In this document: positions 1 through 64,000 of the stretch, in pieces
How positions within the stretch are numbered: position 1 is the first letter of the stretch
How the letters are laid out: the number at the start of each line of letters is the position of its first letter
Assembly (NCBI GenBank): GCA_002898715.1
Contig: BEIA01000001.1
Coordinates: forward strand, 1,994-65,993
DNA: 64,000 nucleotides
Source: a bacterium HR24
Lineage (GTDB): Bacteria; Chloroflexota; Dehalococcoidia; SM23-28-2; HRBIN24
Direction of reading: 5' to 3'
Made by a program: the position numbers and the translations under genes
Notes under the pieces: generated by a model
Database searches by the model: none
What the model was told of the DNA's origin: nothing
What the model saw: the letters and a program-made list of their open reading frames with translations, nothing else

Positions 1-225
1 TCCGTGGCCTCACATCCTCCTACAGCGGTAGATACAGAGGGCTGCACAGGGCATACCATCAATGCTAGACCTTGTCGCCATTGATACCTCGATGGCCGCC
101 TATGTCAAGGCTTGCCGAGCCCCATCCCGTATAGCCCCATCGTGCAGCGACTACGCTCAAGGGCGTCGACGCTGCCTTGGCCGTCCTTGACGCCGCAACG
201 GCAGCGGTGATAAAGTTATCCTTGG

Positions 226-252
226 TTAGCACTCTCGGGTCGAGAGTGCTAA
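226..252 (+). promoter_or_regulatory. CIRCE operator (HrcA binding site) upstream of hrcA
   Basis: Perfect inverted repeat TTAGCACTC-N9-GAGTGCTAA at 226-252, immediately before the hrcA start at 275. Confidence 0.85.
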
Positions 253-274
253 ACGGCAAGGGGGTGTCAGCGGG

Positions 275-1291
275 ATGCTGACGGAGCGGCGGGCCGCCGT
301 CCTGCGCTCCATCGTCGACGAGTACATAGACTCGGCCCAGCCCGTGGCCTCGCGCACGGTGGCCCTCAAGTATCTGGCCCACGTCTCGCCAGCCACCATC
401 CGCAACGAGATGATGCGGCTGGAAGAGGAGGGCTATATCTCTCAGCCCCACACCTCCGCCGGCCGCGTCCCCTCCGATAAGGGCTACCGCTACTACGTGG
501 AGCGCCTCATGCGCGAGGAGGCCCCCTCCCGCGAGATGGGCCTAATGGTCCGCCATCAGTTCCACCAGGTGGAGGAGCGGCTGGAGGACTGGGCCCGGCT
601 GGCAGCGGTGGTCCTCTCCGCCCACGTCCAGGCGGTGGCGGTGGTGACGGCGCCCCGCACCCGGCCCGCCCGACTGCGCTGGCTGGAGCTGGTGAAGCTG
701 CAGGAGCTTCTGGCCCTGCTGGTGGTGGTGCTGCAGCATGCCCAGGTGCGCCAGCAGCTCCTGGCCCTGCCCGAGGCCCGGGAGCAGGACGAGCTCTCAG
801 CGCTGGCCCGTTCCCTCAGCGAGCGCTTCGCTGGCCTGGGCGCTCAGGAGGTGCGCAGCCGGCTGGAGGGCCTCCCAGAGGTGGAGCGGTCGGTCATGGA
901 GGCCGTGGCCTCCATCCTCGAGGCCGAAGACCGCGCCAGCCACGAGGCAGCGGCGGTGGAAGGGTTGCGGGACGTCCTCCACCAGCCCGAATTCGAGGAG
1001 CGGGAGCGGGTGCTCGGCCTGCTGGAGTTCCTAGAGGGCAGCCGCCTGGGCCGCCTCCTGCCCTTCCCCACACCACAGCGGGGGCAGGTCCAGGTCATCA
1101 TCGGCAGCGAGCACCCCGAGGCGTCCCTGCGCCACTACAGCGTGGTGGCAGCGGCCTACGGCCTGCCCGGTGCCGTGGGGGCAGTGGCCCTGGTGGGCCC
1201 CACCCGCCTCCGCTATGGCCGCGCCGTGGGCATGGTCCGCTTCGTGGCCTCCTTGCTGGACGAACTCATCGCCGCCAGTTTCGGGGGGTAG
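275..1291 (+). CDS. hrcA: Heat-inducible transcription repressor HrcA
   Basis: 338-aa ORF; N-terminal winged-helix (LTERRAAVLRSIVDEYIDSAQPVASRTV) and overall HrcA-like sequence; CIRCE upstream; followed by grpE-dnaK. Confidence 0.9.
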   Translation: MLTERRAAVLRSIVDEYIDSAQPVASRTVALKYLAHVSPATIRNEMMRLEEEGYISQPHTSAGRVPSDKGYRYYVERLMREEAPSREMGLMVRHQFHQVEERLEDWARLAAVVLSAHVQAVAVVTAPRTRPARLRWLELVKLQELLALLVVVLQHAQVRQQLLALPEAREQDELSALARSLSERFAGLGAQEVRSRLEGLPEVERSVMEAVASILEAEDRASHEAAAVEGLRDVLHQPEFEERERVLGLLEFLEGSRLGRLLPFPTPQRGQVQVIIGSEHPEASLRHYSVVAAAYGLPGAVGAVALVGPTRLRYGRAVGMVRFVASLLDELIAASFGG

Positions 1292-1297
1292 ATAGCT

Positions 1298-1879
1298 TTG
1301 GCCGAGGAGCAGAAAGTCTCCCAGGAGCGTCCGGCCCAGGGGCAGGCGACGCCCCAGGAAGAGGTTGACGACCTGCGCTCCCAGCTCGAGTCCGCCCGCA
1401 GTGAGGCCCAGCGCTACCTAGACAACTGGCGCCGGGCCGAGGCCGACTTCGCCAACTACAAGAAGCGGGTCGAACAGGAGAGGGAGGAGACCCGACGCTT
1501 CGCTAACGCCTCCCTCATCATCAACATACTGCCGGTGCTGGACGACCTGGAGCGCGCGCTCCAGAGCCTAGACGCCCGTCTGGCGGGCCTCACCTGGTTC
1601 GATGGCATCCGTCTCATCTATCGCAAGCTCCAGGCCGTCCTGGAGAGCGCCGGCGTCAAGGAGATCCCGGCCGATGGCCAGCCCTTCGACCCCCGCTACC
1701 ACGAGGCCATCCACTATGCCGAGGGCGATGAGGGCAAGGTGCTGGCGGTGGTGCAGAAGGGCTACACCTTGCACGACCGCGTCCTGCGCCCGGCCCTGGT
1801 CATAGTGGGCAAGCGTCTGACCGAGAGCGGCGGAGGCCAGCAGGGCAGCCAGCAGGCCCAGGAGGGAACGACATCATGA
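1298..1879 (+). CDS. grpE: Nucleotide exchange factor GrpE
   Basis: 193 aa; GrpE-like coiled-coil N-term and motif [19 protein letters not shown]; TTG start; classic hrcA-grpE-dnaK order. Confidence 0.9.
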
Positions 1880-1916
1880 GCGACCGGTACAGCCAACAGC
1901 AGTGGGGGTGGGCAGC

Positions 1917-3803
<1,887 letters not shown>

Positions 3804-3827
3804 GGCCAGACTGTCACCGCCGCAGCG

Positions 3828-3851
3828 GGGGTGGGACGCGGGGCCCACCCC
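3828..3851 (+). terminator. Possible stem-loop terminator after dnaK
   Basis: GGGGTGGG..CCCACCCC inverted repeat 25 nt after the dnaK stop; weak U-tract (high-GC genome). Confidence 0.3.
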
Positions 3852-3927
3852 TCGCCGCTTCCTCGTCGTTCCTGCAACTAGGCGACGCTGCTAAAATGGG
3901 CCTGGGACTCCACCGAGGGAGGACGCT

Positions 3928-4947
3928 ATGGCCACAGTCGGTCGCACCGCTCTGCCCAAGCTCTGGTGGCAGGCCATCTACACCGTGCCCCAGGTAGATT
4001 TGTCGCGCGTGGACCCGGTAACGCGCTGGTTGGTGCTGTCGCGGGCAGCGGTGGTGGCCATGACGGTGACCTCGGCCGCCATTGGCGGGCTGCTGGCAGC
4101 CAGGGACGGCGTGTTCGACGGCCCCCGCTTCGTGCTGGCCCTGGTAGGGCTGGTGCTCGCCCACCTGGGCTCCAACCTGGTCAACGACCTGGGCGACTAC
4201 TTGCGGGGCATCGACGCGCCCGATTCGCCCCGGGCCCAGTACGGCCCGCACGGCCTGGCCCACGGGGGTGCCTCGCTGGCCCGTTTCGCCCTGGCTACGG
4301 CCCTGGTGCTGGCTGCCGCCACCGCAGTGGGGGTGTGGCTGGTGGTGCTGGCCGGCCCGTGGGTGCTGGCCTTCGCCCTCGGCGGCGCCTTCGTTCTTCT
4401 GTTCTACTCCGGCTTTCCCTGGTCCCTCAAGTACGTGGGCCTGGGTGAGCCCTCGGTGCTGCTGGTGTGGGGCCCGCTGATGGTGGGCGGGACGTACTAC
4501 GTCATGGCCGAGACCGTGCCTGCCCACGTCTGGGTGGCATCCCTCCCCTACGGCCTGGCCGTTACGGCGGTGCTCATGGGCAAGCACATCGACAAGCTGG
4601 AGTTCGACTCCGCTCGCGGCGTCTGGACCATGCCGAGGCTGCTGGGCGAGGCGCGGGCGCGACGCTTCACCCAGGCCCTCATTGTGGCCGGCTATCTGGC
4701 CGCCCTGGCGGTGGCCATCTGGCAGGTCATGCCCGGGCTGCTGCTGGCGGCCCTCGCCCTGCCCGTGGCCAGGCGAGTCCTGGCCGTCTTCCAGCGCCCC
4801 AAGCCGACCCAGCCCCGCCGGCCGGTGCCCGGCTGGCCGTTGTGGTTCGTCAACTTCGCTTTCTACCACACGCGGCAGTTCGGCGCCTATCTGGTAGTGG
4901 GGCTAGCGCTGCAAGTAGCGGTGGAGCGGCTGCTGGACGCTTTCTGA
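3928..4947 (+). CDS. UbiA-family prenyltransferase (MenA-like polytopic membrane protein)
   Basis: 339 aa, multiple hydrophobic helices, Asp-rich motif NDLGDYLRGID typical of the UbiA/MenA family. Confidence 0.65.
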   Translation: MATVGRTALPKLWWQAIYTVPQVDLSRVDPVTRWLVLSRAAVVAMTVTSAAIGGLLAARDGVFDGPRFVLALVGLVLAHLGSNLVNDLGDYLRGIDAPDSPRAQYGPHGLAHGGASLARFALATALVLAAATAVGVWLVVLAGPWVLAFALGGAFVLLFYSGFPWSLKYVGLGEPSVLLVWGPLMVGGTYYVMAETVPAHVWVASLPYGLAVTAVLMGKHIDKLEFDSARGVWTMPRLLGEARARRFTQALIVAGYLAALAVAIWQVMPGLLLAALALPVARRVLAVFQRPKPTQPRRPVPGWPLWFVNFAFYHTRQFGAYLVVGLALQVAVERLLDAF

Positions 4948-5008
4948 GCGCGCTGCGTACACCAAAGCAGGGGGGTAAGTGCCCCCTGCTCCTGCCACCG
5001 CCCCGGGG

Positions 5009-5563
5009 CTAGTCCTGCTTGACCGCCTCCACCTCGAGGTTGATACGCACCGTGTCGGCCACCACCACACCGCCCGTGTCCAGGACGGCGTTCCACTTTA
5101 CGCCGAAGTCGTGCCGGTTGATGGCGGTCTGGGCGCTGAAGCCGATGCGCTCCTTACCCCACGGGTCGCGGGTGCGGCCCAGGTACTCCACGTCCAGGGC
5201 AACCTCCCTGGTCACGTCGCGGATGGTGAGGTCGCCGATGACACGGGCCCTGTCCTCGCCCAGCAGCTCCACCCGCTTGCTGCGGAAGGTGATCTTGGGG
5301 TACTTCTCGGCATTGAGGAAGTCGTCGGAGCGCAGGTGGGCGTCGCGCTGGGGCTCGTTGGTGTCGATGCTGGCCGTGTCGATGGTGACCTCCACGGAGG
5401 AGTTCTCGGGGTTGGTCTCGTCCAGCCGGATGGTGCCCTCGAAGGTGCGGAAGCGCCCCTTCACGGTGGCGACCATCATATGGCGGACGGAGAACTCCAC
5501 CAGGGAGTGGCTGGGGTCGATGACCCAGGTGCTGACAGCAGCCGGCGCAGGTGCAGTGGTCAT
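5009..5563 (-). CDS. yceI: YceI-family periplasmic/lipid-binding protein
   Basis: 184 aa; YceI-like beta-barrel sequence (WVIDPSHSLVEFSVRHMMVATVKGRF...); convergent with the upstream gene. Confidence 0.75.
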   Translation of the reverse strand: MTTAPAPAAVSTWVIDPSHSLVEFSVRHMMVATVKGRFRTFEGTIRLDETNPENSSVEVTIDTASIDTNEPQRDAHLRSDDFLNAEKYPKITFRSKRVELLGEDRARVIGDLTIRDVTREVALDVEYLGRTRDPWGKERIGFSAQTAINRHDFGVKWNAVLDTGGVVVADTVRINLEVEAVKQD

Positions 5564-5706
5564 ACCGTCACCTCCCTCGTCGCTGGTCTCTGTCTCTGGT
5601 TTCCAGGCTAAGGGGCGTGCCTTACTTTGGTCAAGTAGCTAATGAAAGAATAGTACAGCGCCAGCGGTGGGCTTTAGCCTCGGCAGCCGGGTTACAATGT
5701 AGGGGA

Positions 5707-5783
5707 GCGCCCCAGTAGCTCAGTAGGAAGAGCGGCGGCCTCCTAAGCCGCAGGCCGAGGGTTCGAGTCCCTCCTGGGGCGCC
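5707..5783 (+). tRNA. tRNA-Arg (anticodon CCT)
   Basis: Acceptor stem GCGCCCC/GGGGCGC; D-arm AGCTCAGTAGGAAGAGC; anticodon loop CTCCTAA with stem CGGC/GCCG; T-arm GGTTCGAGTCC. Confidence 0.85.
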
Positions 5784-5856
5784 ACTGCGTTGGCCATCGG
5801 CGGGCGCAGGCGCTATAATGAGGGGTGCGAGCGCCAGCAAAGCGGGGGATGGAGCC

Positions 5857-6216
5857 ATGATCAACATGACCGAACGGGCAGCCAGCAAGGCCAAGGAGAT
5901 ACTGGAGCAGAAGGGCATCGGCCCCCAGGGCGGTCTGCGCGTGTTCGTTGTCGGCGGCGGCTGCTCCGGCTACCAGTACGGCATGGCCCTAGCCCGTGAG
6001 GTCGAAGAGGACGACTTCGTCATTGAGAAGGACGGCATCCGCCTGGTGGTGGACCCCGAGAGCGCCGCTCTGCTGGAAGGGGCGGAGATCGACTACGTGG
6101 ACGACCTCATGAAGGCCGGGTTCACCATCTACAACCCCAACGCCGTCCGTACCTGCGCCTGCGGGCACTCCTTCGCCACCGCCGAGGGCGGCGGGGCGCC
6201 CCGGCCCTGCCACTGA
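5857..6216 (+). CDS. Iron-sulfur cluster insertion protein (IscA/ErpA/HesB family)
   Basis: Core RVFVVGGGCSGYQYGM ... CACGHSF with the three conserved Cys; start at MINMTE inside the 5818 ORF. Confidence 0.8.
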   Translation: MINMTERAASKAKEILEQKGIGPQGGLRVFVVGGGCSGYQYGMALAREVEEDDFVIEKDGIRLVVDPESAALLEGAEIDYVDDLMKAGFTIYNPNAVRTCACGHSFATAEGGGAPRPCH

Positions 6217-6367
6217 CGGCATCGGGCACCACTGACGCGCTTGCGGCTCTGGAGCCTGCATCCTCGCTATCTGGACCCCCGGGGCCTGACCGCGCTATGG
6301 CGTTGCCCCTTTACAAGGGCGGGCCGGCCCGCTAGCCTACGAACTGGCCCACCGCCGGAGGTGACCC

Positions 6368-6511
6368 ATGGCCTACTGGATCGTCGTCGGCTCGGAGGAG
6401 AACTTCCGCATCGCTCAAGAGCGAGGTTTCGACATCTTCGGCTTCAACGGCGACGTCACCTCGGCACCGTTGTGGTCCGGTAGGTGGCTCCGCCCAGGCG
6501 TCGCCTGCTGA
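6368..6511 (+). pseudogene. Truncated EVE/PUA-like domain gene fragment (48 codons)
   Basis: MAYWIVVGSEENFRIAQERGFDIFGF resembles the start of EVE-domain proteins, then stops after 48 codons; it lies between the tRNA and the IS fragments, so it is probably a host gene truncated by insertion. Confidence 0.3.
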
Positions 6512-6999
6512 AGGACGCGATCTACCGCGTCGGCCTGGGAAGGAGCGTACCTAGAGACGGCATTCTTGTCCCTAATCACCCCATACTGCCGCTGGCCGCC
6601 GATAAGTGCCATCGCCGGTAGCCGTGCCCGCGACCGCCTGCAGGGCCTTACTTTACACTTGGTCATCAAACTGGTCATCAAAACCTGACCACCCCCTGCC
6701 AGATTTGGGCCGGCCACCCCCAACAGGTCCTGCCCAGGCCTACCGCCATATGACGTGGCGGGGGAGCCGTATCTACTGAAACAGTTGCGAAACAGATGGG
6801 CCGGCGCTGGAACAGTTGGAAACGGTCCGGCAACAAAACTCCGGAGATAAAGTCTGCATATAATGGAAACAGTGTGAAACAGATGGCCCGGCCTCAACAT
6901 GCCCGCTGGCCCTAACAGTCCCGTCGTAGGGAAGGACATGATGAGACGGAGCACGCAAGACCACCGGTTGAGGCCCAGCCCTAAGGCGCATTATGCGCA

Positions 7000-7720
7000 T
7001 TAGACCAGCCGGAGGGTCATGATGGTGTGGGCGAGGATGGCGGCAGCGGTGCGGGTCAGCAGGCCCCGGAAGCTCTTGGCCCTATGGCGAGCAAGGCCCA
7101 GTCGCTCCATGAGCTGCGCCTGCCCCTCTCGGCAGCTGGTCGGCCACGGCCCGCTCATCGACAGCGGCCGGCACAATGGCCTAGGCCCGCACGAGCCTGC
7201 TGGCCAGCTCGCTGCGCAGGGCCAGCCGGAAGCGGCACGTCCACTCGCTGTGGGCGGCATCCCAGCCGAAGCCTGCCACCAGGCCACCAGGCCCCTGCCA
7301 CTGGTCTGCGCCCCGCACCCGGCTGGGGTGCTTGACGGGCAGGGCGGTGGTGTCCACCTGCTGCCAGGGGTCCTCGGGCAGGTTGGCCATCAGGCAGGCC
7401 GGCAGCTCCTCGAAGGCGACGTGCAGCCAGCGCAGGCGACGGGCGAGCTCGCTCTGGCTGGGCAGGTGGGGGAAGCGGTGGCGCCACTCCCGCCTGACCT
7501 CTTCCAGGAAGGCCTTCTCGCTGTGGCAGCCCAGGAGGTGGCGCACCAGGGCGATGGCCAGCAACGTCGGCGTCGCTGCAGGCGGGCTTGGGGCCTGGGC
7601 GGTTGGGGATGCTGACCCTCTCCTCCTCGATGGCGTCGTCAACCAGCACACAAGTGTGGACGAACAGGTCGGCCAGTGGCCGTCAAGACTGGGGGCCTCC
7701 GCAGCTGGGGTTGTCTGCAT
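7000..7720 (-). pseudogene. IS4/IS5-superfamily DDE transposase remnant (frameshifted and internally deleted)
   Basis: ORF 7181-7720 has a DDE_Tnp_1-like N-terminal region (WQQVDTTALPVKH); ORF 7000-7287 in another frame ends with a typical transposase C-terminus (ERLGLARHRAKSFRGLLTRTAAAILAHTIM); total length is too short for an intact gene. Confidence 0.5.
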
Positions 7721-7936
7721 CCCCTTTAGTGCTGCGGTAGGCCTCCACTTCTCAATTCATCTCTAAGGGCGGGGGCCGAGTCAACGCTTCCTCAGGGCGC
7801 CATGGCCTCCTCCCTCCTGGCCACAGGGCCAAAGGACACGCTCCCGAGCAGCGCCGAGAGTCACTCTCCGTCCCTGCCCGAGGACAATATGTCCCGTATG
7901 CGAGGCAGGCTGGGAGGTCACAGGGCCGGCCATCGT

Positions 7937-8979
7937 CTAGGCCATGTAATGGCTCGAGCCCGCCTGCCCCTGGGGAGCAAGGTGCGGGCCCACCTCCCTG
8001 TAGGACCTGCCCGTCCTGAGCATCCAGAAGACGGCCTTGGCGAGCTTCCTTGCCACCGCCACCCTCGCCTTCTGGGTCCCCTTGCCCACCAGGAGCCGCC
8101 GGTAGAACTCCTGCAGGGGCCCAGGCCGCCCCACGGCGCCCGTGCCCGCCTCCACCAGGGCCCACCTGAGGAAGCGGGAGCCCTGCTTGGTGATGGCGCC
8201 GTGCCTTACCGCCCCTCCCGAGGCGTAGGTGGAGGGCACCAGCCCGGCGTAGCTGGCGAGGTGCCTGGCGCTGGGGAAGCGGGAGACGTCCCCTATCTCG
8301 GCCAGCACCAGGAGGGCAAGATAGTAGCCTAGGCCGGGCACGGTGGTGAGCAAGAGGGCCCGCTCGTCCCTCCTGGCCACCTCCCGCACCCTCCCTGCCA
8401 GCAGCTCAAGCTCCTGCCTGAGGGCCGAGAGCAGCCGCAACAGGCCCCCAAGCTCCTCGCCGTAGGGCTCGGGCAGCCTGAGCCCCGCCAGCCACCCGAG
8501 CCCCTTCCTGGAGAAGGGGGTGGGCATGGGCGGCCGCACCGGCAGCCGGTCCAGGAGGGCGTGGATGCGGTCCTTCACCGCCCTCTGCAGGCCCACCAAG
8601 AAGGCCCGGTAGCGCAAAAGCTCCCTCAGGGCCCTCGTCTCCTTGTCGGCCACGTAGGCCCTCGCCACCAGGTCTGCCCGCATCTCCGGGCCAGGATGTG
8701 GGCGTCCGGCCGGTCGCTTCCCCGGCCTGGCCGAGGCTATGGCTCTTGTCTTGTAGGGATGGACGAGGGTCACCTCCAGCCCTGGTCAGAGAGGAGGCCC
8801 ATGGCCCACTCCCAGGCCCTGGTGGCCTCCAGGGCCACCTTGAGCCCTCCGCTCAGGCCCGCAAGGGCCGCAAGCAACCCCTCGGGGCTGCTCTCGGCCC
8901 TCCCCTGCCTCACGGTCCTACCCCTCTCGTCCACCACCGCCAGGTAGGAGTGCCTTCCCCTCAAGGTCCAGGCCCGCAT
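7937..8979 (-). mobile_element. IS110-family transposase gene, split by a frameshift near 8770
   Basis: ORF 8770-8979 is the IS110 N-terminal DEDD domain (YLAVVDERG...LKVALEATRAWEW); ORF 7937-8773 is the C-terminal IS116/IS110/IS902 domain (VPGLGYYLALLVLAEIGDVSRFPSARHLASYAGLVP); the two frames overlap by 4 nt. Confidence 0.75.
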
Positions 8980-9075
8980 AGAACATCTCTCTGGGGCCTC
9001 CTTTCCCTCAGGGTTTCTCTCTTTACCCCCACTGTAGGGCAGGAGGCCCCCGCCCTTATAACATCACGTAACGCG

Positions 9076-10296
9076 CTAACGCAGCGCTTCGCCCGTCTCC
9101 CGCCCCTCGCCACCCACGAGGCGGTCCAGGAGGCGCATGGCCTCCTCGCTGCCGCCCGCCAGCACGTGCGAGTAGACGTCCAGAGTGGTGGACGGCACCC
9201 GATGCCCCAGCAGCTCGGCAACCACCCGCACGCTCACGCCGTGCCCCAGCAGTAGGGATGCCACCAGGTGCCGCAGGTCGTGTACCCGCAGCCCGGCCAT
9301 GCCCAGCCTGGCCGCGGCCTGCCCCAGGTAGTACTGGACCCGGCGGGCGCTCTCCGGCGCCCCGCCCTCCCTCACGAACACATAATCACCGGGGCTGGGC
9401 TCCCGCCCCATCATCTGTCGCCACGCCGCCGCCTGCCGCTCCAGGGCCCGGCAGGCCATGTCCCCGATAGGGATGGTCCTGTCCGAGCCTGCCTTGGCGC
9501 CCCGCTCGTGCACGCCGCCGCTCGTCCGGCTCAGGGTGCGCCTCACCTGGACCAGCCGCCGCTCCAGGTCCACATCCCCCCAGCGCAGCCCCAGCGCCTC
9601 TCCCAACCGCATGCCCGTCGCCGCTATGAGCGCTATCGCCGGCCCCACCGGCGACCCCTCCACCTCCCTGAGCAGCCGCGCCAGGCCCTCCGGCGACGGC
9701 AGCTCGGGCCTGCGCGGCCGGTACACTCCGGGCCTCACCCGAGCGCACGGGTTGTCTGGGAGCAGCCCCATGCTCACTGCATCGTTCAGGGCCTGCCTCA
9801 GCACGGCGTGGATGTTCCTCACCGAACCCTGGCCCAGGCCCCTCTCCCGCGCCCGGAGCAGCACCGCCTGCACGTCCATCGGCGTCAGCTCGCGCAGACG
9901 CAGGTGCCCGATGACCGGCACCAGGTGGTGCTGCACGACGATCCGCTGCCCCTCCACCGTAGCCGGCGCAAGGCCTCCTTCCCGCATCGCCAGCCACCTC
10001 TCCAGATACGCCGCCACCGTCACCCTCCCCGTCCCCCTCGCCTGCCCCAGCCTCCCCTCGTCCCGCCTGCGCAGCAGCTCCGCCCTAACCCGCTGAGCGT
10101 CCTTGTATGTGCCGCGGACGGTCACCCGTATGTACGTCCGCTTCTTCTGGCGCGAGTCGTAGCCCATGTAGACCCGCACGGACCACGAGTTGCTTCCCCG
10201 CTTCTCGATCCCCTCGGGCACGGCCCACCCCCGACGTGCAGCGTGGGTTGTCCACCAGCGCCATCCCGTCACCGGCCCCGCATCTCCTCCTGCCAC
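9076..10296 (-). CDS. int: Tyrosine-type site-specific integrase (phage integrase family)
   Basis: 406 aa; conserved box II/catalytic region HDLRHLVASLLLGHGVSVRVVAELLGH...TLDVYSHV; AP2-like N-terminus; 3' end faces the tRNA-Arg; true start may be an internal Met. Confidence 0.9.
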   Translation of the reverse strand: MAGGDAGPVTGWRWWTTHAARRGWAVPEGIEKRGSNSWSVRVYMGYDSRQKKRTYIRVTVRGTYKDAQRVRAELLRRRDEGRLGQARGTGRVTVAAYLERWLAMREGGLAPATVEGQRIVVQHHLVPVIGHLRLRELTPMDVQAVLLRARERGLGQGSVRNIHAVLRQALNDAVSMGLLPDNPCARVRPGVYRPRRPELPSPEGLARLLREVEGSPVGPAIALIAATGMRLGEALGLRWGDVDLERRLVQVRRTLSRTSGGVHERGAKAGSDRTIPIGDMACRALERQAAAWRQMMGREPSPGDYVFVREGGAPESARRVQYYLGQAAARLGMAGLRVHDLRHLVASLLLGHGVSVRVVAELLGHRVPSTTLDVYSHVLAGGSEEAMRLLDRLVGGEGRETGEALR

Positions 10297-10393
10297 CCGG
10301 CAGCGGCCACCAGGTGGGCAAGCAGGCGCACGGTCAGCCGCACGAGCGCCTCCAGGTCATCGCCGGACCATCCCCCTGCCTCGGCCATCATCT

Positions 10394-11119
10394 TCAGCCG
10401 CCTTCCCCCGTCTTCCCCTTCCCCTCGCCTCCCCCCTCTTCCGGGGGCCACTCCAGGGCCGACAGCAGCGCCCGCCGCGCCCGTCTCACCCGTTCCTGCC
10501 ACGGCATCACCTCCTCCAGCAGCTCCAGCAGCCTCTCCAGCCACTCGTAGACGTCCCGCGGCGTCCGCCACAGGCTGCCCATATTCTGTTCGAACACATG
10601 TTCGGGTGTCAACGGCCCGGCGCCACCCGTCCCCTCCTGCAGCAGCCCGGCCAGCCGCGATGAGAGCGAAGCCGCGACGGGCCACACCTCCTGCAGGACC
10701 GCCAGCTCCCTGTCGCCGCAGCGCCTGAGCCACTCCTCCACCGCCCGCAGCAGGCGCACCCGCCGGGCGAAGGCGTCCTGGGGATGGCGCCATGCCGGCC
10801 CGGGGAAGCGCTGTCCCTCCTCCCCCTCCCCCAGCTTTTCCCATTCCAGCCCCAGCACCTCTGCCACCGCCCGCAGCTTCGCCTCCGAGGTCCACGCCAC
10901 CTCGCCCCACTCCACCCGCCGGATGTAGTCCGCCACCACACCCTGCCTTGCCCCCTGCTCCAGCAGCCGCCGGCTGGCCATCTCCGCCACCTGCTCCCGC
11001 GAGAGCCCCAGCTGCCGCCGCCGCCGGTAGACAGCCCATGCCCTGGCCGGGGTAACCTCCACAAGGTCCCTGCCCCCCATGCGCCGCCGGCCCCTTCGTC
11101 CCGCAGATCCATTCAACAT
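10394..11119 (-). CDS. HTH (XRE-like) DNA-binding regulator, possible element repressor
   Basis: HTH segment QLGLSREQVAEMASRRL near the N-terminus; adjacent to and co-oriented with the integrase; start may be the internal MGGRDL. Confidence 0.45.
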   Translation of the reverse strand: MLNGSAGRRGRRRMGGRDLVEVTPARAWAVYRRRRQLGLSREQVAEMASRRLLEQGARQGVVADYIRRVEWGEVAWTSEAKLRAVAEVLGLEWEKLGEGEEGQRFPGPAWRHPQDAFARRVRLLRAVEEWLRRCGDRELAVLQEVWPVAASLSSRLAGLLQEGTGGAGPLTPEHVFEQNMGSLWRTPRDVYEWLERLLELLEEVMPWQERVRRARRALLSALEWPPEEGGGEGKGKTGEGG

Positions 11120-11358
11120 AGCCGCCTCCTCGCAGCAGGTCCGCTCGCATCCCGGTCGCTGCTATCGTAAGCCATCACGCCCATCTTCGCCCCACCTCCC
11201 CCGCAGCCGTCGCAGACGGCAGATCTCCGCACACCGCCCCCACCACCCCGGCGCCACACTTCCGGCCGCGCGCCCCCCCTTTGACAACCGCTGCTCGAAC
11301 AGATATGCTGAGTGCACAAGGTCGCGAGTGTCACACGACATGGCATGAGACCCTAGAG
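11120..11358. promoter_or_regulatory. Divergent intergenic region between the regulator and the excisionase-like gene (putative genetic switch)
   Basis: ~240-bp gap between oppositely oriented HTH genes, the typical position of phage or ICE switch promoters; no motifs verified. Confidence 0.25.
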
Positions 11359-11847
11359 ATGCGGTCGCAACAGCCGGGCAGCATCCGCTCCATCGCCGCC
11401 AAGCTCGGCATCTCGCCCACCCTCGTATACCGCATCCTGCACGGCACCGCGAGCCCCGAGAGCATCATGGCCTACGGCCCGCTGGTCAACGCGCTGCGCC
11501 AGGGCAACGGCACACACGATGCCGCCCCGTCCGCCACTGCGGCGGCTACGCCCCGGGGGCACGCCACAACGCGCCACCCGCCGGCAGCTGTAGATACGGC
11601 GCTGACCCCTGCCCAGGCAGCCCGCCTCCTTCAGCTAAGCACGCGGACGGTCTACCGCCTTTGCCGGCGCGGTCTCATCCCCCATGCTCGCATCGGCCGC
11701 CTGTACCGCATCTCGCCGCAGGCCGTCCGCTGGATCCTGGCATCGCGAGGCGCCATCCCCATCCAGATGGCCCAGACAACAGGACTGCTGCCGCCCCGCC
11801 CCGAAGGCGTCCCACCGTCCGCCAGGAAACGAGGTGAAGGTCGATGA
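11281..11847 (+). CDS. Excisionase/MerR-like HTH_17 DNA-binding protein
   Basis: C-terminal LTPAQAARLLQLSTRTVYRLCRRGLIPHARIGRLYRISPQAV matches the excisionase/HTH_17 fold; an earlier HTH-like SIAAKLGISPTLVYRIL is also present; start may be at 11359. Confidence 0.5.
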   Translation: MTTAARTDMLSAQGRECHTTWHETLEMRSQQPGSIRSIAAKLGISPTLVYRILHGTASPESIMAYGPLVNALRQGNGTHDAAPSATAAATPRGHATTRHPPAAVDTALTPAQAARLLQLSTRTVYRLCRRGLIPHARIGRLYRISPQAVRWILASRGAIPIQMAQTTGLLPPRPEGVPPSARKRGEGR

Positions 11848-12926
11848 CGACCCAGCTGCCCACCGAGCAGCGTGACGCCCCCCAGAGCCCGGCCCCCTGG
11901 CCCATGGCCATCGCCCTCGACGAGATCGAGGCCCAGGCCCGCTACAACGCCATGGTGGCCGACCGCATCGCCGCCGTCATCCGTGACCACATGCAGCCGG
12001 GCGTCCACTACACCTACAAGCTGGGCGAGACCTACTTCCCCAGGCCCGTCCTGCTCGATGCCGGCGTCGCCTACATCATGAGCGTCCTGCGGCTCGTGCC
12101 GCGCCACCACGTGGAGCTCGCCCTGCGCGAGCCGGTGCCCGTCCAGCGCCCCGACGGCAGCACGGAGCACCGCCTGCTCATAAAATACGTCGTTCGGGCA
12201 GAACTGTGGCACATCTCCCCCGACGGCAAGGAGCGGCTGGTGGCCGAAGGGCTAGGCAGCGCCAGCTCTTTCGAGACCCGCCACCTCTACCGCTGGGTGT
12301 CGGACCGGGAGCTACCCGCCGGCGCCGACCCCTCCCGGCTCCCCAGCCGTGGCCAGGGCAGCTCGGCCCGCTACCGGGTCTACAACCCCGACCCCGACGA
12401 CCTGGACAACACCATCCTCAAGATGGCCGCCAAGCGCGCCGAGGCGGACGCCATCCGCCAGCTGCCGGGCGTCCTGGAGGCGTGCGCCCTCCTGCCCGAT
12501 GCCGAGATCCAGGCAGGGGGGCAGCCCCCACGCTCCCCGGCCCCACGCAAGCAGGAGTCACAAGGGGAGGCCCAGAGCGCCCCGTCACAGCCCCCACCCC
12601 GGGCGCAGCCGGGCAGCGCTCCTCGCCTAGCCGCCCCACAACAGGCCCCCACACAGTCGGAGAGGCGGCAGCGCCCCTCCCAGACCGAGGTGACCGAATT
12701 GGCGGCGGAGAGGGCCCTCATAGACATAGCCCACGACCTCTCGCCAGACGTCCCCGTCCACGTCACCATCGCCCGCCTGCTGGGCGTGCCCGAGCCCGAA
12801 AGGGGCAGGGCCGCTATCGTCCGTTGGCTGCAGCAGCACGGCCGCACCTGGCAGGACGCCCTCCAGCAGGTGCGGGAGAAGGTCGCCGCCCAGAGGCCGC
12901 AAGAGGGCCGGGGCGGCGCCAACTGA
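11844..12926 (+). CDS. Putative phage single-strand-annealing protein (ERF/RecT-like), uncertain
   Basis: 360 aa; segment DLDNTILKMAAKRAEADAIRQLPGV resembles the conserved KMAxKRA motif of phage SSAPs; C-terminal half is low-complexity and Pro/Gln-rich; sits among replication genes. Confidence 0.35.
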   Translation: MTTQLPTEQRDAPQSPAPWPMAIALDEIEAQARYNAMVADRIAAVIRDHMQPGVHYTYKLGETYFPRPVLLDAGVAYIMSVLRLVPRHHVELALREPVPVQRPDGSTEHRLLIKYVVRAELWHISPDGKERLVAEGLGSASSFETRHLYRWVSDRELPAGADPSRLPSRGQGSSARYRVYNPDPDDLDNTILKMAAKRAEADAIRQLPGVLEACALLPDAEIQAGGQPPRSPAPRKQESQGEAQSAPSQPPPRAQPGSAPRLAAPQQAPTQSERRQRPSQTEVTELAAERALIDIAHDLSPDVPVHVTIARLLGVPEPERGRAAIVRWLQQHGRTWQDALQQVREKVAAQRPQEGRGGAN

Positions 12927-13081
12927 GGACGGCACGAAGGGGAAAGGAGGTGAACGGGCCGCATTAAATTGAAGGCCTGCGACCACCCCGTTGGCCGCAG
13001 GCCCCCAAAACCTATCCTGAGACCCCTAGCGGCCTCAGGATAGCACAATCCTCGCCCCATGACAAGAGCGGCCCCCGCATC

Positions 13082-14416
13082 ATGCCCTACGCCGCTGCTA
13101 CCTCCGGCAGGCCCGAGATGGACATCTACCGCATCGGCCGCGCCGTCCTCGCCGAGATACCGGTGAACGGGGGCGTCCCGTTGCGCCTCCTGGCCACCAA
13201 CGTCCGCCGCGAGCGCACCGGCATCCACGCCACCCTCCACATCGTCCTGGGCGACCACGAGCTCGCCTGGACCACCTGCAACGTCGAGCGCGACGAGGAG
13301 CGGGGGCGGCTGGCCCGCAAGGCCCACCGCATCCTCAAGAGCGCGCCCGACACGGCCAAGGACTGCCCCGCCGAGCAGGACCTAATCCGCTGGCTGGACG
13401 AGTTCTGTCGCCAGGTCTGGCCCGTCTACACCGAGGCCCTCACGCCCATCCCCCTGGTGCCGGAGCCTGGCCCCCCTTACAACCCCCTCCTCGACCCTCC
13501 CCTCATCATCGAGGAGGGGGGCACCATCCTCTACGGCCCTCCCGGCCGCGGCAAGTCCTACACCGCCCTCGCCCTGGCCGTCGCCGCCGACGCGGGCGTC
13601 CCCCTGGGCCCCATCCGGCCCGTCCGCCCCCTGCGGACGCTGTACGTCAACCTGGAGCGCCCCACTATCAGCATGGCCCGCCGCCTCTATGCCGTGAACG
13701 TCGCCCTGGAGCTCCCGCCCGACCGCCCCCTCCTCATGACGCCCGCCCGGGGCCACACCCTCCACGACCTCCTGTCGGCCATCGAGCACGCCGTCTCCTC
13801 CGAGGGCGTGGAGCTGGTGGTAGTGGACTCCCTCTCTCGCGCAGGCATGGGATCCCTCGTCGAGGACGCCTCCGCCAACAGGGTCATGGACGCCCTCAAC
13901 TCCCTCCACGTCCCCTGGGTCGCCATCGCCCACACGCCCAGGGCCGACGCCACCCACGTCTTCGGCTCCATCATGCTGGATGCCGCCGCCGACATCTGCG
14001 TCCAGGTCATCACCCAGCGCCAGGACCGCTCCCTGGGCGTCGGCCTCAAGGTCACGAAGGCCAACGACATACCACCCCTACCCCGCTTCCCCATCCTCTG
14101 CTACGAGTTCGACGGCGGCGTCCTCGTCTCCATACGCAGGGCGGCGCCGCGGGAGTTCCCCGAGATCGAGGCCGAGCGGCAGCTGCCGCTGCCCGACCTC
14201 ATCGTCGAGACCATCCTCGATCAAGGGCCCATGACCGCTGCCCACCTGGCCGAGCTCCTGGGCTACTCCCGCTCACATGTCGTCAATACCCTCTCGGCCC
14301 TCCAGGCGAAGGGGGCCGTCACCGCCTACCGCTCAGGAAAGGAAGTGCTGTATGCCCTCAGGCAGGACACGCTGCCCCTGGACGGCGAGGAAGGGGAGGG
14401 GGAGGACGAGCTATGA
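13082..14416 (+). CDS. RepA-like replication ATPase (AAA_25 / RecA-fold) with C-terminal winged helix
   Basis: Walker A GTILYGPPGRGKSYTALALA, Walker B ELVVVDSL; resembles plasmid/phage RepA-type replicative helicase-loader proteins; followed immediately by iterons. Confidence 0.65.
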   Translation: MPYAAATSGRPEMDIYRIGRAVLAEIPVNGGVPLRLLATNVRRERTGIHATLHIVLGDHELAWTTCNVERDEERGRLARKAHRILKSAPDTAKDCPAEQDLIRWLDEFCRQVWPVYTEALTPIPLVPEPGPPYNPLLDPPLIIEEGGTILYGPPGRGKSYTALALAVAADAGVPLGPIRPVRPLRTLYVNLERPTISMARRLYAVNVALELPPDRPLLMTPARGHTLHDLLSAIEHAVSSEGVELVVVDSLSRAGMGSLVEDASANRVMDALNSLHVPWVAIAHTPRADATHVFGSIMLDAAADICVQVITQRQDRSLGVGLKVTKANDIPPLPRFPILCYEFDGGVLVSIRRAAPREFPEIEAERQLPLPDLIVETILDQGPMTAAHLAELLGYSRSHVVNTLSALQAKGAVTAYRSGKEVLYALRQDTLPLDGEEGEGEDEL

Positions 14417-14476
14417 TAGACATGCTCTATCACAAAAAGATTGACCTACGGGCAATCTGTCTGATGAAGGCCCCTC

Positions 14477-14637
14477 GCCAACACTTGCGCCAACACTTGC
14501 ACGCAGCCAAGTCGTATTTGGCCGCAGCGCCTCGGGAAGTGTTGGCAGATACAACACTTCCGGAAGTGTTGGTAGATACAACACTTGGGGGCCAACGGCC
14601 GGTCTCCAAATACGGCCGGGGCGCAAGTGTTGGTGGG
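14477..14637. repeat. Iteron-like cluster of 8-mer CAACACTT/AAGTGTTG (putative origin of replication)
   Basis: GCCAACACTTGCGCCAACACTTGC, then two tandem 27-bp units GAAGTGTTGG(C/T)AGATACAACACTT each with an internal inverted repeat, then GCAAGTGTTGG; 8 copies within 160 bp, plus one more at 14945. Confidence 0.6.
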
Positions 14638-14987
14638 GGGCGTCGACCAACAGGTGCATCAACAGTTGCGGTGCCCAAACGGGCGGGCGCAGATATGCCG
14701 AGCGGCAGCGAAACGGCCGCCGGCGCGCTTAATACACTACCGGGTAGCGTAAGCGTACCTCATGCCAAATGGTGTATAAGGGGACGGGACCGGTTAGCCA
14801 TTGCTACCATTGGCCTATTGGGTACGCCTGCCAGGAGAACGGTATGGCTGCTGCCCAGAAGGGAGATGAGAGGGAAGGCGGCGGTCTTTGGCTTACGAGC
14901 TACCATAGGCAACACAACGGCAGGAATAGACTTAGGGGGCCGCCGCCAACACTTGGCCACGGCCCCACAGCGCAAGGAGGTGTCACC

Positions 14988-15701
14988 ATGGCCACTGCTA
15001 TGACGGCTCGATCGCAGACAGGCGTCACGCTGCTCCGGCCCCGGCCGCCGCAGCGCGGGCTGGCGCCTCGCCCTCGCCAGACGCCTCGACCCCCACAAGC
15101 GCGCCGGCCATGCCGCTTCCTCGTGCCGCCCGAGGAGATAGAGCCCTGTCGCGAGCGCCTCATCCCCCTCTTGCGCCGCCTGGGCAGCGTGGCGCCAGGC
15201 AGCATCATCCACCGCTACGGCGCTGCCAACGTGGCAGCGGCCCTCTACTACGTCATCTACCAGCGACAGCGCGGCTACCGGCCCCGGAACGCGGGCGGCC
15301 TCCTTACCTGGCTCCTCAAGGCCTACGATGAGCGCAAGCTGCAGGGATGGCAGCTACGGCGCATCCTCAGGTTCGCTTGGGGCTTCCGCGAGGTGCCATG
15401 GTGGGCCAGGTGCCGCCTCCTCCTCTGGGCCAAGGAGCTACATGCTACCTGGCTGGGCAGGACCGCCTGGCGGCGCCTGCACCGCCTCTACAGCGAAGGC
15501 CTGCTGATGGACATGCTGCACCGCTGCCCGCACCCGGACATCTGGCGCACCATCCGCTACCTCCTGGCCACGTACTACAAGCCGCTGCCGCCGCCGACGC
15601 GGCTCCATACGCTCCTGTCATTGGCCAAGACCTTCCCTGGCAAGGAGGCGGCAGCGCGGCTCGCCGCTTCCCGGGAGCAACGGGTATTCCTCATGCCATG
15701 A
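14988..15701 (+). CDS. Hypothetical protein (Arg/Trp-rich)
   Basis: Start at MATAMTARS preceded by AGGAGG at 14975-14980; no recognisable domain. Confidence 0.4.
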   Translation: MATAMTARSQTGVTLLRPRPPQRGLAPRPRQTPRPPQARRPCRFLVPPEEIEPCRERLIPLLRRLGSVAPGSIIHRYGAANVAAALYYVIYQRQRGYRPRNAGGLLTWLLKAYDERKLQGWQLRRILRFAWGFREVPWWARCRLLLWAKELHATWLGRTAWRRLHRLYSEGLLMDMLHRCPHPDIWRTIRYLLATYYKPLPPPTRLHTLLSLAKTFPGKEAAARLAASREQRVFLMP

Positions 15702-15729
15702 CGTGTGCCACGACGTAGGGAGGCAGAGC

Positions 15730-15981
15730 ATGGACAAGACCCGTCAGGCCGGTGATGGGACGGCCCAGGAGAGGCCGCCAAGACTCCCTGTGCAGGAGCG
15801 CTTTCTCAGCCGCTGCCTGGGGAAGCCCATCGCCATCGAGCTGTCGGCGCCGCATATGGTCCTCGAGGGGGTGCTCCTCGGCTACGACGACTATACGCTG
15901 CTCGTCCGCCTCTCCGCCGAGGAGGGCGAGCAGCCGAAGGAGGTGCTGGTCTTCAAGCATGCCGTCGCCTTCGTCCACTGA
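15730..15981 (+). CDS. Hfq-like Sm-fold RNA chaperone
   Basis: QERFLSRCLGKPIAIELSAPHMVLEGVLLGYDDYTLLVRL...VLVFKHAVAFV matches the Hfq Sm1/Sm2 pattern (FLN..RK...V.I.L.NG..L.G.I..FD.F.vlL....Q.v.YKHAIST); GGGAGG RBS upstream. Confidence 0.6.
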   Translation: MDKTRQAGDGTAQERPPRLPVQERFLSRCLGKPIAIELSAPHMVLEGVLLGYDDYTLLVRLSAEEGEQPKEVLVFKHAVAFVH

Positions 15982-16213
15982 CCCCAGGCCGCGGGGCCAC
16001 CTCCTGCGTGCCGCCCTGCAGGCCCGCAAGGGCAGGCCGGTGGCGGTCGTCCTCCGGGACGGGCGCGCCCTGGTGGGCATCCTCTCCCGTTTCGAGGGGC
16101 ACCTGGCCTTCTGGCGGCTGGACAGCCTCGTGCTGACGGTGCCGGCCGAGCAAGGGGGCGCCATGACCGTGGCGGTGCCCCTTCGGAAGGTGGCCGCCGT
16201 CGTCGATGGCTGA
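15980..16213 (+). CDS. Second Sm-like segment directly after the hfq-like gene (start codon unclear)
   Basis: LRAALQARKGRPVAVVLRDGRALVGILSRFEGHLAFWRLDSLVL resembles an Sm1 motif; it is in the +1 frame relative to hfq-like and has no obvious ATG/GTG/TTG near its 5' end. Confidence 0.25.
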   Translation, partial: DPRPRGHLLRAALQARKGRPVAVVLRDGRALVGILSRFEGHLAFWRLDSLVLTVPAEQGGAMTVAVPLRKVAAVVDG

Positions 16214-16225
16214 AGGAGGTAGTCG

Positions 16226-16606
16226 ATGGCGCAGGGCCGCTCGCCGGTAGGACATGGGCCGGGGCAGGACGCGTCGCGCCCTCCCCCTGGGTCATTCCTC
16301 CTCCCTGCCCTCGTCCCGTCACCCCTCGTCAGGATGGCCATGAGCATGGGTGCAAGGCCCGCCATCCGCCTTACCCTGCGTGAGACGACCAACGAGGCGA
16401 GCGACCTGGGCCTCCTCCGGTCGGTGGTGGACCTGGTGCATGCTTATCCGGGCAATGACATCCTCCTTCTGACGGTAGTCACCCTGGACGGCGAGCGCCG
16501 TCGCTTCATCTGGCGGGTCCGCGCCTGCCGTGAGCTGCGCTTCCTACTGGCCTCCCTCCTCGCCGCCTGGGCCAGGCCCAGGCCCCACGGCGGCGCGGCG
16601 GGCTAG
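16226..16606 (+). CDS. Hypothetical protein
   Basis: 126-aa ORF, no recognisable motifs; its end overlaps the stop of the convergent RM gene. Confidence 0.25.
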   Translation: MAQGRSPVGHGPGQDASRPPPGSFLLPALVPSPLVRMAMSMGARPAIRLTLRETTNEASDLGLLRSVVDLVHAYPGNDILLLTVVTLDGERRRFIWRVRACRELRFLLASLLAAWARPRPHGGAAG

Positions 16607-19320
16607 GCATCATCCCTGCCGGCATGGGCCTGGCCCTCGGGACCGCCCGCGCCAAGCGCGGCAATGCCCTCGAAGATGCTGGCCTCAGCATCGGCCAGAG
16701 CACGCTCCAGCTTCTGCTTCGCCTCGTCCAGCTCCTGGCGAGCGACACGTACTTGCTGAGCTATGGCACGTTGCTGCTCTAGCGGTGGGACAGGCACCAT
16801 CAGCGATTCGAAATCCACCGGCTGCGTTCTTCGCCGGTTGGAATGCCCGGTGGTGATAGCTCGCAAGGCAGCGCGGAACGTGTTGCTCCGAAGGAGGATG
16901 GTCAGGTAGTCCGGGTCGATCCTGCTGCGCCATTCCTCACGGACCTGGTAGACCGGAAACTCCTGGGTTACGATAGCGCCATCATACTCCTCAGGGACCA
17001 CTGTGATGCAGCCACGCCAGAGGTCGATACGAGAAAAGAGCACATCGCCTGCATGGACACGGTACCAGACGGTGCCTGGACGGAAGTAGCTGCCCTGCCA
17101 GGCAGGGGGGTTGATGCCCTTGCCGGCCTCCCTCCGGCGCAGAGTGCCATCCTGGCCCAGCTCGATAGTTACAAATTCCTGCTCAGGCTCTTGCCAGGGT
17201 CGCACTACTTCGCGCCTTCGGACCAGGATTTCGCCCAGGCGGGCCATGGTAGTCCTGCCGGCATGAGTCAGGCTACGCAGCCTGAATAGGTGATACTTAG
17301 CGTCCAGCCTCCGGGAGGGGTGTGCCTGGAAGATATCAACAATGGAGGCACAAGCGGTGCGTGGCGTGTCGCTCCCCGCGAAGGAGCTGGGATTGCGGAG
17401 GAACACCCGCCATTGACCCAACACCGTGCCCGGGTCATCTTCGCAAATGTGGCCGTCGTCGGTGAGCGAGTACAGGTCATTGCGGGGAGATCGCTGCCCG
17501 GCCGGCAAGTACCCGATATGCTCGGCCTCTGCGAAGAAGACGGGATAATTTAGCGCTGCCAGTCCGGCATGAATAGCGGCATCTTCGGGCAGGATATGGC
17601 TACTGGAGGTGTCCAGCAGGCATCTGTTGTAGGCCTCCTGGAACCGAGCATGCTCCTCGTCGGTGAACTTTTGTAGGAAGATAAGGCTAGTCTTGTTCTG
17701 AGCGCCAGCTTTCCTGAAGGCATAGTCCGGTAGCGAGACGACTGCCAAGACCTTCGTCCGTTTCAGGATGAGGCGGCGGGCAGCCGGGCAGCCGCTCGCT
17801 TCGCTCGCGTTGTTGAGAAGGCCGTCGGGGACTACCATGCCAAGCCGTCCCCCAGGGGCAAGGAAGTCGATAGCCCGTTCCAGAATGACGATCTCGCTGC
17901 TGATCCTGCTCCTGCCTCTGGCTACGGCAAAGTCGCTCAGCGACGCATCACCCAGACGGTCACGGTCTCCCTCCCGGACCTCGTCGCCGAACGGCGGATT
18001 GCCCATTACGACTGTGAAGCGTCCTAGGTCGAGCCCGGCGACGGAAAAATGCCTATCGAGACAGCTGTGCCCCACCTCGACATTAAGGTGGCCATCCTTA
18101 TGCAATAAGAGGTTGGTCTTACAGATGCGCCCAACTACCTCATGTATCTCTATGGCATAGACATGTTTCTGGGCGAATTCGATCTTGAGGCGCTCGATGT
18201 CAGGTCTCCCGACGAAGCTGGTATCGATCCGCCGCCATACCTGCAAGAGGGCCTCCAGCAAGAAGCCGCCGCTGCCGGCCGTTGGGTCCAGGACAAAATC
18301 CTTGTGTGTCGGTGCCAGCAAGGCACATACGAAGCGACAGATCTCGCGACGGGTGAAATACTGCCCAAGCTGCCCGCGAAAGATTTCCCCGAAGAAGCTC
18401 TCGAAGGCCGTGCCCAGCGCATCGACTTCGCACATAGTGAAGCCGATGTCCTGCACCAGCTGGACTACCTGCCATATCGTTTCGTCTGGCAGGTGGATCT
18501 CCGGATCGGCGAATATGGTGGGGTCCTGTCGTATGGCCTCTCTGTAGCACTGGCGAATGCGCCTGGCTACATCCGTGGGAGGCTCACCAACGCCTGCCTG
18601 GAACTGACGGGGATCACCATTGGGAGTGAAGCGCTCGTCCCACACCTTGGCAAACATGAGCTTGCTCCACTCGTCGAAGGCTGTAAGCGGGTCCCTTCTC
18701 CCGCCAGCCCAGATGCGTCCGTGGGCCTGCCTGATGCGGGCTGAAAGGGTGCGAGCGTCTACGGGGCGAACATCTTGCGTCGAGCCGGCAACGAGGCGCA
18801 AGCGTACGGCTGTGCCAAATGCCTTAGGCAGAGAACGGCGATCCCCTAGTACATATTCCTCGATGTCATCCGGGCTGGGACAGTTATCGACGTCAATAAG
18901 GACCGATGTGTGGCCGTCGTCCACCAAAAGGTACCGGGCCCGGAGGCTAGCGGCATAACCGAAACCCTGTCGCAATCCCTCCTCCCACTCGCTGGAGCTG
19001 CAATTCTCGCGTTTGGCCTCTACCACTAGGTAAGGCCTTCTGGCGTTATACAAGACAATGTCCGCACGCTCATCGCCCTTCTTGGGAACACGCACCTCGA
19101 CTGCGATGTCCCAAGGGTTGTACCCCCGATCGAGCACCAGCCAGGCATAGAGGCGTGCTCGAACACGCTCCTCGGGATGACCATAGTCACAGGTACGGGC
19201 CTGGCGACAATGGTAGGTTATGAGGGCACCTTGCTCGTCCAGGGAAAGGTAGCGCAGCGTCTCAGCCCGAGAGACGACAGAGTCGTCCAAAAGGGGGCCC
19301 GTGAACCTGAGCCGGGCCAT
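16603..19320 (-). CDS. Type IIG/IIL restriction-modification enzyme (fused PD-(D/E)xK nuclease + gamma-class N6-adenine methyltransferase + target-recognition domain), MmeI-like
   Basis: N-term nuclease motif DIVLYNARRPYLVVEAKREN; MTase motif I VLDPTAGSGGFLLEA and motif IV NPPFG; C-terminal HsdS-like TRD; start taken at MARLRFTG (19320) with AGGAG RBS, though the ORF extends to 19569. Confidence 0.8.
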   Translation of the reverse strand: MARLRFTGPLLDDSVVSRAETLRYLSLDEQGALITYHCRQARTCDYGHPEERVRARLYAWLVLDRGYNPWDIAVEVRVPKKGDERADIVLYNARRPYLVVEAKRENCSSSEWEEGLRQGFGYAASLRARYLLVDDGHTSVLIDVDNCPSPDDIEEYVLGDRRSLPKAFGTAVRLRLVAGSTQDVRPVDARTLSARIRQAHGRIWAGGRRDPLTAFDEWSKLMFAKVWDERFTPNGDPRQFQAGVGEPPTDVARRIRQCYREAIRQDPTIFADPEIHLPDETIWQVVQLVQDIGFTMCEVDALGTAFESFFGEIFRGQLGQYFTRREICRFVCALLAPTHKDFVLDPTAGSGGFLLEALLQVWRRIDTSFVGRPDIERLKIEFAQKHVYAIEIHEVVGRICKTNLLLHKDGHLNVEVGHSCLDRHFSVAGLDLGRFTVVMGNPPFGDEVREGDRDRLGDASLSDFAVARGRSRISSEIVILERAIDFLAPGGRLGMVVPDGLLNNASEASGCPAARRLILKRTKVLAVVSLPDYAFRKAGAQNKTSLIFLQKFTDEEHARFQEAYNRCLLDTSSSHILPEDAAIHAGLAALNYPVFFAEAEHIGYLPAGQRSPRNDLYSLTDDGHICEDDPGTVLGQWRVFLRNPSSFAGSDTPRTACASIVDIFQAHPSRRLDAKYHLFRLRSLTHAGRTTMARLGEILVRRREVVRPWQEPEQEFVTIELGQDGTLRRREAGKGINPPAWQGSYFRPGTVWYRVHAGDVLFSRIDLWRGCITVVPEEYDGAIVTQEFPVYQVREEWRSRIDPDYLTILLRSNTFRAALRAITTGHSNRRRTQPVDFESLMVPVPPLEQQRAIAQQVRVARQELDEAKQKLERALADAEASIFEGIAALGAGGPEGQAHAGRDDA

Positions 19321-19519
19321 ACGAACTCCTGCCCTGGCCAGCAATCGATATCCTGGCAATGATAGTACCTGGACTCTCTCACCCTGACAACAGGGATAAC
19401 CTACAACTAACACCGGCCATCTGGGCCGTGGACGGCCTCCCCGTCGCGCACCGTCCCTGAATCCCCTGCCCACCCCTTTCCTGGCAGCGTTCCCTCTCGC
19501 CGTGCTATATTGACGCTTG

Positions 19520-21187
19520 ATGAGTGTGGCATCGCATCGCTCAAAAGCCTCGCCATCCCTGCCCTCCACCCCTGCCCGGCTGGGCCTGTCCGGGTTCTCG
19601 TCCTGGCGGCCCGGGCAGCGGCAGGTCGTGCAGTCCTTCCTCCAGAGCTCCCGGCCCTACGTGATGCTGGAGGCGCCCACGGGGTCGGGCAAGAGCCTCA
19701 TAGCCGTGGCCGCCGCCAGGGCCATGGGGGCGCGCCTCCTGTACGTCGTCTACACCCGCCAGCTGCAGGAGCAGCTGGCGCGGGACTTCCCGGTGGCCGT
19801 CATCATGGGCCGCAACAACTATCCCACCGCCAACCATCCCTCCCTCACAGCCGAGGCGTGCGAGCTGCGGCCCGGCAGGCGTCACTGCCCCCACTGCTGC
19901 AGCCCGCGCCTGCGCTGCAGCGGCCCGACGCCGGGCTGTGATGCCCCCTCCCGCTGCCCCTACCTCCGCGCCCGCGCCCTTGCCGAGGACGCGGATATGG
20001 TCGTCGCCAACGTGGCCTACCTGCTGCACGACCTGGAGGCGGGAGGAGGCCTCGCCACCGGCCGGCAGCTCCTGGTCATCGACGAGGCGGACGAGCTGCC
20101 GTCGGCCCTCGTGCAGCACCTGACGGTCCACATTACGGCCGATGACCTGGACCTGCTGGGGATGGGCCCGCCTCATGACCCCTCCCTGCCCGACGCCTGG
20201 CAGGGGTGGGCAAGCGAGGCCCTCCGTGCCCTCGACGCCGCCTGCGACCGCCTGTCGGAGCTGCTGGAGGCCGACGACGACCCCTTCGAGAGGGCGGGCC
20301 TTGCCCGGGACCTGCATCGCCTGGAGGCGCTGCAGCCCCGCCTCGAGCGGCTCGCGGCAGGAGGCCGTTCCCCCTGGGTGGCGGCCGTGGAGGACCCCCG
20401 CCGGGGCCCCTTCACCCTGCGGCCCCTCTATCCGGCGGCGTACGCGAGGGGGCTCCTGTGGGGCAGGACCGAGGGGCGGGTCCTGCTCATGAGCGCCACC
20501 GTCCTGGACCCCGCCGCCCTTGCCCGTGACCTGGGCCTCCCCGAGGGCTCGTGGGAGCGTCTCTCCCTCCCATCACCTATCCCGCCCGAGCGCCGGCCCG
20601 TGGTCTACATGCCCGTGGCGCCCCTTTCCCACACCAACGCCGCCGACACCTGGCCCCTGGCGGTGCGTGCCCTGGACCGCATCCTGGACCGCCACCGGGG
20701 GGAGCGGGGCATCGTCCATACCCAGAGCTACCGCCTCGCCGCCTACGTCATGTCCCACAGCCGCCACAGGCGCCGCCTGCTGGGCCACGAGGACGCGGCC
20801 GGTCGCAGCCGCGCCCTCCGCCGCCATGCCGAGAGCGAGGACGCAGTCCTCATCTCCCCCTCCATGGAGCGGGGGGTGGACTTCGCCGGCGACCGTGCCC
20901 GCTTCGCTGTGGTCCTCAAGGCCCCCTACCCCAACTTGTCGGACCCGTGGGTGGAGGCCCGCCTCCGGGCGCCCGGCGGCCAGGAGTGGTATGCCCGCGA
21001 GACGGTGCGCGCCCTGGTGCAGGCCTGCGGCCGTGTCTGCCGTGGTCCCGACGATTACGGCGTCACCTACATCCTCGATGCCGGGGTGGGCCGCCTGCTG
21101 GCGCGCCACCGGCGCCTCTTCCCCCAGTGGTTCCTCGCTGCCCTCAGGGAGGCGCCTGACGGTGCGGCACTGCCGGAGGTGATCTAG
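19520..21187 (+). CDS. DinG/Rad3-family ATP-dependent DNA helicase
   Basis: Walker A LEAPTGSGKSL, DEAD/H-like box LLVIDEADEL, Cys-rich insertion (CPHCCSPRLRC...CPY), C-terminal helicase_C_2-like region (QACGRVCRG). Confidence 0.75.
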   Translation: MSVASHRSKASPSLPSTPARLGLSGFSSWRPGQRQVVQSFLQSSRPYVMLEAPTGSGKSLIAVAAARAMGARLLYVVYTRQLQEQLARDFPVAVIMGRNNYPTANHPSLTAEACELRPGRRHCPHCCSPRLRCSGPTPGCDAPSRCPYLRARALAEDADMVVANVAYLLHDLEAGGGLATGRQLLVIDEADELPSALVQHLTVHITADDLDLLGMGPPHDPSLPDAWQGWASEALRALDAACDRLSELLEADDDPFERAGLARDLHRLEALQPRLERLAAGGRSPWVAAVEDPRRGPFTLRPLYPAAYARGLLWGRTEGRVLLMSATVLDPAALARDLGLPEGSWERLSLPSPIPPERRPVVYMPVAPLSHTNAADTWPLAVRALDRILDRHRGERGIVHTQSYRLAAYVMSHSRHRRRLLGHEDAAGRSRALRRHAESEDAVLISPSMERGVDFAGDRARFAVVLKAPYPNLSDPWVEARLRAPGGQEWYARETVRALVQACGRVCRGPDDYGVTYILDAGVGRLLARHRRLFPQWFLAALREAPDGAALPEVI

Positions 21188-21188
21188 C

Positions 21189-22265
21189 ATGCCTGCCGTC
21201 CCATCGCTGCTGCTGGTGGACCCCGACGAGGCTGCTCGCGAGGAGACGCGTCGCCTCCTGTCGGTGGCCGGCCTAGCGGTGGTAGCCCATGCCGGCTACG
21301 GGCCCGAGGCCGTGCGGCTCCTGCAGGAGATGCGCCCCGATGCCGTCGTCATGGCGGCAAGGGGCATGCCGCAGCGGGTGGAGGCGATGCTGGAGCGCCT
21401 GCGCCGGGCGGCGCCGGATGTCCCCGTCCTCCTCTACGGCATGCCGTCCTTCGCGGGCCGCGCCATGGCCCTTGGCGCCCGCTCCTGCCTGCCCGACCGC
21501 CCGGGGGATGCCCTGGTGGAGGCCGTGCGCTCCGTTCTGGCGGCGGAAGGGCGCCTCCGCAGCGCCGACGGCGCCCTCCCCGCAGGCGGCGCCGTCCTCG
21601 CCGTCGTGTCGGCCCGTGGCGGCGTGGGCAAGACGACGGTGGCCGCCGGCCTTGCTGCCGCCTTCCACGCGCGGCTGGAGCTCTCGGCCGTCCTCATCGA
21701 CTGCGACCCCTACGGCGGCGCTGCCGCCCTCTTGCCCCACGACCGAGGGGCGCCGGCCGTCCTGCCGCCGTCGGCCCTCGAAGAGGCGCAGCGGCTGGCG
21801 GGCGCCCACGACTGGGTGGTAGTGGACACGGCTGCCGGCCTGCGGGAGGAGGCGCTGCGCGCCCTCGAGCTCTGCGACCTGGCCCTGCTGGTGACGACCC
21901 CGGAGGTGGGGGCCCTCAGGGAGCACGGCCGCGCCATCAGGCAGCTCGCCGACTGGGGCTTCCCGCCGGACCGCCTCCTGGCGGTCCTGGACCGCACCCA
22001 CCCCTCCCATACGGCACCGGCGGCGGAGGTTGCCCGCGCCCTGGACTGGGAGGTGGTCGCCGACATCCCCTACGACCGGCGGCTGCGACGCCTGGCGGGA
22101 GAGGGCGTGACGCCGGTGCTGGCCGCCCCCTCCTCGCCGGCCGCCCGCTCCCTCCTCCGGCTGGCCGCCCGGCTGGCGGGCGTGGGCGACCCTTCCCGCC
22201 GGCGCCGCCTGAGCCTGCCGCCCCTCCTGGCTGCCCTCCTGCGGCGCCGGGGCGGCGCTGTGTGA
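21189..22265 (+). CDS. cpaE: CpaE/TadZ-like pilus-assembly protein (receiver-like N-domain + ParA/MinD-type ATPase)
   Basis: Deviant Walker A VVSARGGVGKTTVAAGLAAA, MinD/ParA-like core, N-terminal pseudo-receiver; heads a cpaF-tadB-tadC operon. Confidence 0.7.
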   Translation: MPAVPSLLLVDPDEAAREETRRLLSVAGLAVVAHAGYGPEAVRLLQEMRPDAVVMAARGMPQRVEAMLERLRRAAPDVPVLLYGMPSFAGRAMALGARSCLPDRPGDALVEAVRSVLAAEGRLRSADGALPAGGAVLAVVSARGGVGKTTVAAGLAAAFHARLELSAVLIDCDPYGGAAALLPHDRGAPAVLPPSALEEAQRLAGAHDWVVVDTAAGLREEALRALELCDLALLVTTPEVGALREHGRAIRQLADWGFPPDRLLAVLDRTHPSHTAPAAEVARALDWEVVADIPYDRRLRRLAGEGVTPVLAAPSSPAARSLLRLAARLAGVGDPSRRRRLSLPPLLAALLRRRGGAV

Positions 22266-22323
22266 GAAAGGCGTCATATGTCACGTCTAACGCATGCTAT
22301 AATGCCTCCCGTAGCGGAGCGAG

Positions 22324-23757
22324 GTGACGCCGAGCATGCCCACAGGATGGCGCCGTCCTGAGCGGCCGCCGCCGGGCCAGCCTGCGCGCTTGCCCCCCAT
22401 GGCTCCCCCGGTGCGGGCGCCCGAGCCCTCCGGGGGCGCCGGATCGGAGCCGGCCGGGCCGCCAGCCCTCCCTCCCGACCTGGAAGAGGCGGCCCTCGCC
22501 ATATATGACGCCCTGCTGCGCGACCTGGACACGGCCCGCCTGGGCCGCCTCTCTCCCGAGGAGGCCGCCGCAGCAGCCAGGGAGGCGGCCAGGCGTGAGG
22601 TAGAGGCGCGCCACCCCGACCTCTCGTCCCCCCTCCAGGAACGGCTCATAGAGAGGGCCCTCTGGGAGGTGGTGGGGCTGGGACCCCTGGAGCCGCTCCT
22701 GCGGGACCCGACCGTCACCGAGGTGATGGTCAACTCGCCCGTCGAGGTGTTCGTGGAGCGCGGCGGCCGCCTCCTCCGCGTCCCCGTGCGCTTCCGGGAC
22801 GGGGAGCACATCATGCGCATCGTCCAGCGCATCCTCGCCCCCCTCGGCCGCCACGTGGACGAGGCGTCGCCCATGGTGGACGCCCGGCTGCCCGACGGCT
22901 CCCGCGTCAACGTCATCATCCCTCCCCTGTGCCCCCGCAGCCCGGCCGTCACTATCCGCCGCTTCCGCTCGGAGCCGTTCTCCCTGGACGACCTGGTGGG
23001 CCTCGGCAGCCTGCCTGCCCCCCTTGCCGCCTTCCTGGCAGCTGCCGTGCAGGCCAAGACGAACATCCTCATCTCCGGCGGCACGGGATCGGGCAAGACG
23101 ACGCTCCTTGCCGCCCTGGCGGGGCACATCCCCGGCGACGAGCGCGTCATCACCATCGAGGACCCCATCGAGCTCCGCCTCAAGCGGGAGCACCTCCTGC
23201 AGCTGGAGGCGCGACCGCCGGGCATCGAGGGGCGGGGGGAGGTAACACAGCGCGACCTCCTGCGCAACGCCCTGCGCATGCGCCCCGACCGCATCATCGT
23301 CGGCGAGGTGCGCGGCCCCGAGGCGTTCGACATGCTCAACGCCATGAACACCGGCCACGAGGGCTCCCTCTCCACCATCCACGCCAACTCGGTGGACGAC
23401 GCGCTGCACCGCCTGGAGAACATGGTCCTCATGGCCGGGTTCGACCTCCCCCTCAGGGCAGTGCGGGAACAGGTGGCGTCGGCCCTGCACCTGGTGGTCC
23501 AGGTGTCGCGCCTGCCCGACGGCCGCCGGCGCGTCGTCCAGGTGATGGAGGTCCTGGGCATGGAGGGCGACCAGGTGTCGCGCCAGGAGCTGTACCGCTG
23601 GCGCCAGATGGGGGTGGACCCATCGGGCCAGGTCGTAGGCCGCGACGAGGTAGCCCCCCTGCGGCCCCGCCTGGCCGACCGCCTGGAGGCGGCGGGGTTG
23701 GCCGACGCGGTGCGCTCCCTCATGGCCATGGCCGAGGAGGTGGCATCCTGGCGCTAG
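22324..23757 (+). CDS. cpaF: CpaF/TadA-family secretion ATPase (type II/IV secretion NTPase)
   Basis: Walker A ILISGGTGSGKTTLL, Asp box and His box (IIVGEVRGPEAFDMLNAMNTGHEGSLSTIHANS); T2SSE-family core. Confidence 0.85.
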   Translation: MTPSMPTGWRRPERPPPGQPARLPPMAPPVRAPEPSGGAGSEPAGPPALPPDLEEAALAIYDALLRDLDTARLGRLSPEEAAAAAREAARREVEARHPDLSSPLQERLIERALWEVVGLGPLEPLLRDPTVTEVMVNSPVEVFVERGGRLLRVPVRFRDGEHIMRIVQRILAPLGRHVDEASPMVDARLPDGSRVNVIIPPLCPRSPAVTIRRFRSEPFSLDDLVGLGSLPAPLAAFLAAAVQAKTNILISGGTGSGKTTLLAALAGHIPGDERVITIEDPIELRLKREHLLQLEARPPGIEGRGEVTQRDLLRNALRMRPDRIIVGEVRGPEAFDMLNAMNTGHEGSLSTIHANSVDDALHRLENMVLMAGFDLPLRAVREQVASALHLVVQVSRLPDGRRRVVQVMEVLGMEGDQVSRQELYRWRQMGVDPSGQVVGRDEVAPLRPRLADRLEAAGLADAVRSLMAMAEEVASWR

Positions 23758-24644
23758 CGGCAGCCTTGCTCGCCGGCATCGCCGTCTTCCTGGCCCTCCT
23801 GCCCCCGCCCGGCCCGACCCTTGCCGAGCTGGTGCGCGGCGACCTGCCGCACCGCCGGTCGCGGCCCCGGCCGGTGCCGCTGCGCCGCCGCCGAGAGGCC
23901 ATCCTGGACCGCCGGCTGGCACAGGCAGGCATCCCCATGCGGGGCGCCGCCTTCCGGGCCCTCTGCATCGGCGCCGGCGCCCTCATCGCTGCCGCCGGCG
24001 CCCTGGCCGGCCTGCCCGTCCCTGCCCTCCTGCCCCTGCCCCTGGCGACCCTGCTCCTTGGGAGCGCCATCGTCGCCATGCGTGCCGACCGTGCCTGCGG
24101 CCGCATGGAGGCTGCCCTGGTGGGAGCCCTGCCGTCCCTGGTCGCCTCGCTGCGGGCAGGGGTGGGCATCGAGCTCGCCCTGGCCGAGCTCGCCTCGCGG
24201 GCGGCACCGCCCCTGCGTGAGGAGCTGGAGGGCGTCCTCGCCCAGGTCCGCCTGGGCCTCCCCCTCCCTCAGGCGCTGGAGGAGATGGCAGCCCGCTGGC
24301 CCCTGCCGCCGGTGCGCACCCTGGCCATGGCCGTCGCCCTCCAGCGGGAGACGGGCGGCCCCCTCGCCGAGGTGCTGCAGGTGGCCGAGGAGGGGATCCG
24401 CAGCCGGCACGAGCTGCTGGGAGAGGTACGCTCCCTCACCGCCCAGCAGCGGCTCACGGCCTACCTGCTGCTGGCCCTGCCCTTCGCCGTCATGGGCGGG
24501 GTATCCCTCTTCTCGCCCGACTATGCCTCCCGCCTCTTCCTCACCACCGCCGGCCGCCTCATGCTCACCGGCGCCATCCTCCTCCAGGCGGTGGGCTACT
24601 TCTTCATGCGCTCCTTCATGAGGGTGGAGGTATACGGTGGCTAA
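23748..24644 (+). CDS. tadB: TadB-like inner-membrane platform protein (T2SS-F domain)
   Basis: C-terminal ~300 aa of ORF 22929-24644: TM helices plus the T2SSF-type cytoplasmic domain (LPLPQALEEMAARWPLPPVRTLAMAVALQRETGGPLAEVL); 5' end uncertain (no clean ATG; possible CTG/TTG start after GAGGAGG). Confidence 0.6.
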   Translation: MALAAALLAGIAVFLALLPPPGPTLAELVRGDLPHRRSRPRPVPLRRRREAILDRRLAQAGIPMRGAAFRALCIGAGALIAAAGALAGLPVPALLPLPLATLLLGSAIVAMRADRACGRMEAALVGALPSLVASLRAGVGIELALAELASRAAPPLREELEGVLAQVRLGLPLPQALEEMAARWPLPPVRTLAMAVALQRETGGPLAEVLQVAEEGIRSRHELLGEVRSLTAQQRLTAYLLLALPFAVMGGVSLFSPDYASRLFLTTAGRLMLTGAILLQAVGYFFMRSFMRVEVYGG

Positions 24645-25467
24645 CATCGCTGCCGTCCTGGCAGGGCTTGCCGTCGTCCTCCTCCTCTGGCCTCAGGAGA
24701 CGACGGCCGCGAGGGGGAGCGGCCTCCGCTCTGTGCTCGCCTCGCTGCAGGAGCGGCTGGGCAGCCTCCTCGTGCGCCTCCTCCCCTCGCGTCTCGTGAG
24801 CGCCCTCGCCTTCGACCTGGACCGCTCCGGCCTACCCCTCAACCTGCCGTCCTTCGCCCTCCTCTGGGCTCTCTCGGCCCTTGCCCTGCCGCTTCCGGCC
24901 CTCCTCATGGGGGACGGGGGCCCCCTGTCACGCCTGCTCATCGTCCTCTCCCTGGCAGCAGGCATTGCGGCGCCGCCCTACTGGCTCCGGCTGCGCATAC
25001 GCCACCGCCGGCAGGCTGCCCTGAGCGAACTGCCCCTCTTCCTGGACCTGCTGCGCGTCGCCGTCCAGGCCGGCCAGGGCATCGATGCCGCCCTCGCCCA
25101 CGTGGGCCGCCACCTCTCGGGGCCCCTGGGCGAGGAGGTGCTGCGCCTCCTCCACCGCCTCCGGCTGGGATACGACCGCGAGGAGGCGTACCTAACATTT
25201 GCCCGCCGGCTGGACCTGGAGGAGGCCCATTCCCTCATCTCGGCCATCATGCAGGCCGAGCGCACGGGAGGGGGCCTCGCCCCCGCCCTGGCCTCCCAGG
25301 CCTCCTACCTGCGGGGCCGCCTCCGGCAGCGGGCCCAGGAGGAGGCGCGCCAGGCGCCCATCAAGATGCTCCTGCCCATGGCGTTCTGTCTGCTGCCCGC
25401 GATGATGGTAGTGCTCATGGGACCTGCCGTCCTGGACCTGGTGCAGAGCTTGCGCGGGGCGAGGTGA
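24637..25467 (+). CDS. tadC: TadC-like inner-membrane platform protein (T2SS-F domain)
   Basis: GTG start overlapping the tadB stop; T2SSF-like core (LPLFLDLLRVAVQAGQGIDAALAHV ... AIMQAERTGGGLAPAL) with flanking TM helices. Confidence 0.65.
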   Translation: MANIAAVLAGLAVVLLLWPQETTAARGSGLRSVLASLQERLGSLLVRLLPSRLVSALAFDLDRSGLPLNLPSFALLWALSALALPLPALLMGDGGPLSRLLIVLSLAAGIAAPPYWLRLRIRHRRQAALSELPLFLDLLRVAVQAGQGIDAALAHVGRHLSGPLGEEVLRLLHRLRLGYDREEAYLTFARRLDLEEAHSLISAIMQAERTGGGLAPALASQASYLRGRLRQRAQEEARQAPIKMLLPMAFCLLPAMMVVLMGPAVLDLVQSLRGAR

Positions 25468-25880
25468 TGGCGATGACGGCGCCCTTCCACCCACCTGGCT
25501 GCCGCACGGACGATGCCGCCCCTCGCCTCCCGGCCGTCGTGGACGAGCTCATGGCCCAGTGGCAGGAGACACGCTCGCTTTTGCAGGCAGCGGTGCAGCA
25601 CCTGCGACGGCTCCTCGCCGCCCGGCCCTGGCAGGAGGAGCTGGAGCGCCTCCGCCGCCGCGTGGAGGCGCTGGAGCGGGAGCGCGATGCCCTCTGGCAG
25701 GAGGTGTGGCAGCTGCGACGCCGCCTGGAGCAGGAGTCCTCCCTCCTGTCCCTGCCCCAGCGGCTGGCCCTGGCCAGGGACGAGCTGGCGACCCTGCAGC
25801 AGGAGCTGCACCGGCTATCGCGCGCCATCGAGCGCGCCTCGGCCGCCATCGAGGAGGCCGGCCCGGAGGAGGAGGTGTGA
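25464..25880 (+). CDS. Coiled-coil protein (hypothetical)
   Basis: Heptad-rich, Arg/Glu/Leu-rich sequence (ELERLRRRVEALERERDALWQEVWQLRRRLEQE); stop-start overlap with tadC. Confidence 0.4.
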   Translation: MMAMTAPFHPPGCRTDDAAPRLPAVVDELMAQWQETRSLLQAAVQHLRRLLAARPWQEELERLRRRVEALERERDALWQEVWQLRRRLEQESSLLSLPQRLALARDELATLQQELHRLSRAIERASAAIEEAGPEEEV

Positions 25881-25899
25881 GGCCCTGATCCTGCCCTGT

Positions 25900-26568
25900 A
25901 TGGAGCATCGCCAAGGCCGTAGCGCCCACCTGTACGCCTGGCGCCACTGGCAGGCGCCGGACCCGCACGACCTGGCCTGGCGCGTCTTCTTCGGCGCCCT
26001 GCGCATGCCGGTGGAGTACCGGGTGGGACACCTGCGCCTGGCCTGCGTATGGCGTGGCCACCCGCCCGATGCCTCCTGCTACACCGTCACCTGGTTCTGG
26101 CTGCCCTCCCTTGCCAAGGGGTGGCTCGTCCTCCCGCCCCTTCCTGTGGAGGAGCCCATCGGTTATGCCCTCACCCCGGTCACGAGCCTCGCCCGGCTCA
26201 TAGGTGCCCCCCTCTACATAGCCACCATGCCGCCTGCCCTGAGCTCGTCCTGGTCCGACCTGTGCGGCCGCTGCCCTTCGCTGCCGGACGACTACGAGGG
26301 CTACTACGTGGTCTACCCCGATCTGGGCTGGGACCATTTCCAGCAGTGGTGCCAGTGCCCATCATGTGGCGCCATCGATGTCCAATTCGAGGCGAGGGCC
26401 GCCCGCAACTGCGGCTGCCGGCCCGACGACGACCGGGGCCATAACGCGCACACGCTTGCCCTTTGTGGCGCCTATCAGGCTGCCCAGGCCTGCCTGCGGG
26501 ACCAGCCGCTCTATGCGGTCTCGCGCCTGTGGCGGGAGCTGTGCGCTCCGGACAGGGCGTGGAGGTGA
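25900..26568 (+). CDS. Cys-rich hypothetical protein
   Basis: Start MEHRQG; multiple CxxC-like pairs (CQCPSCG, CGCRPDDD, CGRCPSLPDDYEGYY); no recognisable fold. Confidence 0.4.
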   Translation: MEHRQGRSAHLYAWRHWQAPDPHDLAWRVFFGALRMPVEYRVGHLRLACVWRGHPPDASCYTVTWFWLPSLAKGWLVLPPLPVEEPIGYALTPVTSLARLIGAPLYIATMPPALSSSWSDLCGRCPSLPDDYEGYYVVYPDLGWDHFQQWCQCPSCGAIDVQFEARAARNCGCRPDDDRGHNAHTLALCGAYQAAQACLRDQPLYAVSRLWRELCAPDRAWR

Positions 26569-26575
26569 TGACCCG

Positions 26576-27451
26576 ATGGTGATGCCCATCGACCTGTCCC
26601 TGCATCAGGACGGCCCGGCTGCTCCGGAGGTCTACCGGGAGGCCGCGGTCCCGGCGGACGCCGCCGTGCCGCTGCCGTACGCCCTGCACGCCGTCGTCCC
26701 TGGCGACACCCTATGGGATATCGCCCGTCGCTACGGCACGTCCCTGCGCTGGCTCGTCCTCTCCAATCCCGACGTCGCGCCACACCCCGACCTCATCCGG
26801 CCGGGCCAGCAGCTGCTCGTGCCGCTGGGCGACGGGCTCGTCCACCGCCTGGCGCCGGGCGAGACGGTGGAGCAGGTGGCTGCCGCCTACGGCCTCGATG
26901 CCGCCGCCGTCCTCGCCCACCCCCTGAACCGGGGCGGCCTCCTCCCTTTCGCCCACGGCATCCTCTTCGTGCCCTCGCCCCGGTCGGTCGACGACCGGCA
27001 GCCGTCTGCCCCCTGGCACAGGGACCGGGTGCTGGGGGCCGTGCCTGCAGATGATGGCCTGCCCAGGGGCACGCCCCTCATAGGTCCCATCACATCCCTC
27101 TTCGGCGAGATGGCGCCCGAGCTCCGCTCCGGTCCCCACACGGGCATCGACATCGCTGCCCCGGCCGGCACGCCCGTCGTGGCCACCGCGTCCGGCGCCG
27201 TCGCCTTGGTCGCGTACGATGACGGCGGCTATGGGCTGTACGTGGTTATCGACCACGCCGGCCGCTATTCCACCCTGTACGCCCATCTGGGACAAGCAGC
27301 CGTCCGGCCCGGCCAGAGGGTGGAGCGGGGGCAGGTGATCGGCCGCGTGGGCACGAGCGGCCGCTCTACCGGCCCCCACCTGCACTACGAGGTCCGCCTG
27401 GCGGGCCGGCCCATTGACCCGCTGCTGACGCCGCGCGAGGGTGGGCCGTGA
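26576..27451 (+). CDS. Peptidoglycan hydrolase: two LysM repeats + M23 (LytM) metallo-endopeptidase
   Basis: LysM HAVVPGDTLWDIARRYGTSLRWLVLSNPDV and HRLAPGETVEQVAAAYGLDAAAVLAHP; M23 motifs HTGIDIAAPAGTPVVA, GRVGTSGRSTGPHLHYEV; GGAGGTG RBS. Confidence 0.8.
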   Translation: MVMPIDLSLHQDGPAAPEVYREAAVPADAAVPLPYALHAVVPGDTLWDIARRYGTSLRWLVLSNPDVAPHPDLIRPGQQLLVPLGDGLVHRLAPGETVEQVAAAYGLDAAAVLAHPLNRGGLLPFAHGILFVPSPRSVDDRQPSAPWHRDRVLGAVPADDGLPRGTPLIGPITSLFGEMAPELRSGPHTGIDIAAPAGTPVVATASGAVALVAYDDGGYGLYVVIDHAGRYSTLYAHLGQAAVRPGQRVERGQVIGRVGTSGRSTGPHLHYEVRLAGRPIDPLLTPREGGP

Positions 27452-29034
27452 TGGCGAGACGCAAGACTCCCCCCACACCTGTAGAGCTGCCGCCCCTCAC
27501 CGACGAGCAGGAGGCGGTGGTGGACGCCGTCCTGCAGGGACAGGACCTGAAGGTCCAGGCCTTCGCCGGCAGCGGCAAGACCACCACGCTCCTTGCCGTT
27601 GCCCGCGCCTACCTGGAGAGGCATCCCGAGGCACGGGTCCTCTATGTCACCTTCAACAACCGCCTCCTCAAGGAGGCCAAGGCCCGCTTCGAGGCCCTGG
27701 ACGCCTCCCTGCCGGGGGCAGGCAAGCGCCGCATCTATGCCTTCACCAACCACGGCCTGGCGTTCCACCACCTGGGCTGGCGCTACAGCGACCGGCTCCT
27801 CTCCGGGGGGTCCCTCCTCCAGGTGCGGCATGCCCTGCTGGAGCGCCTGCCCAGCCTGGGCGACTTCCGGCCCCTCCTCTACCCCGAGGATGCGGCCATC
27901 ATCGTCCTCGAGGCCCTCACCCGCTACATGTACTCGGCCGACGCCCGGCCCGGGCGGGAGCATCTGCCGGAGCTGCTGCCCTACGTCCTGGACGACCCCA
28001 TCTACGAGCCGGTGGTACGTGCCCTTGTTGCCCTGATGTGGCAGGCATGGCAGCTCCTCTCCGCCCCAGGGGAGCTGTCCGACCTGCCCATCATCCACGA
28101 CGTTTACCTCAAGACCTTCCAGCTCATGTCGCCCCGCCTCAACTACGACCTCATACTGCTCGATGAGGCGCAGGACGCCAACCCCGCCATGCTGGACATC
28201 ATTCTGCGTCAGCCGGCCCAGAAGGTGTGCGTGGGGGACGCCTACCAGCAGATCTACGCCTGGCGCGGGGCCGTCAACGCCATGGCATCGCTCCCCTGGC
28301 CGTCATACCCCCTCACCACCTCCTGGCGCTTCGGCGACGCCATCGCCGCCTACGCGTCCCGCCTCCTGCAGACCTTCCTGGGCGAAGAGGCTGCCATCAG
28401 GGGGGCGCCGGGCAAGACGTCGTCCATCGGCCCCCTCGCCGCCGCCGATGCCGTCATCGCCCGCACCAACGTGGGCGCCCTGCGCGAGCTGCTCATGCTC
28501 CTCCAGAAGGGAAGCAGGGTGGCCTTCGCCGGGCCCCTTGCCGACCTGACCGACGCCCTCATGGCCGCCTACCGCCTCTGGCGGGGCTACAGGCCTGCCC
28601 ACCCCGAGTTCGCGGTCTTCCGGAGCTGGGACCAGCTGCTGGCCCTCATGCAGCGCCTGCCGGCCGTCGCCAACCAGTACCGCCCCTACGTCAACATGGT
28701 GGAGGAGTTCCGGGACGAGGTCCCACGCATCTGCCAGACTGTACGCTCCCTGGTGGCCGTCGACGCCGGGGGCACCCGCCACTCGTGGGACGTGACCGTC
28801 TCCACCGCTCACCGCGCCAAGGGCCGTGAGTGGCGCCGGGTCCGCCTGGCGGCCGACTGGGCTGCCTTCTACCTCGTGGCCTTCGACGGGACCGTCAACG
28901 CCGAGGAGGTCAACGTGGCCTACGTGGCCGCCACGCGGGCGGCCGAGGCCCTCGACCCGGGAGGGCTCGACGAGGCAGTCGAGAGGGCGGCGGGCATGCT
29001 GGGCGAGGCGGCCACCGTCTACCCCTTCTCCTGA
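27451..29034 (+). CDS. Superfamily-1 DNA helicase (UvrD/Rep/PcrA-like, short form)
   Basis: Walker A VQAFAGSGKTTTLLAV; LILLDEAQDANP; UvrD_C-like WRFGDAIAAYASRLL and STAHRAKGREW; no relaxase domain. Confidence 0.75.
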   Translation: MARRKTPPTPVELPPLTDEQEAVVDAVLQGQDLKVQAFAGSGKTTTLLAVARAYLERHPEARVLYVTFNNRLLKEAKARFEALDASLPGAGKRRIYAFTNHGLAFHHLGWRYSDRLLSGGSLLQVRHALLERLPSLGDFRPLLYPEDAAIIVLEALTRYMYSADARPGREHLPELLPYVLDDPIYEPVVRALVALMWQAWQLLSAPGELSDLPIIHDVYLKTFQLMSPRLNYDLILLDEAQDANPAMLDIILRQPAQKVCVGDAYQQIYAWRGAVNAMASLPWPSYPLTTSWRFGDAIAAYASRLLQTFLGEEAAIRGAPGKTSSIGPLAAADAVIARTNVGALRELLMLLQKGSRVAFAGPLADLTDALMAAYRLWRGYRPAHPEFAVFRSWDQLLALMQRLPAVANQYRPYVNMVEEFRDEVPRICQTVRSLVAVDAGGTRHSWDVTVSTAHRAKGREWRRVRLAADWAAFYLVAFDGTVNAEEVNVAYVAATRAAEALDPGGLDEAVERAAGMLGEAATVYPFS

Positions 29035-29054
29035 CGGGCCGCCCCGCCGGCCTC

Positions 29055-30797
29055 CTACCCGTCGCCCGCCTCCCCATCGGGCCACAGGCCCGCAAAGAGG
29101 CCCCCTCGCCTTTCTCCGCCCACCTCGCGCCACACCTGCCCCAGGGCCCCCCTCGACTCGAGGGCGAGCATGTTGGTGGTCCGCACTGCCGGCAGCATGC
29201 CGCCGGGCATCACCTCCGTGGCCGCCCGGGCGATGGCCTCCTCGCGCGTCCCGTCGGGCGCCACCACCAGCAGCAGCGGCCAGTATAGGGGGCGACCGTA
29301 CCTCAGCAGGTGGCGGTAGTACCCCACGTACCCCCTCAGCTTCTGCCGCCAGCGGCCGTCGCCGGCGGTGCCCCGGTCCCACTCCAGCAGCAGGTGCACC
29401 ATCCTGCCCCCTATGACCACCGCCGCCGAAGCGTCGGGCACCAGCCGCCGCACGCGCCCATCCTCGGCGAACTCACGCGCCGTCAGGGGTGCCTCCCGCA
29501 GGGCCGCCACCCGTCCCCCAACGGCCCTCACCTCGCGGGCAAGCCTCGCGAGAAAGGCCCGCAGCTCCAGCTGGTGGGGCAGGAAGGACGGCGCCGGGAA
29601 GACCCGCTTGGCGCCTATGGGGATGCCCAGCAGCCGGCGTCCCAGCCGCTCCCCCTCGCCGGTGGCGGTCCACCTGCCCTCCACTTCCCTCGCAAGCCCC
29701 TCCCGCTCCATCGCCTCCAGCACCCGCCCCGCCTCCTCCGGCGTCGTGTCCGCCAGGGCAGCAACCTCGGCGGCGGTGCTGCCGGGGTGCCTGAGCAGCG
29801 CCGCCAGCACCCGCCTCCGCCCGGCGCCGGGAGGCATGGTGGGCGACCTCTCGCCACTCCCCGGCGGCGTCCAGGGCGGCAGGGCCGGCGCCCTCGCCTG
29901 GCGGAACGGCAGGGGCAAGGAGAGGGGCGCCTGGCCCAGACGGTGGAGGGTCGCATATAGCCGGCCCGTTCCCCTCCCCTCCACCCTGGTCCACAGCGCC
30001 TCCCAGGGACGAGAGAGGGCGCCGGCCGTGGCCATGTAGACCGGCGGCGCAGGCACACCCCTCCGGCCCCGGGAGGCAGAAAGGTACATGTCCCACTGGT
30101 CCATCTCCTCGTAGCTCGGCGTCACCAGCAGGAGCATGGCGCCGGCCATGACCGGCATCTCGGCCAGGAGACGCGTCCAGGCGCGGGCAAGGGCCTGGCG
30201 CTGCCTTGCCGGCCGCTCTTGCCTGTCCACCAGCACGAAGATGGGGGTGCACCAGTCCTCCCCCACCAGCACGACGATGCCCTGCGCGCCGGCGAAGGCT
30301 GCCCCCTCGACGCCCTGCCGGAGGCGGCACGCCTCCGCCACCGTCAGGCCCCGCTCGCGAGCGCCCCGCGCCAGCCTGGAGATGATGCGGGCGGCGGCGA
30401 GCGCGCCCGTCCCGTCCCACAGCAGGGCCTGCAGCCGCTGCGTCGCCAGCGGCAGGGCCTCCATCTGCACCCCCGCCGCCTCATAGGCCGCCAGCACCCC
30501 TTGGGATGGCAGCCACACCCGCACCACGTCCTCCCGCCCGGTGGAGACCATCTCCTCTCGTGCCCATCCCCTCCTGGCGAGCCTCTGCAGGGCAGCCTCC
30601 ACGTCGGGCAAGGCCATGCCCAGCAGGTCTGCCAGGTGCTCGGCCGCCGCCGCCGGGAGGCGCACCGTGCCCGCCAGCACACGCCGGTCATAGCGCTCCC
30701 AGGGCTTGAGACGTTCTAGGTCTGATGGCGCCGTGGGGGCGTCCATAACCGTCCCGGCGCCCCCACGGGAGTCCCCGTCCGACAGGACTGCTCTCAT
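29055..30797 (-). CDS. Replication-relaxation (Replic_Relax) family protein with two wHTH-like repeats
   Basis: 580 aa; N- and C-halves both carry a winged-helix-like segment followed by a similar conserved block (LVTPSYEEMDQW... / LLVVAPDGTREEA...), as in Replic_Relax proteins of actinomycete conjugative plasmids; co-directional with the T4SS genes. Confidence 0.5.
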   Translation of the reverse strand: MRAVLSDGDSRGGAGTVMDAPTAPSDLERLKPWERYDRRVLAGTVRLPAAAAEHLADLLGMALPDVEAALQRLARRGWAREEMVSTGREDVVRVWLPSQGVLAAYEAAGVQMEALPLATQRLQALLWDGTGALAAARIISRLARGARERGLTVAEACRLRQGVEGAAFAGAQGIVVLVGEDWCTPIFVLVDRQERPARQRQALARAWTRLLAEMPVMAGAMLLLVTPSYEEMDQWDMYLSASRGRRGVPAPPVYMATAGALSRPWEALWTRVEGRGTGRLYATLHRLGQAPLSLPLPFRQARAPALPPWTPPGSGERSPTMPPGAGRRRVLAALLRHPGSTAAEVAALADTTPEEAGRVLEAMEREGLAREVEGRWTATGEGERLGRRLLGIPIGAKRVFPAPSFLPHQLELRAFLARLAREVRAVGGRVAALREAPLTAREFAEDGRVRRLVPDASAAVVIGGRMVHLLLEWDRGTAGDGRWRQKLRGYVGYYRHLLRYGRPLYWPLLLVVAPDGTREEAIARAATEVMPGGMLPAVRTTNMLALESRGALGQVWREVGGERRGGLFAGLWPDGEAGDG

Positions 30798-31225
30798 CTC
30801 CCCTCCCCCTCGTCCTCCGGCCCCACGACGACGAAGGCCAGCCGCTCGCTGCAGTAGCCGCAGTACCTCTGCTGCGGCGGCCTATCGGGGTCGAACTCCC
30901 GCACCTCGACAATGACGGGCGTCGCCCCTGCCCCTTCGACGGCGCGGCGGCAGCTCTCGCAGAGGTCGCGCCGGGCCACTATCCGCGCCGGCCCGTGCGG
31001 GCAGCAGATGCCTGCCTCCTCCCAGCGCAGCAGCATCTCCAGCCGGCACCGGTCCGGCTCCCCGTCCAGGTCGGCGAAGGCACGAGCGCAATACTCCTCC
31101 AGCTCCCGCACCCACTCCTCCATGCCGTCCTCGTCCCGGCGCACCAGCGCCGCCAGGTCGTAGGCAGGCAGCCGCTCCCCCACCCGGTAGTGCCTGTCCA
31201 GCACGGCTATGACCTTCGTCTCCAA
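30794..31225 (-). CDS. Hypothetical zinc-finger-like protein
   Basis: 143 aa with CCPHGP...CESCRR and CGYCSERL cysteine pairs; stop/start overlap with neighbours. Confidence 0.4.
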   Translation of the reverse strand: METKVIAVLDRHYRVGERLPAYDLAALVRRDEDGMEEWVRELEEYCARAFADLDGEPDRCRLEMLLRWEEAGICCPHGPARIVARRDLCESCRRAVEGAGATPVIVEVREFDPDRPPQQRYCGYCSERLAFVVVGPEDEGEGR

Positions 31226-31252
31226 GGCTCTCCCCTCCTCCTGCCTTGTGTC

Positions 31253-33922
31253 CTACAGCTCGTACTCCGAGTCCTCCACCTCGCGCACCCCCGTTGGCAG
31301 GACTAGGCCCGGCCCCTCGCCGGCCGGCATCCTGGCCGCCATGAGCTCCCGCACCTTCGCCTCCACCTCCTGCCGGGGCCGGCCGTAGCGCTCGGCCGAC
31401 CGGCGCCGCACCTCCTCGGCCCGTCCCTCGTCGGGCAGGGGCGGCGGCAGGAGACGGAAGCGGAAGGTGGGCATCGTCTCGCCCTCGCTCCACCAGCGGG
31501 CGTAAGCCTCATGGTCGGGCAGCGACACCAGGTCCTCCACCTTGACGCCGTGGCCCAGCTCCTCCTGGAGGTAGCGCGCGTCCTGTGCCGACACGGTGAA
31601 GACCGTGAGACCATCGATGTTGGCAAACACCATGGGCGCCAGCCGCTCATCGTACTGCTTGAGCCTCTCCAGGCTCTGGGTCACCAGCACCAGCGACAGG
31701 CCGTACTTGGCCAGCTCCGACAGCATGCGCCCGAAGTCGGCTGCCCCCAGGGTGGCCGACTCGTCCACCAGGGCTACCACCCGCTGCCGCTCCTCCCTGG
31801 GCATCCGCACCTGCTCCTCGATGAGGCCCGCCACCAGGTTCAGCAGGCTCGCCCCTATGAGCATGGCGCTGCCCTCGCCCAGGTCGCCCACGGGCACGTT
31901 CACCACCAGCACCCCACCCCCGCGCAGCACCGCCCGCGGGTCCACCGTGGAGCTGGGCTGCCCCACGAACAGCTTGGCCGCCTCCGTCACGCCCCAACGG
32001 GTGACGCGGTTGACGATGGGCTGGGCCATCTCCAGGCGCCGGCTGGGCGGCTGGTCCTCGAAGTTGGGCTTCCACCACCCTATGAGCCCCTCGTCGGGCA
32101 CCTGCTTCAGCACCTCCTCGCGCCGGAAGGTCTGGTTCATGATCATGGGCACCACGTCCAGGATGGTGTACTGGTCCTCCCCCCTCCGCACGCGCGCCTC
32201 GTTGGCCATGTGCAGGCATGCCACCGCTGCCCGCAGCAGCCCCTCCATCCTGGCGCCCCAGGCGAGGGGGTAGAGGCGGTGGAACATGGAGATGATGCGC
32301 TCCACCTGCAGGTCCCGCTCGGGGAAGAGGCGCACGTCCAGCAGGTTAAGCCCCACCGGCCTCCTCAGGCCCTCGTGGCTGAAGTCCAGGTAGGCCACTC
32401 GTTCGGCCAGCGCATCGGGCACCAGCCCCGTCACGGCCCGCGCCAGGTCCCCGTGGGGGTCCACCACCAGCAGCGAGAGCCGCTCCCCCCGGGCCATCTT
32501 GTTCATGACATAGGCGGCGAGGTGCAGGAGCAGCGAGCTCTTGCCCCGCTGGGTCTTGGCCACCACCAGCTGGTGCTTGCCCAGCATGTCGTCAGGCATG
32601 TGGACCGGCATCTCCCGCCCCTGCCATATCACCATCCCCACCTTGCAGCCCGATGGCGCCGTGGCCCCTCTGGGCAACACCATCCGCGCGCCGGCAGGGC
32701 GGTACAGGGGCAGCGAGGCGTCCAGGTGGAAGAGCAGCGCCGCCTCCCCCGACCCGAGGATGTCCCTCCTCCCGGGCGGCGACGGCGCCATCGCCCTCTC
32801 CCCCTTGAGGACCCTCGGGACGAGGGCGCCGCCGGCCGGGTGGGCCACGGACCGGGCAGCGTCGGCCTGCCGCTCCACCAGCGCCAGCAGCCGCTCCCGT
32901 GCCCCCGGCCCGGCCGGCCCGATGGCCGCCACCCTCAGGTCGGCAGCGAAGAGGGCACCGGCCAGCATCTTCTCCTGGGCCTGCTCCGCCGTCAGGCCCG
33001 AGTCGCGGGTCAGCCGGCCCCAGGCATAGAGGGCAAGAGGGGTGCCGACGAGGGCTACCGCCCCGAGGGCCAGCAGCTTCTCCATCTCCCCCTGCCGGTA
33101 GAAGCTCATCCCCAGGAGCACGCCCATGAGCAGCAGGCCCCCCAGCACCAGGGTGACGGCGTCGTTCACCGGGCTCTGCCACTGGTAGTGCAGCCGCGCC
33201 TGGCGCATGTAGTCCTGTCGCATCTTGTGTCTGAGTATGACCTGGCGCAGGTGGGCGGCGATGGCGGCCGGTGCCGGCGACAGGTCCAGCCGCAGCACCG
33301 CCCGCTCCCGCGGCTGCAGGAGGCCCATCACCGCCACCGGCAGGGGCGGCGGCGCGTCGCTCAGGGCGTAGGAGATGGAGAGCTGCGACAGCGACGCCCT
33401 CGCCCCGGGGCCCATCTCCACCCGCGCCAGGGGGGCAAGCCTGCCCGGCCGCAGCTGCAGCCGCGCCGCTGTCATCTCCTCGCCCTCCCTCTTCGACCAC
33501 GGCGACCATCGCGCCTCCTCCACCTCCGCCTGCGGGTAGGCCGCCGAGAGGGCCGTGAGCGCCTGGCGGGCGAACTCCGCCGGCGCCTCGATGAAGTAGC
33601 GCAGGCTGCCGTTCTCGGCCGCCACCATGAGGGCGCAGGACGGCAGGGAGGCGAGCCCCGCGATGAGCCACTCCGCCCGCCGCGCCGGCTCCACGTCCAG
33701 CCGCGAGGCGAACACCTCGTACGTCACCATGCCACCGGCTGCCCCTGCGCCGGGGGTGCTGCCTGCCTCCTCCTCTCTGTCCAGGAGCAGTGCTCTCCCC
33801 TCCCGAGGCGGCCGGTCGTAGAGGGGCTCGTCCAGGGCGGTGTAGCGCAGCGCGTCCTCTATGGGCCGCTCCTTCTCCCATGAGAAGATGCCGGCATCGT
33901 CGGTCGGGTCCCACCTGCTCAT
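31253..33922 (-). CDS. T4SS coupling protein (VirD4/TraD/TraG-like, TraG-D_C/AAA_10)
   Basis: N-terminal TM helices, Walker A QLVVAKTQRGKSSLLLHL, Walker B RVVALVDESATL, C-terminal TraD-like region; start at MSRWDPTDD (33922) preceded by GGGAGGGAGG. Confidence 0.8.
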   Translation of the reverse strand: MSRWDPTDDAGIFSWEKERPIEDALRYTALDEPLYDRPPREGRALLLDREEEAGSTPGAGAAGGMVTYEVFASRLDVEPARRAEWLIAGLASLPSCALMVAAENGSLRYFIEAPAEFARQALTALSAAYPQAEVEEARWSPWSKREGEEMTAARLQLRPGRLAPLARVEMGPGARASLSQLSISYALSDAPPPLPVAVMGLLQPRERAVLRLDLSPAPAAIAAHLRQVILRHKMRQDYMRQARLHYQWQSPVNDAVTLVLGGLLLMGVLLGMSFYRQGEMEKLLALGAVALVGTPLALYAWGRLTRDSGLTAEQAQEKMLAGALFAADLRVAAIGPAGPGARERLLALVERQADAARSVAHPAGGALVPRVLKGERAMAPSPPGRRDILGSGEAALLFHLDASLPLYRPAGARMVLPRGATAPSGCKVGMVIWQGREMPVHMPDDMLGKHQLVVAKTQRGKSSLLLHLAAYVMNKMARGERLSLLVVDPHGDLARAVTGLVPDALAERVAYLDFSHEGLRRPVGLNLLDVRLFPERDLQVERIISMFHRLYPLAWGARMEGLLRAAVACLHMANEARVRRGEDQYTILDVVPMIMNQTFRREEVLKQVPDEGLIGWWKPNFEDQPPSRRLEMAQPIVNRVTRWGVTEAAKLFVGQPSSTVDPRAVLRGGGVLVVNVPVGDLGEGSAMLIGASLLNLVAGLIEEQVRMPREERQRVVALVDESATLGAADFGRMLSELAKYGLSLVLVTQSLERLKQYDERLAPMVFANIDGLTVFTVSAQDARYLQEELGHGVKVEDLVSLPDHEAYARWWSEGETMPTFRFRLLPPPLPDEGRAEEVRRRSAERYGRPRQEVEAKVRELMAARMPAGEGPGLVLPTGVREVEDSEYEL

Positions 33923-34854
33923 GTCCTCCCTCCCTGTGTCTCCAGCGCTGCCACGGCCAAGCGGTCTATGACGGCCGCCACCTCCTCGCCCCCCCAGAGC
34001 CAAGTGTGGAGGCCGCGCAGGCGCGAGCGGCGCATGCGCAGCCACCAGCGCGCCTGGGCTGCCGACAGGGCCCCATGGCCGGCAGCGCCGCCGCCGTACC
34101 GCCTGGCCCAGCGCCGCAGGAGCGGCCTTCTCGCCCAGACGCATGCTATGGCCGTCAGGAGCAAGGCCGGCACGGCTGCAGCAGGGCATGCCCAGAGGAA
34201 GGCGCTTGCCGGCAGCGTGGCTATGATGGGCGCCGCCGACAGGCCCACCACCAACAAAGCTAAGGCCGGCCGCCACTCATCGGTGGTCGCCCACATGGCC
34301 GGCCCCAGCCGCAGGGCATCGACCGCCTCCGGGGCCATCGCCTGGGCGCTGCCTGCCAGGACGAGCACGGTCCCGGCCAGCACCGTGACGCCCGCCGCCG
34401 CCCTCAAGGCCCGCCCCTCCGCCGGGACGGCCCAGGGCATGGCCACCACCTCCAGGAGGGTGCCTGCCGGAAGGCGTGGCCTGCCGGTGATGGTCCAGTG
34501 CGAGAGCCGCCACCAGAGGCGCCACCAGCCGACGGCCCCGGCCCACACCAGAAGGGGGACCGCCGCCCGGACCGGAAGGGATGCCGCGGCCGGCAACCTG
34601 GCGCCGATGACCTCGCCCGCCGCAAGGGGGGCGGCCAGGAAGAACAGGGCGAGCCCGGCCGCCCGTTGCAGCGCCGGGCCGTCCCAGCTCGCCTGCAGGC
34701 CCTGCCATGCCACCTGCGAGGCGCCCGGGCCGAGGAGGACGGACGCGGCTGCGACCGCGGCGACGGCCCCCAGGCGCCAGGCGGCCCTTCCCCGGCCGCC
34801 GCTCCTGCCGGGCGCCGCCCCGCCCGTTCCCACTTGGCCTCTCCCCGTCCTCAT
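33919..34854 (-). CDS. Polytopic membrane protein (conjugation-associated)
   Basis: Repeated hydrophobic helices (LALFFLAAPLAAGEVIG, AVPLLVWAGAVGWWRLWW, LALLVVGLSAAPIIATL, AVPALLLTAIACVWA); 4-nt overlap with the coupling-protein start; start taken at MRTGRG. Confidence 0.5.
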   Translation of the reverse strand: MRTGRGQVGTGGAAPGRSGGRGRAAWRLGAVAAVAAASVLLGPGASQVAWQGLQASWDGPALQRAAGLALFFLAAPLAAGEVIGARLPAAASLPVRAAVPLLVWAGAVGWWRLWWRLSHWTITGRPRLPAGTLLEVVAMPWAVPAEGRALRAAAGVTVLAGTVLVLAGSAQAMAPEAVDALRLGPAMWATTDEWRPALALLVVGLSAAPIIATLPASAFLWACPAAAVPALLLTAIACVWARRPLLRRWARRYGGGAAGHGALSAAQARWWLRMRRSRLRGLHTWLWGGEEVAAVIDRLAVAALETQGGRT

Positions 34855-35504
34855 GGCGCCCCTAGCTCCGCCCGAGGGCATGCCAGCGGGAGCGCGCCTC
34901 GGTGGCGGCGAGCAGCGCTGCCCTGTCCTCGGCCCGTCTGGCCGCCCTCTCGACCGCTCCCATGACCAGCTCCACCGACAGGGGCTCGCCCACCGCCTGG
35001 GAGAGCCTGATGGCCCATGCCACCTGATGGGGGATCTCGCCCTCCCTCCCCACCAGCAGGTCCAGCAGGAAGGAGACGCCTGCCCGGAAGCCGGCAAGGA
35101 AGGCCGCCTCGCCGCCGACGCAGCGGCACACGGGACCATCCCGGTTACGGCTCACGGCAGCCTGCTCCCCCGGGCCGGCTGCTCCCCGCATCGTGCTCTC
35201 CTCGGCCATACGCTCAACCCCACCCGACACATGTGCAGCGCTGCCATCGCCCCTGCCCCCGCCAGGGCGGCCGGCCACCAGCGCAGCCAGACGCCTGCCG
35301 CCCCCATGTGCCCGGCCGCCAGCAGCTCGCCGCCGGCAAGGGGCCAGAGGACCGCCGCCGCCGGCGCTGCCAGGAGGCCGTGCCGCTCGCCTGCCGCTGC
35401 GGCGATGGCTGCCGCCGTCCCGCCCAGGGCCTGGGCGGCGATCCCCAGCGCTGCGGCGGCGCAGACCATGGCCCCGAGAAGCCTTGCCGCCCTCCGCCAC
35501 GCCG

Positions 35505-37370
35505 TCACGACTCTCCCTCCAGGCCTCGCCCCGGCGCCTCCCCGCAGGGGCCGCGCCCCGACCTGCCCCATGCCCTGCCGGCCTCCTGCATGGCCGCCAG
35601 CTCCCGCGGGTCGGTGGTGCACAGGGCGTGCTCCTGCGGGCTGGCCACGATCCTCACCGCCGCTCGCGACCCGAGGGCCATCATCAGGCCCTCGCCCTTG
35701 TCGCACGACAGCAGGAACTGCCGCTCCTGCGGCGAGAGCTTGAACACCTCCTCCACCAGGTCCATCACCGCCGGGTCCTGCCGCATGAGGAAGGTGACGG
35801 CCACGTTCTGCAGCACCGCCCTCCCCTCCTCCGCCATGAGCATGTCGGCCACGTCCTGCGAGACGACCGTCAGGCCCAGGTAGTGCTTTCGCGCCCGCCT
35901 GGCCAGTGCCGACAGGAAGCGTGCCCCCTCCCGGTGGCGGGCCAGCGTCCACGCCTCGTCCACCAGGAAGATGCGCGGCCGGGGCCGGCGCCTCACCTCC
36001 CGCCAGACGTGGTCGGCGATGAGGTAGAAGACGATGGGGCGCAGCTCCTCCTCCAGGTCGCGCACGCCGAACGCCACCAGGGGCCGCCGCAGGTCCACCG
36101 AGGTCGGCTCGCGGAACAGGTGGGCATATGCCCCCTCGACGTAGCGCACCAGCCGGTCGGCAAGCCCGTAGGGGTTGCCCTGCGCCCGCAGCACCTCGTA
36201 CAGGTCGGCAAGCAGCGGCGCCGGGCGGCGGTGGGTGTGCGGCTCCCTGGTGATGCCCGCCCGCCGATAGGTCTCGCGGATGGCCACGTCCAGGGCACCC
36301 TGCTCCCGCGACGACAGCACCTCGCCGGGGGTCGTGATCATCAGGGAGACGAGCCCCTGCAGGGCCGCCACCCGCTCGGCCAGCACGTCCTCCCCCTCCT
36401 CCAGTGGCCGCTCCGGCAGGTCGAACGGGTTGATGTGCGCCGCCCTCGCCCCCGACAGGGTGATGAACTCTCCCCCTACCGCCTCGCACAGGCGCCGGTA
36501 CTCGTGCTCAGGGTCGACCACGTAGTACTCGATCCCCAGCAGCAGGGCGCGCAGCGCCTCCACCTTGCAGAAGTAGCTCTTGCCCGCCCCCGACTTGGCG
36601 AAGACCACCTTGTTAGCATTGGGCAGCTCCCTACCGAAGGGGTCCAGCACCACCAGCGAGTTGCCCTGCAGGTTGATGCCGTAGAGGATGCCGCTGCCCG
36701 TGCCCAGGTGGGAGGACGCGAACGGGAAGGAGTAGGCGAGGGTGGTGGTGTCCACGTTGCGTCTCCTGCCCAGGTAGTCCAGCCCCAGCGGCGCTGCCGA
36801 CAGCAGCCCCTGCCACTGCTCGTAGAGGGCCGGCCGGATGGCCGCCAGCATCCCCTCCAGGGCGGCGGCTGCCTGCCGCTGGCGCATCTCCAGGTCCGCC
36901 TCGCCCTTGCCCCTGAGGAGGACGTAGACGCGCAGCGAGTAGGCACGCTCGTCGCCCCTGGCCAGCGCCTCCCGCAGGCGCGCCACGTCCTCGAACGCCA
37001 CCATGCGGTAGGCCTCCTCTACCCGCCCCGCCTTGGCGTCCAGCATGCGCGAGCTCTGCAGCTCCGACAGCTTGCGCGTCAGCTGGCGCACGATGGGGCC
37101 TGTCGGCAGCGGCTCGATGTGCAGGGAGACGTCCACCGGCTCCTCCATGTCCAGCAGCGGCAGGAGCCAGCCGGCACTTACATGCCTGGGCAGGGCCGAC
37201 ATGTAGCAGGCGCGCACCCGCTCGCGGCCCTCCACCAGCAGGTGGTCGCGCCCTATCTCTATGGCCGTGGGCGCCGCCAGGTCGGCAACGCTGCGCCCTC
37301 CGCGGGCGGCGGCGCCTGCCCGGGGGCCTTCGGTCGCTCCCAGCGCCTTCTTAACTAGCCCGTAGAACAT
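35505..37370 (-). CDS. VirB4/TrbE/ConE-like conjugal transfer ATPase
   Basis: Walker A VVFAKSGAGKSYFCK, Walker B RIFLVDEAWTL, CagE_TrbE_VirB-type organisation; 621 aa. Confidence 0.85.
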   Translation of the reverse strand: MFYGLVKKALGATEGPRAGAAARGGRSVADLAAPTAIEIGRDHLLVEGRERVRACYMSALPRHVSAGWLLPLLDMEEPVDVSLHIEPLPTGPIVRQLTRKLSELQSSRMLDAKAGRVEEAYRMVAFEDVARLREALARGDERAYSLRVYVLLRGKGEADLEMRQRQAAAALEGMLAAIRPALYEQWQGLLSAAPLGLDYLGRRRNVDTTTLAYSFPFASSHLGTGSGILYGINLQGNSLVVLDPFGRELPNANKVVFAKSGAGKSYFCKVEALRALLLGIEYYVVDPEHEYRRLCEAVGGEFITLSGARAAHINPFDLPERPLEEGEDVLAERVAALQGLVSLMITTPGEVLSSREQGALDVAIRETYRRAGITREPHTHRRPAPLLADLYEVLRAQGNPYGLADRLVRYVEGAYAHLFREPTSVDLRRPLVAFGVRDLEEELRPIVFYLIADHVWREVRRRPRPRIFLVDEAWTLARHREGARFLSALARRARKHYLGLTVVSQDVADMLMAEEGRAVLQNVAVTFLMRQDPAVMDLVEEVFKLSPQERQFLLSCDKGEGLMMALGSRAAVRIVASPQEHALCTTDPRELAAMQEAGRAWGRSGRGPCGEAPGRGLEGES

Positions 37371-38067
37371 CGCCCTTCACCTGTCCTCTCCCATTGGTGA
37401 GCGCAGGGGTAGCCATGTGCACCGGCAGCAGCTCCGCCGCTATGTCCTGGGGCAGGGGCGCCGACGAGCCCAGAAAGTCGTGCAGGACCTGCACCAGCTC
37501 CTGTCCCGAGAGGCGGCGGCAGGGGATGCCCAGCGAGACGAGGCCGGTCAGCACCTGCTCCACCCTCATCTCCAGCAGGCGCAGGGTGCTCTCCAGCTGC
37601 TCCTCGGCCAGGCGCGCCGCCTCGTCACGTCTCCGAAAGGCCAGAAGGCCCTTGAGGAGCGACGGCGACGGCGCCGCCAGCGGCGGCAAGGGGTCTGCCG
37701 CCACCACCACGTAGATGCGCCGCTCGAGGATGGTCCTCTCCTGGGCCAGGCGGCGTACGAACGCCTCGTGCTCCACCGCCAGCCGCTTGAGGACGGGCGA
37801 CATGAGGAGCCCCTGCCGGGACCGCAGGTGCGCCAGGTAGTCGTCCACCGGCGCCGGCATGCTGCGCACCACGATCTGCAAGGGGAAGGAGAGCGAGTGC
37901 AGGAACGCCCGGAAGGAGGCCACCATCGCCTCCTGCTCGGCCGGAGGCCGGAGCACGAAGTTCACGGGCCTCGCCTCCAGGGCTGCCCTCGCCCTTCCCC
38001 CTTTCAGCACTATGCAGCCCTGACGCACGCCGGCGATGGGCAGGAGCTCCTGTACCGCGCCCGGCAT
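37351..38067 (-). CDS. Hypothetical conjugation protein (possibly VirB4 N-domain-like)
   Basis: Start MPGAVQELL directly after the upstream stop; weak resemblance to the N-terminal domain of the adjacent VirB4 (PVNFVLRPPAEQEAMVASFRAFLHSLSFPLQIVVRS vs VDVSLHIEPLPTGPIVRQLTRKL). Confidence 0.4.
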   Translation of the reverse strand: MPGAVQELLPIAGVRQGCIVLKGGRARAALEARPVNFVLRPPAEQEAMVASFRAFLHSLSFPLQIVVRSMPAPVDDYLAHLRSRQGLLMSPVLKRLAVEHEAFVRRLAQERTILERRIYVVVAADPLPPLAAPSPSLLKGLLAFRRRDEAARLAEEQLESTLRLLEMRVEQVLTGLVSLGIPCRRLSGQELVQVLHDFLGSSAPLPQDIAAELLPVHMATPALTNGRGQVKGDVLRAS

Positions 38068-38069
38068 CG

Positions 38070-39797
38070 CTAGCTGCCTCCCCCCGTCAGACGCCCGTAG
38101 CCGGGGGCCTGACGGATGAACTGGGAGATGTCGCCTGACCGCACGTAGTCCTCGTAGGCCTGCCTGGGCACGTCCACCGCTATGTACCGCGATGCACCAT
38201 AGGCTACGATCCGTGGGCCCCACTCGCGGAAAAGGTCCATGAGCGGCTGCAGGCCGGGCCACTCACCATAGGGCGCATAAGCCCTGCCCTCGGGTATGTA
38301 TATCTCCAGGTGGACCTTGTCGACCGTGCCAGGGGGTAGGATGGGCAGCCCCATGGCGTCCACCGGCTGGCCTGGCAGCGGGCCGCCGAGCAGCCCTCCT
38401 TCCTGTGCCGCCCGCTGGACTTGCGCCGCCCCCTCCTTCGCGATGCGCAGGGCATTCGGATAGTCCAGCGCATAGACGATGTTCAGCCACACTACCGGGT
38501 CCACGCCGGCGGGAGGCGAGGGCGGAGCGTCGCTCCAGGGGCGGGCACTCAAGGGGAAGCCAGCCGGGTTGTAGGCCCAGAAGTCACGCGGCGTGCTCGG
38601 CATGCCAAAGCCCAGGCCCCATGTGTACTTCTCCCCCAGGTACCGACGCACCCACTGCCCCAGGGGCGACGAGGCGAACTGCCCTCTTATCTCATTCACC
38701 ATCTGCATCGTCGCGTTGGCGCCGGCAAGGATCTCATCGAGGCTGGGCACGGCCGCTCCGTCGGCTCCGCTGAGGGCTGCGGCGCTGCCGGCAGAGCCTC
38801 CGCCACGTGCATCCTTGTCCCCCTTGGCAGCGGAGGCCTGCCCGCCGCCGGCAGTGGAGACCTGCACCGCGCCGGCCGTGCCGTTGCTGCTGCTGCCGGA
38901 GGCGCTGCCGCCGCCTATCGCACCGCCGGGCGCGGCCGCCACAGCGGTCGGGGCACCGCTGGCTACCTGCTCGCTGCCTCGGCTCTGCTGAGGGGTCGCA
39001 GCCGGGGCGGCAGGCGGGCCGGGTATCTGTGGGGTGGAGAGCCCGTTCGTGCCGGTGAACGCCCACAGGTAGTCGTCGTAGTACGGGTCCGTGATGCTGG
39101 GCTGGAAGGTGTTCACGATGTCAGGGATTTCGTCATCGAAGCCCGCGTACTCCACGGCCGCCACGATAAGCCCCGCCCCTGTCGATGGCCCCGCGGCAGC
39201 CGTCTGGCTGCCCCCGCCGGCGCCGGCAAGGACCTCGCTGGCTCCCTGGCTGTATGTCTCCCCTGCCGGGGTTGCCAAACCGGCCGTCGGCAGCGGCGCG
39301 ATGCCGATGACGTGGCCTTGCTCTACGGCAGCGGCCGGCGGTGCAGCCGGCTTCGGCACTACCTGCACGAAGGCGCTCAGGAAGACGGCGCCGGCTAGTC
39401 CTCCCTCCAGAAGGCGGCGCAGTGGCGGCACCGTCATCGCCCGCCACACCCTCTCCATCGCTGTCGCCTGCCGAGTATTGCCTCCGGCGGATGCGATGCT
39501 GATGGCGAGCCGCCCGGTAAGCACTGCCCCCAGGTAGGCTACGAGCGCCCAGCCGGCCAGGCTGACCACATAGCGTGCCGCCTCGAGCGGCGGCTCGGTG
39601 GCCGTCAGGGCACGGAGTACGTCGGCGCCGCCGGGCCATGTGGGCGGCGGCCCGGGTGGTGCACCTACGGCGGCCAGTGTGCAGCCGATGGCGGCCGTCA
39701 GGGCGGCTGTGCCCATGAACGTCAGCACCTTTGCCACCCCGACCGCTCCCGCCTCTTCCAGGGCTTCCCGGCGCGCTTCATGTGCGTTCATCCCCAT
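38070..39797 (-). CDS. Membrane-anchored protein with long Gly/Ala/Ser-rich linker and C-terminal globular domain
   Basis: N-terminal TM helices, ~150-aa low-complexity linker (GGGSASGSSSNGTAGAVQVSTAGGG), structured C-terminal domain; position fits a T4SS surface or channel component. Confidence 0.45.
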   Translation of the reverse strand: MGMNAHEARREALEEAGAVGVAKVLTFMGTAALTAAIGCTLAAVGAPPGPPPTWPGGADVLRALTATEPPLEAARYVVSLAGWALVAYLGAVLTGRLAISIASAGGNTRQATAMERVWRAMTVPPLRRLLEGGLAGAVFLSAFVQVVPKPAAPPAAAVEQGHVIGIAPLPTAGLATPAGETYSQGASEVLAGAGGGSQTAAAGPSTGAGLIVAAVEYAGFDDEIPDIVNTFQPSITDPYYDDYLWAFTGTNGLSTPQIPGPPAAPAATPQQSRGSEQVASGAPTAVAAAPGGAIGGGSASGSSSNGTAGAVQVSTAGGGQASAAKGDKDARGGGSAGSAAALSGADGAAVPSLDEILAGANATMQMVNEIRGQFASSPLGQWVRRYLGEKYTWGLGFGMPSTPRDFWAYNPAGFPLSARPWSDAPPSPPAGVDPVVWLNIVYALDYPNALRIAKEGAAQVQRAAQEGGLLGGPLPGQPVDAMGLPILPPGTVDKVHLEIYIPEGRAYAPYGEWPGLQPLMDLFREWGPRIVAYGASRYIAVDVPRQAYEDYVRSGDISQFIRQAPGYGRLTGGGS

Positions 39798-39838
39798 GGT
39801 CCATCCCTCCTTTACCGACCTTTATCGGTGCGCTCTAT

Positions 39839-40306
39839 TCATCCTCTGCTCTCTGCCATCGCTCTCGGCAGAGACCCCTTTATCCCTCTTATCCCTCCGG
39901 CCTGCGCCGTATCGCCTCCTCTCGTGCTCCTCGCTCTCCCTCCGGCGGCGGTCCTACCGCCCAAGACGAGCACCCCCTGCGCCGCCTCCTCGTCTGCCCA
40001 GTCGTTGTCGGCCGGCGTCCAGACCAGCACCCGCGGCGTCGTCCGGTACCTGGCGAAGGCGAGCAGCCAGTCCTCCATCTTGCGCCCGTCAGGCTCTATG
40101 AAGGCCACCGCCAGCGTCGCCGCTCCTATGACGGCCGCTACCAGGTAGCGCAGGGCGCCCGGCAGCGGCAGCGGCGGGGAGAGCACCACTGCTGCCGCAA
40201 AGAAGAGGCCGATGGCCATGACCATGACGTGCCGCACCGTCATGAAGCCGAAGAACACACGGTCCTCCACGTCCAGGTGGGTCGGCACCTCATGTCGCGG
40301 CAGCAT
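39839..40306 (-). CDS. Small membrane protein (VirB3/PrgI/TcpE-like candidate)
   Basis: Two hydrophobic helices (FFGFMTVRHVMVMAIGLFFAAAVV; LVAAVIGAATLAVAFI) in ~155 aa; location between the pilin-like gene and the large membrane protein. Confidence 0.35.
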   Translation of the reverse strand: MLPRHEVPTHLDVEDRVFFGFMTVRHVMVMAIGLFFAAAVVLSPPLPLPGALRYLVAAVIGAATLAVAFIEPDGRKMEDWLLAFARYRTTPRVLVWTPADNDWADEEAAQGVLVLGGRTAAGGRARSTRGGDTAQAGGIRGIKGSLPRAMAESRG

Positions 40307-40330
40307 GGCGCCCTCCCCTCGCCGCTCGCT

Positions 40331-40630
40331 CTAGCCACGCTCCATGCGGGCGGGGTTGCCCTCGGCCGTCATGTAGAGGAACGCTCCCCAGGCGATGAAG
40401 AGGGCGCACAGGGCCAGCGCCACGCCGGTGCCGATGTTGAGCAGGTTGTTGAAGAGCGTGTTGAGCTCGGAGGCCGGCGAGCCCTCGGCGCCTCCGCTGA
40501 CGCCTGGGATGGCGTCCTGCAGCATCCCTGCGATGGTCCGGGCCATAAGGACGATGATGAACCCCACGCCGGCGTTGATCATGGCCGCCTTGCCGGAAAC
40601 GTCCCGCAGGAGCGCATGCAGCCTCCGCAT
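40331..40630 (-). CDS. VirB2/TrbC-like pilin candidate (99 aa)
   Basis: Start MRRLHALL with AAGGAGGTGAAGG RBS; hydrophobic-charged-hydrophobic layout (AAMINAGVGFIIVLMARTIAG ... NIGTGVALALCALFIAWGAFLYM) typical of T4SS pilins. Confidence 0.45.
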   Translation of the reverse strand: MRRLHALLRDVSGKAAMINAGVGFIIVLMARTIAGMLQDAIPGVSGGAEGSPASELNTLFNNLLNIGTGVALALCALFIAWGAFLYMTAEGNPARMERG

Positions 40631-40707
40631 GGCCTTCACCTCCTTTCCCTCTCTCTGTCGCGCTACGGACCGTGTGTCCTCCATGGCGGTCGTCACCTCC
40701 CTTGCGT

Positions 40708-41232
40708 CTAGCTGCCCGGCAGAATCAGGTCCGATACCAGCCATCGCTCTCCCTCCTTTACGATCTGCAGCACTACCAGCCTCTCCGCCTGCCTCGGCCC
40801 GCTCCATTCGCCCCCGGGAGCGCCCGGCACGGCCCGAGCCGTTGCTCGCACCGCCATCTCGGCCCTGCCCTCCCCCTGGCGCAGGTCCACCGTCTCCACC
40901 TTGAGGACGGTGACCGTCAGCCGGTAGACCGACAGCTCCGGCTCGGGCTGCCGCGAGAGGATGCGGGAACGGATGGGGTCGGTGGCCAGCTCCGCCGCCC
41001 TCCGCCGCCACGCCTCATAGTCGCCCTCGTAGGTGTAGTAGCGGCGCACGAACTCCTCTCCCACCTTCTGAGGGCTCCGGGTGACATCCTCCTCCGCGGC
41101 CTTCGCCAGGATGCCTCCCTCCTTGGCACCCCCCTCCCCGCCGTCGCCGCCGCAGCGCACGAATGGCAGGGCGATGGCCGCTATGCATACGGCGGCGAGG
41201 GCGAAGAAGGCGAGCTCCAGCCTGGGCCTCAT
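40708..41232 (-). CDS. Secreted/lipoprotein-like protein (TcpC/NTF2-like candidate)
   Basis: Signal peptide MRPRLELAFFALAAVCIAAIALP followed by Cys; size and position match TcpC-like T4SS proteins. Confidence 0.4.
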   Translation of the reverse strand: MRPRLELAFFALAAVCIAAIALPFVRCGGDGGEGGAKEGGILAKAAEEDVTRSPQKVGEEFVRRYYTYEGDYEAWRRRAAELATDPIRSRILSRQPEPELSVYRLTVTVLKVETVDLRQGEGRAEMAVRATARAVPGAPGGEWSGPRQAERLVVLQIVKEGERWLVSDLILPGS

Positions 41233-41235
41233 CCT

Positions 41236-42213
41236 CTACACCTCCAGGAAGAGCAGCGGGTCCACCGCCTTGCCGTCCACGATGACCCCCAGGTGCAGGT
41301 GGGGCCCGGTAGACTGGCCCGTGTTCCCCACGGCCCCGATGACCTCGCCCTGCTGCACGGCCTGCCCGGGCGCCACCCACGCTTCGGACAGGTGGCAGTA
41401 GACCGTCCTGACGTTCTCCCTGTGGGCGATGACGATGCCCAGGCCACAGATGCTGTCCATCGTCACCGCCTGCACCACTCCACCGGCCGCGGCATGCACA
41501 GGCGTTCCTATGGGTGCAGGAATGTCGATGCCGGTGTGGGGTGTCGGCCCTCTCGCCTCGTCCACCTGCCCGAAGTAGCTGGAGATGCCATAGTAGCCCG
41601 GGACGGGCCACTTGAGGCCCCCTTGCCACTCGCCGCCCAAGCCGTAGGTGGCGGCCACCACCAGGATGCGGTCCACATAGCTCCAGTCGTGGTTGTAGGC
41701 GTACAGGGCCTGGCGCTGCGCCTCCAGGTCGTCATTGCGCCACCCGTGGTCCAAGAGGAAGCGCGCCACCGCCGGCAGGCAGTCCCGGTAGTCGTAGGGG
41801 TCTGCCACCCCGTCGCCGTTCTCGTCGCGGCCGTAGGCGGCCCACGTGTCCGGCATGAACTGACAGTAGCCCACGGCTCCTGCCGATGACGGCCCCATGT
41901 TCTGGCCGAAGCTCGATTCCTCCCTGGCGATGGCTGCCAGCACCTGCCAGGGAATGCCGTACCGCTCCTCGACGGTGATCATCACCTCCAGGTGGTCGGG
42001 CGGCACTGCCAACCCCTGGGGCCCGAAGTAGCTGCCCGCCTGCACGACCACGATGCCCATGAAGGTGGCGAGGGCGCCCAACAGGGCCGCCACGGCAGCG
42101 CCCACCGCCAGCATCACCCCTACCTTCACTCCCAGGATGCCGGCAAGCAGGCGCGCCGCCTGGCCTATCTGCCAGGCCGTCCCTATCGGGTTGGCATCCT
42201 GCTCCCTTCTCAT
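41236..42213 (-). CDS. Bifunctional cell-wall hydrolase: lytic transglycosylase (SLT) + M23 peptidase (CwlT/TcpG-like)
   Basis: SLT motif AIAREESSFGQNMGPSSAGAVGYCQFMP; M23 motifs HTGIDIPAPIGTPVHAA and GAVGNTGQSTGPHLHLGV; N-terminal TM anchor. Confidence 0.85.
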   Translation of the reverse strand: MRREQDANPIGTAWQIGQAARLLAGILGVKVGVMLAVGAAVAALLGALATFMGIVVVQAGSYFGPQGLAVPPDHLEVMITVEERYGIPWQVLAAIAREESSFGQNMGPSSAGAVGYCQFMPDTWAAYGRDENGDGVADPYDYRDCLPAVARFLLDHGWRNDDLEAQRQALYAYNHDWSYVDRILVVAATYGLGGEWQGGLKWPVPGYYGISSYFGQVDEARGPTPHTGIDIPAPIGTPVHAAAGGVVQAVTMDSICGLGIVIAHRENVRTVYCHLSEAWVAPGQAVQQGEVIGAVGNTGQSTGPHLHLGVIVDGKAVDPLLFLEV

Positions 42214-42229
42214 TTCCTAGCTGCCCCTG

Positions 42230-43462
42230 CTAACTGCTCCCGCTATTTGTCCGTGTGAAGCTACGCACCAGGTTGACGGTGCTGATGACGGGAGACCAGC
42301 CGGGCTGCCAGTAGCCCACGGCGCGGCTCAGCAGGTCAGGCACCTTCAGAGCAGCCAGCATGACGGCGATGGCAGCCACTGCCGTCACGACGAGGGGTAC
42401 TGACACCCCTGCTGCCCCCTGGACGGGGATGTAGAGTAGCCCCAGGGTCCCCCCCGACTCCTGCCAGATGATGTTCACCAGCCGGAAGCCCAGCACGAGC
42501 GTCCACACCTGGAGCGCCTGCTGAAAGACGGTAGCCGGGAAAAGGTCTGCCCACAGGCTGCTCCACTTCCGGGTCTGGGGCAGGATCCAGAGCATGAAGG
42601 CGATGGGCCCTGTCACCAGCAGCAGGTCGAGGATGACGAAGCGCATGAATAGCTGGCCGGCAAGGAATACCCCCAGTACCAGCATCACGATCCAGAAGAT
42701 GATCATGGGGACGACCCCAAGGGAGTTGAGCAGCTCCATCCCCGTGTTCTTCAGCTCGTCAGGGTGGATGACGGCCCGCACTAAGACGTTGTTGACGTCC
42801 ACGAGGAAGGTGGCAAGCCATGGGAACACGGCGATAAGGGCGATGGCCGCCGTTGCCCTAGGTAGCAGCTCTCCCACCTCATGGTAGGGGCTGGCTATGT
42901 GGCGGTTGGTCATGATGGCCACGCCGCCCCACATGAGGATGACGGCCAGGAGGCCGAGTGCTATCGCACGGGTGACCTGCATCATGTCCTGGACGAACGG
43001 GGCATGCACCGTGACCTCCTTGCCGGTGTTGCCCAGGAGGTCGTTAAAGGTAAACTCCACCAGCGCCACGAATGGCGCGAATATGAGCTTTATGAACCCC
43101 ACAAACACGTCCAGGAAGCACTTGGGCAGGTCGCCGAAGCACTCGCCCACCTTGCTGATGGTGCTGCCGATGCCGGTGAAAAAGCCCACGATGCCTCCCT
43201 CGCCCACCGGCCCCGGCGCATAGTAATAAGGAGGGCGCTGCTGGGGGGTCTCCTGGCCCGTTGGCGGCTCCGCCCCGCTCTCACCCTGGTCCTGCTGGGC
43301 CGCGGAGGGTGGGGGAGCATCGGCCCAGGCCCTAGCCGGCAGGCCCAGGCCGATGCTCCCCAGGGCAAGGAGCAACACCGCTACTGTCAGGAGTCGTGCC
43401 GCCGTCGTAGCTCGCAACATGCTCTCGCCTCGCTGCACGCCTCCCAGGGTAATGAGGCCCAT
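42230..43462 (-). CDS. Polytopic membrane protein (VirB6/TrbL-like channel component candidate)
   Basis: Signal/TM N-terminus then at least 6 hydrophobic helices (IIFWIVMLVLGVFLAGQLF, ILDLLLVTGPIAFMLWIL...); first gene of the minus-strand T4SS block; alternative start at MLRATTA (43420). Confidence 0.5.
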   Translation of the reverse strand: MGLITLGGVQRGESMLRATTAARLLTVAVLLLALGSIGLGLPARAWADAPPPSAAQQDQGESGAEPPTGQETPQQRPPYYYAPGPVGEGGIVGFFTGIGSTISKVGECFGDLPKCFLDVFVGFIKLIFAPFVALVEFTFNDLLGNTGKEVTVHAPFVQDMMQVTRAIALGLLAVILMWGGVAIMTNRHIASPYHEVGELLPRATAAIALIAVFPWLATFLVDVNNVLVRAVIHPDELKNTGMELLNSLGVVPMIIFWIVMLVLGVFLAGQLFMRFVILDLLLVTGPIAFMLWILPQTRKWSSLWADLFPATVFQQALQVWTLVLGFRLVNIIWQESGGTLGLLYIPVQGAAGVSVPLVVTAVAAIAVMLAALKVPDLLSRAVGYWQPGWSPVISTVNLVRSFTRTNSGSS

Positions 43463-43472
43463 GGTCTCCAGA

Positions 43473-43703
43473 GGGTCAAAGTGGCCTTCTTCGTGGTCTT
43501 GCCGGGGTCAAAATGGGCAGTTTCGGGGTCGTCTTAGGGTCAGATGGCGTAGTGTTGGCTAACCTAGTCGGGGTGGGCTATAGAGAGCTAGCGATACCTA
43601 TCTTGACCCTCAGGAGACCCTGGGAGGCGCCGATTTGACCCCCTGGAGACCCTGGAGAGGCGCGATTTGACCCTCTGGAGACCCTGGGGAGGCGTAGAAT
43701 GGG
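43473..43703. repeat. TTTGACCC-box array: inverted boxes (43473-43547) plus three ~35-bp tandem repeats (43603-43703); putative parC-like centromere or operator
   Basis: GGGTCAAAGTGG, GGGGTCAAAATGGG, GGGTCAGATGG (reverse orientation), then TTGACCCTCAGGAGACCCTGGGAGGCGCCGAT / TTGACCCCCTGGAGACCCTGGAGAGGCGCGAT / TTGACCCTCTGGAGACCCTGGGGAGGCGTAGA in tandem; lies downstream of parR. Confidence 0.55.
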
Positions 43704-43739
43704 GGAAGGGGGATGTCTCCACTGCTGCCGGGAGGATGC

Positions 43740-43979
43740 TTATAGGTCGTCATCCTCGCCGGCGATGTAGTCGAGCCACTCGTCCTGCCGATCGTCCTGG
43801 CACTGCTGTAGGTTCTGCCTCTCCAGCTCCGCATAGCTTGAGCGCAGCAGCTCCCGTATGAGGCTTGCTCGCTTCCCCCTCGGCGTCCTTGCCAACAGCT
43901 CCAGGAAGGTGCCATCTATGTCCGGGTCAAGGGTCACCCGCAGGCTGATGTGCACCCTCCTGGACCGTCGCCTGGGCAT
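43740..43979 (-). CDS. Ribbon-helix-helix (CopG/Arc/ParR-like) DNA-binding protein
   Basis: Start MPRRRSRRVHISLRVTLDPDIDGTFLELLARTPRGKRASLIREL is an RHH beta-strand plus helices; acidic C-terminal tail; directly downstream of the parM-like gene (ParR position). Confidence 0.55.
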   Translation of the reverse strand: MPRRRSRRVHISLRVTLDPDIDGTFLELLARTPRGKRASLIRELLRSSYAELERQNLQQCQDDRQDEWLDYIAGEDDDL

Positions 43980-45000
43980 CGGCCCCCTCCTCCTGCCTGT
44001 GCTCGAAATCGTCCTTCTGGGCCTGCTGCCTGGCAAGTAGGGCTGCACCTAGCTTCTGCAGACCGCGAGCGCCCGCTGCTATAGGATCCGTGGGGATGTG
44101 CACGTCACAGCGGACCGCCCTGCGCAGCTGGTCCAGTAGGCCCCTTTCCCGCAGCAGAGCCACGCCGCCGCCCGCCATGATGGTGAGGCTAGGACGTATG
44201 CCTGCCCAGCGTCTCCGGATGAAGCTGGCCACCTCGCTTGCCCATCTCGTGACTATCTCTTCACCCACAGTCAGCGTTCCTTCAGTGTATCGTCGCAGCA
44301 GCTCGTGGTAAGGCAGGTCCTGGTCGCCAGCTGCCTGTTCCAGCAGGAGCCGTACTCCCAGATCTGCACCCGCCATCATTCCCAAGTGGGCCTGCCCTCC
44401 TTCTATGCCCAGCAAATCGACAGTATTGAAGCCTATGTCGACAATGCCCACCAATGCTTTACGTGCTCCCGTAAGCAAGGAGCCGTCCGGCGTCACTGCC
44501 CAGTCCGCCCATACTCCCAGGGGCTGTGCCCTTATCCAGACTCGCTTGATGTCCAGGGTCATGGGGATGCCATCCACTTCGACGGTATGACAGCCTAGCA
44601 GGCGCTGTCGCGCTGCCCTTGTCACGTTCTCACTTCGGCCGCTCCCCTCGAGAACTGACACCGGTAGCCCTACCATGAGGCCGACCTGTCCCCCTTGGCC
44701 ACCAAGCGCCTTTGCCAGTGCACCGAGCATAAGTGCAATCGTCGGTGAGGTGACGAAGCGCATATCGTCGATGCTCTCGTAGGCGATGCCCCGCAGGGGG
44801 GCACCGCTTCCCACTGCGTACTCCTGGCCCTGCATCCGCACGATGGTGGCCTTGGCAACTCGCAGGCCGCTGGCAGCGAGTCCCACCCTACGCGGCGCGG
44901 CTACCAGGCTAGGCATGACTACGACGGACCTCTCAGTCGCCACCTTCACGTTGCCGAACCCGGGATCGAGTCCTACTGCCTGGAGCTTCACTGTCCTCAC
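43927..45000 (-). CDS. parM: ParM/StbA-family actin-like segregation ATPase
   Basis: N-terminal phosphate-1 motif VGLDPGFGNVKVA, later GIVDIGFNTVD (phosphate-2/adenosine motif), ~350 aa ASKHA fold; flanked by repeat arrays. Confidence 0.75.
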   Translation of the reverse strand: MRTVKLQAVGLDPGFGNVKVATERSVVVMPSLVAAPRRVGLAASGLRVAKATIVRMQGQEYAVGSGAPLRGIAYESIDDMRFVTSPTIALMLGALAKALGGQGGQVGLMVGLPVSVLEGSGRSENVTRAARQRLLGCHTVEVDGIPMTLDIKRVWIRAQPLGVWADWAVTPDGSLLTGARKALVGIVDIGFNTVDLLGIEGGQAHLGMMAGADLGVRLLLEQAAGDQDLPYHELLRRYTEGTLTVGEEIVTRWASEVASFIRRRWAGIRPSLTIMAGGGVALLRERGLLDQLRRAVRCDVHIPTDPIAAGARGLQKLGAALLARQQAQKDDFEHRQEEGADAQATVQEGAHQPAGDP

Positions 45001-45185
45001 CCCGTTTCATGTTACACGATTCGACCTCCTACGAAATATGTTACACGTTTGGCTCTGCTGCGGGAGACGCTACATGCAAGACATGACTCTCATCATCGCA
45101 CCATGCTCCCCCTGGTGCCCATTGCCTTCCTCACCAACTGCGCTCGGGAGGCCCCTACCGTTACCGCCCATTACGTCGTGCAGGC

Positions 45186-45465
45186 TACTGACTACTCGGT
45201 TTGACCCTGAAGGCGTAGATGTGACAGAGGAGAAAGAGGGAGATGGTAGGCGCGTGAGCAGATTGTACCACCTGCACTTTGGCTCCTGGCATGCCACCGG
45301 TTCTAGTCTTCTGTAGATGACTCCCAGATAGGACCTAGGGCGTGCCGCTTTATGGCTACCGACTACTCGTTTTGACCCTGAAGGCATAGCCGTGACACGT
45401 AAGCAAATGGGAGATAGCATGAGCAAGGGGAGATTGTACCATTGCCACTTGCCGTGTGCTGCCCT
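45186..45465. repeat. Two ~110-bp imperfect direct repeats upstream of parM (TTTGACCCTGAAGGC-containing; putative parC/promoter)
   Basis: Copy 1 ~45186-45300 and copy 2 ~45356-45465 share GACTACTCG(G/T)TTTGACCCTGAAGGC(G/A)TAG...GTGACA...GGGAGAT...GAGATTGTACCA...CTTG; a third TTTTGACCCTGAAATGACCCTGACATGAC box lies at ~45555. Confidence 0.6.
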
Positions 45466-46177
45466 CATACCCTGTCCGTAGCGTTAAGCTCATGCCAAAT
45501 AGGGGCCTCGGCCCTGCTCGTCCGGCCGCCTTAATTAAGTGAGCGCCCAATGTTTTGACCCTGAAATGACCCTGACATGACTATACCTCCCCCCAAAATC
45601 CCCCCGTCATTGCACCCGCGTGCTGCCATGACCACACCCGTGCCCATCATCACCTGTGCACCCGTTGGGGTATCGTCTTCCATGCTTTCCCTCTCGCCCA
45701 CATCGCCACCGGATCTCCTTCACCCGGCTACCGGTTCTCTCCTTCTCTCACCCACCGTCCCCTTCCACCGGTATGCCGTGTTCTTTGGGCTCGCGCATGC
45801 GATGTCGCAGCGGTCTGTGTCCCCATGTGCACCGTCGCGTGCCACAAGGCATGCGGGGGCAGGGACCGGCGGGTCCCAGCGCTTACCCACCACATCTCTC
45901 TGCGGGGGCATGCAGGTGCCCGATTGGGAGCGCATACAGACTCCCCTCACCTGGAGTACCCGAGGGGGTGCTATGGGAGGATAGGTAGGCGCGATCTGCT
46001 GTGAGGTCTGCCCGTTTTCAGATAGACAGGTGGCTATGGGCCGTGCTACCCAGGGGGCTTCCGTCCCATACCGCGGGACCTGTCCCCGTACAGGCCACGG
46101 CGGGACGACCTGCCGGGTGCGGGAGACGCCTCTGTTTGAGCCACCTGATGACTCGGGCCACTCGCCTGTGGGGACCT

Positions 46178-46606
46178 TCAGGCATGGGGGCCTTCCTGGC
46201 AGGCGTTCCCCATGAGGGCGCGGGCGCACCTGCACCGGTGAGCGCCGTCATCGGCGCCTGCCGGCGCGTGCAGGGCAAGCCGATGCCCCGGCGCGGCGCC
46301 TGCCCTAGCCAGCGTCCCGGCTGGCAGCTCCAGGGCGATGCGGGCATGGGGGCCTCCCATCACCATGCGGAACGGCGGGACGGCACTTGCCGTCTTGAGC
46401 ACCAGCCCGGTGCGGTCCAGGAAGGCGACATCGAGGGGGAAGCGCATGAAGAAGGTATGGATGGCAGAGCAGGGGGCTAGAAGGAGGCCCTCGCCCGGGT
46501 CCAGGCATCTGCGGCCCAGGAGGCCCACGAGCCTCCTCCACCAGGTGCAGGCACAGGCAAGGCGGTAGGCAAGGATGCTGCCGGTCGTGAGGTCTACCAC
46601 CTGCAT
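46178..46606 (-). CDS. DUF192-family protein
   Basis: MQVVDLTTGSILAYRLACACTWWRRLVGLLGRRCLDPGEGLLLAPCSAIHTFFMRFPLDVAFLDRTGLVL...ALELPAGT follows the DUF192/COG1430 pattern. Confidence 0.5.
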   Translation of the reverse strand: MQVVDLTTGSILAYRLACACTWWRRLVGLLGRRCLDPGEGLLLAPCSAIHTFFMRFPLDVAFLDRTGLVLKTASAVPPFRMVMGGPHARIALELPAGTLARAGAAPGHRLALHAPAGADDGAHRCRCARALMGNACQEGPHA

Positions 46607-47391
46607 CCTATAACCATGATAGGACGGGTGGATAGGGGCATCCCCGCCGTGTGCCTGCCCTCCCTTCGGGGAGCATCTCATCTCGTCGACCGTGCGCCGT
46701 GGCTGCCGGTGCACCGCCGGGGTGGTGGGGGCAGCCTCAGGGGTGGCGGATACACAGTCGGGTATGCCGGCGCTGCCGTCGGGAGCCTCGCTTCTGGGAG
46801 GGGCCTACCTAAGCGAGGGGCTGCAGCACAAATTGACCCCAAGCCGACCCTGGAGGGGTGGACGAGGGATAGGTGAGAATGTGAGATCATGGTTGGAGCG
46901 GTGATATCCTCGGGCGATGGATGCCTTGGAGTGCCTTAAGGTGACAGTATCCGCCCCTGAAGGTGTTGACAACCCTAGAGGGAGGCGCTAGCGTTAGCGG
47001 TTGCGAAGAGTGGTGTGATAGCCCCCAAGAGGGGGCACCTCGCCTCATGGGCGAGGCTCCGCCACCCCCGGCGGCGGCGTGAAGCCTATCCCCCTACAAG
47101 GGGCTCTGGGCTGAAGTGGCCGGGGAAGCGGACTGGGCCCTGTCGTGATGGGCCTTGGTCCGCACAGGAGGTAGCCTCCAGGAAGCGGGAGGAGGCACCT
47201 CCAGAGTGCCGTCGGCGCTCCGGTTGGGGACCGACGGCTGCGGGCAGTAGGAAAAAGCCCCCTCAGCAGGGGGGCCAACCCCAGGATTGAACGGGTTGGC
47301 GTCCCTGCCGAGGGGGTTATTGTCGTTTGACAGCCCCCTCGTCGGGTAGGGTGGCAGCATCCTGCCCCATCAGGGGGCTGTCGACCCCCAG

Positions 47392-47435
47392 GCCCCAGGA
47401 GGATGGCCCCACCTCCTGGGGCTTTTGTATTTGGG
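47392..47435 (+). terminator. Intrinsic terminator-like hairpin
   Basis: Perfect 10-bp stem CCCCAGGAGG / CCTCCTGGGG with 9-nt loop, followed by CTTTTGTATTTGGGG; a near-identical copy lies at 48832. Confidence 0.5.
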
Positions 47436-47495
47436 GCCCTCCGTCGGAGCTGGCCCGGCCGGCGGTGCAAAACCAAAAGGGCTGGAGGTGAACGT

Positions 47496-48242
47496 ATGCG
47501 ACGGTGGGTGTTGTTCTTCCTCCTGGGGGGCATCCCGGGGCTCCTCCTGGCACTCCTGCTGGGGGCTGCTCCCATGCCTCCCATTTTGCGGCGCCTCCTC
47601 CTGGTGGGGGGCGCCGGCCTGCTGGGGGCCCTCTTCCTGGGGGCCATAGCAGGCAACTTGGGGCTCCGGGCGACGGGGCCCGAGGACCCCACTCCCGCAT
47701 TCGCGGCTGCGGGCGCGGTGGCCGTGGCGGGCGCAGCCGTCACCCTGGCAGTCGTGGCCGCCATGGCCGTCCGGGCTGCCCGCCGGCCCGGACGGCCCGC
47801 TCAGGCCGCCCCGACCACCCCGACCGCCGCGGCCGCCACAGGGAGCGAGGGCACCCAGGGCAGCCCCGCTCCCGCCGTGGCCGTGCACGGCGCCGCCCCG
47901 GAGGAGGCGGCCCGGCTGGAGGCCCTGCTGCGGCCGGTCTCGTCCCTCCTGGGCCGGCCCCTGGTGGTGGTCATCACGCCAGGGAGGCCCCGCGGGTGGC
48001 GGCTGGAGGGGGGCGTCCTCCTCCAGGTCCCCCGCCCCCAGGAGCGGCTCCTGCTAGCCGCCCTGGAGGATGCCCTCCTGGGCAGCGGCAGCCCAGGCGC
48101 CCCTCGACGGGAGCGGCCGTCGCGGCGTGCCCCTGAGGCCGACGTGGCCACAGCATCCCGCCGGCCGCGGCCCGAGGACATCGCCGCCGCTGTGGGAGGC
48201 GCCACACCGGAGGGGAATGGTCCAATGAATGGAGGTGTATAA
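47496..48242 (+). CDS. Membrane protein, paralog A (Ala/Gly-rich TM helices + Pro/Arg-rich C-terminus)
   Basis: MRRWVLFFLLGGIPGLLLALLLGA... ; about 85% identical at the protein level to the product of 59106-59822; start chosen at the ATG preceded by GGAGGTGAACGT. Confidence 0.55.
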   Translation: MRRWVLFFLLGGIPGLLLALLLGAAPMPPILRRLLLVGGAGLLGALFLGAIAGNLGLRATGPEDPTPAFAAAGAVAVAGAAVTLAVVAAMAVRAARRPGRPAQAAPTTPTAAAATGSEGTQGSPAPAVAVHGAAPEEAARLEALLRPVSSLLGRPLVVVITPGRPRGWRLEGGVLLQVPRPQERLLLAALEDALLGSGSPGAPRRERPSRRAPEADVATASRRPRPEDIAAAVGGATPEGNGPMNGGV

Positions 48243-48469
48243 TGATGCTGGCGATGGTCAGTCGAGAGCTGAAGGAAGCGTTTCGAGCTGCAACGCGCCT
48301 GCCTCCGGAGGCACAGAGGGAGCTTGCCGCCTTGATCATGGAAGAGATTGCCGACGAAGAGCGATGGGCTGCCCTGTTTGCCGATCCTCGCAGTGAGCCA
48401 CTCATTGCGCGCCTTGCGGCTGAGGCGGTGGCAGAGGATGATGCAGGCCTCACCGAGCCCTGCGATTGA
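48242..48469 (+). CDS. Putative antitoxin (small acidic protein)
   Basis: 75 aa; ATGA overlap with the downstream RelE/ParE-like gene; acidic C-terminus. Confidence 0.45.
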   Translation: MMLAMVSRELKEAFRAATRLPPEAQRELAALIMEEIADEERWAALFADPRSEPLIARLAAEAVAEDDAGLTEPCD

Positions 48470-48738
48470 GGTCCAGGACAACTCGCTCGTTTAGACAGCA
48501 GTTGGAGGCCCTGCCACCGCACATCCGACGTCAGGCGCGCAAGGCGTATGAACTCTTCCGTGCCAATCCTTCGCACCCCAGCCTCCACTTCAAGCACGTT
48601 ATCGCTAATGTCTACTCAGTCCGCATCACACGAGGATACCGGGCGCTCGGCGTGAAGCGGGGGGATAGCATAGTCTGGTTCTGGATTGGCAGCCACGACG
48701 AGTATGAGCGCATGTTGAGGGCAGAGCCTGGGATCTAG
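48466..48738 (+). CDS. RelE/ParE-superfamily type II toxin
   Basis: 90 aa; core VYSVRITRGYRALGVKRGDSIVWFWIGSHDEYERML matches the RelE/ParE pattern (YR(I/V)..R.GDYRiiY.....i.il.IGHR.e.Y). Confidence 0.55.
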   Translation: MRSRTTRSFRQQLEALPPHIRRQARKAYELFRANPSHPSLHFKHVIANVYSVRITRGYRALGVKRGDSIVWFWIGSHDEYERMLRAEPGI

Positions 48739-48831
48739 CCTAACGACCGGTACTGAGGAGTCTCACCCCCCCAGCGCCCTTCGTGACGGGAGGGCGCCGG
48801 AGAGGGGGTGAGAGATTCATATGTCCCCAAG

Positions 48832-48875
48832 CCCCAGGAGGATGGCCCCACCTCCCGGGGCTTTTGTATTTGGGG
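48832..48875 (+). terminator. Intrinsic terminator-like hairpin (second copy)
   Basis: CCCCAGGAGG-ATGGCCCCA-CCTCCCGGGG followed by CTTTTGTATTTGGGG; ~95 nt after the toxin stop. Confidence 0.45.
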
Positions 48876-50322
48876 CCCCTGTCTGGCGGCGGGGCCGCAG
48901 GCGGCCAGGCGGGGAGTTTGTCGACGGGACTGCGGCAGGTGCCGGCAGGACGCCGTCCCCCAGGAGAGGGTGGGCCTGGGCGAGAAGGCCAGGGCCTATA
49001 GCGCCCCCGCCACCTGCTCCATCCCCATCTCCTGCGGGCGCCCGGGCGGAGTGGGGATGGTGCTGGTCGGGACCGGGCGTCGGGGTGGCCCCGCCCCGTC
49101 CTCTCGGAGAGCGGGAGGGCCGAGAGGAGAAGGACGCGCCTGCACCTCCATGGGAGGGGGCGCGTCCAGGGGGACCCTTCCCCGATGCTCCCCAGGGGAA
49201 GGGTGCTCAGTCCGGGGGAGCACCCGCCGGAGCTGGCCCGGCCGGTGGGGAAAGTTATGGGCCAAAAGGGGGGAAGAAGGGGTGAAGGAGGTGCTGTGTA
49301 GTCAGCGCTCCCCGGGCTGCCTGCCCACCCGGGAGGGGCGCTAGTAACTGAATCCCACCCACCCCTGTGGGTGAGGTGGGGGACGCCCCAGGGTTAGCCC
49401 TCCTGGGGCGATAAAGGCGGAGGGCCCCCAGGAGCCCCAAGGCGGGGGGCGCTCCCCCGCGCGGCGGGTATGGCGTCCGCGGCGGGGCCCCTGGGTTTTC
49501 CCCCCTCGTGTCGGGGCTACCGGCGCACGGAGGGTTGGCCGTCCGGCAGGCGGCCTGGCCCGGGCCGGCTGCGGCGAAGGAGTGTCCACCCCAGGGCGGA
49601 GAGGTCACCCCCTCTCCAGCGCTCTTTCTCAAGGGGAGGGCGCCGGAGAGGGGGTGAGAACTTTTTGAGAACTTTTAAGGCCTGCCTCAGGGATACGGCC
49701 CCGGAAGAGGAAGGGCCGCAGCCGGGGCACGTCCCTGTGGCCCATGTCCGGCCGCGGCCCTACCTCACCAGGAGGTTCGCATGGACAGGCGGACCCATTC
49801 GTGGTCCGTCCCGTGCTCCTGCGACCTTGGCGACGCTTGCCCCGTCGCCAAGGCCATTATAGCACAGAGCACGGCGACGGGCCGCGGGCAGGGCCGCTAA
49901 GCCCCTGCCCGCTCCAACCGAATCCCCCCACCCCGTGGGGCGGTGTTGGCCTGGTAGCCGCACCGGGGGCGATGCTCCAGCCCTGCCGGGGGACGTGGGG
50001 ACTCTCTCCCTACCATCGTGGCCGGATGGTAGGGGTCCGGGAAGGCCCTCCTCCCCGCACCCGCCAGGGAGGGGCCAACTGAATAGGGCTGGAAAACTGA
50101 ATAGCCCCGGCGCTCTCCCCGAGGCACCGGGGCAGGCGGGATAGGGGCAGGGGGTGGGAAGCCGCGGCAGCCGGCACCCACCCCTGTGTGTTGCTGCCCT
50201 CCCCTGTGGAGCGCCCGCCGCCACGGGGGAGTAGAGAGGGCGGGCTTCCCGCCCCTGGCCCCGGGGGCAAAGCCCTCCCCGAATGGGGCACAAATCGAAG
50301 GGGAGGGCAGGAGGAGCATCCC

Positions 50323-51423
50323 ATGGCAACCAGCAAGAAGAGCCATATCATCGACCCCCTTGACGAGGGGGTCGACCCCAGGCTGGCGGTTCTCGCCGCT
50401 ATCCGGGAGCAACTCCCGGAGGGCGGCGATGACGCCGCCGCCCCCGCCAAGACCGAGGCGCCCAAGGCGGGCGCCAAGGCTCAGGCCCAGGCCCCGGCCG
50501 TGGCTACCGTGGCCGACACCGACCTCCAGGCGGCCTTGCGCCGCCTGGAGGAGCGGGCCAAGACGGCCCGCCAGGAAGCCGAGGCCCGACTGGCGGAGGC
50601 CAACGGCCTCCGCCAGCGGCTGGGCGAGCTAGCCCGGGAACGGGGCCGGCTCGCCCACGTCGCCCGCCGCGCCCAGGCGCTTGCAGCCTGGGCCGGCGAG
50701 GAGGCCCGGGCCCTGGCGGAGCAGGCCGAGGCCCGCATGCGGGCCATCGAGGAGGAAATGGACGCCATCCGCATTCGCCTCCAGGAGATGGAGGCGGACC
50801 AGGGCATTCGCCTCCTCCGCGCCGAGGAGGCGGCCCGGGCCGAGGCCGAAAAGGCCAAGGCCCAGGCCGAGCAGGCCCGCCAGCTGGCGCGCGAGGGCAA
50901 GCTGGCAGAGGCCCTGGCCAGCCTCCCCGCCCGGCCCGAGGAGGGCTCCCCCGTGGCGGAGGCCCGGCAGGAGCTCCTGCGCACCGCCCACCGTGTGGTG
51001 GGCAACGCCATCTTCCGCGCCCGGGAGGCCCTCGCGGCCGGCGAGGCCGAGCGGGCGCTGAAGGAGATCCAGGGGGTAGCCCGCCTCCTCCCCCACGTTC
51101 GAGGGGAGGACCGGCGGGCGGCCCATGGGGTGTTTTGCCAGGCGGTTCACCGCCTGGCACCCCCCGGCCAGCCCCTAGTGGTCATCCGGGGGCGGCGGCT
51201 TGCCCGAAGGGGCCGTCTCACATGGACGGCCCCGCCCGGGGCCATTGCTGTCGGCACCCCCCTTCGTGGGGCTGCCAGAGTGCTCTACGACCTGGGCACC
51301 CCCTGGAAGGAAGGGGCCTTCGTGCGCGCGGAGGAGGCTGACATACAGCCCCTCCGCACGCGGCACGGTGCGGAGGGGAACAAGCCCCCCGCACCGTGCC
51401 GCAGCAAGGGGGCGAGGGGATAA
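50323..51423 (+). CDS. Coiled-coil hypothetical protein
   Basis: Start MATSKKSH preceded by AGGAGG; long Ala/Glu/Arg-rich heptad region (EEARALAEQAEARMRAIEEEMDAIRIRLQEMEADQG); conserved leader motif upstream. Confidence 0.45.
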   Translation: MATSKKSHIIDPLDEGVDPRLAVLAAIREQLPEGGDDAAAPAKTEAPKAGAKAQAQAPAVATVADTDLQAALRRLEERAKTARQEAEARLAEANGLRQRLGELARERGRLAHVARRAQALAAWAGEEARALAEQAEARMRAIEEEMDAIRIRLQEMEADQGIRLLRAEEAARAEAEKAKAQAEQARQLAREGKLAEALASLPARPEEGSPVAEARQELLRTAHRVVGNAIFRAREALAAGEAERALKEIQGVARLLPHVRGEDRRAAHGVFCQAVHRLAPPGQPLVVIRGRRLARRGRLTWTAPPGAIAVGTPLRGAARVLYDLGTPWKEGAFVRAEEADIQPLRTRHGAEGNKPPAPCRSKGARG

Positions 51424-51889
51424 CCCTCGCCCCCTCCCCTCCTAACGGAGGGGGCCTCCTGCTCCCACAGGGGGCCCCGAGAGGGAGGTGACAGTATGCC
51501 GTATCCCTTTCTCCTGTCACCCCGGCCCTCCAAGGGGAGGGCCCAACCTCCATCCTCGGGGCTCCCTGCGGGGGCAGGAGCCTCGTACCCCCATCGCCAC
51601 GGGCCCCCTGTGTCGCTCCGCCGCCCACCGCATCCCCGCGTGCCCCAACCTCGTCGCCGGCACTCCTGGGACGCGAGCGGCCCCGGGGCAGCGGGCGGCG
51701 GGTGGCAGAGGGAGGCCAAAGGCCAGCACGACCCCTGTCTTGGGGGGTGGTGCTGTCGGGGCCCCTGGGGGCGGAGGCCCCCACCCCCTTTCCTCTTCCC
51801 CCTTCCCCCCTTCGGGGGGGAGGGGGAGAAGTGTGCCGCTCAGAGCTCCACCCTGGGCGGCAGAAAGGGTATTGGGGAGGTGAGGTGAG

Positions 51890-52159
51890 ATGGTAAGCAT
51901 CACCGACCTCCTCCTACTGGCCAGGCGCCAGCAGGAGGACACCTTCGCTGCGGCCCTGGCGACAAGGCTCGGGCCGCCAGGGGAGGCGTGGGAGGCCGTG
52001 GCCCAGGCGCTGGGGATGCCCTGGGAGCGGTTCCTGTGCCTCCTTACCTGCCGCCTGCCCAGGACGGCAGCGGCGGCCGAGGCCCTGGCCGGGGCCTTCG
52101 GCCTCCCCAAGGAGGCCATCCTGGCCCTGGCCGAGGGGGAGCTGCCGGGAGGGGTGTGA
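51890..52159 (+). CDS. Small hypothetical protein
   Basis: 89 aa; GGGGAGGTGAGGTGAG RBS; TGATG overlap with the primase start. Confidence 0.35.
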   Translation: MVSITDLLLLARRQQEDTFAAALATRLGPPGEAWEAVAQALGMPWERFLCLLTCRLPRTAAAAEALAGAFGLPKEAILALAEGELPGGV

Positions 52160-53220
52160 TGGCCCGACCCGGCAGCGGGTGGAGGGACCTCAAGGAGGAG
52201 GTCCTCCGCCTGTACTCCCCCCTGGACGTGGCCCAGCGCTATGGGCTCGAGCTCCGGCGCATGGGCCGTGTCTGGGCAGCGAGGTGTCCCTTCCATCCGG
52301 ATACACGGCCCTCCTTCTTCGTGTATCCGGATGGCTTCCACTGCTTCGGCTGCGGCTGGCACGGGAACGTGGTGGACTTTGTCGCCGCGGCCGAGCAGGT
52401 GGGGTGGCGGGAGGCCCTCGACCTCCTCGCCGGCGGGCACCTCGGTGCCCCCAAGGCCGTCCGCCCACCGGCCCCGGAGGAGCGGGCGCCGACGGCCGAG
52501 GAGCTGGCCGCGGTGCAGGTCGCCTGGGAGACCTGCCGCCGGCACCTCCGGGACCGCCGGCCCCGCGAGTACCTCACCAGGCGGGGCATCCCCCTGGACG
52601 TGGCCGAGGAGCTCGGCCTCGGCTACTGGGCGCCAGGGGTGGCCACCCGCCTGGAGGCGCTGGGGCTGGTGGAGGCCGCCCTCGCAGTGGGGCTCCTGCG
52701 ACGGCGACGCTCCCCTATGGGGGAGGAGCTGCCGCGCTACTGGGAGCCCTTCCGGGGTCGGGTCATCATACCCGACCTCACGAGGGGCGGCCAGGCCCGG
52801 TGGCTCACCGGCAGAGCCGCCGATGACGTCACCGAGCCCAAATATCTCAACCTCTCCCTCCCCAAGCCCCTGCTGGGGCTGGACACGGTGGAGGGAGAGG
52901 AGGCGGCCCTGGTGGAGGGGCCCCTCGACTGGGTGGCGGCAAGGGCCATGGGCCTTCCCGCCGTCGCCACCCTGGGGGCCCACGTGGGCCGCCTGAAGAT
53001 CACCTCGCTGGCCAGGTTCCGGCGGGTGTTCCTGCTGTTTGACGCCGACGAGGCCGGGCAGCAGGCAGCCAGGGACCTGGCCAAGGCCCTGGGCCGGCGG
53101 GCGGTCATCGTCCCCATCCCCAAGGGGGCCAAGGACGTGGCCGACCTGCTGCTGGCCCAAGGCGGAAAGGGCCGCCTCCTCAGGGCCATGGAGGCGGCCA
53201 GAGAGAAAAAGGGAGGATGA
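52159..53220 (+). CDS. DNA primase (DnaG-type: CHC2 zinc finger + Toprim)
   Basis: Zinc finger CPFHPDTRPSFFVYPDGFHCFGCGWHG; Toprim motifs VIIPD...EGPLDWV...FLLFDADEAGQQAA. Confidence 0.75.
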   Translation: MARPGSGWRDLKEEVLRLYSPLDVAQRYGLELRRMGRVWAARCPFHPDTRPSFFVYPDGFHCFGCGWHGNVVDFVAAAEQVGWREALDLLAGGHLGAPKAVRPPAPEERAPTAEELAAVQVAWETCRRHLRDRRPREYLTRRGIPLDVAEELGLGYWAPGVATRLEALGLVEAALAVGLLRRRRSPMGEELPRYWEPFRGRVIIPDLTRGGQARWLTGRAADDVTEPKYLNLSLPKPLLGLDTVEGEEAALVEGPLDWVAARAMGLPAVATLGAHVGRLKITSLARFRRVFLLFDADEAGQQAARDLAKALGRRAVIVPIPKGAKDVADLLLAQGGKGRLLRAMEAAREKKGG

Positions 53221-53534
53221 GGATGGCGCTTGTCATCTCTCCCCTCCCTGCCCAGGCGCCCGCCTCTCGCCACCGGCGGGCACGGGAGCTCCTGCGGCTC
53301 ATGAGGGCCCATGCAGCTCTCATGGCAGCCGCCTCAAGGGTCTGCCCCGGCGCCCCAATGCCCGTCGGTGGCCCGGAGGCGCGCCGCTTCCTGCTACTCC
53401 TCCAGGAGGCAGGAGCGAGCCCCTATGCCCAGGGGCGCGCCCTGGCCCTGCTGGAGTGGCAGGCGGAGCGGCTCCTGAGGCAAGGAGGGGAGAGAAGTCC
53501 TACCTGCCGGGCAAAGATGCCACCCGGCAGGTAG
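53217..53534 (+). CDS. Hypothetical protein
   Basis: 105 aa; overlaps the primase stop; no motifs. Confidence 0.3.
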   Translation: MRMALVISPLPAQAPASRHRRARELLRLMRAHAALMAAASRVCPGAPMPVGGPEARRFLLLLQEAGASPYAQGRALALLEWQAERLLRQGGERSPTCRAKMPPGR

Positions 53535-53600
53535 AATGAGAGAGGGAGAGGGGCCCAGGGACTGCCCAGGGAGCCCTCCCCTGTGGGAGGGCAGGTGAGC

Positions 53601-53765
53601 CATGCCTCTACAGCCGGAGGCGGCCACCATACTGAGGCCCCTCGTGGAAGGGGGCCTCGCCCTGGGCGTAGGCATGGCCCTCCTCCTCTGGGCCGCCGGC
53701 TCCCGCTACTTCGAGGTCATCTTCATCCTCGCAGCCTTCGGGCTGCTCGTCTACATCTGGCGGTA
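53601..53765 (+). CDS. Small membrane protein (54 aa), absent from the ORF track
   Basis: MPLQPEAATILRPLVEGGLALGVGMALLLWAAGSRYFEVIFILAAFGLLVYIWR; GGGAGGGCAGGTGAG RBS 7 nt upstream. Confidence 0.3.
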
Positions 53766-53901
53766 GCCCGGAGGCCGCAGCAGTCCTCCCCCTGACCCCA
53801 ACCCCAACCCCAACCGAGATACCACCATCCTCGCCCCTAGTCCCGGGGGCATAAGCCTGTCCGAACGGGGCACGAATCGAAGGGCAGGCGGAGGTGAACA
53901 T

Positions 53902-55155
53902 ATGCGCGATGTCATCTTCACCGCCACCCCCTGTGGGGTGGCGGTCCTCCCCACCACCGACACTGCCCCCGCCGGCGCCCGGCGCCTTCTGGCGGGGCGC
54001 GCCTACCTTCTCCCCTCCCGGGAAGGCCTCCCGGCGGAGGGTGAGAGAGAGGTCCTCGACCTCGCCTCCCGCCTCGCCCGCCTGCGGGACGAGGTGGCGG
54101 TGAGGTTCGTGGCCAGGGACGAGCTCGCCCTGGCCACCGCCTGCGCTCTTTCGTCGGGAGAGCACCTCTTCGTCCTCTCCCCTCCCGGGGCGGCGAAGAG
54201 CGCGTTCCTCCGCGCCTTCGCCGAGGGCATTGGGGGCCGCTTCTTCCGGGTGGTCCTCAATCCCGATATCCCCCGGGAGGCCATCTTCGGCGCCATCGAC
54301 CCCTCGGCCCTCGCCGAGGGCAAGTGGCGCCGGCGGTGGGACGGGCTGGCCCGGGCCCACCTGGCGCTCCTGGACGAGGTGTTCAAGGCCTCGCCACAGG
54401 TCTTGAACACCCTCCTGGACGCCCTTGAGGAGAGGCGGGCCGGCCAGGGGGAGGACGAGGTCGTCCTCCCCCTCATCTCCGCCATGGGTGCCTCCAACGA
54501 GGCGCCCGAAGAGCCGGAGCTGAGGGCGGTCTATGACCGCTTCCTCGTCCGGCTCTCGGTGGGGTACGTCCAGGACCCCACCGCTTTCAAGGGGCTGCTC
54601 GTGGCCGATGCCGGCAGCAGCCCCATCACCCCTGTCATGACAGCAGAGGAGCTCATGCTCCTTGCTGCCGCCGTGGAGGCCATGAGCCTCCAGCCGCCCG
54701 CCGAGGTGGTGGAGGCCATGGCCACCATCTGGTCGGAGATGCGCGACCGCGCCGTCTCCGACCGCCGGTGGCGGCGCTCCCTCAAGGTCGCCACCGGCCA
54801 TGCCCTCCTGCGGGGTGCCCAGGCGCCGGAGGTCTATGACCTCGCTGCCCTGCGGTGGACCCTCTGGGTCGACCCGCAGGAGGAGAAGGAGGTCCGGGAC
54901 CTGGTCCTGGGCCTCACCGACCCCCTGGCGGGGAAGGTGCTGGACCTGGAGGCCCTCCTCGCCGATGCCGCCCGCCGTATGGCGGGCCTCGGCCAGATGA
55001 AGGCCGAGGAGAAGGCCCGCCTCCTGCGGGAGCTGCGGGAAATTCGCAGCGAGGCGGAGGGGGTCCTGCCCCAGGCGGGGCGCCATGCCCCGCGCGTCTC
55101 GGCCGTCGCCGAGGAGGCCCAGGCGATGGTCGAGAAGATCATCTCCAGCTTCTAG
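53902..55155 (+). CDS. MoxR-like AAA+ ATPase (AAA_5/AAA_3)
   Basis: Walker A HLFVLSPPGAAKSAFLRAF, Walker B ALLDEVFKASPQVLNTLLDALEER, sensor region; conserved leader GGGGCACGAATCGAAGGGCAGGCGGAGGTGAACAT directly upstream. Confidence 0.75.
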   Translation: MRDVIFTATPCGVAVLPTTDTAPAGARRLLAGRAYLLPSREGLPAEGEREVLDLASRLARLRDEVAVRFVARDELALATACALSSGEHLFVLSPPGAAKSAFLRAFAEGIGGRFFRVVLNPDIPREAIFGAIDPSALAEGKWRRRWDGLARAHLALLDEVFKASPQVLNTLLDALEERRAGQGEDEVVLPLISAMGASNEAPEEPELRAVYDRFLVRLSVGYVQDPTAFKGLLVADAGSSPITPVMTAEELMLLAAAVEAMSLQPPAEVVEAMATIWSEMRDRAVSDRRWRRSLKVATGHALLRGAQAPEVYDLAALRWTLWVDPQEEKEVRDLVLGLTDPLAGKVLDLEALLADAARRMAGLGQMKAEEKARLLRELREIRSEAEGVLPQAGRHAPRVSAVAEEAQAMVEKIISSF

Positions 55156-55167
55156 GGGGAGGGGGCC

Positions 55168-55902
55168 ATGCAGAACCTTCTCCGCCACACCTGCCCCTCC
55201 TGCCAGGGGCGATTCTGGCTGGAGCGGCTCCCGCAGGGGACCATCCTGTGTCCCTACTGCGGGGCGACTGTCTCCGGCTCCGGCCGCCTCGGGCGGAGGA
55301 GCAGCGCGGTCCCGGCGTGCACGGTCCGCAACGGGACCGCCGTCCCCGGCATCCGCACCGAGGATGGCCTCATCATCCTCGGTGAGGAGGGCCGGGGCAG
55401 GCGACTCACCCGGGTGCCCCTGCCGTCGGGGGCATCCCTAGACCGGGAGGGGACCGTGCAGGCCCTCCCGGTGTCCCACCCCGCCGCGGTGGCAGTGATC
55501 CTCATCCGGGACCACTCCGGCTACCGCGGCGGGTGGGAGCTCCTCACCCTCCCAAGGGAGGACTGCCCCCTGCGGGGCAAGCTGGAGCTCCTGTGGGAGG
55601 AGACCTGCCCCGTCTGCGAGTGGTGGGGCAGGCATGGGCCCTACCCCGTCCGCCAGCTCCGGGCGCAGGACCTCGGCCACCTCATCGCCGAGGGCTACTG
55701 TGCCCAGGGAGCTGCCGGGCGAATGGGCGGCGGGCCCGAGTACCTCATCGCCGCTCCCCCGGGGGAGTTCTGCATTTACCGCTGGGGGCGGCTCTACGGC
55801 GCACCCCGCTTCGTGGGGGTGCGCATCTACCCCGACGGCCGGGTGGAGACGTGGGACGTCATGGAAGCCCTCTCCTCCACCCGTGCCGCCGAGTCCTGGT
55901 AA
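55168..55902 (+). CDS. Zinc-ribbon protein (candidate vWA-MoxR-associated middle component)
   Basis: N-terminal CPSCQGRF...CPYCG zinc ribbon, further CPVCEW; sits between the MoxR and VWA genes. Confidence 0.45.
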   Translation: MQNLLRHTCPSCQGRFWLERLPQGTILCPYCGATVSGSGRLGRRSSAVPACTVRNGTAVPGIRTEDGLIILGEEGRGRRLTRVPLPSGASLDREGTVQALPVSHPAAVAVILIRDHSGYRGGWELLTLPREDCPLRGKLELLWEETCPVCEWWGRHGPYPVRQLRAQDLGHLIAEGYCAQGAAGRMGGGPEYLIAAPPGEFCIYRWGRLYGAPRFVGVRIYPDGRVETWDVMEALSSTRAAESW

Positions 55903-55918
55903 GGAGGGGGGTGAGGCC

Positions 55919-57493
55919 ATGAACGGCCCCATCCCCTACCTCCCTCCCGCCGCCGAGCGGGTCCTGGAGCAGGCCCGCAGGCTCTTCCTCCTGCGGGACC
56001 TGCGCTCGGTGGCGGCGGGGGCCGACCGCCTCTCCTTCCGCCAATGGGCGGAGGGGGTGCGCGGCTACCCCCAGGCCGCCGAGGCCAACGAGGACCTCGG
56101 CGGCATCCTCGGCGGGGAGCCGGTGAGGGACGCCTTCTTCCTCGTCACCTCGCCGGCGCCGCAGCTGGTGCCGCAGCCCCCACAGGGCACCGAGCTGCTG
56201 CACCGCATCCTGGGGGAGGCCATCACCACCCCGGGCTTCGGTCGCCTGCGGGAGACGGCGGGCGATGACCCGGTGGTGGCTGCGTACGGCGCCTCCCACT
56301 GGGCGCGGGAGCTCGTCTCGCAGCTCCCGGAGTCCATCAAGGAGGCCGCCCGCGAGGCAGCCGCTGCCCAGGGGGAGGTGCAGGAGGCCCGGGAAGCCCT
56401 GCAGCAGCTCGCTGCCCTCAAGGCCTCCCTCGAGGAGCAGGGCCGGGAGGTGCCCGGCGAGCTGGTGGAGCAGCTCGCCCAGGCCGAGGCAGCCGTCCAG
56501 GCAGCCACCGCTAGGGCCCAGGCGGCCTCCTCGACCACCCTCGCCCTCCTGGAGGAGAGGGCAGCAGAGGTGCGGGCCGCCGCCTCCCGAGCCGCCGAGG
56601 CGGCCTCCACCCAGGGCCGCCAGTTCGAGGCCTCGGTGAGGGGCTTCGACCTGGCGGCAGGGGGCGAGGGGGCCGTCTCGCCCGAGGCGGCGAGGGCCTG
56701 GATGGAGGTCCTCGCCCGCCATCCCCGCCTGGAGGCCCTGGCTCGCGAGCTGGGCTGGGCCCGCCGCCTGGTGGGCTCCCTCTGGCGCCAGTCGCCACAC
56801 GCCCGCACGGAGCTGGTGGGCTACCGCTCCGGCTACCTGCGGGCCGAGGAGCTGGCGCCCTGGGAACTGGCCCTCATGGTGGGGCCGGCGCCTGCCCGGC
56901 TCGACTTCCTGCGCCGGGCTGCCGAGGGTGACATCCGCCACCGGCAGCTGCAGGGCAGGGAGAAGATGGGACGGGGGCCGCTGGTGGTGGTCAGGGACGA
57001 GTCGGGCTCCATGCAAGGGGGTCCGCATGCCCTGGCCGTCGCCATCGAGTGGGCCCTCCTGGAGGTCTGCCGCCGGGAGGGCAGGCCCCTCGTCTCCATC
57101 TGTTTCTCCGGGCCGGGGCAGGTCCGGGCCTGGAGGGCGCCCACAGGCGGGCGGCCCGACCACGAAGGGCTGCTCCGCCACCTCTCCCACTTCTACGGGG
57201 GAGGGACGGAGCCCTACCAGGCCCTCTCCCTCGCCCTCCGGGAGGTGGAGGGGAGCGCCGAGATGAGGCGGGCCGACATCCTCCTCATCTCGGACGCCAT
57301 CTTCCCACCTCCGCCGGAGGAGGTGCGACGGCTGCTGGAGGCCGCCCGCCGGCGCCGCCCCCTGCACCTGGCCGCCGTCCTGGTGGGAACGGTGCCGGGA
57401 CCCCTGGAGGGGCTGGCACACCCCATCGTCAGGGTGTCAGACCTCCTCCAGGAGAGGGAGCGGCTGCGGGAGGCCCTCTCCGCCGTCCTGTAA
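55919..57493 (+). CDS. VWA-domain protein (MoxR partner)
   Basis: C-terminal VWA/MIDAS-like block LVVVRDESGSMQGG ... ILLISDAIF; long coiled-coil/Ala-rich N-terminal half. Confidence 0.65.
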   Translation: MNGPIPYLPPAAERVLEQARRLFLLRDLRSVAAGADRLSFRQWAEGVRGYPQAAEANEDLGGILGGEPVRDAFFLVTSPAPQLVPQPPQGTELLHRILGEAITTPGFGRLRETAGDDPVVAAYGASHWARELVSQLPESIKEAAREAAAAQGEVQEAREALQQLAALKASLEEQGREVPGELVEQLAQAEAAVQAATARAQAASSTTLALLEERAAEVRAAASRAAEAASTQGRQFEASVRGFDLAAGGEGAVSPEAARAWMEVLARHPRLEALARELGWARRLVGSLWRQSPHARTELVGYRSGYLRAEELAPWELALMVGPAPARLDFLRRAAEGDIRHRQLQGREKMGRGPLVVVRDESGSMQGGPHALAVAIEWALLEVCRREGRPLVSICFSGPGQVRAWRAPTGGRPDHEGLLRHLSHFYGGGTEPYQALSLALREVEGSAEMRRADILLISDAIFPPPPEEVRRLLEAARRRRPLHLAAVLVGTVPGPLEGLAHPIVRVSDLLQERERLREALSAVL

Positions 57494-57614
57494 CCGCCAC
57501 CCCTGATCCCTGTGCGTCCATGACGCCGCGAGGCGCACAGAAGGGGACAGGGGTCCCCACCGGCGTCGGCCCGGCCGGCGGGGTGAAGCTATGGGCCAGG
57601 AGGTGATATGTGAT

Positions 57615-59072
57615 ATGATACTGAACCTCCTACCCCCGCTTCACCGCCCTGCCTACATGGTGGGCGGGGCGGTGCGAGACATGCTCCTGGGGAGACCCCT
57701 CCACGACATCGATATCGTCGTGGAGGGGGACCCCCATGAGGCCGCCCGCGAGATCGGTGCTGCCCTCGCGGGCGCCCTGGTCCCCCTCAAGGGCCTGGTG
57801 CGGGTGGTGGCCACCCATGTGCAGGTGGACATCACCCGCCTTTCGGGGCCTATCGCCGAGGACCTGGCCCGCCGCGACTTCACCATCAACGCCATGGCCC
57901 TCCCGCTGGGATCCGGGAGGGAGAAGGGCCTGCCCCCGGTCCTGGACCCCACGGGTGGCAGGGACGATCTCCGCCGGGGCGTCGTGCGACTCGTCTCGCC
58001 CGATGCCCTGGCAGCCGACCCGGTGCGGCTCCTGCGGGGGCCCAGGCTCGCCCTCGAGCTGGGCTTCCGCGTAGAAGGGCACACCGCCCGGGCCATCAGG
58101 GCGCATGCCCAGCTCCTCGGCAGGGCAGCCCCTGAGCGGCTGGCGGAGGAGCTGCGCCGGCTGCTCCACCTGCCGGACGGCGGGCGGGGGATGGGCCTCC
58201 TCCACCACCTTGGCCTCCTCGTACAGCTCTTCCCCGAGCTGCAGGAGGCCGAGGGGGTGGCCCAGCCCTACCCCCACCGGCAGGACGTCCTCGCCCACCT
58301 GCTGGACGCTGCCAGGTGGGCCGACGTCATCCTCGGCCGCTCGGCGACGGCCGAGGAGGAGCGCGTCCGCCGGGCCACCGGCCACCTCATGACCCCACAG
58401 GTGCACGAGCGCCTGGGGGAGGAGGTGGCCCACGGCTGGCAGCAGGCGGCCCTCCTGCGGTTGGGGGCACTCCTGCACGATATAGGCAAGCCCCGCAGCC
58501 GTAGGAGAACCCAGGACGGCCGTGTCCACTTCTATGGACACGACCGCCTGGGCGCCGAGATGGCAGCAGCCATGGCGGCGCGCCTCCGGCTCCCCGCCAG
58601 GGCCGGCACCTTTCTCATGGCCCTGGTGAGGGAGCACATGCGGCCGGTGGGGCTCGCCGCCGCCCCCGGCCTGCCCTCCCGCCGTGCCCTCTACCGCCTC
58701 CACCGCGACGCCGGCGGCACCGCCACCGCCCTGGCCCTCCTGTTCGTGGCCGACACCCTGGCCACGAGCGGGCCCGGGGACCGGGAGCGGCTGGGGCGGG
58801 CGCTAGAGGTGGCCCGCCACCTCGTGCTCTACGGCCACGAGCAGGACGCGGTGCCCAGGCTCCTGTCCGGCCACGACGTCATGACCGCCCTGGGCATCGG
58901 GCCTGGGCCCCTCGTGGGCCGGGTGCTGCGGGCCGTGCAGGAGGCGGCAGCCGCGGGGGAGGTATGCAGCAAGGAGGAGGCGCTGGAGCTGGCCAGGCGC
59001 ATAGCCCAAGCTCCCGCGCCCTCCCAAGAGCCCATCCCTGCCCCTGGCCCCGGGGGTGAAGCCTGCCCGTAA
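57615..59072 (+). CDS. CCA-adding tRNA nucleotidyltransferase / poly(A) polymerase-family enzyme with HD domain
   Basis: Pol-beta NTase head GGAVRDMLLGRPLHDIDIVVEG, RRDFTINAMAL, HD motif ALLHDIGKP...HFYGHD; start at MILNLL with AGGAGGTG RBS (ORF extends to 57591). Confidence 0.75.
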   Translation: MILNLLPPLHRPAYMVGGAVRDMLLGRPLHDIDIVVEGDPHEAAREIGAALAGALVPLKGLVRVVATHVQVDITRLSGPIAEDLARRDFTINAMALPLGSGREKGLPPVLDPTGGRDDLRRGVVRLVSPDALAADPVRLLRGPRLALELGFRVEGHTARAIRAHAQLLGRAAPERLAEELRRLLHLPDGGRGMGLLHHLGLLVQLFPELQEAEGVAQPYPHRQDVLAHLLDAARWADVILGRSATAEEERVRRATGHLMTPQVHERLGEEVAHGWQQAALLRLGALLHDIGKPRSRRRTQDGRVHFYGHDRLGAEMAAAMAARLRLPARAGTFLMALVREHMRPVGLAAAPGLPSRRALYRLHRDAGGTATALALLFVADTLATSGPGDRERLGRALEVARHLVLYGHEQDAVPRLLSGHDVMTALGIGPGPLVGRVLRAVQEAAAAGEVCSKEEALELARRIAQAPAPSQEPIPAPGPGGEACP

Positions 59073-59105
59073 GGGGCACAAATCGAAGGGCAGGCGGAGG
59101 TGAAC

Positions 59106-59822
59106 ATGCGTAGGTGGGTCTTCTTCTTCCTGCTGGGGGGCATCCCGGGGCTCCTCCTGGCACTCCTGCTGGGAGCTGTCCCGGCGCCCCCCACCCTGCG
59201 GCGCCTCCTCCTGGTGGGGGGCGCCGGCCTGCTGGGCTCCCTCTTCCTGGGGGCCATAGCAGGCAACCTGGGGCTCAGGGCCACGGGGCCCGAGGACCCC
59301 ACGGCGGCCTTCGCCGCCGCCGGCGCGGTGGCCGTGGCCGGCGCAGTCGTCACCCTGGCAGTCATCACCGCCATGGCCGTCAGGGCTGCCCGCCGGCCCG
59401 GGCAGCCTGAGCAGGCCACCCCGGCTGCCCCGGTCGCCAGGGGGAGCGAGGGCGCCCAGGGCGGCCCTGCTCCTGTGGTGGCCGTGCACGGTGCCGCCCC
59501 GGAGCAGGGGGCCCGGCTGGAGGCCCTGCTCCGGCCGGTCTCGTCCCTCCTGGGCCAGCCCCTGGTGGTGGTCATCACCCCAGGGAGACCCCGGGGGTGG
59601 CACCTGGAGAAGGGCATCCTCCTCCAGGTGCCACGTCCCCAGGAGCGGCTCGTGCTTGCCGCCCTGGAGGACGCCCTCCTAGGCGGGGGCAGTGAGCGCC
59701 CTCGCCGCGAGAGGTCGCCTCGCCAGCTCCCCGAGGGAGGCGGGCCGACTGTGTCGCGCCGCCCTCGGCCCGAGGACATCGCCGCGGCCGTGGGTGGCGC
59801 CACGACGGAGGGGGAGGCATAG
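59106..59822 (+). CDS. Membrane protein, paralog B
   Basis: MRRWVFFFLLGGIPGLLLALLLGAVPAPPTLRRLLLVGGAGLLG...; near-identical to the product of 47496-48242; leader GGGGCACAAATCGAAGGGCAGGCGGAGGTGAAC upstream. Confidence 0.55.
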   Translation: MRRWVFFFLLGGIPGLLLALLLGAVPAPPTLRRLLLVGGAGLLGSLFLGAIAGNLGLRATGPEDPTAAFAAAGAVAVAGAVVTLAVITAMAVRAARRPGQPEQATPAAPVARGSEGAQGGPAPVVAVHGAAPEQGARLEALLRPVSSLLGQPLVVVITPGRPRGWHLEKGILLQVPRPQERLVLAALEDALLGGGSERPRRERSPRQLPEGGGPTVSRRPRPEDIAAAVGGATTEGEA

Positions 59823-59826
59823 CAGC

Positions 59827-61065
59827 ATGCACCCACCCCACTACCCCTCCGGCCAGGACCTGGAGCGGCTGGCCGAGAGGGCCATCGTCTTCCTCAACCG
59901 GTGGACGACCCTCGTCCCCTGCTTCTGGGGACCGTCCTCGGAGGGGAAGACCTACTTCGTGCGGGCCATGGCCGCACGCCTGGGCGCCTGCTTCCTGCAC
60001 GTCATCCTCAAGAACATGAAGCCCGATGACGTGCTGGGCGCCCAGGTCCTCACCCCATCAGGTGAGCTCAGGGTCGAGCTCTCCTGGTGGGTCAAGGAGG
60101 CCATGGGCGCCGCCCAAGGGGGGCGTAAGGTCGTCGTCTTCCTGGACGAGCTGGACAAGGCCGACGACGACCTCATCGCCCCCATCCTCACCTTCCTCCG
60201 GGACCGCACCGTCTACGGCGTGGCCCTGGAGGACGAGGAGGCCATCAGGGAAGGGAAGGAGGAGCGGCGCATCTACCTCGTCGCCGCCTGTAACCCGGGC
60301 GCTTTCGACGAGGCGATGCGCTGCCGGCTCGCCTTCATCTGGTGGCCCACCGACGCTGCCGGCTACTACAGCGTGGCCGGCAGCTCGCCCCTGGCGAGGG
60401 CAGCCGTCGAGAAGGCCGCCCCGCTGCTCGCCGAACGGCGCCGGCAGGCCGAGCGGCAGCCACCCCCGATGCCGGAGTTCACCAAGGCCACGGTAGACGC
60501 CCTCCGGCGGGGGGAGCAAGAGCTGCTACGCATGGCCCGCGACGAGCGCTGCTTCATCCTCTCCCTCCTCATGCCGCCCTCCCTCGCCGAGGCGGTGGAG
60601 GAGGAGATGGCCCACCGGCAGGAGCAGCCGCCGCTGGACCTGCTGGTGGAGCAACCCCAGGAGCTGGCGAGGCTCCTTGCCCGCCTGGAGCTGCCCGAGT
60701 TCGTGGCCACCGCCGCCTCGGCCCTCGGGCATGCCCTGAAGGTGGGCAAGAGGGAGGCACTCCCGGCCATCACCGCCGCCATCTACCGCGGCGCCCTCGC
60801 CCCCGTCGCCGCGGGCGGCAAGGATGCCGGCGCGCGGCGCGAGGCGCTGGAGCGTCTATCGGCCTGGATGGCCGAGCGGCCCGACAAGGAGCCGCTGGGG
60901 GAGCTGGTGGCCGACGCCCTCTCCCGGCTCGGAGGCGAGGCCTTCTTTGAAGCCCTCGCCAGGGACGGGCTGCTCCGCCTCCAGGAGGACGGCAGCCTCG
61001 GCGGCGAGCTGGTGGAGCTCCTGCAGGCCCTGCAGGAGCCCGTCCAGGGGGCGCTCATCCCATGA
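59827..61065 (+). CDS. MoxR/CobS-like AAA+ ATPase (AAA_5)
   Basis: Walker A GPSSEGKTYFVRAMAARLG, Walker B VVVFLDELDKADDDLIAPILTFL; followed by a VWA/metallopeptidase partner. Confidence 0.7.
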   Translation: MHPPHYPSGQDLERLAERAIVFLNRWTTLVPCFWGPSSEGKTYFVRAMAARLGACFLHVILKNMKPDDVLGAQVLTPSGELRVELSWWVKEAMGAAQGGRKVVVFLDELDKADDDLIAPILTFLRDRTVYGVALEDEEAIREGKEERRIYLVAACNPGAFDEAMRCRLAFIWWPTDAAGYYSVAGSSPLARAAVEKAAPLLAERRRQAERQPPPMPEFTKATVDALRRGEQELLRMARDERCFILSLLMPPSLAEAVEEEMAHRQEQPPLDLLVEQPQELARLLARLELPEFVATAASALGHALKVGKREALPAITAAIYRGALAPVAAGGKDAGARREALERLSAWMAERPDKEPLGELVADALSRLGGEAFFEALARDGLLRLQEDGSLGGELVELLQALQEPVQGALIP

Positions 61066-62393
61066 GCCACCCCCTCCTGGGCAAGGTCTTGGCTGCCCTG
61101 CCGCCGGCCCTGGCGGGCCTCTTCGAGACGGGCCTCCTCGCCATCGAGATACGCGACGGCCCCGAGGCCCGCCGGCCCTACGCCATGACCGTCTACCGGC
61201 GGGGCAGCTACACGTTCGCCATCGTCCTCGACGCCCACGCGGTGGCAGTGGCGTCGAGGACGGCCCTGCAGGCCATCGTCCGGCACGAGGTGGGCCACAT
61301 CGTCCTGGGCCACTTCGGGCCGGAGCACGAGGCCTGCCACCTCCCCTGCAACACCCTCGCCGAGGAGGCGGAGGTCAACGGCTTCCTCTCCCGGGAGGAG
61401 CGGGAGGCGGTGGCCGACGCCTGCACGGTCCTCGCCCTCAGGAGCCTCGCGAGGCGCCTCGGGCCGGCCATCGCCATGCTCCTTGCGGGCGCCGGCTTCA
61501 GGGCGAAGGTCGTGGACCCGGACGAGGTGCGGGCCATGGCCGGCCTCTCGCCTGACCTGCCGCCCCGTTGGAGGTGGCTCCATCCCCTCCTGCACCCTAT
61601 GCCGTCCGATCGGGAGCTGCCGGGTCTGGACGCCCACGGGGCGGGCGGCCCAGGCGCAGGGGTCGGGGCAGGAGAAGGGGACCACCTGGGCGAGGGCTAC
61701 CCCTGCGGAGGCGTCCAGGTGGAGGAGGGCGCCACGGAGGAGGCCGCCGGCGTGGCGGCAGCCCTTGCCGCCTCGCCCAGGGCGCAGGCAGCGCTGGAGG
61801 GACAGGGCCTGCGCGGATGGGGCAGCGGGGCGGGCAGCGCGACCATGGAGTGGCGCCCTCCCCTCCTGCCGCGCTGGGCACAGGAGGTGCTGGAGTGGGC
61901 ACGCAAGCTCGCCCACCGCACCTGGGCCCTCCGCCGCATCCGCCACCGGCCCCGCATCGACTTCCTGCGAGCCACCGGCCTCTACCGCCCCGACCGGGGC
62001 TACGACCGGGTGCGGGCCGGAGGGGAGGTGGTCTTCGTGGTGGACGCCTCGAGATCCATGGTCCAGGACGTCCACTATGCCCACCCGGCCATAAGCTTCC
62101 TCCTCCACCAGGGCATCACCGTCAGGTTCATCTGCGGCGATGTGCAGGTGGAGGTGGACACGCTCTTGCGGCCGGGAGATGAGATCCCCGCCCCCAAGGG
62201 GTGCGGGGGCACCGATATCTGCCCGCTCATGGAGCGGGCAGCCTCCTACCGGCCACACGGGATATGCGTCTACACCGATGCCGCCATCCCGCGCTGGCCA
62301 CCCCAGCCCGAGGGGGCAGAGGTCCTCTGGGTCGTCCCGGAGGGCATCACGCCCCCTTACGGGCAGGCCGTCCACTGGCGGCCGGAGAGCTAG
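61062..62393 (+). CDS. Putative metallopeptidase (HExxH, DUF2201-like) fused to a VWA-like domain (MoxR partner)
   Basis: HEVGHIVLGH zincin-like motif in the N-terminal half; C-terminal VWA-like block VVFVVDASRSM ... GGTDICPLM; ATGA overlap with the upstream ATPase. Confidence 0.6.
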   Translation: MSHPLLGKVLAALPPALAGLFETGLLAIEIRDGPEARRPYAMTVYRRGSYTFAIVLDAHAVAVASRTALQAIVRHEVGHIVLGHFGPEHEACHLPCNTLAEEAEVNGFLSREEREAVADACTVLALRSLARRLGPAIAMLLAGAGFRAKVVDPDEVRAMAGLSPDLPPRWRWLHPLLHPMPSDRELPGLDAHGAGGPGAGVGAGEGDHLGEGYPCGGVQVEEGATEEAAGVAAALAASPRAQAALEGQGLRGWGSGAGSATMEWRPPLLPRWAQEVLEWARKLAHRTWALRRIRHRPRIDFLRATGLYRPDRGYDRVRAGGEVVFVVDASRSMVQDVHYAHPAISFLLHQGITVRFICGDVQVEVDTLLRPGDEIPAPKGCGGTDICPLMERAASYRPHGICVYTDAAIPRWPPQPEGAEVLWVVPEGITPPYGQAVHWRPES

Positions 62394-62414
62394 GGAACTA
62401 CAGGAGGTGAGAGG

Positions 62415-62954
62415 ATGAGGTCAGAACTCCCCCTCCCCCAACAGGTGTGGGAGGCCCTCTATGGCCTCGCGGCCGAGGCCCGGCGGCAGGTGGAGAAGGA
62501 CGGGGGGATGAACCCCATCGTCGTGGCCATCGGCCGCGAGCAGGCCATCGTGATGGAGGCCAGTCACTGGGACGAGGCCTCCAAGCACGAGACCATGCGC
62601 ACCGCCGGGGCCATAGCGGCCCGCATCTCGCCCATGGCCGTGGCCCTGGTAGCCGACATTTACTACCTCGCCCTCACCCCCTCGGAGGGGGCGGCCGACT
62701 TCCCTCCCTCCCTCGCCGACGACCCGCGGTCGGTGGAGGCGGTGTGCCTGGCCGTGGTCGACCGGCGGGGGAACAGCTTCGTGCGCCTCTGGCCCTACCG
62801 GCGAGAGGTGCACGGGCTGGATGTGAGGACCGTCTGGCTGGACGAGGGAGAGGTCGGCCACCCGCCCCAGGACGCAGGGAGCATCGTCTCCCCCGTCGTG
62901 GCCAGCTTCTGGCAGGGGGTGGACGAGGCAACGCCCCCGCCTCATCAGGGATGA
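62415..62954 (+). CDS. Hypothetical protein
   Basis: 179 aa; GGAGGTGAGAGG RBS; no motifs. Confidence 0.35.
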   Translation: MRSELPLPQQVWEALYGLAAEARRQVEKDGGMNPIVVAIGREQAIVMEASHWDEASKHETMRTAGAIAARISPMAVALVADIYYLALTPSEGAADFPPSLADDPRSVEAVCLAVVDRRGNSFVRLWPYRREVHGLDVRTVWLDEGEVGHPPQDAGSIVSPVVASFWQGVDEATPPPHQG

Positions 62955-63247
62955 TGGCGGGACCTCCTGCCCCCTCCCACCTCGTCACCGAGGCCCTCGC
63001 CCTAGGGGCACGCCCCCGCCTCCAGATCTCCCTCAGGGAGACCTCAGACCCGGAGGGGGACCTGGCGCGGGCGCGTCCCCTCTTCCGCCTCCTCCAGTCC
63101 CACCCCGGCAAGGACGCCGTGGTGGTGACGGTCCATACGGCAGACGGCAGGAGGCGTCAGGTCCTCTTCCGCTGCTGCGTGGACAAAGATCTACTCTCAG
63201 CCATCGCGGCGGTCATGCGCCGCGACAAACAGGGGGTGAGAGCTTAG
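62951..63247 (+). CDS. Hypothetical protein
   Basis: 98 aa from MMAGPP, overlapping the previous stop by 4 nt. Confidence 0.3.
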   Translation: MMAGPPAPSHLVTEALALGARPRLQISLRETSDPEGDLARARPLFRLLQSHPGKDAVVVTVHTADGRRRQVLFRCCVDKDLLSAIAAVMRRDKQGVRA

Positions 63248-63443
63248 CTGCCCCGAGCGCTAGATAGCAGGCAAGACATCCCAGTGCAGGCGCCAGACCA
63301 GTGCATGACAAGCTAGTACAGCAAACGCCACCCCAAGGCACCCCGTGCCCCGATGACACGGCAGCCACATACCAGTTGAGGCCACGACCGTTCAGGCTAG
63401 CTCACCATACGCTACAAGCTTGCAACCACAGGAGGTGAGACGC

Positions 63444-64000
63444 ATGCGCAAGGATGCCTTGCAGGACCTCAAAGACTTCCTCTTCCGCAAGATCGCCGAC
63501 CTGGGCTGGGCGCCCCAGGAGCAACTGGCCCGCCTTGCCCAGAAAGAGATGGGCGCCGATGCCCTCTCGGTCCACCAGGCCCTCCGCTTCCTGGTCCGCC
63601 AGGACTACGTCACCCTCAAGGAGGGGCCCGATGGCCAGAAGGGCTACGAGGTGCTGCCACCCTCCACCTCTCAGAAGGGCCGCCAGGGGACCAGGTATGG
63701 CCAGTGGTCGCCCATCACGGTGGTCACGGCTACCTTTATCACGCACTCCCTGGCGCCCATGACCAGGCCGGGGGACGACACCCACTTCTTCTTCCCGCGC
63801 ATCCCCGACGGTCGCATCATCATCCCCCGCGCCAACATTATCGCCATGCTCAAGCGGGCATGGCTCCTCCTCGACAAGGAGGACGGCGTGGCCCAGGCAG
63901 CCCTCAAGCGCTGGGACGTCTACCCCGTCCTCTTCCCCCAGGACGCGGCCGCCGAGACGGTGGTCAGGCGCGTGGTGCGGCCCGACGGCCGCACCACCGA
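63444..64000 (+). CDS. Hypothetical protein, 3'-partial (runs off the window); not in the ORF track
   Basis: ATG at 63444 preceded by AGGAGGTGAGACGC; open frame with no stop to 64000 (MRKDALQDLKDFLFRKIADLGWAPQEQLARLAQ...). Confidence 0.4.
   Translation, partial: MRKDALQDLKDFLFRKIADLGWAPQEQLARLAQKEMGADALSVHQALRFLVRQDYVTLKEGPDGQKGYEVLPPSTSQKGRQGTRYGQWSPITVVTATFITHSLAPMTRPGDDTHFFFPRIPDGRIIIPRANIIAMLKRAWLLLDKEDGVAQAALKRWDVYPVLFPQDAAAETVVRRVVRPDGRTT

What the first reader, a model, noticed from the sequence alone, without database searches (positions are those of the whole stretch)
46900..47435. Candidate structured non-coding RNA ending at a strong intrinsic terminator
About 450 nt upstream of the hairpin terminator at 47392 there is no credible ORF; the candidates are Pro/Arg-rich wrong-frame artefacts. 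The stretch is instead packed with local inverted repeats: GCCCCCAAGAGGGGGC, CCTCGCCTCATGGGCGAGG, GACAGCCCCCT...AGGGGGCTGTC and GGGTTGGCGTCCCTGCCGAGGGGGTT. This density of stems, ending in a terminator, is what a structured ncRNA looks like. Candidate classes include large prophage-associated RNAs, ribozyme-like RNAs or a long leader.
Basis: seen in the sequence. Interest (0 to 1): 0.5.

Follow-up and report, generated by a model that had tools for sequence, protein, structure and literature searches.

The report
Structured leader RNA in conjugative element
A roughly 430-base non-coding stretch in a mobile conjugative element of a heat-loving Chloroflexota bacterium folds into about ten hairpins, lies between a conserved promoter and a strong terminator, matches no described RNA family, and probably controls read-through into the genes behind it.

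Summary
Window 47010-47430 is non-coding and folds far better than chance (z = -8.9). It ends in a canonical intrinsic terminator.

I found the same element at the same position in related conjugative elements, in three sequence types that differ by 14-21%. All three keep every hairpin. The real substitutions leave the folding energy unchanged. The same substitutions placed at random cost 33-67 kcal/mol. G·U pairs outnumber A·C mismatches 44 to 9, which points to the + strand. A TTGACA-N17-TAnCGT promoter is conserved just upstream.

No Rfam family matches, including GOLLD, ROOL, HEARO, group II introns and 6S.

The element sits at the head of the rightward gene arm of an integrative conjugative element (ICE). 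Its terminator lies 70 nt before the first gene, with no promoter in between, and further terminators follow downstream.

My best reading (about 0.45) is a cis-acting leader RNA that governs terminator read-through, as canT does in Tn916 or the leader of the pLS20 conjugation operon. A free-standing RNA or a single-stranded-DNA element remain possible.

Strict covariation is underpowered with only three lineages. Transcription is untested. The element is real, of moderate interest, and narrowly distributed.

The parts
46830..46965 (.). Conserved but unstructured upstream block, probably an operator or control region. It lies between the divergent DUF192 gene (46606-46178, minus strand) and the RNA promoter, and contains GACCCTGGAG at 46846-46855.
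   Evidence: 93% identical to L081 and 66-68% to the more distant L085, L086, L089 and L090, without gaps. The spacer to its left drops to 57-61% with many gaps. Folding z is positive. The GACCCTGRAG motif occurs 4 times in the window against 0.67 expected, always between 43648 and 46855.
46966..46994 (+). Sigma-70-type promoter: -35 TTGACA (46966-46971), 17-nt spacer, -10 TAGCGT (46989-46994). The inferred transcription start is near 47001.
   Evidence: TTGACA is identical in every sequence that reaches it (window, L081, L085, L086, L089). The -10 reads TAGCGT, TACCGT or TAACGT, while the spacer varies in L089. The pattern is unique in the 64-kb window against 0.01 expected. The -10 matches TATAAT at only 3 of 6 positions, so the tool's standard scan does not list it. 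The start site is inferred.
47001..47126 (+). Sequence-conserved 5' domain. P1 (47010-47015 with 47060-47065) encloses hairpins P1a (47021-47036) and P1b (47038-47056). P2 (47066-47125) is a branched hairpin with an invariant 29-nt core, TCCCCCTACAAGGGGCTCTGGGCTGAAGT (47089-47117).
   Evidence: Folds. 90-91% identical to both other types, against 67-69% for the hairpins that follow. The invariant core was the search pattern that retrieved L091-L094.
47128..47163 (+). Hairpin H3.
   Evidence: Present in all three types at -23 to -24 kcal/mol. One G-C to A-U double change. Several one-sided changes to G·U. Type B has 4 G·U in 13 pairs.
47167..47202 (+). Hairpin H4. Its 3' arm, GGGAGGAGGC, is invariant and its 5' arm varies.
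   Evidence: Present in all three types at -22 to -24 kcal/mol. Pair counts.
47208..47238 (+). Hairpin H5, with a conserved apical CCGGUU loop region.
   Evidence: Present in all three types at -20 to -23 kcal/mol. The outer stem is GCCGUCGG/CCGACGGC in the window and UGCUGGCC/GGCCAGCA in L089, a different sequence with the same hairpin.
47256..47328 (+). Long hairpin H6 (47256-47318) followed by a conserved U-rich tail, UUAUUGUCGUUU. It may act as a first, weaker terminator.
   Evidence: Inverted repeat I1. -44 to -53 kcal/mol in all types. One A-U to G-C double change. Three one-sided changes in the apical stem, all to G·U. Listed as terminator-like at 47301-47317.
47327..47385 (+). Long hairpin H7.
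   Evidence: Inverted repeat I2. -42 to -61 kcal/mol in all types. The basal 13 pairs are conserved and the apical stem is rewritten between types. Type B has 4 G·U in 9 apical pairs.
47392..47432 (+). Intrinsic terminator T1: stem-loop 47392-47422 (about -25 kcal/mol), then UUUUGUAUUU.
   Evidence: 94-96% identical in the other types. The same 54-nt module recurs at 48825-48878 after the ParE-like toxin gene, so it is used as an operon terminator.
47433..47495 (+). Conserved 5' UTR of the first downstream gene, with Shine-Dalgarno GGAGG at 47485-47489 and ATG at 47496. No promoter-like site lies between T1 and the ATG.
   Evidence: 98% identical in both other types, more conserved than the gene behind it, whose protein is 86% identical. 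The promoter scans found nothing here. Pairing of CCCUCC (47437-47442) with the Shine-Dalgarno sequence is predicted but not significant, z = -1.6.
47496..48738 (+). Downstream operon: a 248-aa membrane-like protein (47496-48242), a 75-aa antitoxin-like gene (48242-48469) and a ParE-like toxin (48466-48738). It ends at terminator T2 (48830-48862).

Best explanation
The stretch is transcribed on the + strand from a sigma-70-type promoter at 46966-46994. The product is a non-coding RNA of about 430 nt.

The RNA has four parts:
- a sequence-conserved 5' domain of about 125 nt (two branched helices);
- five hairpins (H3-H7) that keep their shape while their sequence drifts;
- a strong intrinsic terminator, T1;
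- a very conserved 60-nt 5' UTR leading to the first gene.

The RNA is the leader of the rightward gene arm of an integrative conjugative element. That arm runs from a membrane protein and a ParE-type toxin-antitoxin pair on through a primase and MoxR/VWA genes. I propose that the leader acts in cis on the transcribing RNA polymerase and decides whether transcription stops at T1 or reads through. Read-through would also have to pass the further terminators downstream. This is attenuation or processive antitermination, as shown for canT in Tn916 and for the leader/conAn system of pLS20.

Shown here:
- the stretch is non-coding;
- it folds more than chance allows;
- the hairpins are kept across three diverged types;
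- the structure has a + strand signature;
- the promoter motif, the terminator and the UTR are conserved;
- the genomic position is conserved.

Inferred, not shown: that the stretch is transcribed, where transcription starts, and above all that the RNA acts in cis on termination.
For: **Non-coding.** No codon periodicity. No ORF is shared by the three types. No gene was called in the MAG.

**Structure above chance in every type.** Against dinucleotide shuffles, z = -8.9 (window), -7.7 (L081) and -12.4 (L089).

**Structure preserved in evolution.**
- The three types differ by 62-92 substitutions in about 440 nt, yet each hairpin H3-H7 persists with similar stability.
- Applying the real substitutions to one type gives an MFE of -261 to -293 kcal/mol.
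- Placing the same substitutions at random gives -218 to -233, z = -3.5 to -8.1, with 0-1 of 300 as good.
- Substitutions are about twice as frequent in unpaired as in paired positions.
- 88-91% of cells are paired, against 41-58% when the partners are slid.

**Strand.**
- The + strand MFE is 29-42 kcal/mol better than the - strand in all types.
- For L081, z is -7.7 on + against -4.8 on -.
- In H3-H7 there are 44 G·U cells against 9 A·C.

**Transcription signals.**
- TTGACA-N17-TAnCGT is conserved in all sequences that reach it and is unique in the window.
- T1 is canonical, 94-96% conserved, and reused after the downstream operon.

**Leader logic.**
- T1 lies 70 nt before the ATG. No promoter-like site lies between them.
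- That UTR is 98% conserved.
- All genes from 47496 to the end of the window are on the + strand.
- Further terminator-like hairpins follow at 48830-48862 and 49605-49675.

**Context.** The element lies in the divergent control region of an ICE. The ICE carries an integrase, a Replic_Relax protein, a T4CP, VirB4, TrbL and a ParM-like ALP on the left, and a primase and MoxR on the right.

**Precedent.** canT of Tn916 is a 452-nt, multi-stem-loop, orientation-specific, cis-acting RNA antiterminator that lies between a promoter and terminators (PMC11658703). The pLS20 conjugation operon starts with a 456-nt leader that holds an attenuator (bioRxiv 10.1101/2025.11.24.689506).
Against: - No expression data of any kind are available.
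- The -10 hexamer matches the consensus at only 3 of 6 positions.
- Strict compensatory changes are few: 1-2 pairs per segment, no more than in shuffles. Only three lineages exist, so classical covariation has no power.
- No specific alternative pairing was found that would compete with T1. The T1 5' arm can pair about equally well (-19 to -29 kcal/mol) with many G/C-run segments.
- The conserved 5' domain is 260 nt away from T1, which is unlike a riboswitch.
- H6 with its U-tail and then T1 look like tandem terminators. That would suit a free-standing RNA equally well.
- The identical 248-aa gene also occurs without this element, directly behind another gene (L083; the paralogue at 59100).
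- Folding excess is not unique to this spot. Coding DNA at 50-56 kb also folds better than mononucleotide shuffles.
Confidence: 0.45

Rival explanations
1. It is a free-standing, trans-acting non-coding RNA of about 330-430 nt. It starts at the same promoter and is efficiently terminated at H6/T1. It works away from its own locus, for instance by binding a protein or pairing with ICE or host transcripts to control maintenance or transfer. The downstream operon would then have its own, non-canonical promoter.
For: The promoter, structure and strand evidence are the same as for the leader model. Two terminator-like elements lie in tandem, H6 with its U-rich tail and then T1. The 5' domain is sequence-conserved, with a 29-nt invariant core, as expected for a binding surface. 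Large structured RNAs ending in a terminator are known from mobile elements (established knowledge: ROOL, GOLLD).
Against: No promoter-like sequence lies between T1 and the ATG 70 nt downstream. No significant complementarity to other parts of the window was found. The hairpin loops carry no repeated motif such as GGA (sequence reading). The RNA matches none of the 4227 Rfam families.
Confidence: 0.25
2. The hairpins work as single-stranded DNA, not RNA. They would form a single-strand origin or priming site (sso/ssi), or a single-strand promoter, used when the ICE is transferred or replicates by rolling circle.
For: The element is in an ICE that encodes a Replic_Relax protein, a UvrD-type helicase and a DnaG-like primase. 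The hairpins are also significant with DNA energy parameters, z = -7.5. sso elements are non-coding, orientation-specific sets of stem-loops and exist in ICEs (PMC4595007). From memory only: the ssoA loop motif CS-6 is TAGCGT, the same hexamer as the putative -10 here. This is a lead, not a test.
Against: The many G·U pairs are much less favourable as G·T in DNA: 44 cells, with up to 4 of 9 pairs in one stem. A conserved -35/-10 motif lies upstream of the structure rather than inside it, and a bona fide transcription terminator lies at its end. Both are unexplained by an ssDNA role. The element is 16 kb from the relaxase-like gene, whereas sso1 of ICEBs1 lies directly behind nicK (PMC4595007). 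It spans about 430 nt and about 10 hairpins, against about 200 nt and 3 stem-loops. There is no blastn similarity to any PLSDB plasmid or phage record.
Confidence: 0.12
3. It has no single function. It would be an accumulation of terminator-like and palindromic sequences in a recombination-prone intergenic region, or a set of palindromic protein-binding sites in double-stranded DNA.
For: The region is mosaic. Identity to L081 jumps from 99.3% to 87% at about 45920-46122. Terminator modules are duplicated. Other long non-coding stretches with hairpins lie nearby. Strict covariation is not significant.
Against: The hairpins are kept in register and in stability through 14-21% divergence, far better than random placement of the same substitutions. 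The G·U to A·C asymmetry of 44:9 is not expected for double-stranded DNA palindromes. The 5' domain, T1 and the UTR are more conserved than the neighbouring coding sequence. The body is single-copy in the window and in all fetched loci.
Confidence: 0.08

Closest known systems
canT, the cis-acting processive antiterminator RNA of Tn916 (PMC11658703)
   Same: Both lie in a conjugative element. Both are non-coding regions of about 450 nt predicted to form many stem-loops, placed between a promoter and an intrinsic terminator in the same orientation. In both, further terminators sit inside a long one-directional gene array.
   Different: The host phylum differs (Firmicutes against Chloroflexota). 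No sequence relationship was detected: there was no hit in the plasmid or phage collections, although canT itself was not compared directly. canT controls the conjugation and DNA-processing genes. Here the type IV secretion genes lie on the other arm. Function is demonstrated for canT and only inferred here.
Leader of the pLS20 conjugation operon: zipper-type attenuator cATT (bioRxiv 10.1101/2025.11.24.689506) and the conAn1/conAn2 antitermination system (PMC8191782)
   Same: Both have a long leader (456 nt in pLS20, about 495 nt here counting the UTR) in front of the first gene of a long operon of a conjugative element. Both have a long imperfect stem-loop directly followed by an intrinsic terminator (H7 then T1).
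   Different: The defining 'zipper' was not found. In pLS20, the segment before the long stem is complementary to the 5' half of the terminator. Here the H7 stem can be extended by only 2 pairs. No ConAn1-like protein was identified. The operon here is not the conjugation operon.
Single-strand origin sso1 of ICEBs1 and the sso of rolling-circle plasmids (PMC4595007)
   Same: Both are non-coding, strand-specific clusters of stem-loops inside an ICE.
   Different: An sso is about 200 nt with three stem-loops, lies next to the relaxase gene and works as DNA. This element is twice as long and 16 kb from the relaxase-like gene. It is rich in G·U pairs and is framed by a promoter and a terminator.
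Large ornate RNAs of mobile elements (ROOL, GOLLD, HEARO; Rfam)
   Same: Comparable size class (hundreds of nt), many helices, and a location in mobile DNA.
   Different: No match to their covariance models at any threshold tried. Here most helices are simple consecutive hairpins whose sequence drifts freely. Only the first 125 nt or so are sequence-constrained.

Membership tests
   The whole window at gathering score gives only a tRNA at 5709-5781. At E <= 10 on 46000-49500, and at E <= 5 on homologues L089 and L093, there are only sub-threshold miRNA-type hairpin hits at less than half the gathering score. Apart from one miRNA hairpin model (mir-9242) that hits H6 in two of the three sequences, no family recurs at the same place.
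Intrinsic (Rho-independent) terminator | A GC-rich stem-loop directly followed by a U-tract on the transcribed strand. | tested here: met
   47392-47422 is an 11-bp stem of about -25 kcal/mol, followed by UUUUGUAUUU. It is conserved in all types. The same module ends the downstream operon at 48830-48870.
Sigma-70-type promoter | -35 and -10 hexamers at 16-18 nt spacing. | tested here: inconclusive
   TTGACA (6 of 6), a 17-nt spacer and TAGCGT (3 of 6, with T1, A2 and T6 present). This is below the scan's threshold. Both hexamers are conserved while the spacer varies, and the pattern is unique in the window. No start-site data are available.
Structured RNA (general) | Base pairs maintained by compensatory substitutions (covariation). 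| tested here: inconclusive
   88-91% of cells are paired against 41-58% for slid partners. Only 1-2 pairs per segment have changes on both sides, no more than in shuffles. Only 3 distinct lineages exist. An alignment-light test is strongly positive: the real substitutions preserve the MFE, and random placement does not (z = -3.5 to -8.1).
Processive antitermination RNA (canT, conAn2, EAR, put) | Lies in the transcript between the promoter and the terminators it overrides, in one orientation. | tested here: met
   The order on the + strand is promoter 46966-46994, structured RNA, T1 at 47392-47432, operon, T2 at 48830-48862, then a long-stem hairpin with a U-tract at 49605-49675.
Processive antitermination RNA (canT, conAn2, EAR, put) | Makes RNA polymerase read through several, also heterologous, terminators in cis. 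| not testable with these tools
   This needs reporter or in vitro transcription assays.
Processive antitermination RNA (canT, conAn2, EAR, put) | Sequence or structure homology to a described member. | tested here: not met
   There is no EAR or other Rfam hit. There is no blastn hit in the plasmid or phage collections. The canT and conAn2 sequences themselves were not available for a direct comparison.
Zipper-type attenuator (cATT of pLS20) | A long imperfect stem-loop followed directly by an intrinsic terminator in the leader of the operon. | tested here: met
   H7 (47327-47385) is followed by T1 (47392-47432).
Zipper-type attenuator (cATT of pLS20) | The segment upstream of the long stem is complementary to the 5' half of the terminator, so that the stem can extend into an antiterminator. 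| tested here: not met
   H7 can be extended by only 2 pairs. The T1 5' arm pairs about equally well (-19 to -29 kcal/mol) with several unrelated G/C-run segments, and no single partner stands out or is used in all three types.
Single-strand origin (sso) or ssDNA priming site | Similarity to known sso types, and a position next to the relaxase or rep gene. | tested here: not met
   There is no blastn match to 72,556 plasmids. The Replic_Relax gene is at 29055-30797, 16 kb away.
Single-strand origin (sso) or ssDNA priming site | Orientation-specific promotion of second-strand synthesis on ssDNA. | not testable with these tools
   This needs plasmid stability or ssDNA accumulation assays.
Protein-coding gene | An ORF with codon periodicity, conserved in homologues. 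| tested here: not met

The most novel reading that the evidence does not exclude
The element founds a new family of large cis-acting processive antiterminator RNAs in conjugative elements of Chloroflexota. A conserved 125-nt 5' domain would reprogram RNA polymerase so that it passes T1 and the terminators behind it. This would extend RNA-only antitermination of the canT/put/EAR kind to a distant phylum and to thermophiles. It would also offer a compact conserved core for structural work.
Probability: 0.2. Interest if true: 0.6.

Novelty: new member of a known kind. Interest (0 to 1): 0.45.

Why it matters
Conjugative elements must keep their genes silent while integrated and switch on long operons after excision or entry into a new cell. 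Structured leader RNAs that control terminator read-through have only recently been shown to do this, and only in Firmicutes (Tn916, pLS20).

A comparable element in thermophilic Chloroflexota would suggest that this logic is widespread. It would also provide a new, undescribed RNA with a small invariant core. Even if the function turns out to be different, the stretch is an unannotated, conserved and structured non-coding element at the control hub of an ICE.

Tried and rejected
- **Rfam.** Searched at gathering score and at permissive E-values, on the window and on homologues. Nothing was found.
- **blastn** of 46700-47500 against the plasmid and phage collections: no match.
- **Exact look-up** of the window's own downstream proteins: not on record.
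- **Genome-contig scan with the DUF192 protein.** It returned only relatives at 50% identity or less. An HMM of the element found nothing in those 80 loci.
- **Viral contig scans** with two conserved 20-21-mers: nothing.
- **The 60%-identical DUF192 (P0012).** It is a chromosomal paralogue without the element.
- **P0004** could not be looked up.
- **L082, L083 and L084** belong to the paralogous gene context and lack the element upstream of that gene.
- **Repeat families.** The body is not a repeat family or a REP-like element. It is single-copy in the window and in all loci.
- **Protein coding** was rejected.
- **Minus-strand terminator.** A look-alike at 47276-47256 is not conserved in L081 or L089 and was dismissed.
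- **CsrB-like protein sponge.** No recurrent GGA loop motif (reading).
- **Specific antiterminator pairing for T1.** Searched for and not found.
- **Structure-aware alignment.** MAFFT Q-INS-i was unavailable. The covariation counts therefore rest on sequence alignments that misalign some stems.
- **Whole-window z-score scan.** It timed out and was replaced by a 40-56 kb scan with mononucleotide shuffles.

Full report
**Observation.**
- The fourth quoted string is the 3' arm of a 29-nt-arm repeat, 47253-47281 with 47293-47321.
- The terminator is canonical: an 11-bp GC-rich stem at 47392-47422 followed by TTTTGTATTT.
- Window 46990-47435(+) folds at -277.6 kcal/mol, against -219.7 +/- 6.5 for dinucleotide shuffles (z = -8.87).
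- The region has no third-position GC periodicity, while the flanking genes do.
- Its ORFs have no Pfam match and none is shared by the homologues.
- The structured part is 47010-47430. Window 46900-47000 is unstructured and holds a promoter.

**Context.** The window carries an integrative conjugative element (ICE).
- The left part holds a tRNA gene (5709-5781), an IS110 transposase and a tyrosine integrase (9076-10296).
- It continues with a restriction-modification gene, helicases, a Replic_Relax protein (29055-30797), a coupling protein (31253-34276), VirB4-like and TrbL-like proteins, and a ParM-like actin (43927-45000). All of these transfer genes are on the minus strand.
- From 47496 to the end of the window, all genes are on the plus strand. 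They are a 248-aa membrane-like protein, an antitoxin with a ParE-like toxin, a coiled-coil protein, a DnaG-like primase, MoxR/VWA pairs and a CCA-enzyme-like protein.
- The finding lies in the divergent region between the two arms, between a DUF192 gene (46606-46178, minus strand) and the 248-aa gene.

**Homologues.** DNA searches of the plasmid and phage collections found nothing. Relatives of the flanking proteins led to the same arrangement elsewhere.
- L081 is a Chloroflexota MAG, GCA_033581795.1, found through.
- L089 is a Logan assembly of ERR14790949, found through.
- L085, L086 and L090 are contigs that end inside the promoter region.
- A 21-nt invariant core used as a pattern retrieved four more contigs from JGI, NCBI and ENA metagenomes (L091-L094). 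They are near-identical to L081.
- There are therefore three full-length types: A (window), B (L081 and L091-94) and C (L089). They differ by 62-92 substitutions over about 440 nt.
- An HMM of the element finds nothing in 80 loci with distant DUF192 genes. Only the terminator module recurs. The family is narrow.

**Conservation profile, window against L089.**

| Segment | Identity |
|---|---|
| Spacer next to DUF192 | 61% |
| Upstream block 46830-46965 | 67% |
| Promoter | 80% |
| 5' domain 47001-47126 | 90% |
| Hairpins H3-H7 | 67% |
| Terminator T1 | 96% |
| 5' UTR | 98% |

The -35 TTGACA is invariant. The -10 reads TAGCGT, TACCGT or TAACGT, while the spacer changes. The pattern TTGACA-N17-TAnCGT is unique in the window.

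**Is the structure selected?**
- Each type folds far better than its shuffles: z = -8.9, -7.7 and -12.4.
- Every hairpin H3-H7 is found in every type with similar stability. This holds although the outer stem of H5 and the apical stem of H7 have different sequences in different types.
- I applied the real substitutions that separate two types to one of them. The MFE stayed at -261 to -293 kcal/mol. The same substitutions placed at random gave -218 to -233 (z = -3.5 to -8.1, 0-1 of 300).
- Substitutions are about twice as frequent at unpaired as at paired positions.
- Formal pair counts on MAFFT alignments give 88-91% paired cells, against 41-58% with slid partners. Only 1-2 pairs per segment have changes on both sides, no more than in shuffles (also 41).
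- With three lineages and some misaligned stems, classical covariation is underpowered. I rate it inconclusive.

**Strand.**
- The + strand MFE is 29-42 kcal/mol lower than the - strand in all types, with 16-25 G·U pairs against 5-13.
- For type B, z is -7.7 on the + strand and -4.8 on the - strand.
- In H3-H7 there are 44 G·U cells against 9 A·C cells.
- The structure therefore belongs to the + strand. This agrees with the promoter and with the U-tracts after H6 and T1.

**RNA or single-stranded DNA?** With DNA parameters both strands are significant, so folding alone cannot decide. Three things favour RNA:
- the many wobble pairs;
- a conserved promoter outside the structure;
- a terminator that is demonstrably used as an operon terminator elsewhere (48825-48878).

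An sso-like role remains a minority rival. The described ICE sso is about 200 nt with three stem-loops and lies directly behind the relaxase gene (PMC4595007). Here the relaxase-like gene is 16 kb away.

**Mechanism.**
- T1 lies 70 nt upstream of the first ATG of the rightward arm.
- No promoter-like sequence lies in between, even with relaxed criteria.
- That UTR is the most conserved piece of the locus.
- Downstream on the same strand lie T2 (48830-48862) and a 24-bp hairpin with a U-tract (49605-49675), both before the next gene.
- This is the layout of leaders that control terminator read-through in conjugative elements. One precedent is canT of Tn916 (452 nt, many stem-loops, cis-acting, orientation-specific, processive; PMC11658703). 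The other is the 456-nt leader of the pLS20 conjugation operon with its zipper-type attenuator and the conAn system (bioRxiv 10.1101/2025.11.24.689506; PMC8191782).
- I therefore favour a cis-acting leader that governs read-through (confidence about 0.45). The conserved 5' domain would be the active part. H3-H7 would act as structural spacers or stabilisers.

Against this model:
- I found no specific alternative pairing for T1.
- The zipper complementarity is absent.
- H6 with its U-tail followed by T1 would equally suit a free-standing RNA (rival, 0.25).

**Comparison and novelty.**
- No Rfam family matches, in the window or in the homologues. GOLLD, ROOL, HEARO, group II intron domains and 6S are excluded as memberships.
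- The element resembles canT and the pLS20 leader in position, size and architecture. It shows no detectable homology to them, lies on the non-conjugation arm, and comes from a different phylum.
- I class it as a new, undescribed member of a known kind: structured non-coding leaders or RNAs of conjugative elements.
- Interest is moderate. The element is real and conserved and sits at a control hub. It is also narrowly distributed, without expression data, and its mechanism is inferred.

Noticed in passing
window 43648-46855 (43648, 45203, 45374, 46846; also 45183-45279/45354-45450 and 45556-45577): The motif GACCCTGRAG occurs 4 times, all on the + strand, against 0.67 expected. It lies inside two 97-nt direct repeats and next to TGACCCTGAA iterons upstream of the ParM-like gene. 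This looks like a parC-type centromere or operator. One copy lies 110 nt upstream of the RNA promoter, so the same protein may regulate it.
   Followed up: partly
window 47386-47439 and 48825-48878; L083: A 54-nt terminator module (96% identical copies) brackets the cassette of the 248-aa gene, the antitoxin and the ParE-like toxin. A Logan contig carries the identical 248-aa gene and antitoxin directly behind a CCA-adding-enzyme-like gene, as does the window's paralogue at 59100-59822. The cassette appears to move by recombination.
   Followed up: partly
window 48740-50320: This is a second long non-coding stretch of about 1.5 kb. It holds two related 22-24-bp long-stem hairpins (48761-48813 and 49605-49657, the latter followed by a U-tract) and a partial copy of the 5' UTR (49224-49253). 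Only the hairpin at 49591-49659 is well conserved in L081 (95.7%).
   Followed up: partly
window 50253-50319, 53835-53901, 59041-59107: A 67-nt sequence with a hairpin, ending in GGAGGTGAACATG, is repeated 75-84% identical just upstream of three genes of the rightward arm. It is a shared 5' UTR or translation-initiation module.
   Followed up: no
window 37468-45920 versus 46122 onward (L081): The type IV secretion and partition module is 99.3% identical to the MAG contig L081. Everything to the right of about 46100 is only 74-89% identical. This marks a recent recombination breakpoint inside the ICE, just left of the DUF192 gene.
   Followed up: no
window 50000-56000: Protein-coding DNA of the rightward arm folds much better than mononucleotide shuffles in almost every 150-nt window (z down to -12), unlike the 40-46.9 kb coding region. 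The cause is unknown and may be compositional. Dinucleotide controls were not run.
   Followed up: no
window 46178-46606 (minus strand); L095-L102: The ICE-borne DUF192 gene has a roughly 60% identical chromosomal paralogue next to riboflavin genes. It is found in the same kind of metagenomes, including assembly VAPR01, which also holds the element. The ICE gene may have been captured from the host lineage.
   Followed up: partly
window 47437-47489: CCCUCC directly after T1 can pair with the Shine-Dalgarno GGAGG of the 248-aa gene. The fold is not significant (z = -1.6), but the whole 60-nt UTR is 98% conserved.
   Followed up: partly

Follow-up and report, generated by a model that had tools for sequence, protein, structure and literature searches.

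To our knowledge, little is known about how cargo genes are expressed and exchanged in the conjugative elements of uncultivated bacteria such as HR24. REP/BIME sequences are hairpins that recur, in a defined strand orientation, in the intergenic spaces of enterobacterial operons, in many cases no more than ~15 nt from the stop codon of the preceding gene. They act on mRNA 3' ends, on stability, or on translation of that gene; they are single palindromes of 20 to 40 nt with a GTAG head, occur in hundreds of copies genome-wide, are mobilized by RAYT transposases, and promote rearrangements. The STAXI motif of Bacteroidales integrative conjugative elements (ICEs), reported to be abundant in MPF_G ICEs (PMC5587801), is a pseudoknot motif that is often present in multiple copies beside DNA-processing genes and that may involve single-stranded DNA. 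Plasmid leading regions contain repeated structured non-coding blocks of ~300 nt (Frpo/ssi) upstream of small co-oriented early genes (PMC11541004). In integron arrays, toxin-antitoxin and other cargo of variable order and content is separated by imperfect palindromes with conserved structure, the attC sites, which are recognized as folded single strands (PMC2727003). On plasmid p576, the ribbon-helix-helix repressor Reg576 acts through dual TTATCCC heptamers, short operators that are single or paired upstream of several co-oriented genes (PMC6294495).

We analyzed a window of 64 kb, a contig of bacterium HR24 with an ICE at tRNA-Arg. The window contains (i) the chromosomal genes hrcA and dnaK, tRNA-Arg at 5709, and a tyrosine integrase gene, (ii) ICE genes for a relaxase (Replic_Relax), a coupling protein, and TraG- and TrbL-type proteins, and (iii) a ParM-like gene, a ParE-like toxin gene, and a DnaG-like primase gene. 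The variable region of the ICE is bounded by the ParM-type segregation gene on one side and by a 366-aa gene and the primase gene, which form a module, on the other. Our subject is the stretch 48780-50320 of this window, flanked by a ParE-type toxin-antitoxin operon and the conserved 366-aa gene, which is followed by the primase gene. With a probability of roughly 55%, we consider this stretch to be what is left, as a non-coding skeleton, of an accessory-gene slot within that variable region; its modules would act as cis RNA of cargo transcripts, and their repetition would drive the loss and shuffling of cassettes.

The comparison with the known systems reveals likenesses and differences. (i) The modules share with REP/BIME their repetition and strand orientation. 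However, module B has ~125 nt, contains three helices with covariation, two unpaired motifs that are conserved, and probably a pseudoknot, and all copies seen lie in the variable region of a single element family; the units have no GTAG head and, within the 64-kb window, no copies outside the variable region. (ii) Like STAXI, module B is a multicopy motif of a conjugative element, with a putative pseudoknot. The two differ in sequence, size, and host (here the GC-rich, unclassified HR24), neither the STAXI model nor another Rfam model gave a relevant match at E values up to 10, and module B is tied to stop codons and ribosome-binding sites. (iii) Module A resembles the Frpo/ssi blocks but is a multi-branched string of short hairpins instead of one long hairpin and lacks -35/-10 sequences, and the wobble-pair bias favors sense-strand RNA. 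(iv) The cargo units resemble integron arrays, whereas core sites and an integron integrase are absent and the resolved junction fits homologous recombination. (v) The octamer motif described below is short and single or paired like the Reg576 operators, but it is embedded between covarying helices, and neither a promoter nor a repressor was identified.

Repeats, terminators, and open reading frames

The region has a GC content of 72 to 74%, and its frame-specific GC3 signal is weak compared with that of the flanking genes. BLAST searches of 48700-50400 against plasmid and phage databases gave no match, a scan of species-representative genomes with the leader pattern gave only two chance matches inside coding sequences (PPELARPV), and nothing was found in viral contigs scanned for the leader and the module B tail. 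Modules T, A, leader, B, and H, the small gene, and the region upstream of the 366-aa gene were mapped in nine loci, in differing orders; each related metagenomic element has several copies of the modules, always on the gene strand. The features of the window are listed in Table 1.

Table 1. Features mapped in and next to the region 48780-50320 of the window
Feature	Position	Strand	Remarks
First terminator T joined directly to first leader hairpin	47386-47495	+	T 47392-47432; leader hairpin 47441-47488; outside the region
248-aa gene	ATG at 47496		Directly downstream of first T and leader
Hairpin H1	48761-48813	+	23 nt past the ParE-like toxin stop codon; 3' arm is the first 26-mer
Intrinsic terminator T, copy 2	48831-48871	+	GC-rich stem, then CTTTTGTATTT
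Module A	48877-49223	+	Non-coding block of ~345 nt; at least 7 conserved hairpins
Leader (Ld), putative H-type pseudoknot	49223-49269	+	S1 49223-49230 with 49242-49249; conserved loop AGCTGGCCCGG 49231-49241; A-rich L3 49250-49258
geneX deletion junction and predicted 17-codon mini-ORF	49288-49344	+	GTG 49291 to TAG 49344
Module B core	49302-49432	+	P1 49304-49342 (C-rich loop); linker with AACTGAAT 49346-49353; P2 49353-49381; P3 49384-49410 (loop with GCCC); tail AAAGGCGGAGGGCC 49413-49426
Extension segment (Ext)	49441-49600	+	Between module B and H2; GC-rich, hairpin-rich
Hairpin H2	49605-49667	+	21-bp stem; 3' arm is the second 26-mer; then CTTTTT
Ribosome-binding site AGGAGG and 39-aa small gene	49768-49900	+	Gene 49781-49900
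Degenerate remnant of a module B unit	49886-49943	+	Behind the small gene; hairpin with stop codon in loop 49886-49910; AACCGAAT 49916-49923; P2-like hairpin 49924-49943
Type-2 B-like unit	50036-50160	+	Heads the upstream region of the 366-aa gene; P1 50046-50074 (loop with CCCGCC); tandem (G)ACAACTGAATAG at 50077 and 50095; hairpin 50104-50133 (C-rich loop); tail AGGCGG..GGGG 50134-50148
Type-2 leader, ribosome-binding site, and ATG of 366-aa gene	50250-50325	+	GCCCCTGGCCCCGGGGGC-AAAGCC-CCCCGAATGGGG-CACAAATC; ATG at 50323

The repeats of the region are real and far beyond chance. (i) The 26-mer GGGAGGGCGCCGGAGAGGGGGTGAGA, placed by the sequence-only reading at 48787 and 49621, occurs exactly twice, at 48788-48813 and 49634-49659 (0/100 matches in shuffles), each time as the 3' arm of a hairpin of ~55 nt. 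(ii) A second copy of the terminator hairpin had been claimed and was recovered: the hairpin with TTTTGTATTT is located at 47392 and again at 48831, and the two copies differ at 1 of 48 nt. (iii) GGAGCTGGCCCGGCCGG is indeed common to the leader at 47446 and to 49229. (iv) The motif AACYGAAT occurs four times in the 64-kb window, always in the region and on the + strand (49346, 49916, 50077, and 50095), at a chance expectation of 0.32 per window; no shuffle reached four. The reported "perfect palindromes" turned out to be a single imperfect hairpin (49354-49380) with one bulged A, and the occurrence at 50175 is a half-site only.

Terminator-like sites are frequent in 46800-50500 (7 versus 1.3 expected). 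Both T stems (47405-47423 and 48844-48862), each followed by TTTGTATTTG, were called by the terminator scan. Taking an intrinsic terminator as a GC-rich stem-loop with a T-run on the transcribed strand, we found such structures at T and H2, whereas H1, a bulged version of H2, has no T-tract. H2 (49605-49659) is followed by ACTTTTTG and several of its orthologues by GCTTTT. An H hairpin follows module B in L001 (2 copies), L005, L013 (2 copies), L016, L020, and L052, and H homologues are found behind the toxin-antitoxin operon in L001 and L036. H2 is an intrinsic-terminator-like end of the module B unit. Segment 47386-47439 corresponds to 48825-48878 and segment 47441-47470 to 49224-49253, so that the second copy of T and leader differs from the first by the 345-nt module A inserted between them.

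Module A is 79 to 89% identical to copies in L005, L013/L036, L001 (2 copies), and L016/L022. It contains internal duplications of GGGAC-hairpin-GGAGAG..GGGCC units, and its first hairpin (48877-48920) is terminator-like, with a U-run in relatives. Its structure was tested on local hairpins only: 95.5% of these positions were paired, and compensatory changes were seen in 14 pairs, versus 1 to 4 in slid controls. Long-range pairs proposed by RNAalifold were discarded as unreliable because they drew on the stem of the leader itself. The Ext segment has a homologue only in L020 (76 to 81% identity), where a 37-nt insertion relative to the window argues against coding.

According to the sequence-only reading, the region contains only low-complexity overlapping open reading frames (ORFs). 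This held for the long ORFs, which we rejected as protein-coding, since their frame is not conserved in orthologues and amino acid identity falls far below nucleotide identity. Translations of the module A ORFs are not conserved among relatives, and indels between orthologous copies of module A are not multiples of 3; a 178-aa ORF shows 64 to 71% amino acid identity with in-frame stops at 86 to 89% DNA identity, whereas true toxin-antitoxin genes reach 97%. The non-triplet indels and the low amino acid identity with stops thus mark the long ORFs as spurious. The description did not hold for the small gene that follows an AGGAGG sequence. Its 39-aa product, MDRRTHSWSVPCSCDLGDACPVAKAIIAQSTATGRGQGR, is Cys-rich with an H/C/C/C motif, and homologues of 34 to 39 aa, each with a ribosome-binding site, are found in L001 (2 copies), L005, L006, L013, L016, and L022. 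Nearly all of the differences between the L005 and L013 genes are synonymous and affect third codon positions. In a search of 1.84 billion proteins, a called homologue of 37 aa (P0021) was retrieved at E = 5.6e-6; the small gene matches no Pfam family and is missing among the genes called by JGI in L001 and L005. A conserved protein frame through the region, which had been named as what would refute the earlier interpretation, is therefore present for only 120 of ~1540 nt, namely, in this gene.

Covarying helices in the leader and module B

The leader is a putative H-type pseudoknot. Its stem S1 occurs in 19 distinct arm combinations, all of them complementary, including CCGCCGG/CCGGCGG, CCCCACCGGC/GCCGGTGGGG in L014, CCACCGG/CTGGTGG in L022, and CUCCAGG/CCUGGGG in L047. 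For stem S2, the 3' strand UGGGCCA pairs with the loop sequence UGGCCCG, and an S2 of 4 to 8 bp is possible in 21/21 curated copies. The geometry is plausible, with an L1 of ~2 nt and an A-rich L3 of 7 to 13 nt. In relatives, a Shine-Dalgarno sequence and a start codon lie directly behind the leader, which ends ~12 to 16 nt upstream of the start codon in most gene-linked copies; the copy in the region has no following gene.

Module B (~125 nt) consists of P1, GGGACAACUGAAU, P2, P3, and the tail; pairing between the GGGC(C) of the tail and the P3 loop is possible and would yield a pseudoknot. P2 is the "palindrome" mentioned above, and its bulged A is conserved. The window copy scores 116.9 bits with the covariance model, and the minimum-free-energy fold reproduces P1 to P3. 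Among 20 distinct copies, 92.3% of the cells are paired, a figure inflated for P1 to P3 because alignment A9 was fitted to the model for these helices. Compensatory changes were found in 17/31 pairs, and the covariation score was 0.398, compared to at most 0.142 in slid controls; 0/500 shuffles were as good. In helix 3, 6/8 pairs have compensatory changes and 98% of the cells are paired. The pseudoknot stem S2 lies outside the model, and 99/100 cells of its 5-bp core are paired; all 11 single-side changes lead to G.U, and there is one double change (G-C to C-G, in L047), in sequences so nearly invariant that statistical power is low.

In searches of the window with Rfam 15, including STAXI, twister, other ribozymes, and riboswitches, only tRNA reached the threshold; at E values up to 1 (46800-50500) and up to 10 (49280-49700), only chance miRNA-like hairpins far below threshold appeared, so the Rfam comparison that had been proposed yielded no relevant family in the region at three stringencies. 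The tail AUAAAGGCGGAGGG has what we take to be a resemblance to part of the twister ribozyme; no twister model matches module B. Taken together, these data indicate that module B is a structured motif absent from Rfam, with three covarying helices and likely a pseudoknot. The earlier suggestion of structured RNA is thus supported by the compensatory base changes in modules A and B and in the leader hairpin, though not in the form of a single large RNA: the region is made up of consecutive modules that can be separated and are combined differently elsewhere.

In at least 12/19 copies, the distance from the stop codon of the preceding ORF to the start of module B is 0 to 12 nt. This position and that of the leader leave no room for promoters of their own, so that the two modules look like 3' and 5' untranslated parts of mRNAs. 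A bolder proposal, to which we assign a low probability, is that module B is a compact functional RNA with tertiary structure, which would either be a self-cleaving ribozyme of a new type or sense a ligand or protein. Its tail, GGCGG-A-GGGCC, would clamp the P1 loop (CCGCC) and the P3 loop (GGCCC) in a double pseudoknot, and polycistronic cargo transcripts would be cut or switched into separately controlled units; equally unconventional would be the same fold as single-stranded DNA, serving as a signal for the element's own primase. Joint changes of the two loops and the two tail halves are seen in the divergent copy of L047 (GGGGU/GGGGC pairing with GCCCC).

Competing explanations for the modules

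The AACTGAAT-type motifs, perhaps with the GGCCC/GGGCC pair, might instead be double-stranded DNA operators at which an element-encoded regulator controls co-oriented establishment or cargo promoters, as described for Reg576 (PMC6294495). We regard this as unlikely for the region as a whole. It is favored by the type-2 unit: upstream of the 366-aa gene, all relatives carry (G)ACAACTGAAT(AG), single or in tandem, in 2 to 3 copies 11 to 19 bp apart, and the 61-nt core of the unit is 83 to 94% identical, versus 64 to 76% for adjacent coding sequence, and shows no covariation. Conservation at this level fits a protein-binding DNA site as well as RNA. At the position of this unit, weak covariance-model matches were obtained in the window, L003, L013, L047, L048, L049, and L050, and the type-2 leader is conserved in 7/7 aligned loci, with a second window copy at 59033-59084. 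However, no sigma-70-type promoter is detectable beside the motifs, the tandem spacing varies (11, 16, 17, 18, and 19 bp), which would hardly favor the cooperative binding of proteins to the same face of the helix, and the motif in module B is always located between two covarying helices, which points to a folded single strand. No candidate regulator was found either: the 366-aa neighbor has a confident AlphaFold model (pLDDT 85) but no significant PDB match, no Pfam or NCBIfam family, and no detected DNA-binding fold, and it thus gives no clue to a binder of the upstream repeats. The operator explanation could hold for the type-2 unit alone, beside the cargo-slot explanation. An iteron-type origin (at least three tandem 17- to 22-bp direct repeats by a rep gene, with DnaA boxes or an AT-rich region) was rejected: the core has 8 to 12 nt in 2 tandem copies (3 in L013), the region has no AT-rich stretch, and no Rep-like fold or family was detected for the 366-aa protein.

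The modules may also be folded single-stranded DNA in conjugative transfer or rolling-circle replication, namely, origins, priming signals for the primase, or Frpo-like promoters, which we consider rather improbable. There is a precedent in the Frpo-type elements repeated upstream of co-oriented early genes (PMC11541004). The structures are strand specific and conserved, with conserved unpaired motifs, several copies share one orientation whatever the kind of flanking gene, and the primase gene is 1.7 kb downstream. Strong covariance-model matches were on the gene strand in 22/22 cases. About 13% of the pairs are G.U(T) wobbles, which suit RNA better than DNA hairpins; G.U pairs outnumber A.C mismatches by 45 to 11, so that 91.6% of the cells pair on the + strand compared to 82.5% on the - strand. 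The G.U excess could partly reflect the G-rich + strand. Besides the wobble pairs, points against folded DNA are that the T-tracts, the contact between leader and Shine-Dalgarno sequence, and the distance of module B from stop codons are features of RNA and translation, that no -35/-10 hexamers are embedded in the hairpins, and that the relaxase gene is ~18 kb away.

Selfish miniature mobile repeats (REP/BIME-, MITE-, or IS200/IS605-derived) with no function for the element are an improbable source of the modules. Multiple copies in one orientation, the TAG bordering most copies of module B on the 5' side and the TGATAG that ends some H hairpins, which could be a target-site signature, and the insertion-like appearance of module A between T and leader would agree with such an origin. 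Yet TAG is also the stop codon of 16/42 window genes (38%), which weakens this signature; neither terminal inverted repeats nor target-site duplications of a consistent kind were seen; and, within the 64-kb window, the conjugation genes and the chromosomal portion are free of copies. In a non-exhaustive look at the window, the only transposase noticed was an IS110-type gene 40 kb away, and no Y1 transposase was seen. In addition, elements with only ~50% identity between their proteins have retained the helices and unpaired motifs, which points to selection.

Free-standing small RNAs with their own promoters, as suggested earlier, or a protein from a long ORF are very improbable: although a terminator-like hairpin lies behind each module and ORFs of 112 to 189 aa are open on both strands, module B begins too close to upstream stop codons to accommodate a promoter, a scan of the region for sigma-70-type -35/-10 sequences found no site, and the ORFs are not conserved as proteins, with indels out of frame. 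An integron-like array of attC-type hairpins, with cassettes moved by site-specific recombination, would account for the small cargo genes that seem to have no promoters, toxin-antitoxin genes among them, for the imperfect palindromes between these genes, which are conserved more in structure than in sequence, and for presence/absence and order polymorphism, and attC sites are recognized as folded single strands (PMC2727003), but this reading is largely refuted, since no RYYYAAC...GTTRRRY core sites flank H, P1 to P3, or the leader, the only tyrosine recombinase (9076-10356) reaches 49.3 bits on TIGR02249 (cutoff, 265) and lies ~39 kb away beside tRNA-Arg, and the sole resolved junction is located inside homologous leader repeats at a start codon, as homologous recombination predicts.

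Cargo loss and the putative slot

In relatives, module A and the leader lie upstream, and B and H downstream, of geneX (~115 aa), which is present between leader and B in L005, L036, L001, L006, and L020 and is absent in the window. In an alignment with L020, the window follows the first L020 leader up to the geneX start codon (GTGC) and, past the junction, the second L020 leader from ATGC|TGTGTAG onward. The window has thus lost a cargo gene of ~115 aa; the junction, between two leader copies, coincides with the start codon of that gene. The mini-ORF now runs through P1 of module B and has equivalents in L020, L016, L022, and L052. Behind the small gene, L005, L013, L016, L001, and L052 have a full module B at the position of the window's remnant. 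The idea of a recombination hotspot, one of several offered by the sequence-only reading, agrees with the variation of cassette order and content among related elements and with the cargo gene missing between two leader repeats.

In the cargo-slot explanation, a cargo unit would consist of T, sometimes the 345-nt module A, the pseudoknot-like leader at a ribosome-binding site, an ORF, module B, and the terminator hairpin H. The modules would act as RNA inside cargo transcripts, a role that we infer from strand bias, wobble pairs, and position; the T-tracts behind T and H lie on the + strand. (i) T and H would end or attenuate transcription. (ii) Translation initiation would be tuned by the pseudoknot of the leader, the second stem of which extends into the initial Shine-Dalgarno bases. 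(iii) Module B would be a 3'-untranslated fold within ribosome reach of the stop codon that may couple translation of the upstream ORF to the fate of the transcript (stability, processing, or read-through of H) or, alternatively, may bind a common element-encoded factor. (iv) Since the same modules are directly repeated, they would also be substrates for homologous recombination, by which cargo is deleted, duplicated, and reshuffled. Two results speak against this explanation: the thermodynamic z-scores are unremarkable (module B, -1.3 on the + strand; module A, -2.5 on the + and -3.9 on the - strand) and set neither one strand nor the region apart from shuffles, which is perhaps not surprising at 72% GC, and the promoter scan of the region found no site from which genes behind T and H could be transcribed.

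This element family would accordingly offer a fixed socket, namely, a structured leader, an ORF, and a structured 3' module with a terminator, to unrelated cargo, and the repetition of such sockets would explain how cargo, toxin-antitoxin genes among it, is gained, lost, and reshuffled. Gene callers can miss genes of the kind represented by the 39-aa Cys-rich gene. Module B is a candidate for a new RNA family of mobile elements, and its covariance model can flag the element family and its cargo slots in metagenomes.

Modular layout, missing cargo gene, and small gene

Sequence comparison demonstrated the modular architecture of the region at 48780-50320, since BLAST maps resolved it into a series of modules with further copies elsewhere. 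These are (i) an intrinsic terminator (T), (ii) a 345-nt block rich in hairpins (A), (iii) a leader (Ld) made up of a hairpin with the conserved loop AGCUGGCCCGG, an A-rich spacer, and a GGGCC beside the Shine-Dalgarno sequence, (iv) a unit of ~125 nt (B), and (v) a 55-nt hairpin (H), of which a 26-mer forms the 3' arm and which is usually followed by a T-run. The remaining pieces are a 39-aa gene and a long stretch 5' of a 366-aa gene (its upstream region). Coordinates are compiled in the table. Most repeats proposed from sequence alone were recovered and are not due to chance; some of the positions first assigned were a few bases off. The 26-mer has exactly two copies, the terminator hairpin does occur twice in all, and GGAGCTGGCCCGGCCGG is common to two sites. 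AACYGAAT is found four times, always on the + strand and within the region, compared with 0.32 occurrences expected per whole window. All four copies of the AACTGAAT motif sit in B-type units, and its fuller consensus in relatives is GGGAC-AA(C/G)(U/C)GAAU. The supposed perfect palindromes were in reality one imperfect hairpin and one half-site.

Six related loci (L001 to L006) were reached from the 366-aa protein through its homologues. A nucleotide pattern describing the conserved leader, which also matched coding sequence by chance, retrieved further true copies from the metagenomic loci L013, L014, L016, L020, L022, L025, L031, L035, L036, L040, L041, and L043. More distant relatives, with a 366-aa protein ~50% identical, are L047 to L052. 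Searches of plasmids, phages, viral contigs, and species genomes provided nothing useful.

The order in the window is T, Ld, 248-aa gene, toxin-antitoxin operon, H, T, A, and a second Ld followed by no gene, and then B, an extension segment, H, the small gene, a B remnant, the upstream region, and the 366-aa gene. The first copy of T and Ld equals the second minus module A. The order in L005 is T, A, Ld, geneX, H, small gene, B, H, and upstream region, and that in L036 is A and Ld, toxin-antitoxin operon, H, T, Ld, geneX, B, H, small gene, B, and H; L001 contains three leaders and two to three copies of A. Aligned with L020, the window matches the first leader as far as the GTG that starts geneX, a cargo gene of ~115 aa whose product matched no known family, and then the sequence after the second leader. 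Because of this switch, geneX is seen to be missing between two directly repeated leaders, and the stretch therefore looks coding-poor. The window copy is a gene-less remnant and not an active oddity. The toxin-antitoxin operon was evidently relocated in the window; its counterpart in L036 and L001 lies 3' of a module A and leader of its own. In the window it begins without a spacer at the stop codon that ends the 248-aa gene. A type-2 leader (GCCCCTGGCCCCGGGGG..GGGGCACAAATC) precedes the 366-aa gene, and a second copy is located 3' of the CCA-adding/poly(A)-polymerase-like gene; the element therefore reuses a second standard leader too.

The description of the region as coding poor held in that its frame-specific GC3 signal is weak relative to flanking genes, but one real gene had been overlooked. 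No conserved frame was found for the long ORFs: their translations are far less conserved than the DNA and have stops in orthologues, whereas true toxin-antitoxin genes are 97% identical at the protein level, and module A copies differ by indels of 1 to 2 nt. The 39-aa gene, with AGGAGG 5' of it, does have a real frame. Its Cys/His-rich product follows the pattern THSWSxPCxCxLGxxCPVAxA(I/L), and homologues occur in seven other places, with mostly synonymous changes between L005 and L013. A called 37-aa homologue was retrieved from a library of 1.84 billion proteins (E = 5.6e-6); the protein matched no known family, and the gene is not among the JGI gene calls of L001 and L005. In at least five relatives, module B begins 5 to 9 nt past the TAG stop of the small gene.

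Features of the window and of related loci
Feature	Position	Strand
tRNA-Arg(CCT)	5709	
IS110-family transposase	7937-8785	-
Tyrosine integrase	9076-10356	-
Probable left end and attachment site	5709-10356	
Non-coding sequence 5' of 248-aa gene	46880-47385	
Terminator-like hairpins therein	47256-47276; 47301-47317	-; +
First copy of T and Ld	47386-47470	
Terminator hairpin	47392; 48831	
GGAGCTGGCCCGGCCGG	47446; 49229	
Start of toxin-antitoxin operon, TAATGATG	48238-48245	
26-mer	48788; 49634	
Module B	49302-49432	
Mini-ORF of leader-B fusion	window 49291-49344; L016 2563-2625; L022 9553-9615; L052 ~5985-6045; L020 2012-2068	
AACTGAAT motif, module B linker	49346	
AACTGAAT motif, degenerate B after small gene	49916	
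AACTGAAT motif, tandem pair in type-2 unit heading the 366-aa gene upstream region	50077; 50095	
39-aa gene, ATG to TAA	49781 to 49900	+
39-aa gene with ribosome-binding site	49768-49900	+
366-aa gene	50323-51423	+
MoxR/VWA and CCA-adding/poly(A)-polymerase set	53767-59072	+
Second type-2 leader copy	59033-59084	+
Toxin-antitoxin between 366-aa gene and primase	L001 11160-11755; L003 1672-2267; L005 3496-4126; L047 7088-7626; L048 2036-2944	

Conserved structure and strandedness

As aligned in 12 copies, module B consists of helix P1 with a C-rich loop, the linker GGGACAACUGAAU, helix P2 with a conserved bulged A, helix P3, and the tail AAAGGCGGAGGGCC. In this MAFFT-based test, which is free of bias from fitting to a model, 91.6% of cells were paired, compared with 46 to 61% in slid controls; 11 pairs were compensatory, and none of 500 shuffles was as good. 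A covariance model derived from these copies gave 22 strong matches (55 to 122 bits) from ten sources, every one of them on the gene strand and one of them in the window. For 20 distinct sequences, whose alignment was fitted to the model for P1 to P3 so that the figures lean towards structure, 92.3% of cells were paired, compensatory changes occurred in 17 of 31 pairs, the covariation score was 0.398 (at most 0.142 in slid controls), and 9 of 10 pairs in P1 and 6 of 8 in P3 covaried.

The P3 loop GGCCC can pair with the tail GGGCC, a pairing absent from the model: 99 of 100 core cells are paired, every one-sided change gives a G.U pair, and the divergent L047 copy carries a double change (GCCCC with GGGGC). 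In the other half of the L047 tail, a change from GGCGG to GGGGU matches that of the P1 loop from CCGCC to GCCCC, which hints at a second tertiary contact between P1 loop and tail. Type-2 units, the B-like units upstream of the 366-aa gene, keep the pseudoknot logic, with C-rich loops and the tail AGGCGG...GGGG. The evidence for the module B pseudoknot is suggestive but not proof. The leader has the same topology; its stem 1 covaries, and stem 2 (CUGGCCCG with CGGGCCAG) could form in all copies, both changes giving wobble pairs where the downstream strand is GGGCUGG. Most gene-linked copies have a Shine-Dalgarno sequence that starts 0 to 2 nt past the leader GGGCC. Pairing in the local hairpins of module A reaches 95.5%, with compensatory changes in 14 pairs, in five sequences only. 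The compensatory changes in the helices of B, leader stem 1, and module A support structured RNA, as suggested in the sequence-only reading. No Rfam family matched, and thermodynamic z-scores were uninformative at the GC content of the region.

Direct fusions of a leader to module B contain a mini-ORF of 16 to 17 codons that runs from after the Shine-Dalgarno sequence across P1 and stops at, or shortly 5' of, the AACUGAAU linker; it may be an attenuator of the leader-peptide type or an accident of fusion.

Module B contains 45 G.U pairs versus 11 A.C mismatches and is 91.6% paired on the + strand versus 82.5% on the - strand. T-runs lie 3' of T and H on the + strand, and some H hairpins end in TGATAG. 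For at least 12 of 19 copies, the start of module B lies 0 to 12 nt past the stop of the preceding ORF. This stop is mostly TAG, in contexts independent of each other (the small gene, geneX, and three genes, of 164, 119, and 248 aa), the significance of which is limited by the TAG that ends 38% of window genes. Because of the G.U bias, the T-runs, the stop-codon distance, and the contact of the leader with the ribosome-binding site, these strand and position features point to RNA elements within mRNAs.

Setting in an integrative conjugative element

The window carries an integrative conjugative element (ICE), and the region lies within its variable part. The chromosomal genes hrcA, dnaK, and ubiA at the window start are followed by tRNA-Arg, the transposase, and the integrase, probably the left end and attachment site of the integrated element. 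Genes for a relaxase (Replic_Relax family), a coupling protein, TraG- and TrbL-type proteins, and a ParM-like actin are all on the - strand. From ~45.5 kb on, only + strand genes are found, in the order 248-aa membrane protein, antitoxin and ParE-like toxin, the region, 366-aa gene, 130-aa gene, DnaG-like primase, MoxR/VWA proteins, and CCA-adding/poly(A)-polymerase-like enzyme. The MoxR-type AAA ATPases with VWA partners, together with the CCA-adding/poly(A)-polymerase and HD domain protein, are unusual as cargo or maintenance genes of a conjugative element. Another ~500 nt of non-coding sequence, 5' of the 248-aa gene, is ~80% conserved in L036, L025, and L040 and contains terminator-like hairpins on both strands.

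The 366-aa protein, conserved beside the primase in all relatives, is identical to HRbin24_00053 (bacterium HR24, an unclassified bacterium). Its confident AlphaFold model (pLDDT 85) shows a long helical bundle and a small beta domain; neither a PDB fold nor a Pfam or NCBIfam family matched, and the annotation TPR is given to the protein in some sources. The interval between its gene and the primase is a second variable slot, with differing toxin-antitoxin pairs in relatives (DUF433 with a PIN-like DUF5615 protein, or a nucleotidyltransferase with HepT) and the 130-aa gene in the window.

Proposed cis-acting RNA modules and alternative readings

We favor, with a probability of about 0.55, a composite reading in which the modules act in cis as RNA parts of the cargo transcripts, combined with repeat-driven recombination. 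T and H would end or attenuate transcription, the leader pseudoknot would tune ribosome access, and module B may link upstream translation termination to transcript fate or bind a common factor. The directly repeated modules would feed homologous recombination, by which the cargo region is remodelled.

That the modules are double-stranded DNA operators is possible, if unlikely. It would fit the 61-nt type-2 core, the most constrained piece of the region (83 to 94% identical across elements, compared with 64 to 76% for adjacent coding sequence), which shows no covariation; by analogy with Reg576 operators (PMC6294495), a DNA- or protein-binding role is a serious alternative for this core. Single-stranded DNA priming signals or promoters are a rather doubtful reading: Frpo elements (PMC11541004) resemble parts of the picture, but their defining -35/-10 boxes are absent here. 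It is improbable that the modules are selfish repeats, and highly improbable that the region consists of free sRNAs, as first proposed, or proteins, since the spacing from module to stop codon and from leader to ribosome-binding site leaves no room for separate promoters, and the long-ORF translations behave as described. Integron-like sites are hardly credible, as the core sites and integron integrase (49 bits versus a cutoff of 265) that define attC sites (PMC2727003), which also resemble parts of the picture, are absent.

Together the modules form a family, as yet uncatalogued, of structured intergenic motifs in a mobile element. REP/BIME elements are one of their two closest functional analogues. 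The other is the STAXI pseudoknot repeats, from ICEs of Bacteroidales (PMC5587801). The significance of the family would rise if module B were catalytic, ligand-sensing, or a primase signal.

What the first reader, a model, noticed from the sequence alone, without database searches (positions are those of the whole stretch)
53902..59072. MoxR AAA+ / zinc-ribbon / VWA triad followed by a CCA-adding enzyme: candidate NTP-dependent conflict or tRNA-repair module
The three consecutive genes (MoxR-like ATPase, Zn-ribbon protein, VWA protein) match the ternary vWA-MoxR-VMAP layout proposed for NTP-dependent biological-conflict systems. They are followed directly by a full-length CCA-adding nucleotidyltransferase with an HD domain. 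A mobile-element-borne CCA enzyme suggests repair of host tRNA 3' ends damaged by defence nucleases, or a role for tRNA in signalling. The triad is preceded by a conserved leader shared with other element genes.
Basis: inference. Interest (0 to 1): 0.75.

Follow-up and report, generated by a model that had tools for sequence, protein, structure and literature searches.

The report
Conjugative-element MoxR–VWA operon with tRNA enzyme
A four-gene operon on an integrated conjugative element of a hot-spring bacterium pairs a RavA/ViaA-like ATPase with its VWA partner, a pairing conserved across such elements, and adds a chimeric zinc-ribbon protein and a spare tRNA-end-building enzyme of the CC-adding type; it lacks the architecture of the proposed 'ternary conflict systems'.

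Summary
The four genes are real and sit at the stated coordinates, behind a 67-nt leader that occurs three times in the window. They lie in an integrative conjugative element (ICE) of 'bacterium HR24'.

**Core pair.** The conserved core is only the MoxR ATPase plus the VWA protein. MoxR is RavA-like with intact ATPase motifs. The VWA protein is ViaA-like, with a helical N-terminal region, a C-terminal VWA fold and an invariant MIDAS. All 20 related loci with visible upstream DNA keep the pair. In distant relatives the two genes abut with nothing between them, in plasmid/ICE DNA-processing regions.

**Middle gene.** It is a chimera. A short zinc ribbon matches the position of a small FmdB-type ribbon gene in sister ICEs. 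It is fused to an all-beta domain with no known fold, which otherwise occurs alone in phage early regions without MoxR or VWA. No VMAP, effector or beta-propeller domain is present, so the ternary conflict-system reading fails.

**Nucleotidyltransferase.** It is catalytically intact but resembles the Aquifex CC-adding enzyme (short loop, HD domain). It is a second copy, 44% identical to the host's chromosomal cca. It is sub-clade cargo: frameshifted in the sister element and reduced to a remnant in another.

Function is inferred, not shown.

The parts
53835..53901 (+). 67-nt leader copy 2. It has two predicted hairpins followed by the Shine-Dalgarno sequence GGAGGTGA and ends at the MoxR start codon.
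   Evidence: Repeat family D3. The same leader lies upstream of the orthologous three genes in the sister element. Hairpin 2 is 100% paired with 2 compensatory pairs in 6 sequences. Fold z-scores are only -0.6 to -1.7. No Rfam match.
53902..55155 (+). MoxR-class AAA+ ATPase of the RavA subfamily, 417 aa. Walker A is SPPGAAKS, Walker B is LLDEV, sensor-1 is ASNE. It has no LARA domain.
   Evidence: Pfam bpMoxR 7e-38, AAA_5 and AAA_lid_8. NCBIfam RavA 8e-35, below the equivalog cut-off. PDB RavA 2.4e-32 over residues 54-333. PHROG 19600 ATPase 9e-44. dN/dS 0.13 against the sister element.
55168..55902 (+). Chimeric 244-aa protein. Residues 1-40 form an N-terminal CxxC..CxxC zinc ribbon. Residues about 45-244 form an all-beta domain of unknown function with the motifs GEEGRGR, IRDHSGYRGGW, AQGxAGRMGGGPEYL and GRLYG.
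55919..57493 (+). ViaA-like VWA protein, 524 aa. About 340 residues of helical and coiled-coil N-terminal region are followed by a C-terminal VWA domain with a complete MIDAS (D359, S361, S363, T429, D458).
57494..57556 (+). Hairpin-forming insert between the VWA stop codon and the nucleotidyltransferase start, with 13-nt arms at 57499-57511 and 57542-57554. It has no T-run.
   Evidence: Inverted repeat I1. It is a 54-nt insertion relative to the sister element. No terminator-like site was found.
57591..59072 (+). Class II tRNA nucleotidyltransferase with an HD domain, of the CC-adding (Aquifex AaS-like) short-loop type. The start codon is 57591 or 57615. The last 11 or so codons and the stop codon lie inside leader copy 3.
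   Evidence: Domains. PDB 3WFO-3WFS 5e-52 over the full length, against 1e-22 on head and neck only for CCA-adding 1MIV. Short loop. Motifs GGAVRD, DIDI, RRDFTINA, ADPVR and HDIGK are present. The host has a separate chromosomal cca, 44% identical. dN/dS 0.28-0.40 against intact orthologues.
59041..59107 (+). Leader copy 3. It starts the next operon: a membrane protein at 59106-59822, an AAA_5 ATPase at 59827-61065, a metallopeptidase/VWA-like DUF2201 protein at 61062-62393, and an ORF at 62415-62954.
50253..50319 (+). Leader copy 1. It is a variant with compensatory changes in stem 2 and lies ahead of a coiled-coil protein and primase operon.
   Evidence: DnaG-like primase at 51988-53220.

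Best explanation
The locus is one transcription unit (leader, MoxR, Zn-ribbon chimera, VWA, nucleotidyltransferase) in the DNA-processing half of an integrative conjugative element.

**Core pair (function inferred).** The functional core is a RavA/ViaA-like chaperone and co-chaperone pair. It is an old backbone module of a family of conjugative elements and plasmids. By analogy with RavA-ViaA, NorQ-NorD, midasin and the ATV p618/p892 pair, the VWA protein would hold a client through its MIDAS site and long helical N-terminal region. The hexameric MoxR ATPase would then use ATP to remodel or release that client. The constant neighbours are primase, SSB, UvrD-type helicase, DnaN, RadC, DUF6744 and DUF6094/helicase. 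This makes an element-encoded or recruited DNA replication, transfer or establishment complex the most likely client.

**Accretions (shown).** The space between and behind the two genes is a slot where different elements carry different genes. In this lineage a small Zn-ribbon gene became fused to a phage-derived beta domain.

**Nucleotidyltransferase.** A diverged second copy of a CC-adding-type tRNA nucleotidyltransferase with an HD phosphoesterase domain was inserted just upstream of the next operon's leader. It most likely works independently of the pair, rebuilding or topping up C74-C75 on tRNA 3' ends in the host or recipient (inferred).
For: **ICE context.** tRNA-Arg, a tyrosine integrase, a relaxase, VirD4-like and VirB4-like ATPases, TrbL, SLT/M23 and Tad-like ATPases lie in the same window.

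**Pair conservation.** A MoxR homologue lies directly upstream of the VWA homologue in every one of 20 distinct related loci with visible upstream DNA. The genes overlap or abut in distant relatives, including a complete Alicyclobacillus plasmid.

**Functional integrity.**
- dN/dS is 0.13 for MoxR and 0.16 for VWA, against 0.51 for the Zn-ribbon protein and 0.36-0.50 for the nucleotidyltransferase.
- MoxR is RavA-like and VWA is ViaA-like.
- ATPase motifs are intact and the MIDAS is invariant.

**Variable slots.**
- Between MoxR and VWA: nothing, a small FmdB ribbon, a coiled-coil gene plus ribbon, or the chimera.
- Between VWA and the AAA_5/DUF2201 pair: sigma-70 plus SSB, two unknown genes plus SSB, or the nucleotidyltransferase plus a membrane protein.

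**Nucleotidyltransferase.**
- AaS-like over its full length, with the short loop.
- A chromosomal cca lies in a core-gene neighbourhood.
- It is intact in three elements with dN/dS 0.28-0.40.
- It is frameshifted in the sister element and reduced to a 117-aa remnant in L128.
- Its ORF runs into leader copy 3.

**Literature.**
- MoxR-VWA genes are conserved in the pCAR1, R478 and Rts1 plasmids and the SXT and R391 ICEs (PMC2642839).
- MoxR-vWA pairs act as chaperones in ATV and jumbo phages, and CCA-adding enzymes act as RNA-repair genes in jumbo phages (PMC7824862).
Against: - No client is identified and nothing here shows ATPase activity or a MoxR-VWA interaction.
- The 'DNA-processing client' rests on gene neighbourhood only.
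- MoxR's best Pfam model is the one built from beta-propeller ternary conflict systems.
- The Zn-ribbon gene is conserved next to VWA across the nearer ICE relatives, so a three-protein complex in this clade cannot be excluded.
- The nucleotidyltransferase directly follows VWA in elements as far apart as 76% VWA identity. That could reflect functional coupling rather than mere insertion.
- CC-only specificity is inferred from loop length and similarity. Loop length alone is not fully diagnostic (PMC3925840).
Confidence: 0.55

Rival explanations
1. The MoxR, Zn-ribbon and VWA genes form an NTP-dependent ternary conflict (defence) system of the vWA-MoxR-VMAP kind. The middle protein acts as the VMAP-like sensor or effector scaffold.
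For: - Three consecutive genes in the right order.
- The top Pfam hit of MoxR is bpMoxR, PF20030.
- The locus is on a mobile element, with variable gene content between the core genes.
- 62% of the vWA proteins of the propeller systems have a long N-terminal helical region (PMC7159879).
Against: - There are no VMAP-C, iSTAND, FtsH, TPR or beta-propeller domains, no effector domain on either protein, and the VWA domain ends the protein.
- PADLOC gives no hit.
- Distant relatives have the pair with no third gene.
- The beta domain occurs in phage early regions without MoxR or VWA.
- The variable genes in the slots are housekeeping-like (SSB, sigma factor, coiled coil), not toxins.
Confidence: 0.05
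2. The four genes form one tRNA-centred module. The MoxR-VWA pair, with the Zn-ribbon protein, loads, regulates or protects the CC-adding enzyme or damaged tRNAs. The operon as a whole would then repair tRNA 3' ends attacked by host or competitor nucleases.
For: - The genes share one leader-to-leader unit.
- The order VWA then nucleotidyltransferase is kept in the window, the sister element and L147, down to 76% VWA identity.
- Phage 0305phi8-36 has a deletable island that holds MoxR, vWA and two tRNA genes (PMC3357382).
- Jumbo phages carry CCA-adding enzymes as RNA-repair genes (PMC7824862).
Against: - The pair is far older and far more widespread than the enzyme.
- The enzyme is missing from the five intermediate and all distant relatives.
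- It is frameshifted in the sister element while MoxR and VWA stay under strong constraint.
- In L128 the enzyme's remnant lies upstream of MoxR, so the linkage is not positional.
Confidence: 0.1
3. The MoxR-VWA pair is a counter-defence or establishment device. It would be expressed early in the recipient cell and would disassemble a host protein complex, such as a restriction or other defence complex, rather than assemble the element's own machinery.
For: - In distant relatives the pair lies among typical entry and establishment genes: RadC, SSB, DnaN, ParB, DUF6094 with a helicase, an AcrIIA9-family protein, PcfJ and an antirepressor.
- SSB lies in the same block in intermediate relatives.
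Against: - The evidence is purely contextual.
- The origin of transfer and the order of gene entry are unknown here.
- Known MoxR-VWA pairs assemble or mature complexes rather than destroy them (PMC7159879; PMC9976466 abstract).
Confidence: 0.2
4. The nucleotidyltransferase, and perhaps the beta domain, is a neutral hitch-hiker in the course of decay, with no role for the element.
For: - A frameshift in the sister element appears in contigs from several samples.
- L128 carries an internally deleted remnant.
- The gene is absent from other relatives.
- dN/dS is higher than for the core genes.
- L147's beta domain has lost 2 of 13 invariant and 10 of 22 near-invariant residues.
Against: - The window copy is intact with all catalytic motifs.
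- Intact orthologues at 95% and 71% identity give dN/dS of 0.28 and 0.40, similar to neighbouring backbone genes.
- The window and sister beta domains keep all 35 family-conserved residues.
Confidence: 0.1

Closest known systems
RavA-ViaA of E. coli (MoxR AAA+ ATPase with its VWA partner)
   Same: - It is the best solved-structure and NCBIfam match for both proteins: RavA 2.4e-32 and 8e-35, ViaA 1.9e-12.
- The genes are adjacent and co-oriented.
- Walker A is of the PPGxAKS type.
- The VWA domain sits at the C-terminus of a roughly 500-aa protein, behind a non-VWA N-terminal region.
   Different: - Scores are far below the equivalog cut-offs (121 against 681 bits; 47 against 500 bits).
- The LARA domain is missing.
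- The pair is encoded on an ICE next to primase rather than on a chromosome.
- A gene is inserted between the two.
MoxR-like ATPase and VWA protein of conjugative-element backbones: pCAR1 ORF101/ORF103, conserved in R478, Rts1, SXT and R391 (PMC2642839)
   Same: A MoxR-class ATPase and a VWA protein, separated by another ORF, are conserved as backbone genes of conjugative plasmids and ICEs. Their function is unknown.
   Different: - The pCAR1 ATPase is described as CbbQ-like, whereas this one is RavA-like.
- Direct homology to those genes was not tested here.
- The hosts are proteobacterial.
vWA-MoxR ternary conflict systems: VMAP, iSTAND, FtsH and beta-propeller types (Kaur, Burroughs, Iyer, Aravind 2020)
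   Same: - They also have a MoxR plus vWA core with a third gene.
- The Pfam bpMoxR model, built from the propeller type, is the top hit for MoxR.
   Different: - There is no VMAP-C, iSTAND, FtsH or propeller component.
- There are no effector or EAD domains.
- The VWA domain is C-terminal with nothing after it.
- The pair stands alone in distant relatives.
NorQ-NorD, midasin MIDAS, and the ATV p618/p892 chaperone pair
   Same: - The ATV pair shows a mobile-element MoxR-VWA pair acting in the assembly of the element's own structure (cited).
   Different: - There is no link to metal-cofactor insertion genes or to virion genes here.
- The N-terminal 340 residues of the VWA protein have no structural match.
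[quoted passage not shown] 2014)
   Same: - Full-length alignment, residues 10-477 against 27-508, E 5e-52, including the HD-containing body and tail.
- A short loop between motifs A and B, the proposed hallmark of CC-adding enzymes (PMC3925840).
- Motif D is xDPVR, without the glutamate.
   Different: - The loop is even shorter than in AaS.
- The gene is a second copy on a mobile element, 44% identical to the host's chromosomal enzyme.
- Specificity is untested.
- Assigning those PDB codes to AaS rests on my memory; the PDB label reads 'Poly A polymerase'.
Phage-encoded tRNA nucleotidyltransferases (PHROG 2244; jumbo-phage CCA-adding enzymes)
   Same: PHROG 2244 matches at 6e-42. These enzymes are described as restoring CCA, or parts of it, as an RNA-repair function of mobile elements (PMC7824862).
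   Different: - This one is on an ICE, not a phage.
- It is of the HD-containing, short-loop type.
- No RNA ligase, kinase/phosphatase or tRNA genes accompany it.

Membership tests
VMAP ternary conflict system (Kaur et al. 2020) | Adjacent MoxR AAA+ and vWA genes | tested here: met
VMAP ternary conflict system (Kaur et al. 2020) | A third protein carrying the VMAP-C domain, usually with N-terminal enzymatic or EAD domains | tested here: not met
   The Pfam scan of 55168-55902 gives only weak Zn-ribbon hits. The predicted fold matches nothing known. Definition from PMC7159879.
VMAP ternary conflict system (Kaur et al. 2020) | [quoted passage not shown] | tested here: not met
   The VWA domain spans residues 354-523 and is the C-terminal end of the protein in all 23 homologues.
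Beta-propeller MoxR-vWA ternary system (source of Pfam bpMoxR) | The MoxR protein matches PF20030 | tested here: met
   E 7e-38, covering model positions 2-178 of 205.
Beta-propeller MoxR-vWA ternary system (source of Pfam bpMoxR) | [quoted passage not shown] | tested here: not met
   There is no sequence after the VWA domain, and no TPR or propeller hits in the operon. Definition.
RavA-ViaA type MoxR/VWA chaperone pair | A RavA-like AAA+ module with Walker A, Walker B, sensor-1 and sensor-2 | tested here: met
   The alignment to RavA over residues 54-333 shows PPGAAKS/PPGIAKS, LLDEVFKA/FLDEIWKA, ASNE and SDRRW.
RavA-ViaA type MoxR/VWA chaperone pair | A partner with a C-terminal VWA domain and a complete MIDAS | tested here: met
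   [not shown]
RavA-ViaA type MoxR/VWA chaperone pair | Orthology to RavA and ViaA (NCBIfam equivalog cut-offs; the LARA domain) | tested here: not met
   Scores are 120.8 bits against a cut-off of 681, and 47.2 against 500. The alignment stops at residue 333 and the protein has only 417 aa.
RavA-ViaA type MoxR/VWA chaperone pair | ATP-dependent remodelling of a client, and a physical MoxR-VWA interaction | not testable with these tools
   This needs biochemistry.
Class II CC-adding tRNA nucleotidyltransferase | Catalytic motif A (GGxVRD...DxD), motif B (RRD) and motif D (DxxR) | tested here: met
   GGAVRD, DIDI, RRDFTINA and ADPVR are present.
Class II CC-adding tRNA nucleotidyltransferase | A short loop between motifs A and B (Neuenfeldt 2008, as summarised in PMC3925840) | tested here: met
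   The loop is about 15 residues shorter than in Bacteroidota homologues and shorter than in AaS. Hallmark described.
Class II CC-adding tRNA nucleotidyltransferase | Adds C74-C75 only and needs a separate A-adding enzyme | not testable with these tools
   This needs an in-vitro assay. The rest of the HR24 genome was not available to search for an A-adding enzyme.
Canonical bacterial CCA-adding enzyme | NCBIfam equivalog score, and the long flexible loop required for adding A76 | tested here: not met
   The best equivalog scores 157 bits against a cut-off of 439. The loop is short. Similarity to 1MIV and 3H37 covers head and neck only.
FmdB-type zinc ribbon (Pfam Zn_ribbon_8) | An N-terminal CxxC...CxxC ribbon homologous to the small ribbon proteins found upstream of VWA in sister ICEs | tested here: inconclusive
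   The small proteins hit Zn_ribbon_8 at 7e-6 and 5e-5, below the cut-off. hhalign against the window protein gives E 0.0019 over 29 columns with probability 14%. The position immediately upstream of VWA is the same.

The most novel reading that the evidence does not exclude
The all-beta domain of the middle protein may define a new, structurally unprecedented family of early-region proteins in phages and mobile elements. It has at least 763 clusters at 50% identity, invariant Arg/Gly-rich motifs, and no Pfam, PHROG, PDB or BFVD match. In this ICE lineage it would have been captured, through fusion to the resident Zn-ribbon adaptor, as a client or specificity subunit of the MoxR-VWA machine. 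The gap between MoxR and VWA would then be a plug-in slot that retargets a conjugative-element chaperone, and the CC-adding enzyme would be part of the same establishment toolkit.
Probability: 0.15. Interest if true: 0.6.

Novelty: new variant of a known kind. Interest (0 to 1): 0.3.

Why it matters
MoxR-VWA pairs have been noted in the backbones of conjugative plasmids and ICEs since at least 2009, but no function has been assigned to them.

This locus and its relatives contribute three things:
- The pair is strictly co-inherited, strongly constrained and embedded in DNA-processing or establishment genes across very different elements. That gives a concrete hypothesis to test by deletion and pull-down.
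- The work separates such chaperone-type pairs from the predicted 'ternary conflict systems', which share a Pfam model with them. This distinction is useful for annotation.
- It adds two small items: an ICE-borne second copy of a CC-adding-type tRNA nucleotidyltransferase, and a sizeable phage/MGE protein family with no known fold.

None of these overturns current views.

Tried and rejected
- **Nucleotide similarity.** Megablast of the locus against plasmids gave no match.
- **Exact-protein lookup** of the Zn-ribbon protein returned only roughly 1-kb Logan contigs.
- **tblastn of window proteins against phage-type loci** found no MoxR or VWA, but it also missed a known AAA_5 gene in L007. It was too insensitive, so I replaced it with a Pfam scan of 85 neighbours.
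- **Defence annotation.** PADLOC gave nothing meaningful.
- **Other searches for the beta domain.** PHROGs and tblastn against phage genomes gave nothing.
- **PDB profile search for the VWA protein** gave no hit by sequence.
- **Rfam on the leaders** gave only chance-level hits. The promoter and terminator scan found 0 sites.
- **Leader as a stable structured RNA.** Fold z-scores are weak and only six related copies exist. I therefore did not build a covariance model.
- **ICE end.** I looked for a repeat of the tRNA-Arg 3' end and found none in the window, so the element's limits are undetermined.
- **Genome-contig scan.** It did not return the HR24 contig, so I could not read beyond the window or search the genome for an A-adding enzyme.
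- **Literature searches** for MoxR with ICE, for DUF6744/DUF6094, and for CCA-adding enzymes as anti-defence were empty or irrelevant.
- **Structure string error.** My first structure string for the leader was off by one column. It is corrected.

Full report
**1. What is there**

The window has about 72% G+C. ORFs with coding-type third-position GC (0.89-0.91) occupy 53902-55155, 55168-55902, 55634/55919-57493 and 57591-59072, all on the + strand.

- MoxR-class AAA+: bpMoxR 7e-38, AAA_5, AAA_lid_8.
- A protein whose only hits are weak zinc-ribbon matches on residues 4-40.
- A VWA protein.
- A PolyA_pol-head / RNA-binding / HD nucleotidyltransferase.

Alignment with homologues puts the VWA start at the ATG at 55919, behind a GGAGG. 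The gaps between the first three genes are 12 and 16 nt. About 100 nt containing a hairpin (57499-57555) precede the fourth gene. This hairpin is a 54-nt insertion relative to the sister element, and no terminator-like site was found.

**2. Context**

One protein is identical to HRbin24_00059 of 'bacterium HR24', an unclassified bacterium. The window carries the following genes:
- tRNA-Arg(CCT) and a tyrosine integrase.
- An IS110 transposase and a type IIG-like restriction-modification fusion.
- CpaE-, CpaF- and TadB-like proteins.
- A Replic_Relax relaxase and VirD4-like and VirB4/TraG-like ATPases.
- TrbL and SLT/M23 hydrolases.

It is therefore an integrative conjugative element. The finding lies in its DNA-processing half, just after a DnaG-like primase. 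It is followed by a second ATPase/VWA-like pair: an AAA_5 protein plus a DUF2201 protein carrying an HExxH motif.

**3. The leader**

A 67-nt element occurs three times, each copy ending at a start codon. Its 18-nt core matches 3 times against 0.21 expected by chance. The same three positions carry it in the 94%-related sister element.

It folds into two hairpins followed by the Shine-Dalgarno sequence. In six sequences hairpin 2 is 100% paired, with two compensatory pairs. However, the folding z-scores are weak, no Rfam family matches, and the element is absent upstream of MoxR in more distant relatives.

The nucleotidyltransferase ORF ends inside copy 3. This is what one expects if the gene was inserted in front of a pre-existing leader.

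**4. The conserved unit is the MoxR-VWA pair**

The VWA protein has 22 full-length homologues. Reading their contigs and 23 metagenome loci shows a MoxR homologue directly upstream in every one of 20 distinct loci where upstream DNA is visible.

In relatives at 35-55% identity the two genes abut or overlap with no third gene. They sit in a recurrent block on mobile-element-like contigs and on a complete Alicyclobacillus plasmid. That block includes:
- RadC, DUF6744, then MoxR and VWA.
- DUF6908 and DUF6094 with a helicase.
- Nearby DnaN, ParB, UvrD plus primase, an AcrIIA9-family protein and PcfJ.

Several lines indicate a functional pair:
- Against the sister element, dN/dS is 0.13 (MoxR) and 0.16 (VWA). 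The Zn-ribbon protein gives 0.51 and the nucleotidyltransferase 0.36-0.50.
- MoxR aligns to E. coli RavA (2.4e-32) with Walker A, Walker B and the sensor motifs intact, but it lacks the LARA domain.
- The VWA protein weakly matches ViaA and has an invariant MIDAS.

The literature already records MoxR-like and VWA genes as conserved backbone genes of pCAR1, R478, Rts1, SXT and R391, with unknown function (PMC2642839). It also records MoxR-vWA chaperone pairs in ATV and jumbo phages (PMC7824862).

**5. The middle gene is a chimera in a variable slot**

The gene content between MoxR and VWA varies with relatedness:
- In five relatives at 64-75% identity, the gene immediately upstream of VWA is a 94-98-aa FmdB-type zinc-ribbon protein (Zn_ribbon_8, 7e-6). 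It is sometimes preceded by a coiled-coil gene.
- In the window, the sister element and L147 (76%), that position holds a larger protein.

The window protein's N-terminal ribbon aligns weakly with the small ribbons (hhalign E 0.0019). The rest is an all-beta domain with strongly conserved motifs.

That beta domain has these properties:
- It is confidently modelled (pLDDT 90).
- It matches no solved or viral predicted fold.
- It has no Pfam or PHROG family.
- It forms a family of 763 clusters at 50% identity, mostly stand-alone proteins of 150-250 aa.

In 25 phage-type loci, its large neighbours are SNF2/ResIII helicases, ParB/KorB, PD-(D/E)xK nucleases, terminases, PolA and FtsK. AAA_5 and VWA are not among the 25 commonest families. 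One locus does have an AAA_5 plus DUF2201_N pair 0.5 kb away.

The window and sister copies keep all 35 family-conserved residues. L147 has lost 12 of them.

The sister element also has a coiled-coil gene plus a duplicated MoxR 3' end inserted after MoxR. This confirms that the junction is an insertion hot-spot.

**6. It is not a ternary conflict system**

Kaur et al. define four MoxR-vWA ternary systems. [quoted passage not shown] None of these features is present, and PADLOC is silent.

The bpMoxR hit reflects the AAA+ subfamily, not system membership.

**7. The nucleotidyltransferase**

Its best solved relatives are PDB 3WFO-3WFS, at 5e-52 over residues 10-477 including the HD-containing body. 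From memory these are the Aquifex aeolicus CC-adding enzyme of Yamashita et al. 2014. True CCA-adding enzymes match only the head and neck, at 1e-22.

Other features:
- The loop between motifs A and B is short, as in Chloroflexota and Desulfobacterota homologues and in the host's own enzyme. Bacteroidota homologues have about 15 more residues. A short loop is the proposed hallmark of CC-adding enzymes, although it is not fully diagnostic (PMC3925840).
- The catalytic motifs are intact.
- HR24 has a separate cca, 44% identical, sitting between def and yajC-secDF near priA, trmD and rplS. The ICE gene is therefore a diverged second copy.
- No genome in the GTDB set has a relative above 40% identity.

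Distribution among related elements:
- Intact orthologues exist in two other elements, at 95% and 71% identity, with dN/dS of 0.28 and 0.40.
- The sister element has a +1 G frameshift, seen in contigs from several samples.
- L128 retains only a 117-aa remnant, located upstream of MoxR.
- The other relatives carry sigma-70 plus SSB, or unknown genes plus SSB, in that slot.

The enzyme is thus functional cargo of a sub-clade, not a component of the pair. Phage tRNA nucleotidyltransferases are a known kind (PHROG 2244; PMC7824862).

**8. Verdict**

The interpretation as a conflict system is not supported. The tRNA-repair idea remains a reasonable but untested role for an accessory gene.

The most likely reading is a RavA/ViaA-like chaperone pair that belongs to the conjugative-element backbone, with lineage-specific insertions. 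This is a new variant of a known but functionally uncharacterised kind, and of modest interest.

Noticed in passing
window 59827-62393: There is a second ATPase/VWA-like pair. An AAA_5 ATPase (Walker A GPSSEGKT) is followed by a DUF2201 VWA-like protein with an N-terminal HEVGH metallopeptidase motif. The pair is conserved in all nearer ICE relatives. It resembles the MoxR plus metallopeptidase-vWA pair described in jumbo phages (PMC7824862).
   Followed up: partly
window 47403-48242 and 59106-59822: Two paralogous genes are 75-88% identical at the nucleotide level (repeat families D1, D2 and D4). They encode Gly/Leu-rich proteins that look membrane-bound and have no Pfam or PHROG match. One copy sits directly behind leader copy 3.
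   Followed up: no
window 47386-47439 and 48825-48878: Two 54-nt hairpin-plus-T-run elements are 96% identical (CCCCAGGAGG...CCTCCTGGGGCTTTTGTATTT). They look like intrinsic terminators and flank the 47403-48242 gene.
   Followed up: no
window 45183-45279 and 45354-45450: Two 97-nt direct repeats, 75% identical and 171 nt apart, lie in a lower-GC (about 0.61) and apparently non-coding stretch between the T4SS genes and the DNA-processing genes. They could be iterons, an origin of transfer or a small RNA.
   Followed up: no
L036 7684-9245 (sister element): A 355-aa coiled-coil gene and a 101-aa ORF are inserted between MoxR and the Zn-ribbon gene. The last 31 residues of the 101-aa ORF are 100% identical to the MoxR C-terminus. 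This is a recombination scar marking the junction as an insertion hot-spot.
   Followed up: partly
L128 3983-4336: A 117-aa ORF joins the GGAVRD motif of the nucleotidyltransferase head directly to its C-terminal tail domain. It is an internally deleted remnant and lies upstream of MoxR rather than downstream of VWA.
   Followed up: partly
L131 11685-13618 and L132 11585-13231: Related ICEs carry a full-length sigma-70-family factor plus SSB in the slot that holds the nucleotidyltransferase here. This suggests that these elements can bring their own transcription specificity.
   Followed up: no
L151 (Alicyclobacillus sp. ALC3 plasmid NZ_CP066785.1, 113413-127997): The conserved block runs dnaN, DUF6744, AAA ATPase, VWA, several further genes, DUF6094, DEAD/DEAH helicase, an AcrIIA9-family protein and PcfJ. 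The same synteny appears in three unrelated metagenome contigs. It resembles an establishment or anti-defence region.
   Followed up: partly
window 57591-57620: The start of the nucleotidyltransferase is ambiguous. One ATG at 57591 lies behind GGGGTGA, and another at 57615 lies behind GGAGGTGA. Between them an out-of-frame ATG-TGA mini-ORF was created by a 5-nt indel relative to the sister element.
   Followed up: partly
protein P0169: A 3251-aa protein matches the beta-domain profile in 28 separate stretches, at profile positions 22-75. The N-terminal sub-domain may therefore also exist as a tandem repeat in a giant protein.
   Followed up: no
window 5709-5784 and 7937-10296: A tRNA-Arg(CCT) gene without an encoded CCA is followed about 2-3 kb later by an IS110 transposase and a tyrosine integrase. 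No repeat of the tRNA 3' end occurs elsewhere in the window, so the ICE's far end lies beyond 64 kb or it uses another attachment site.
   Followed up: partly
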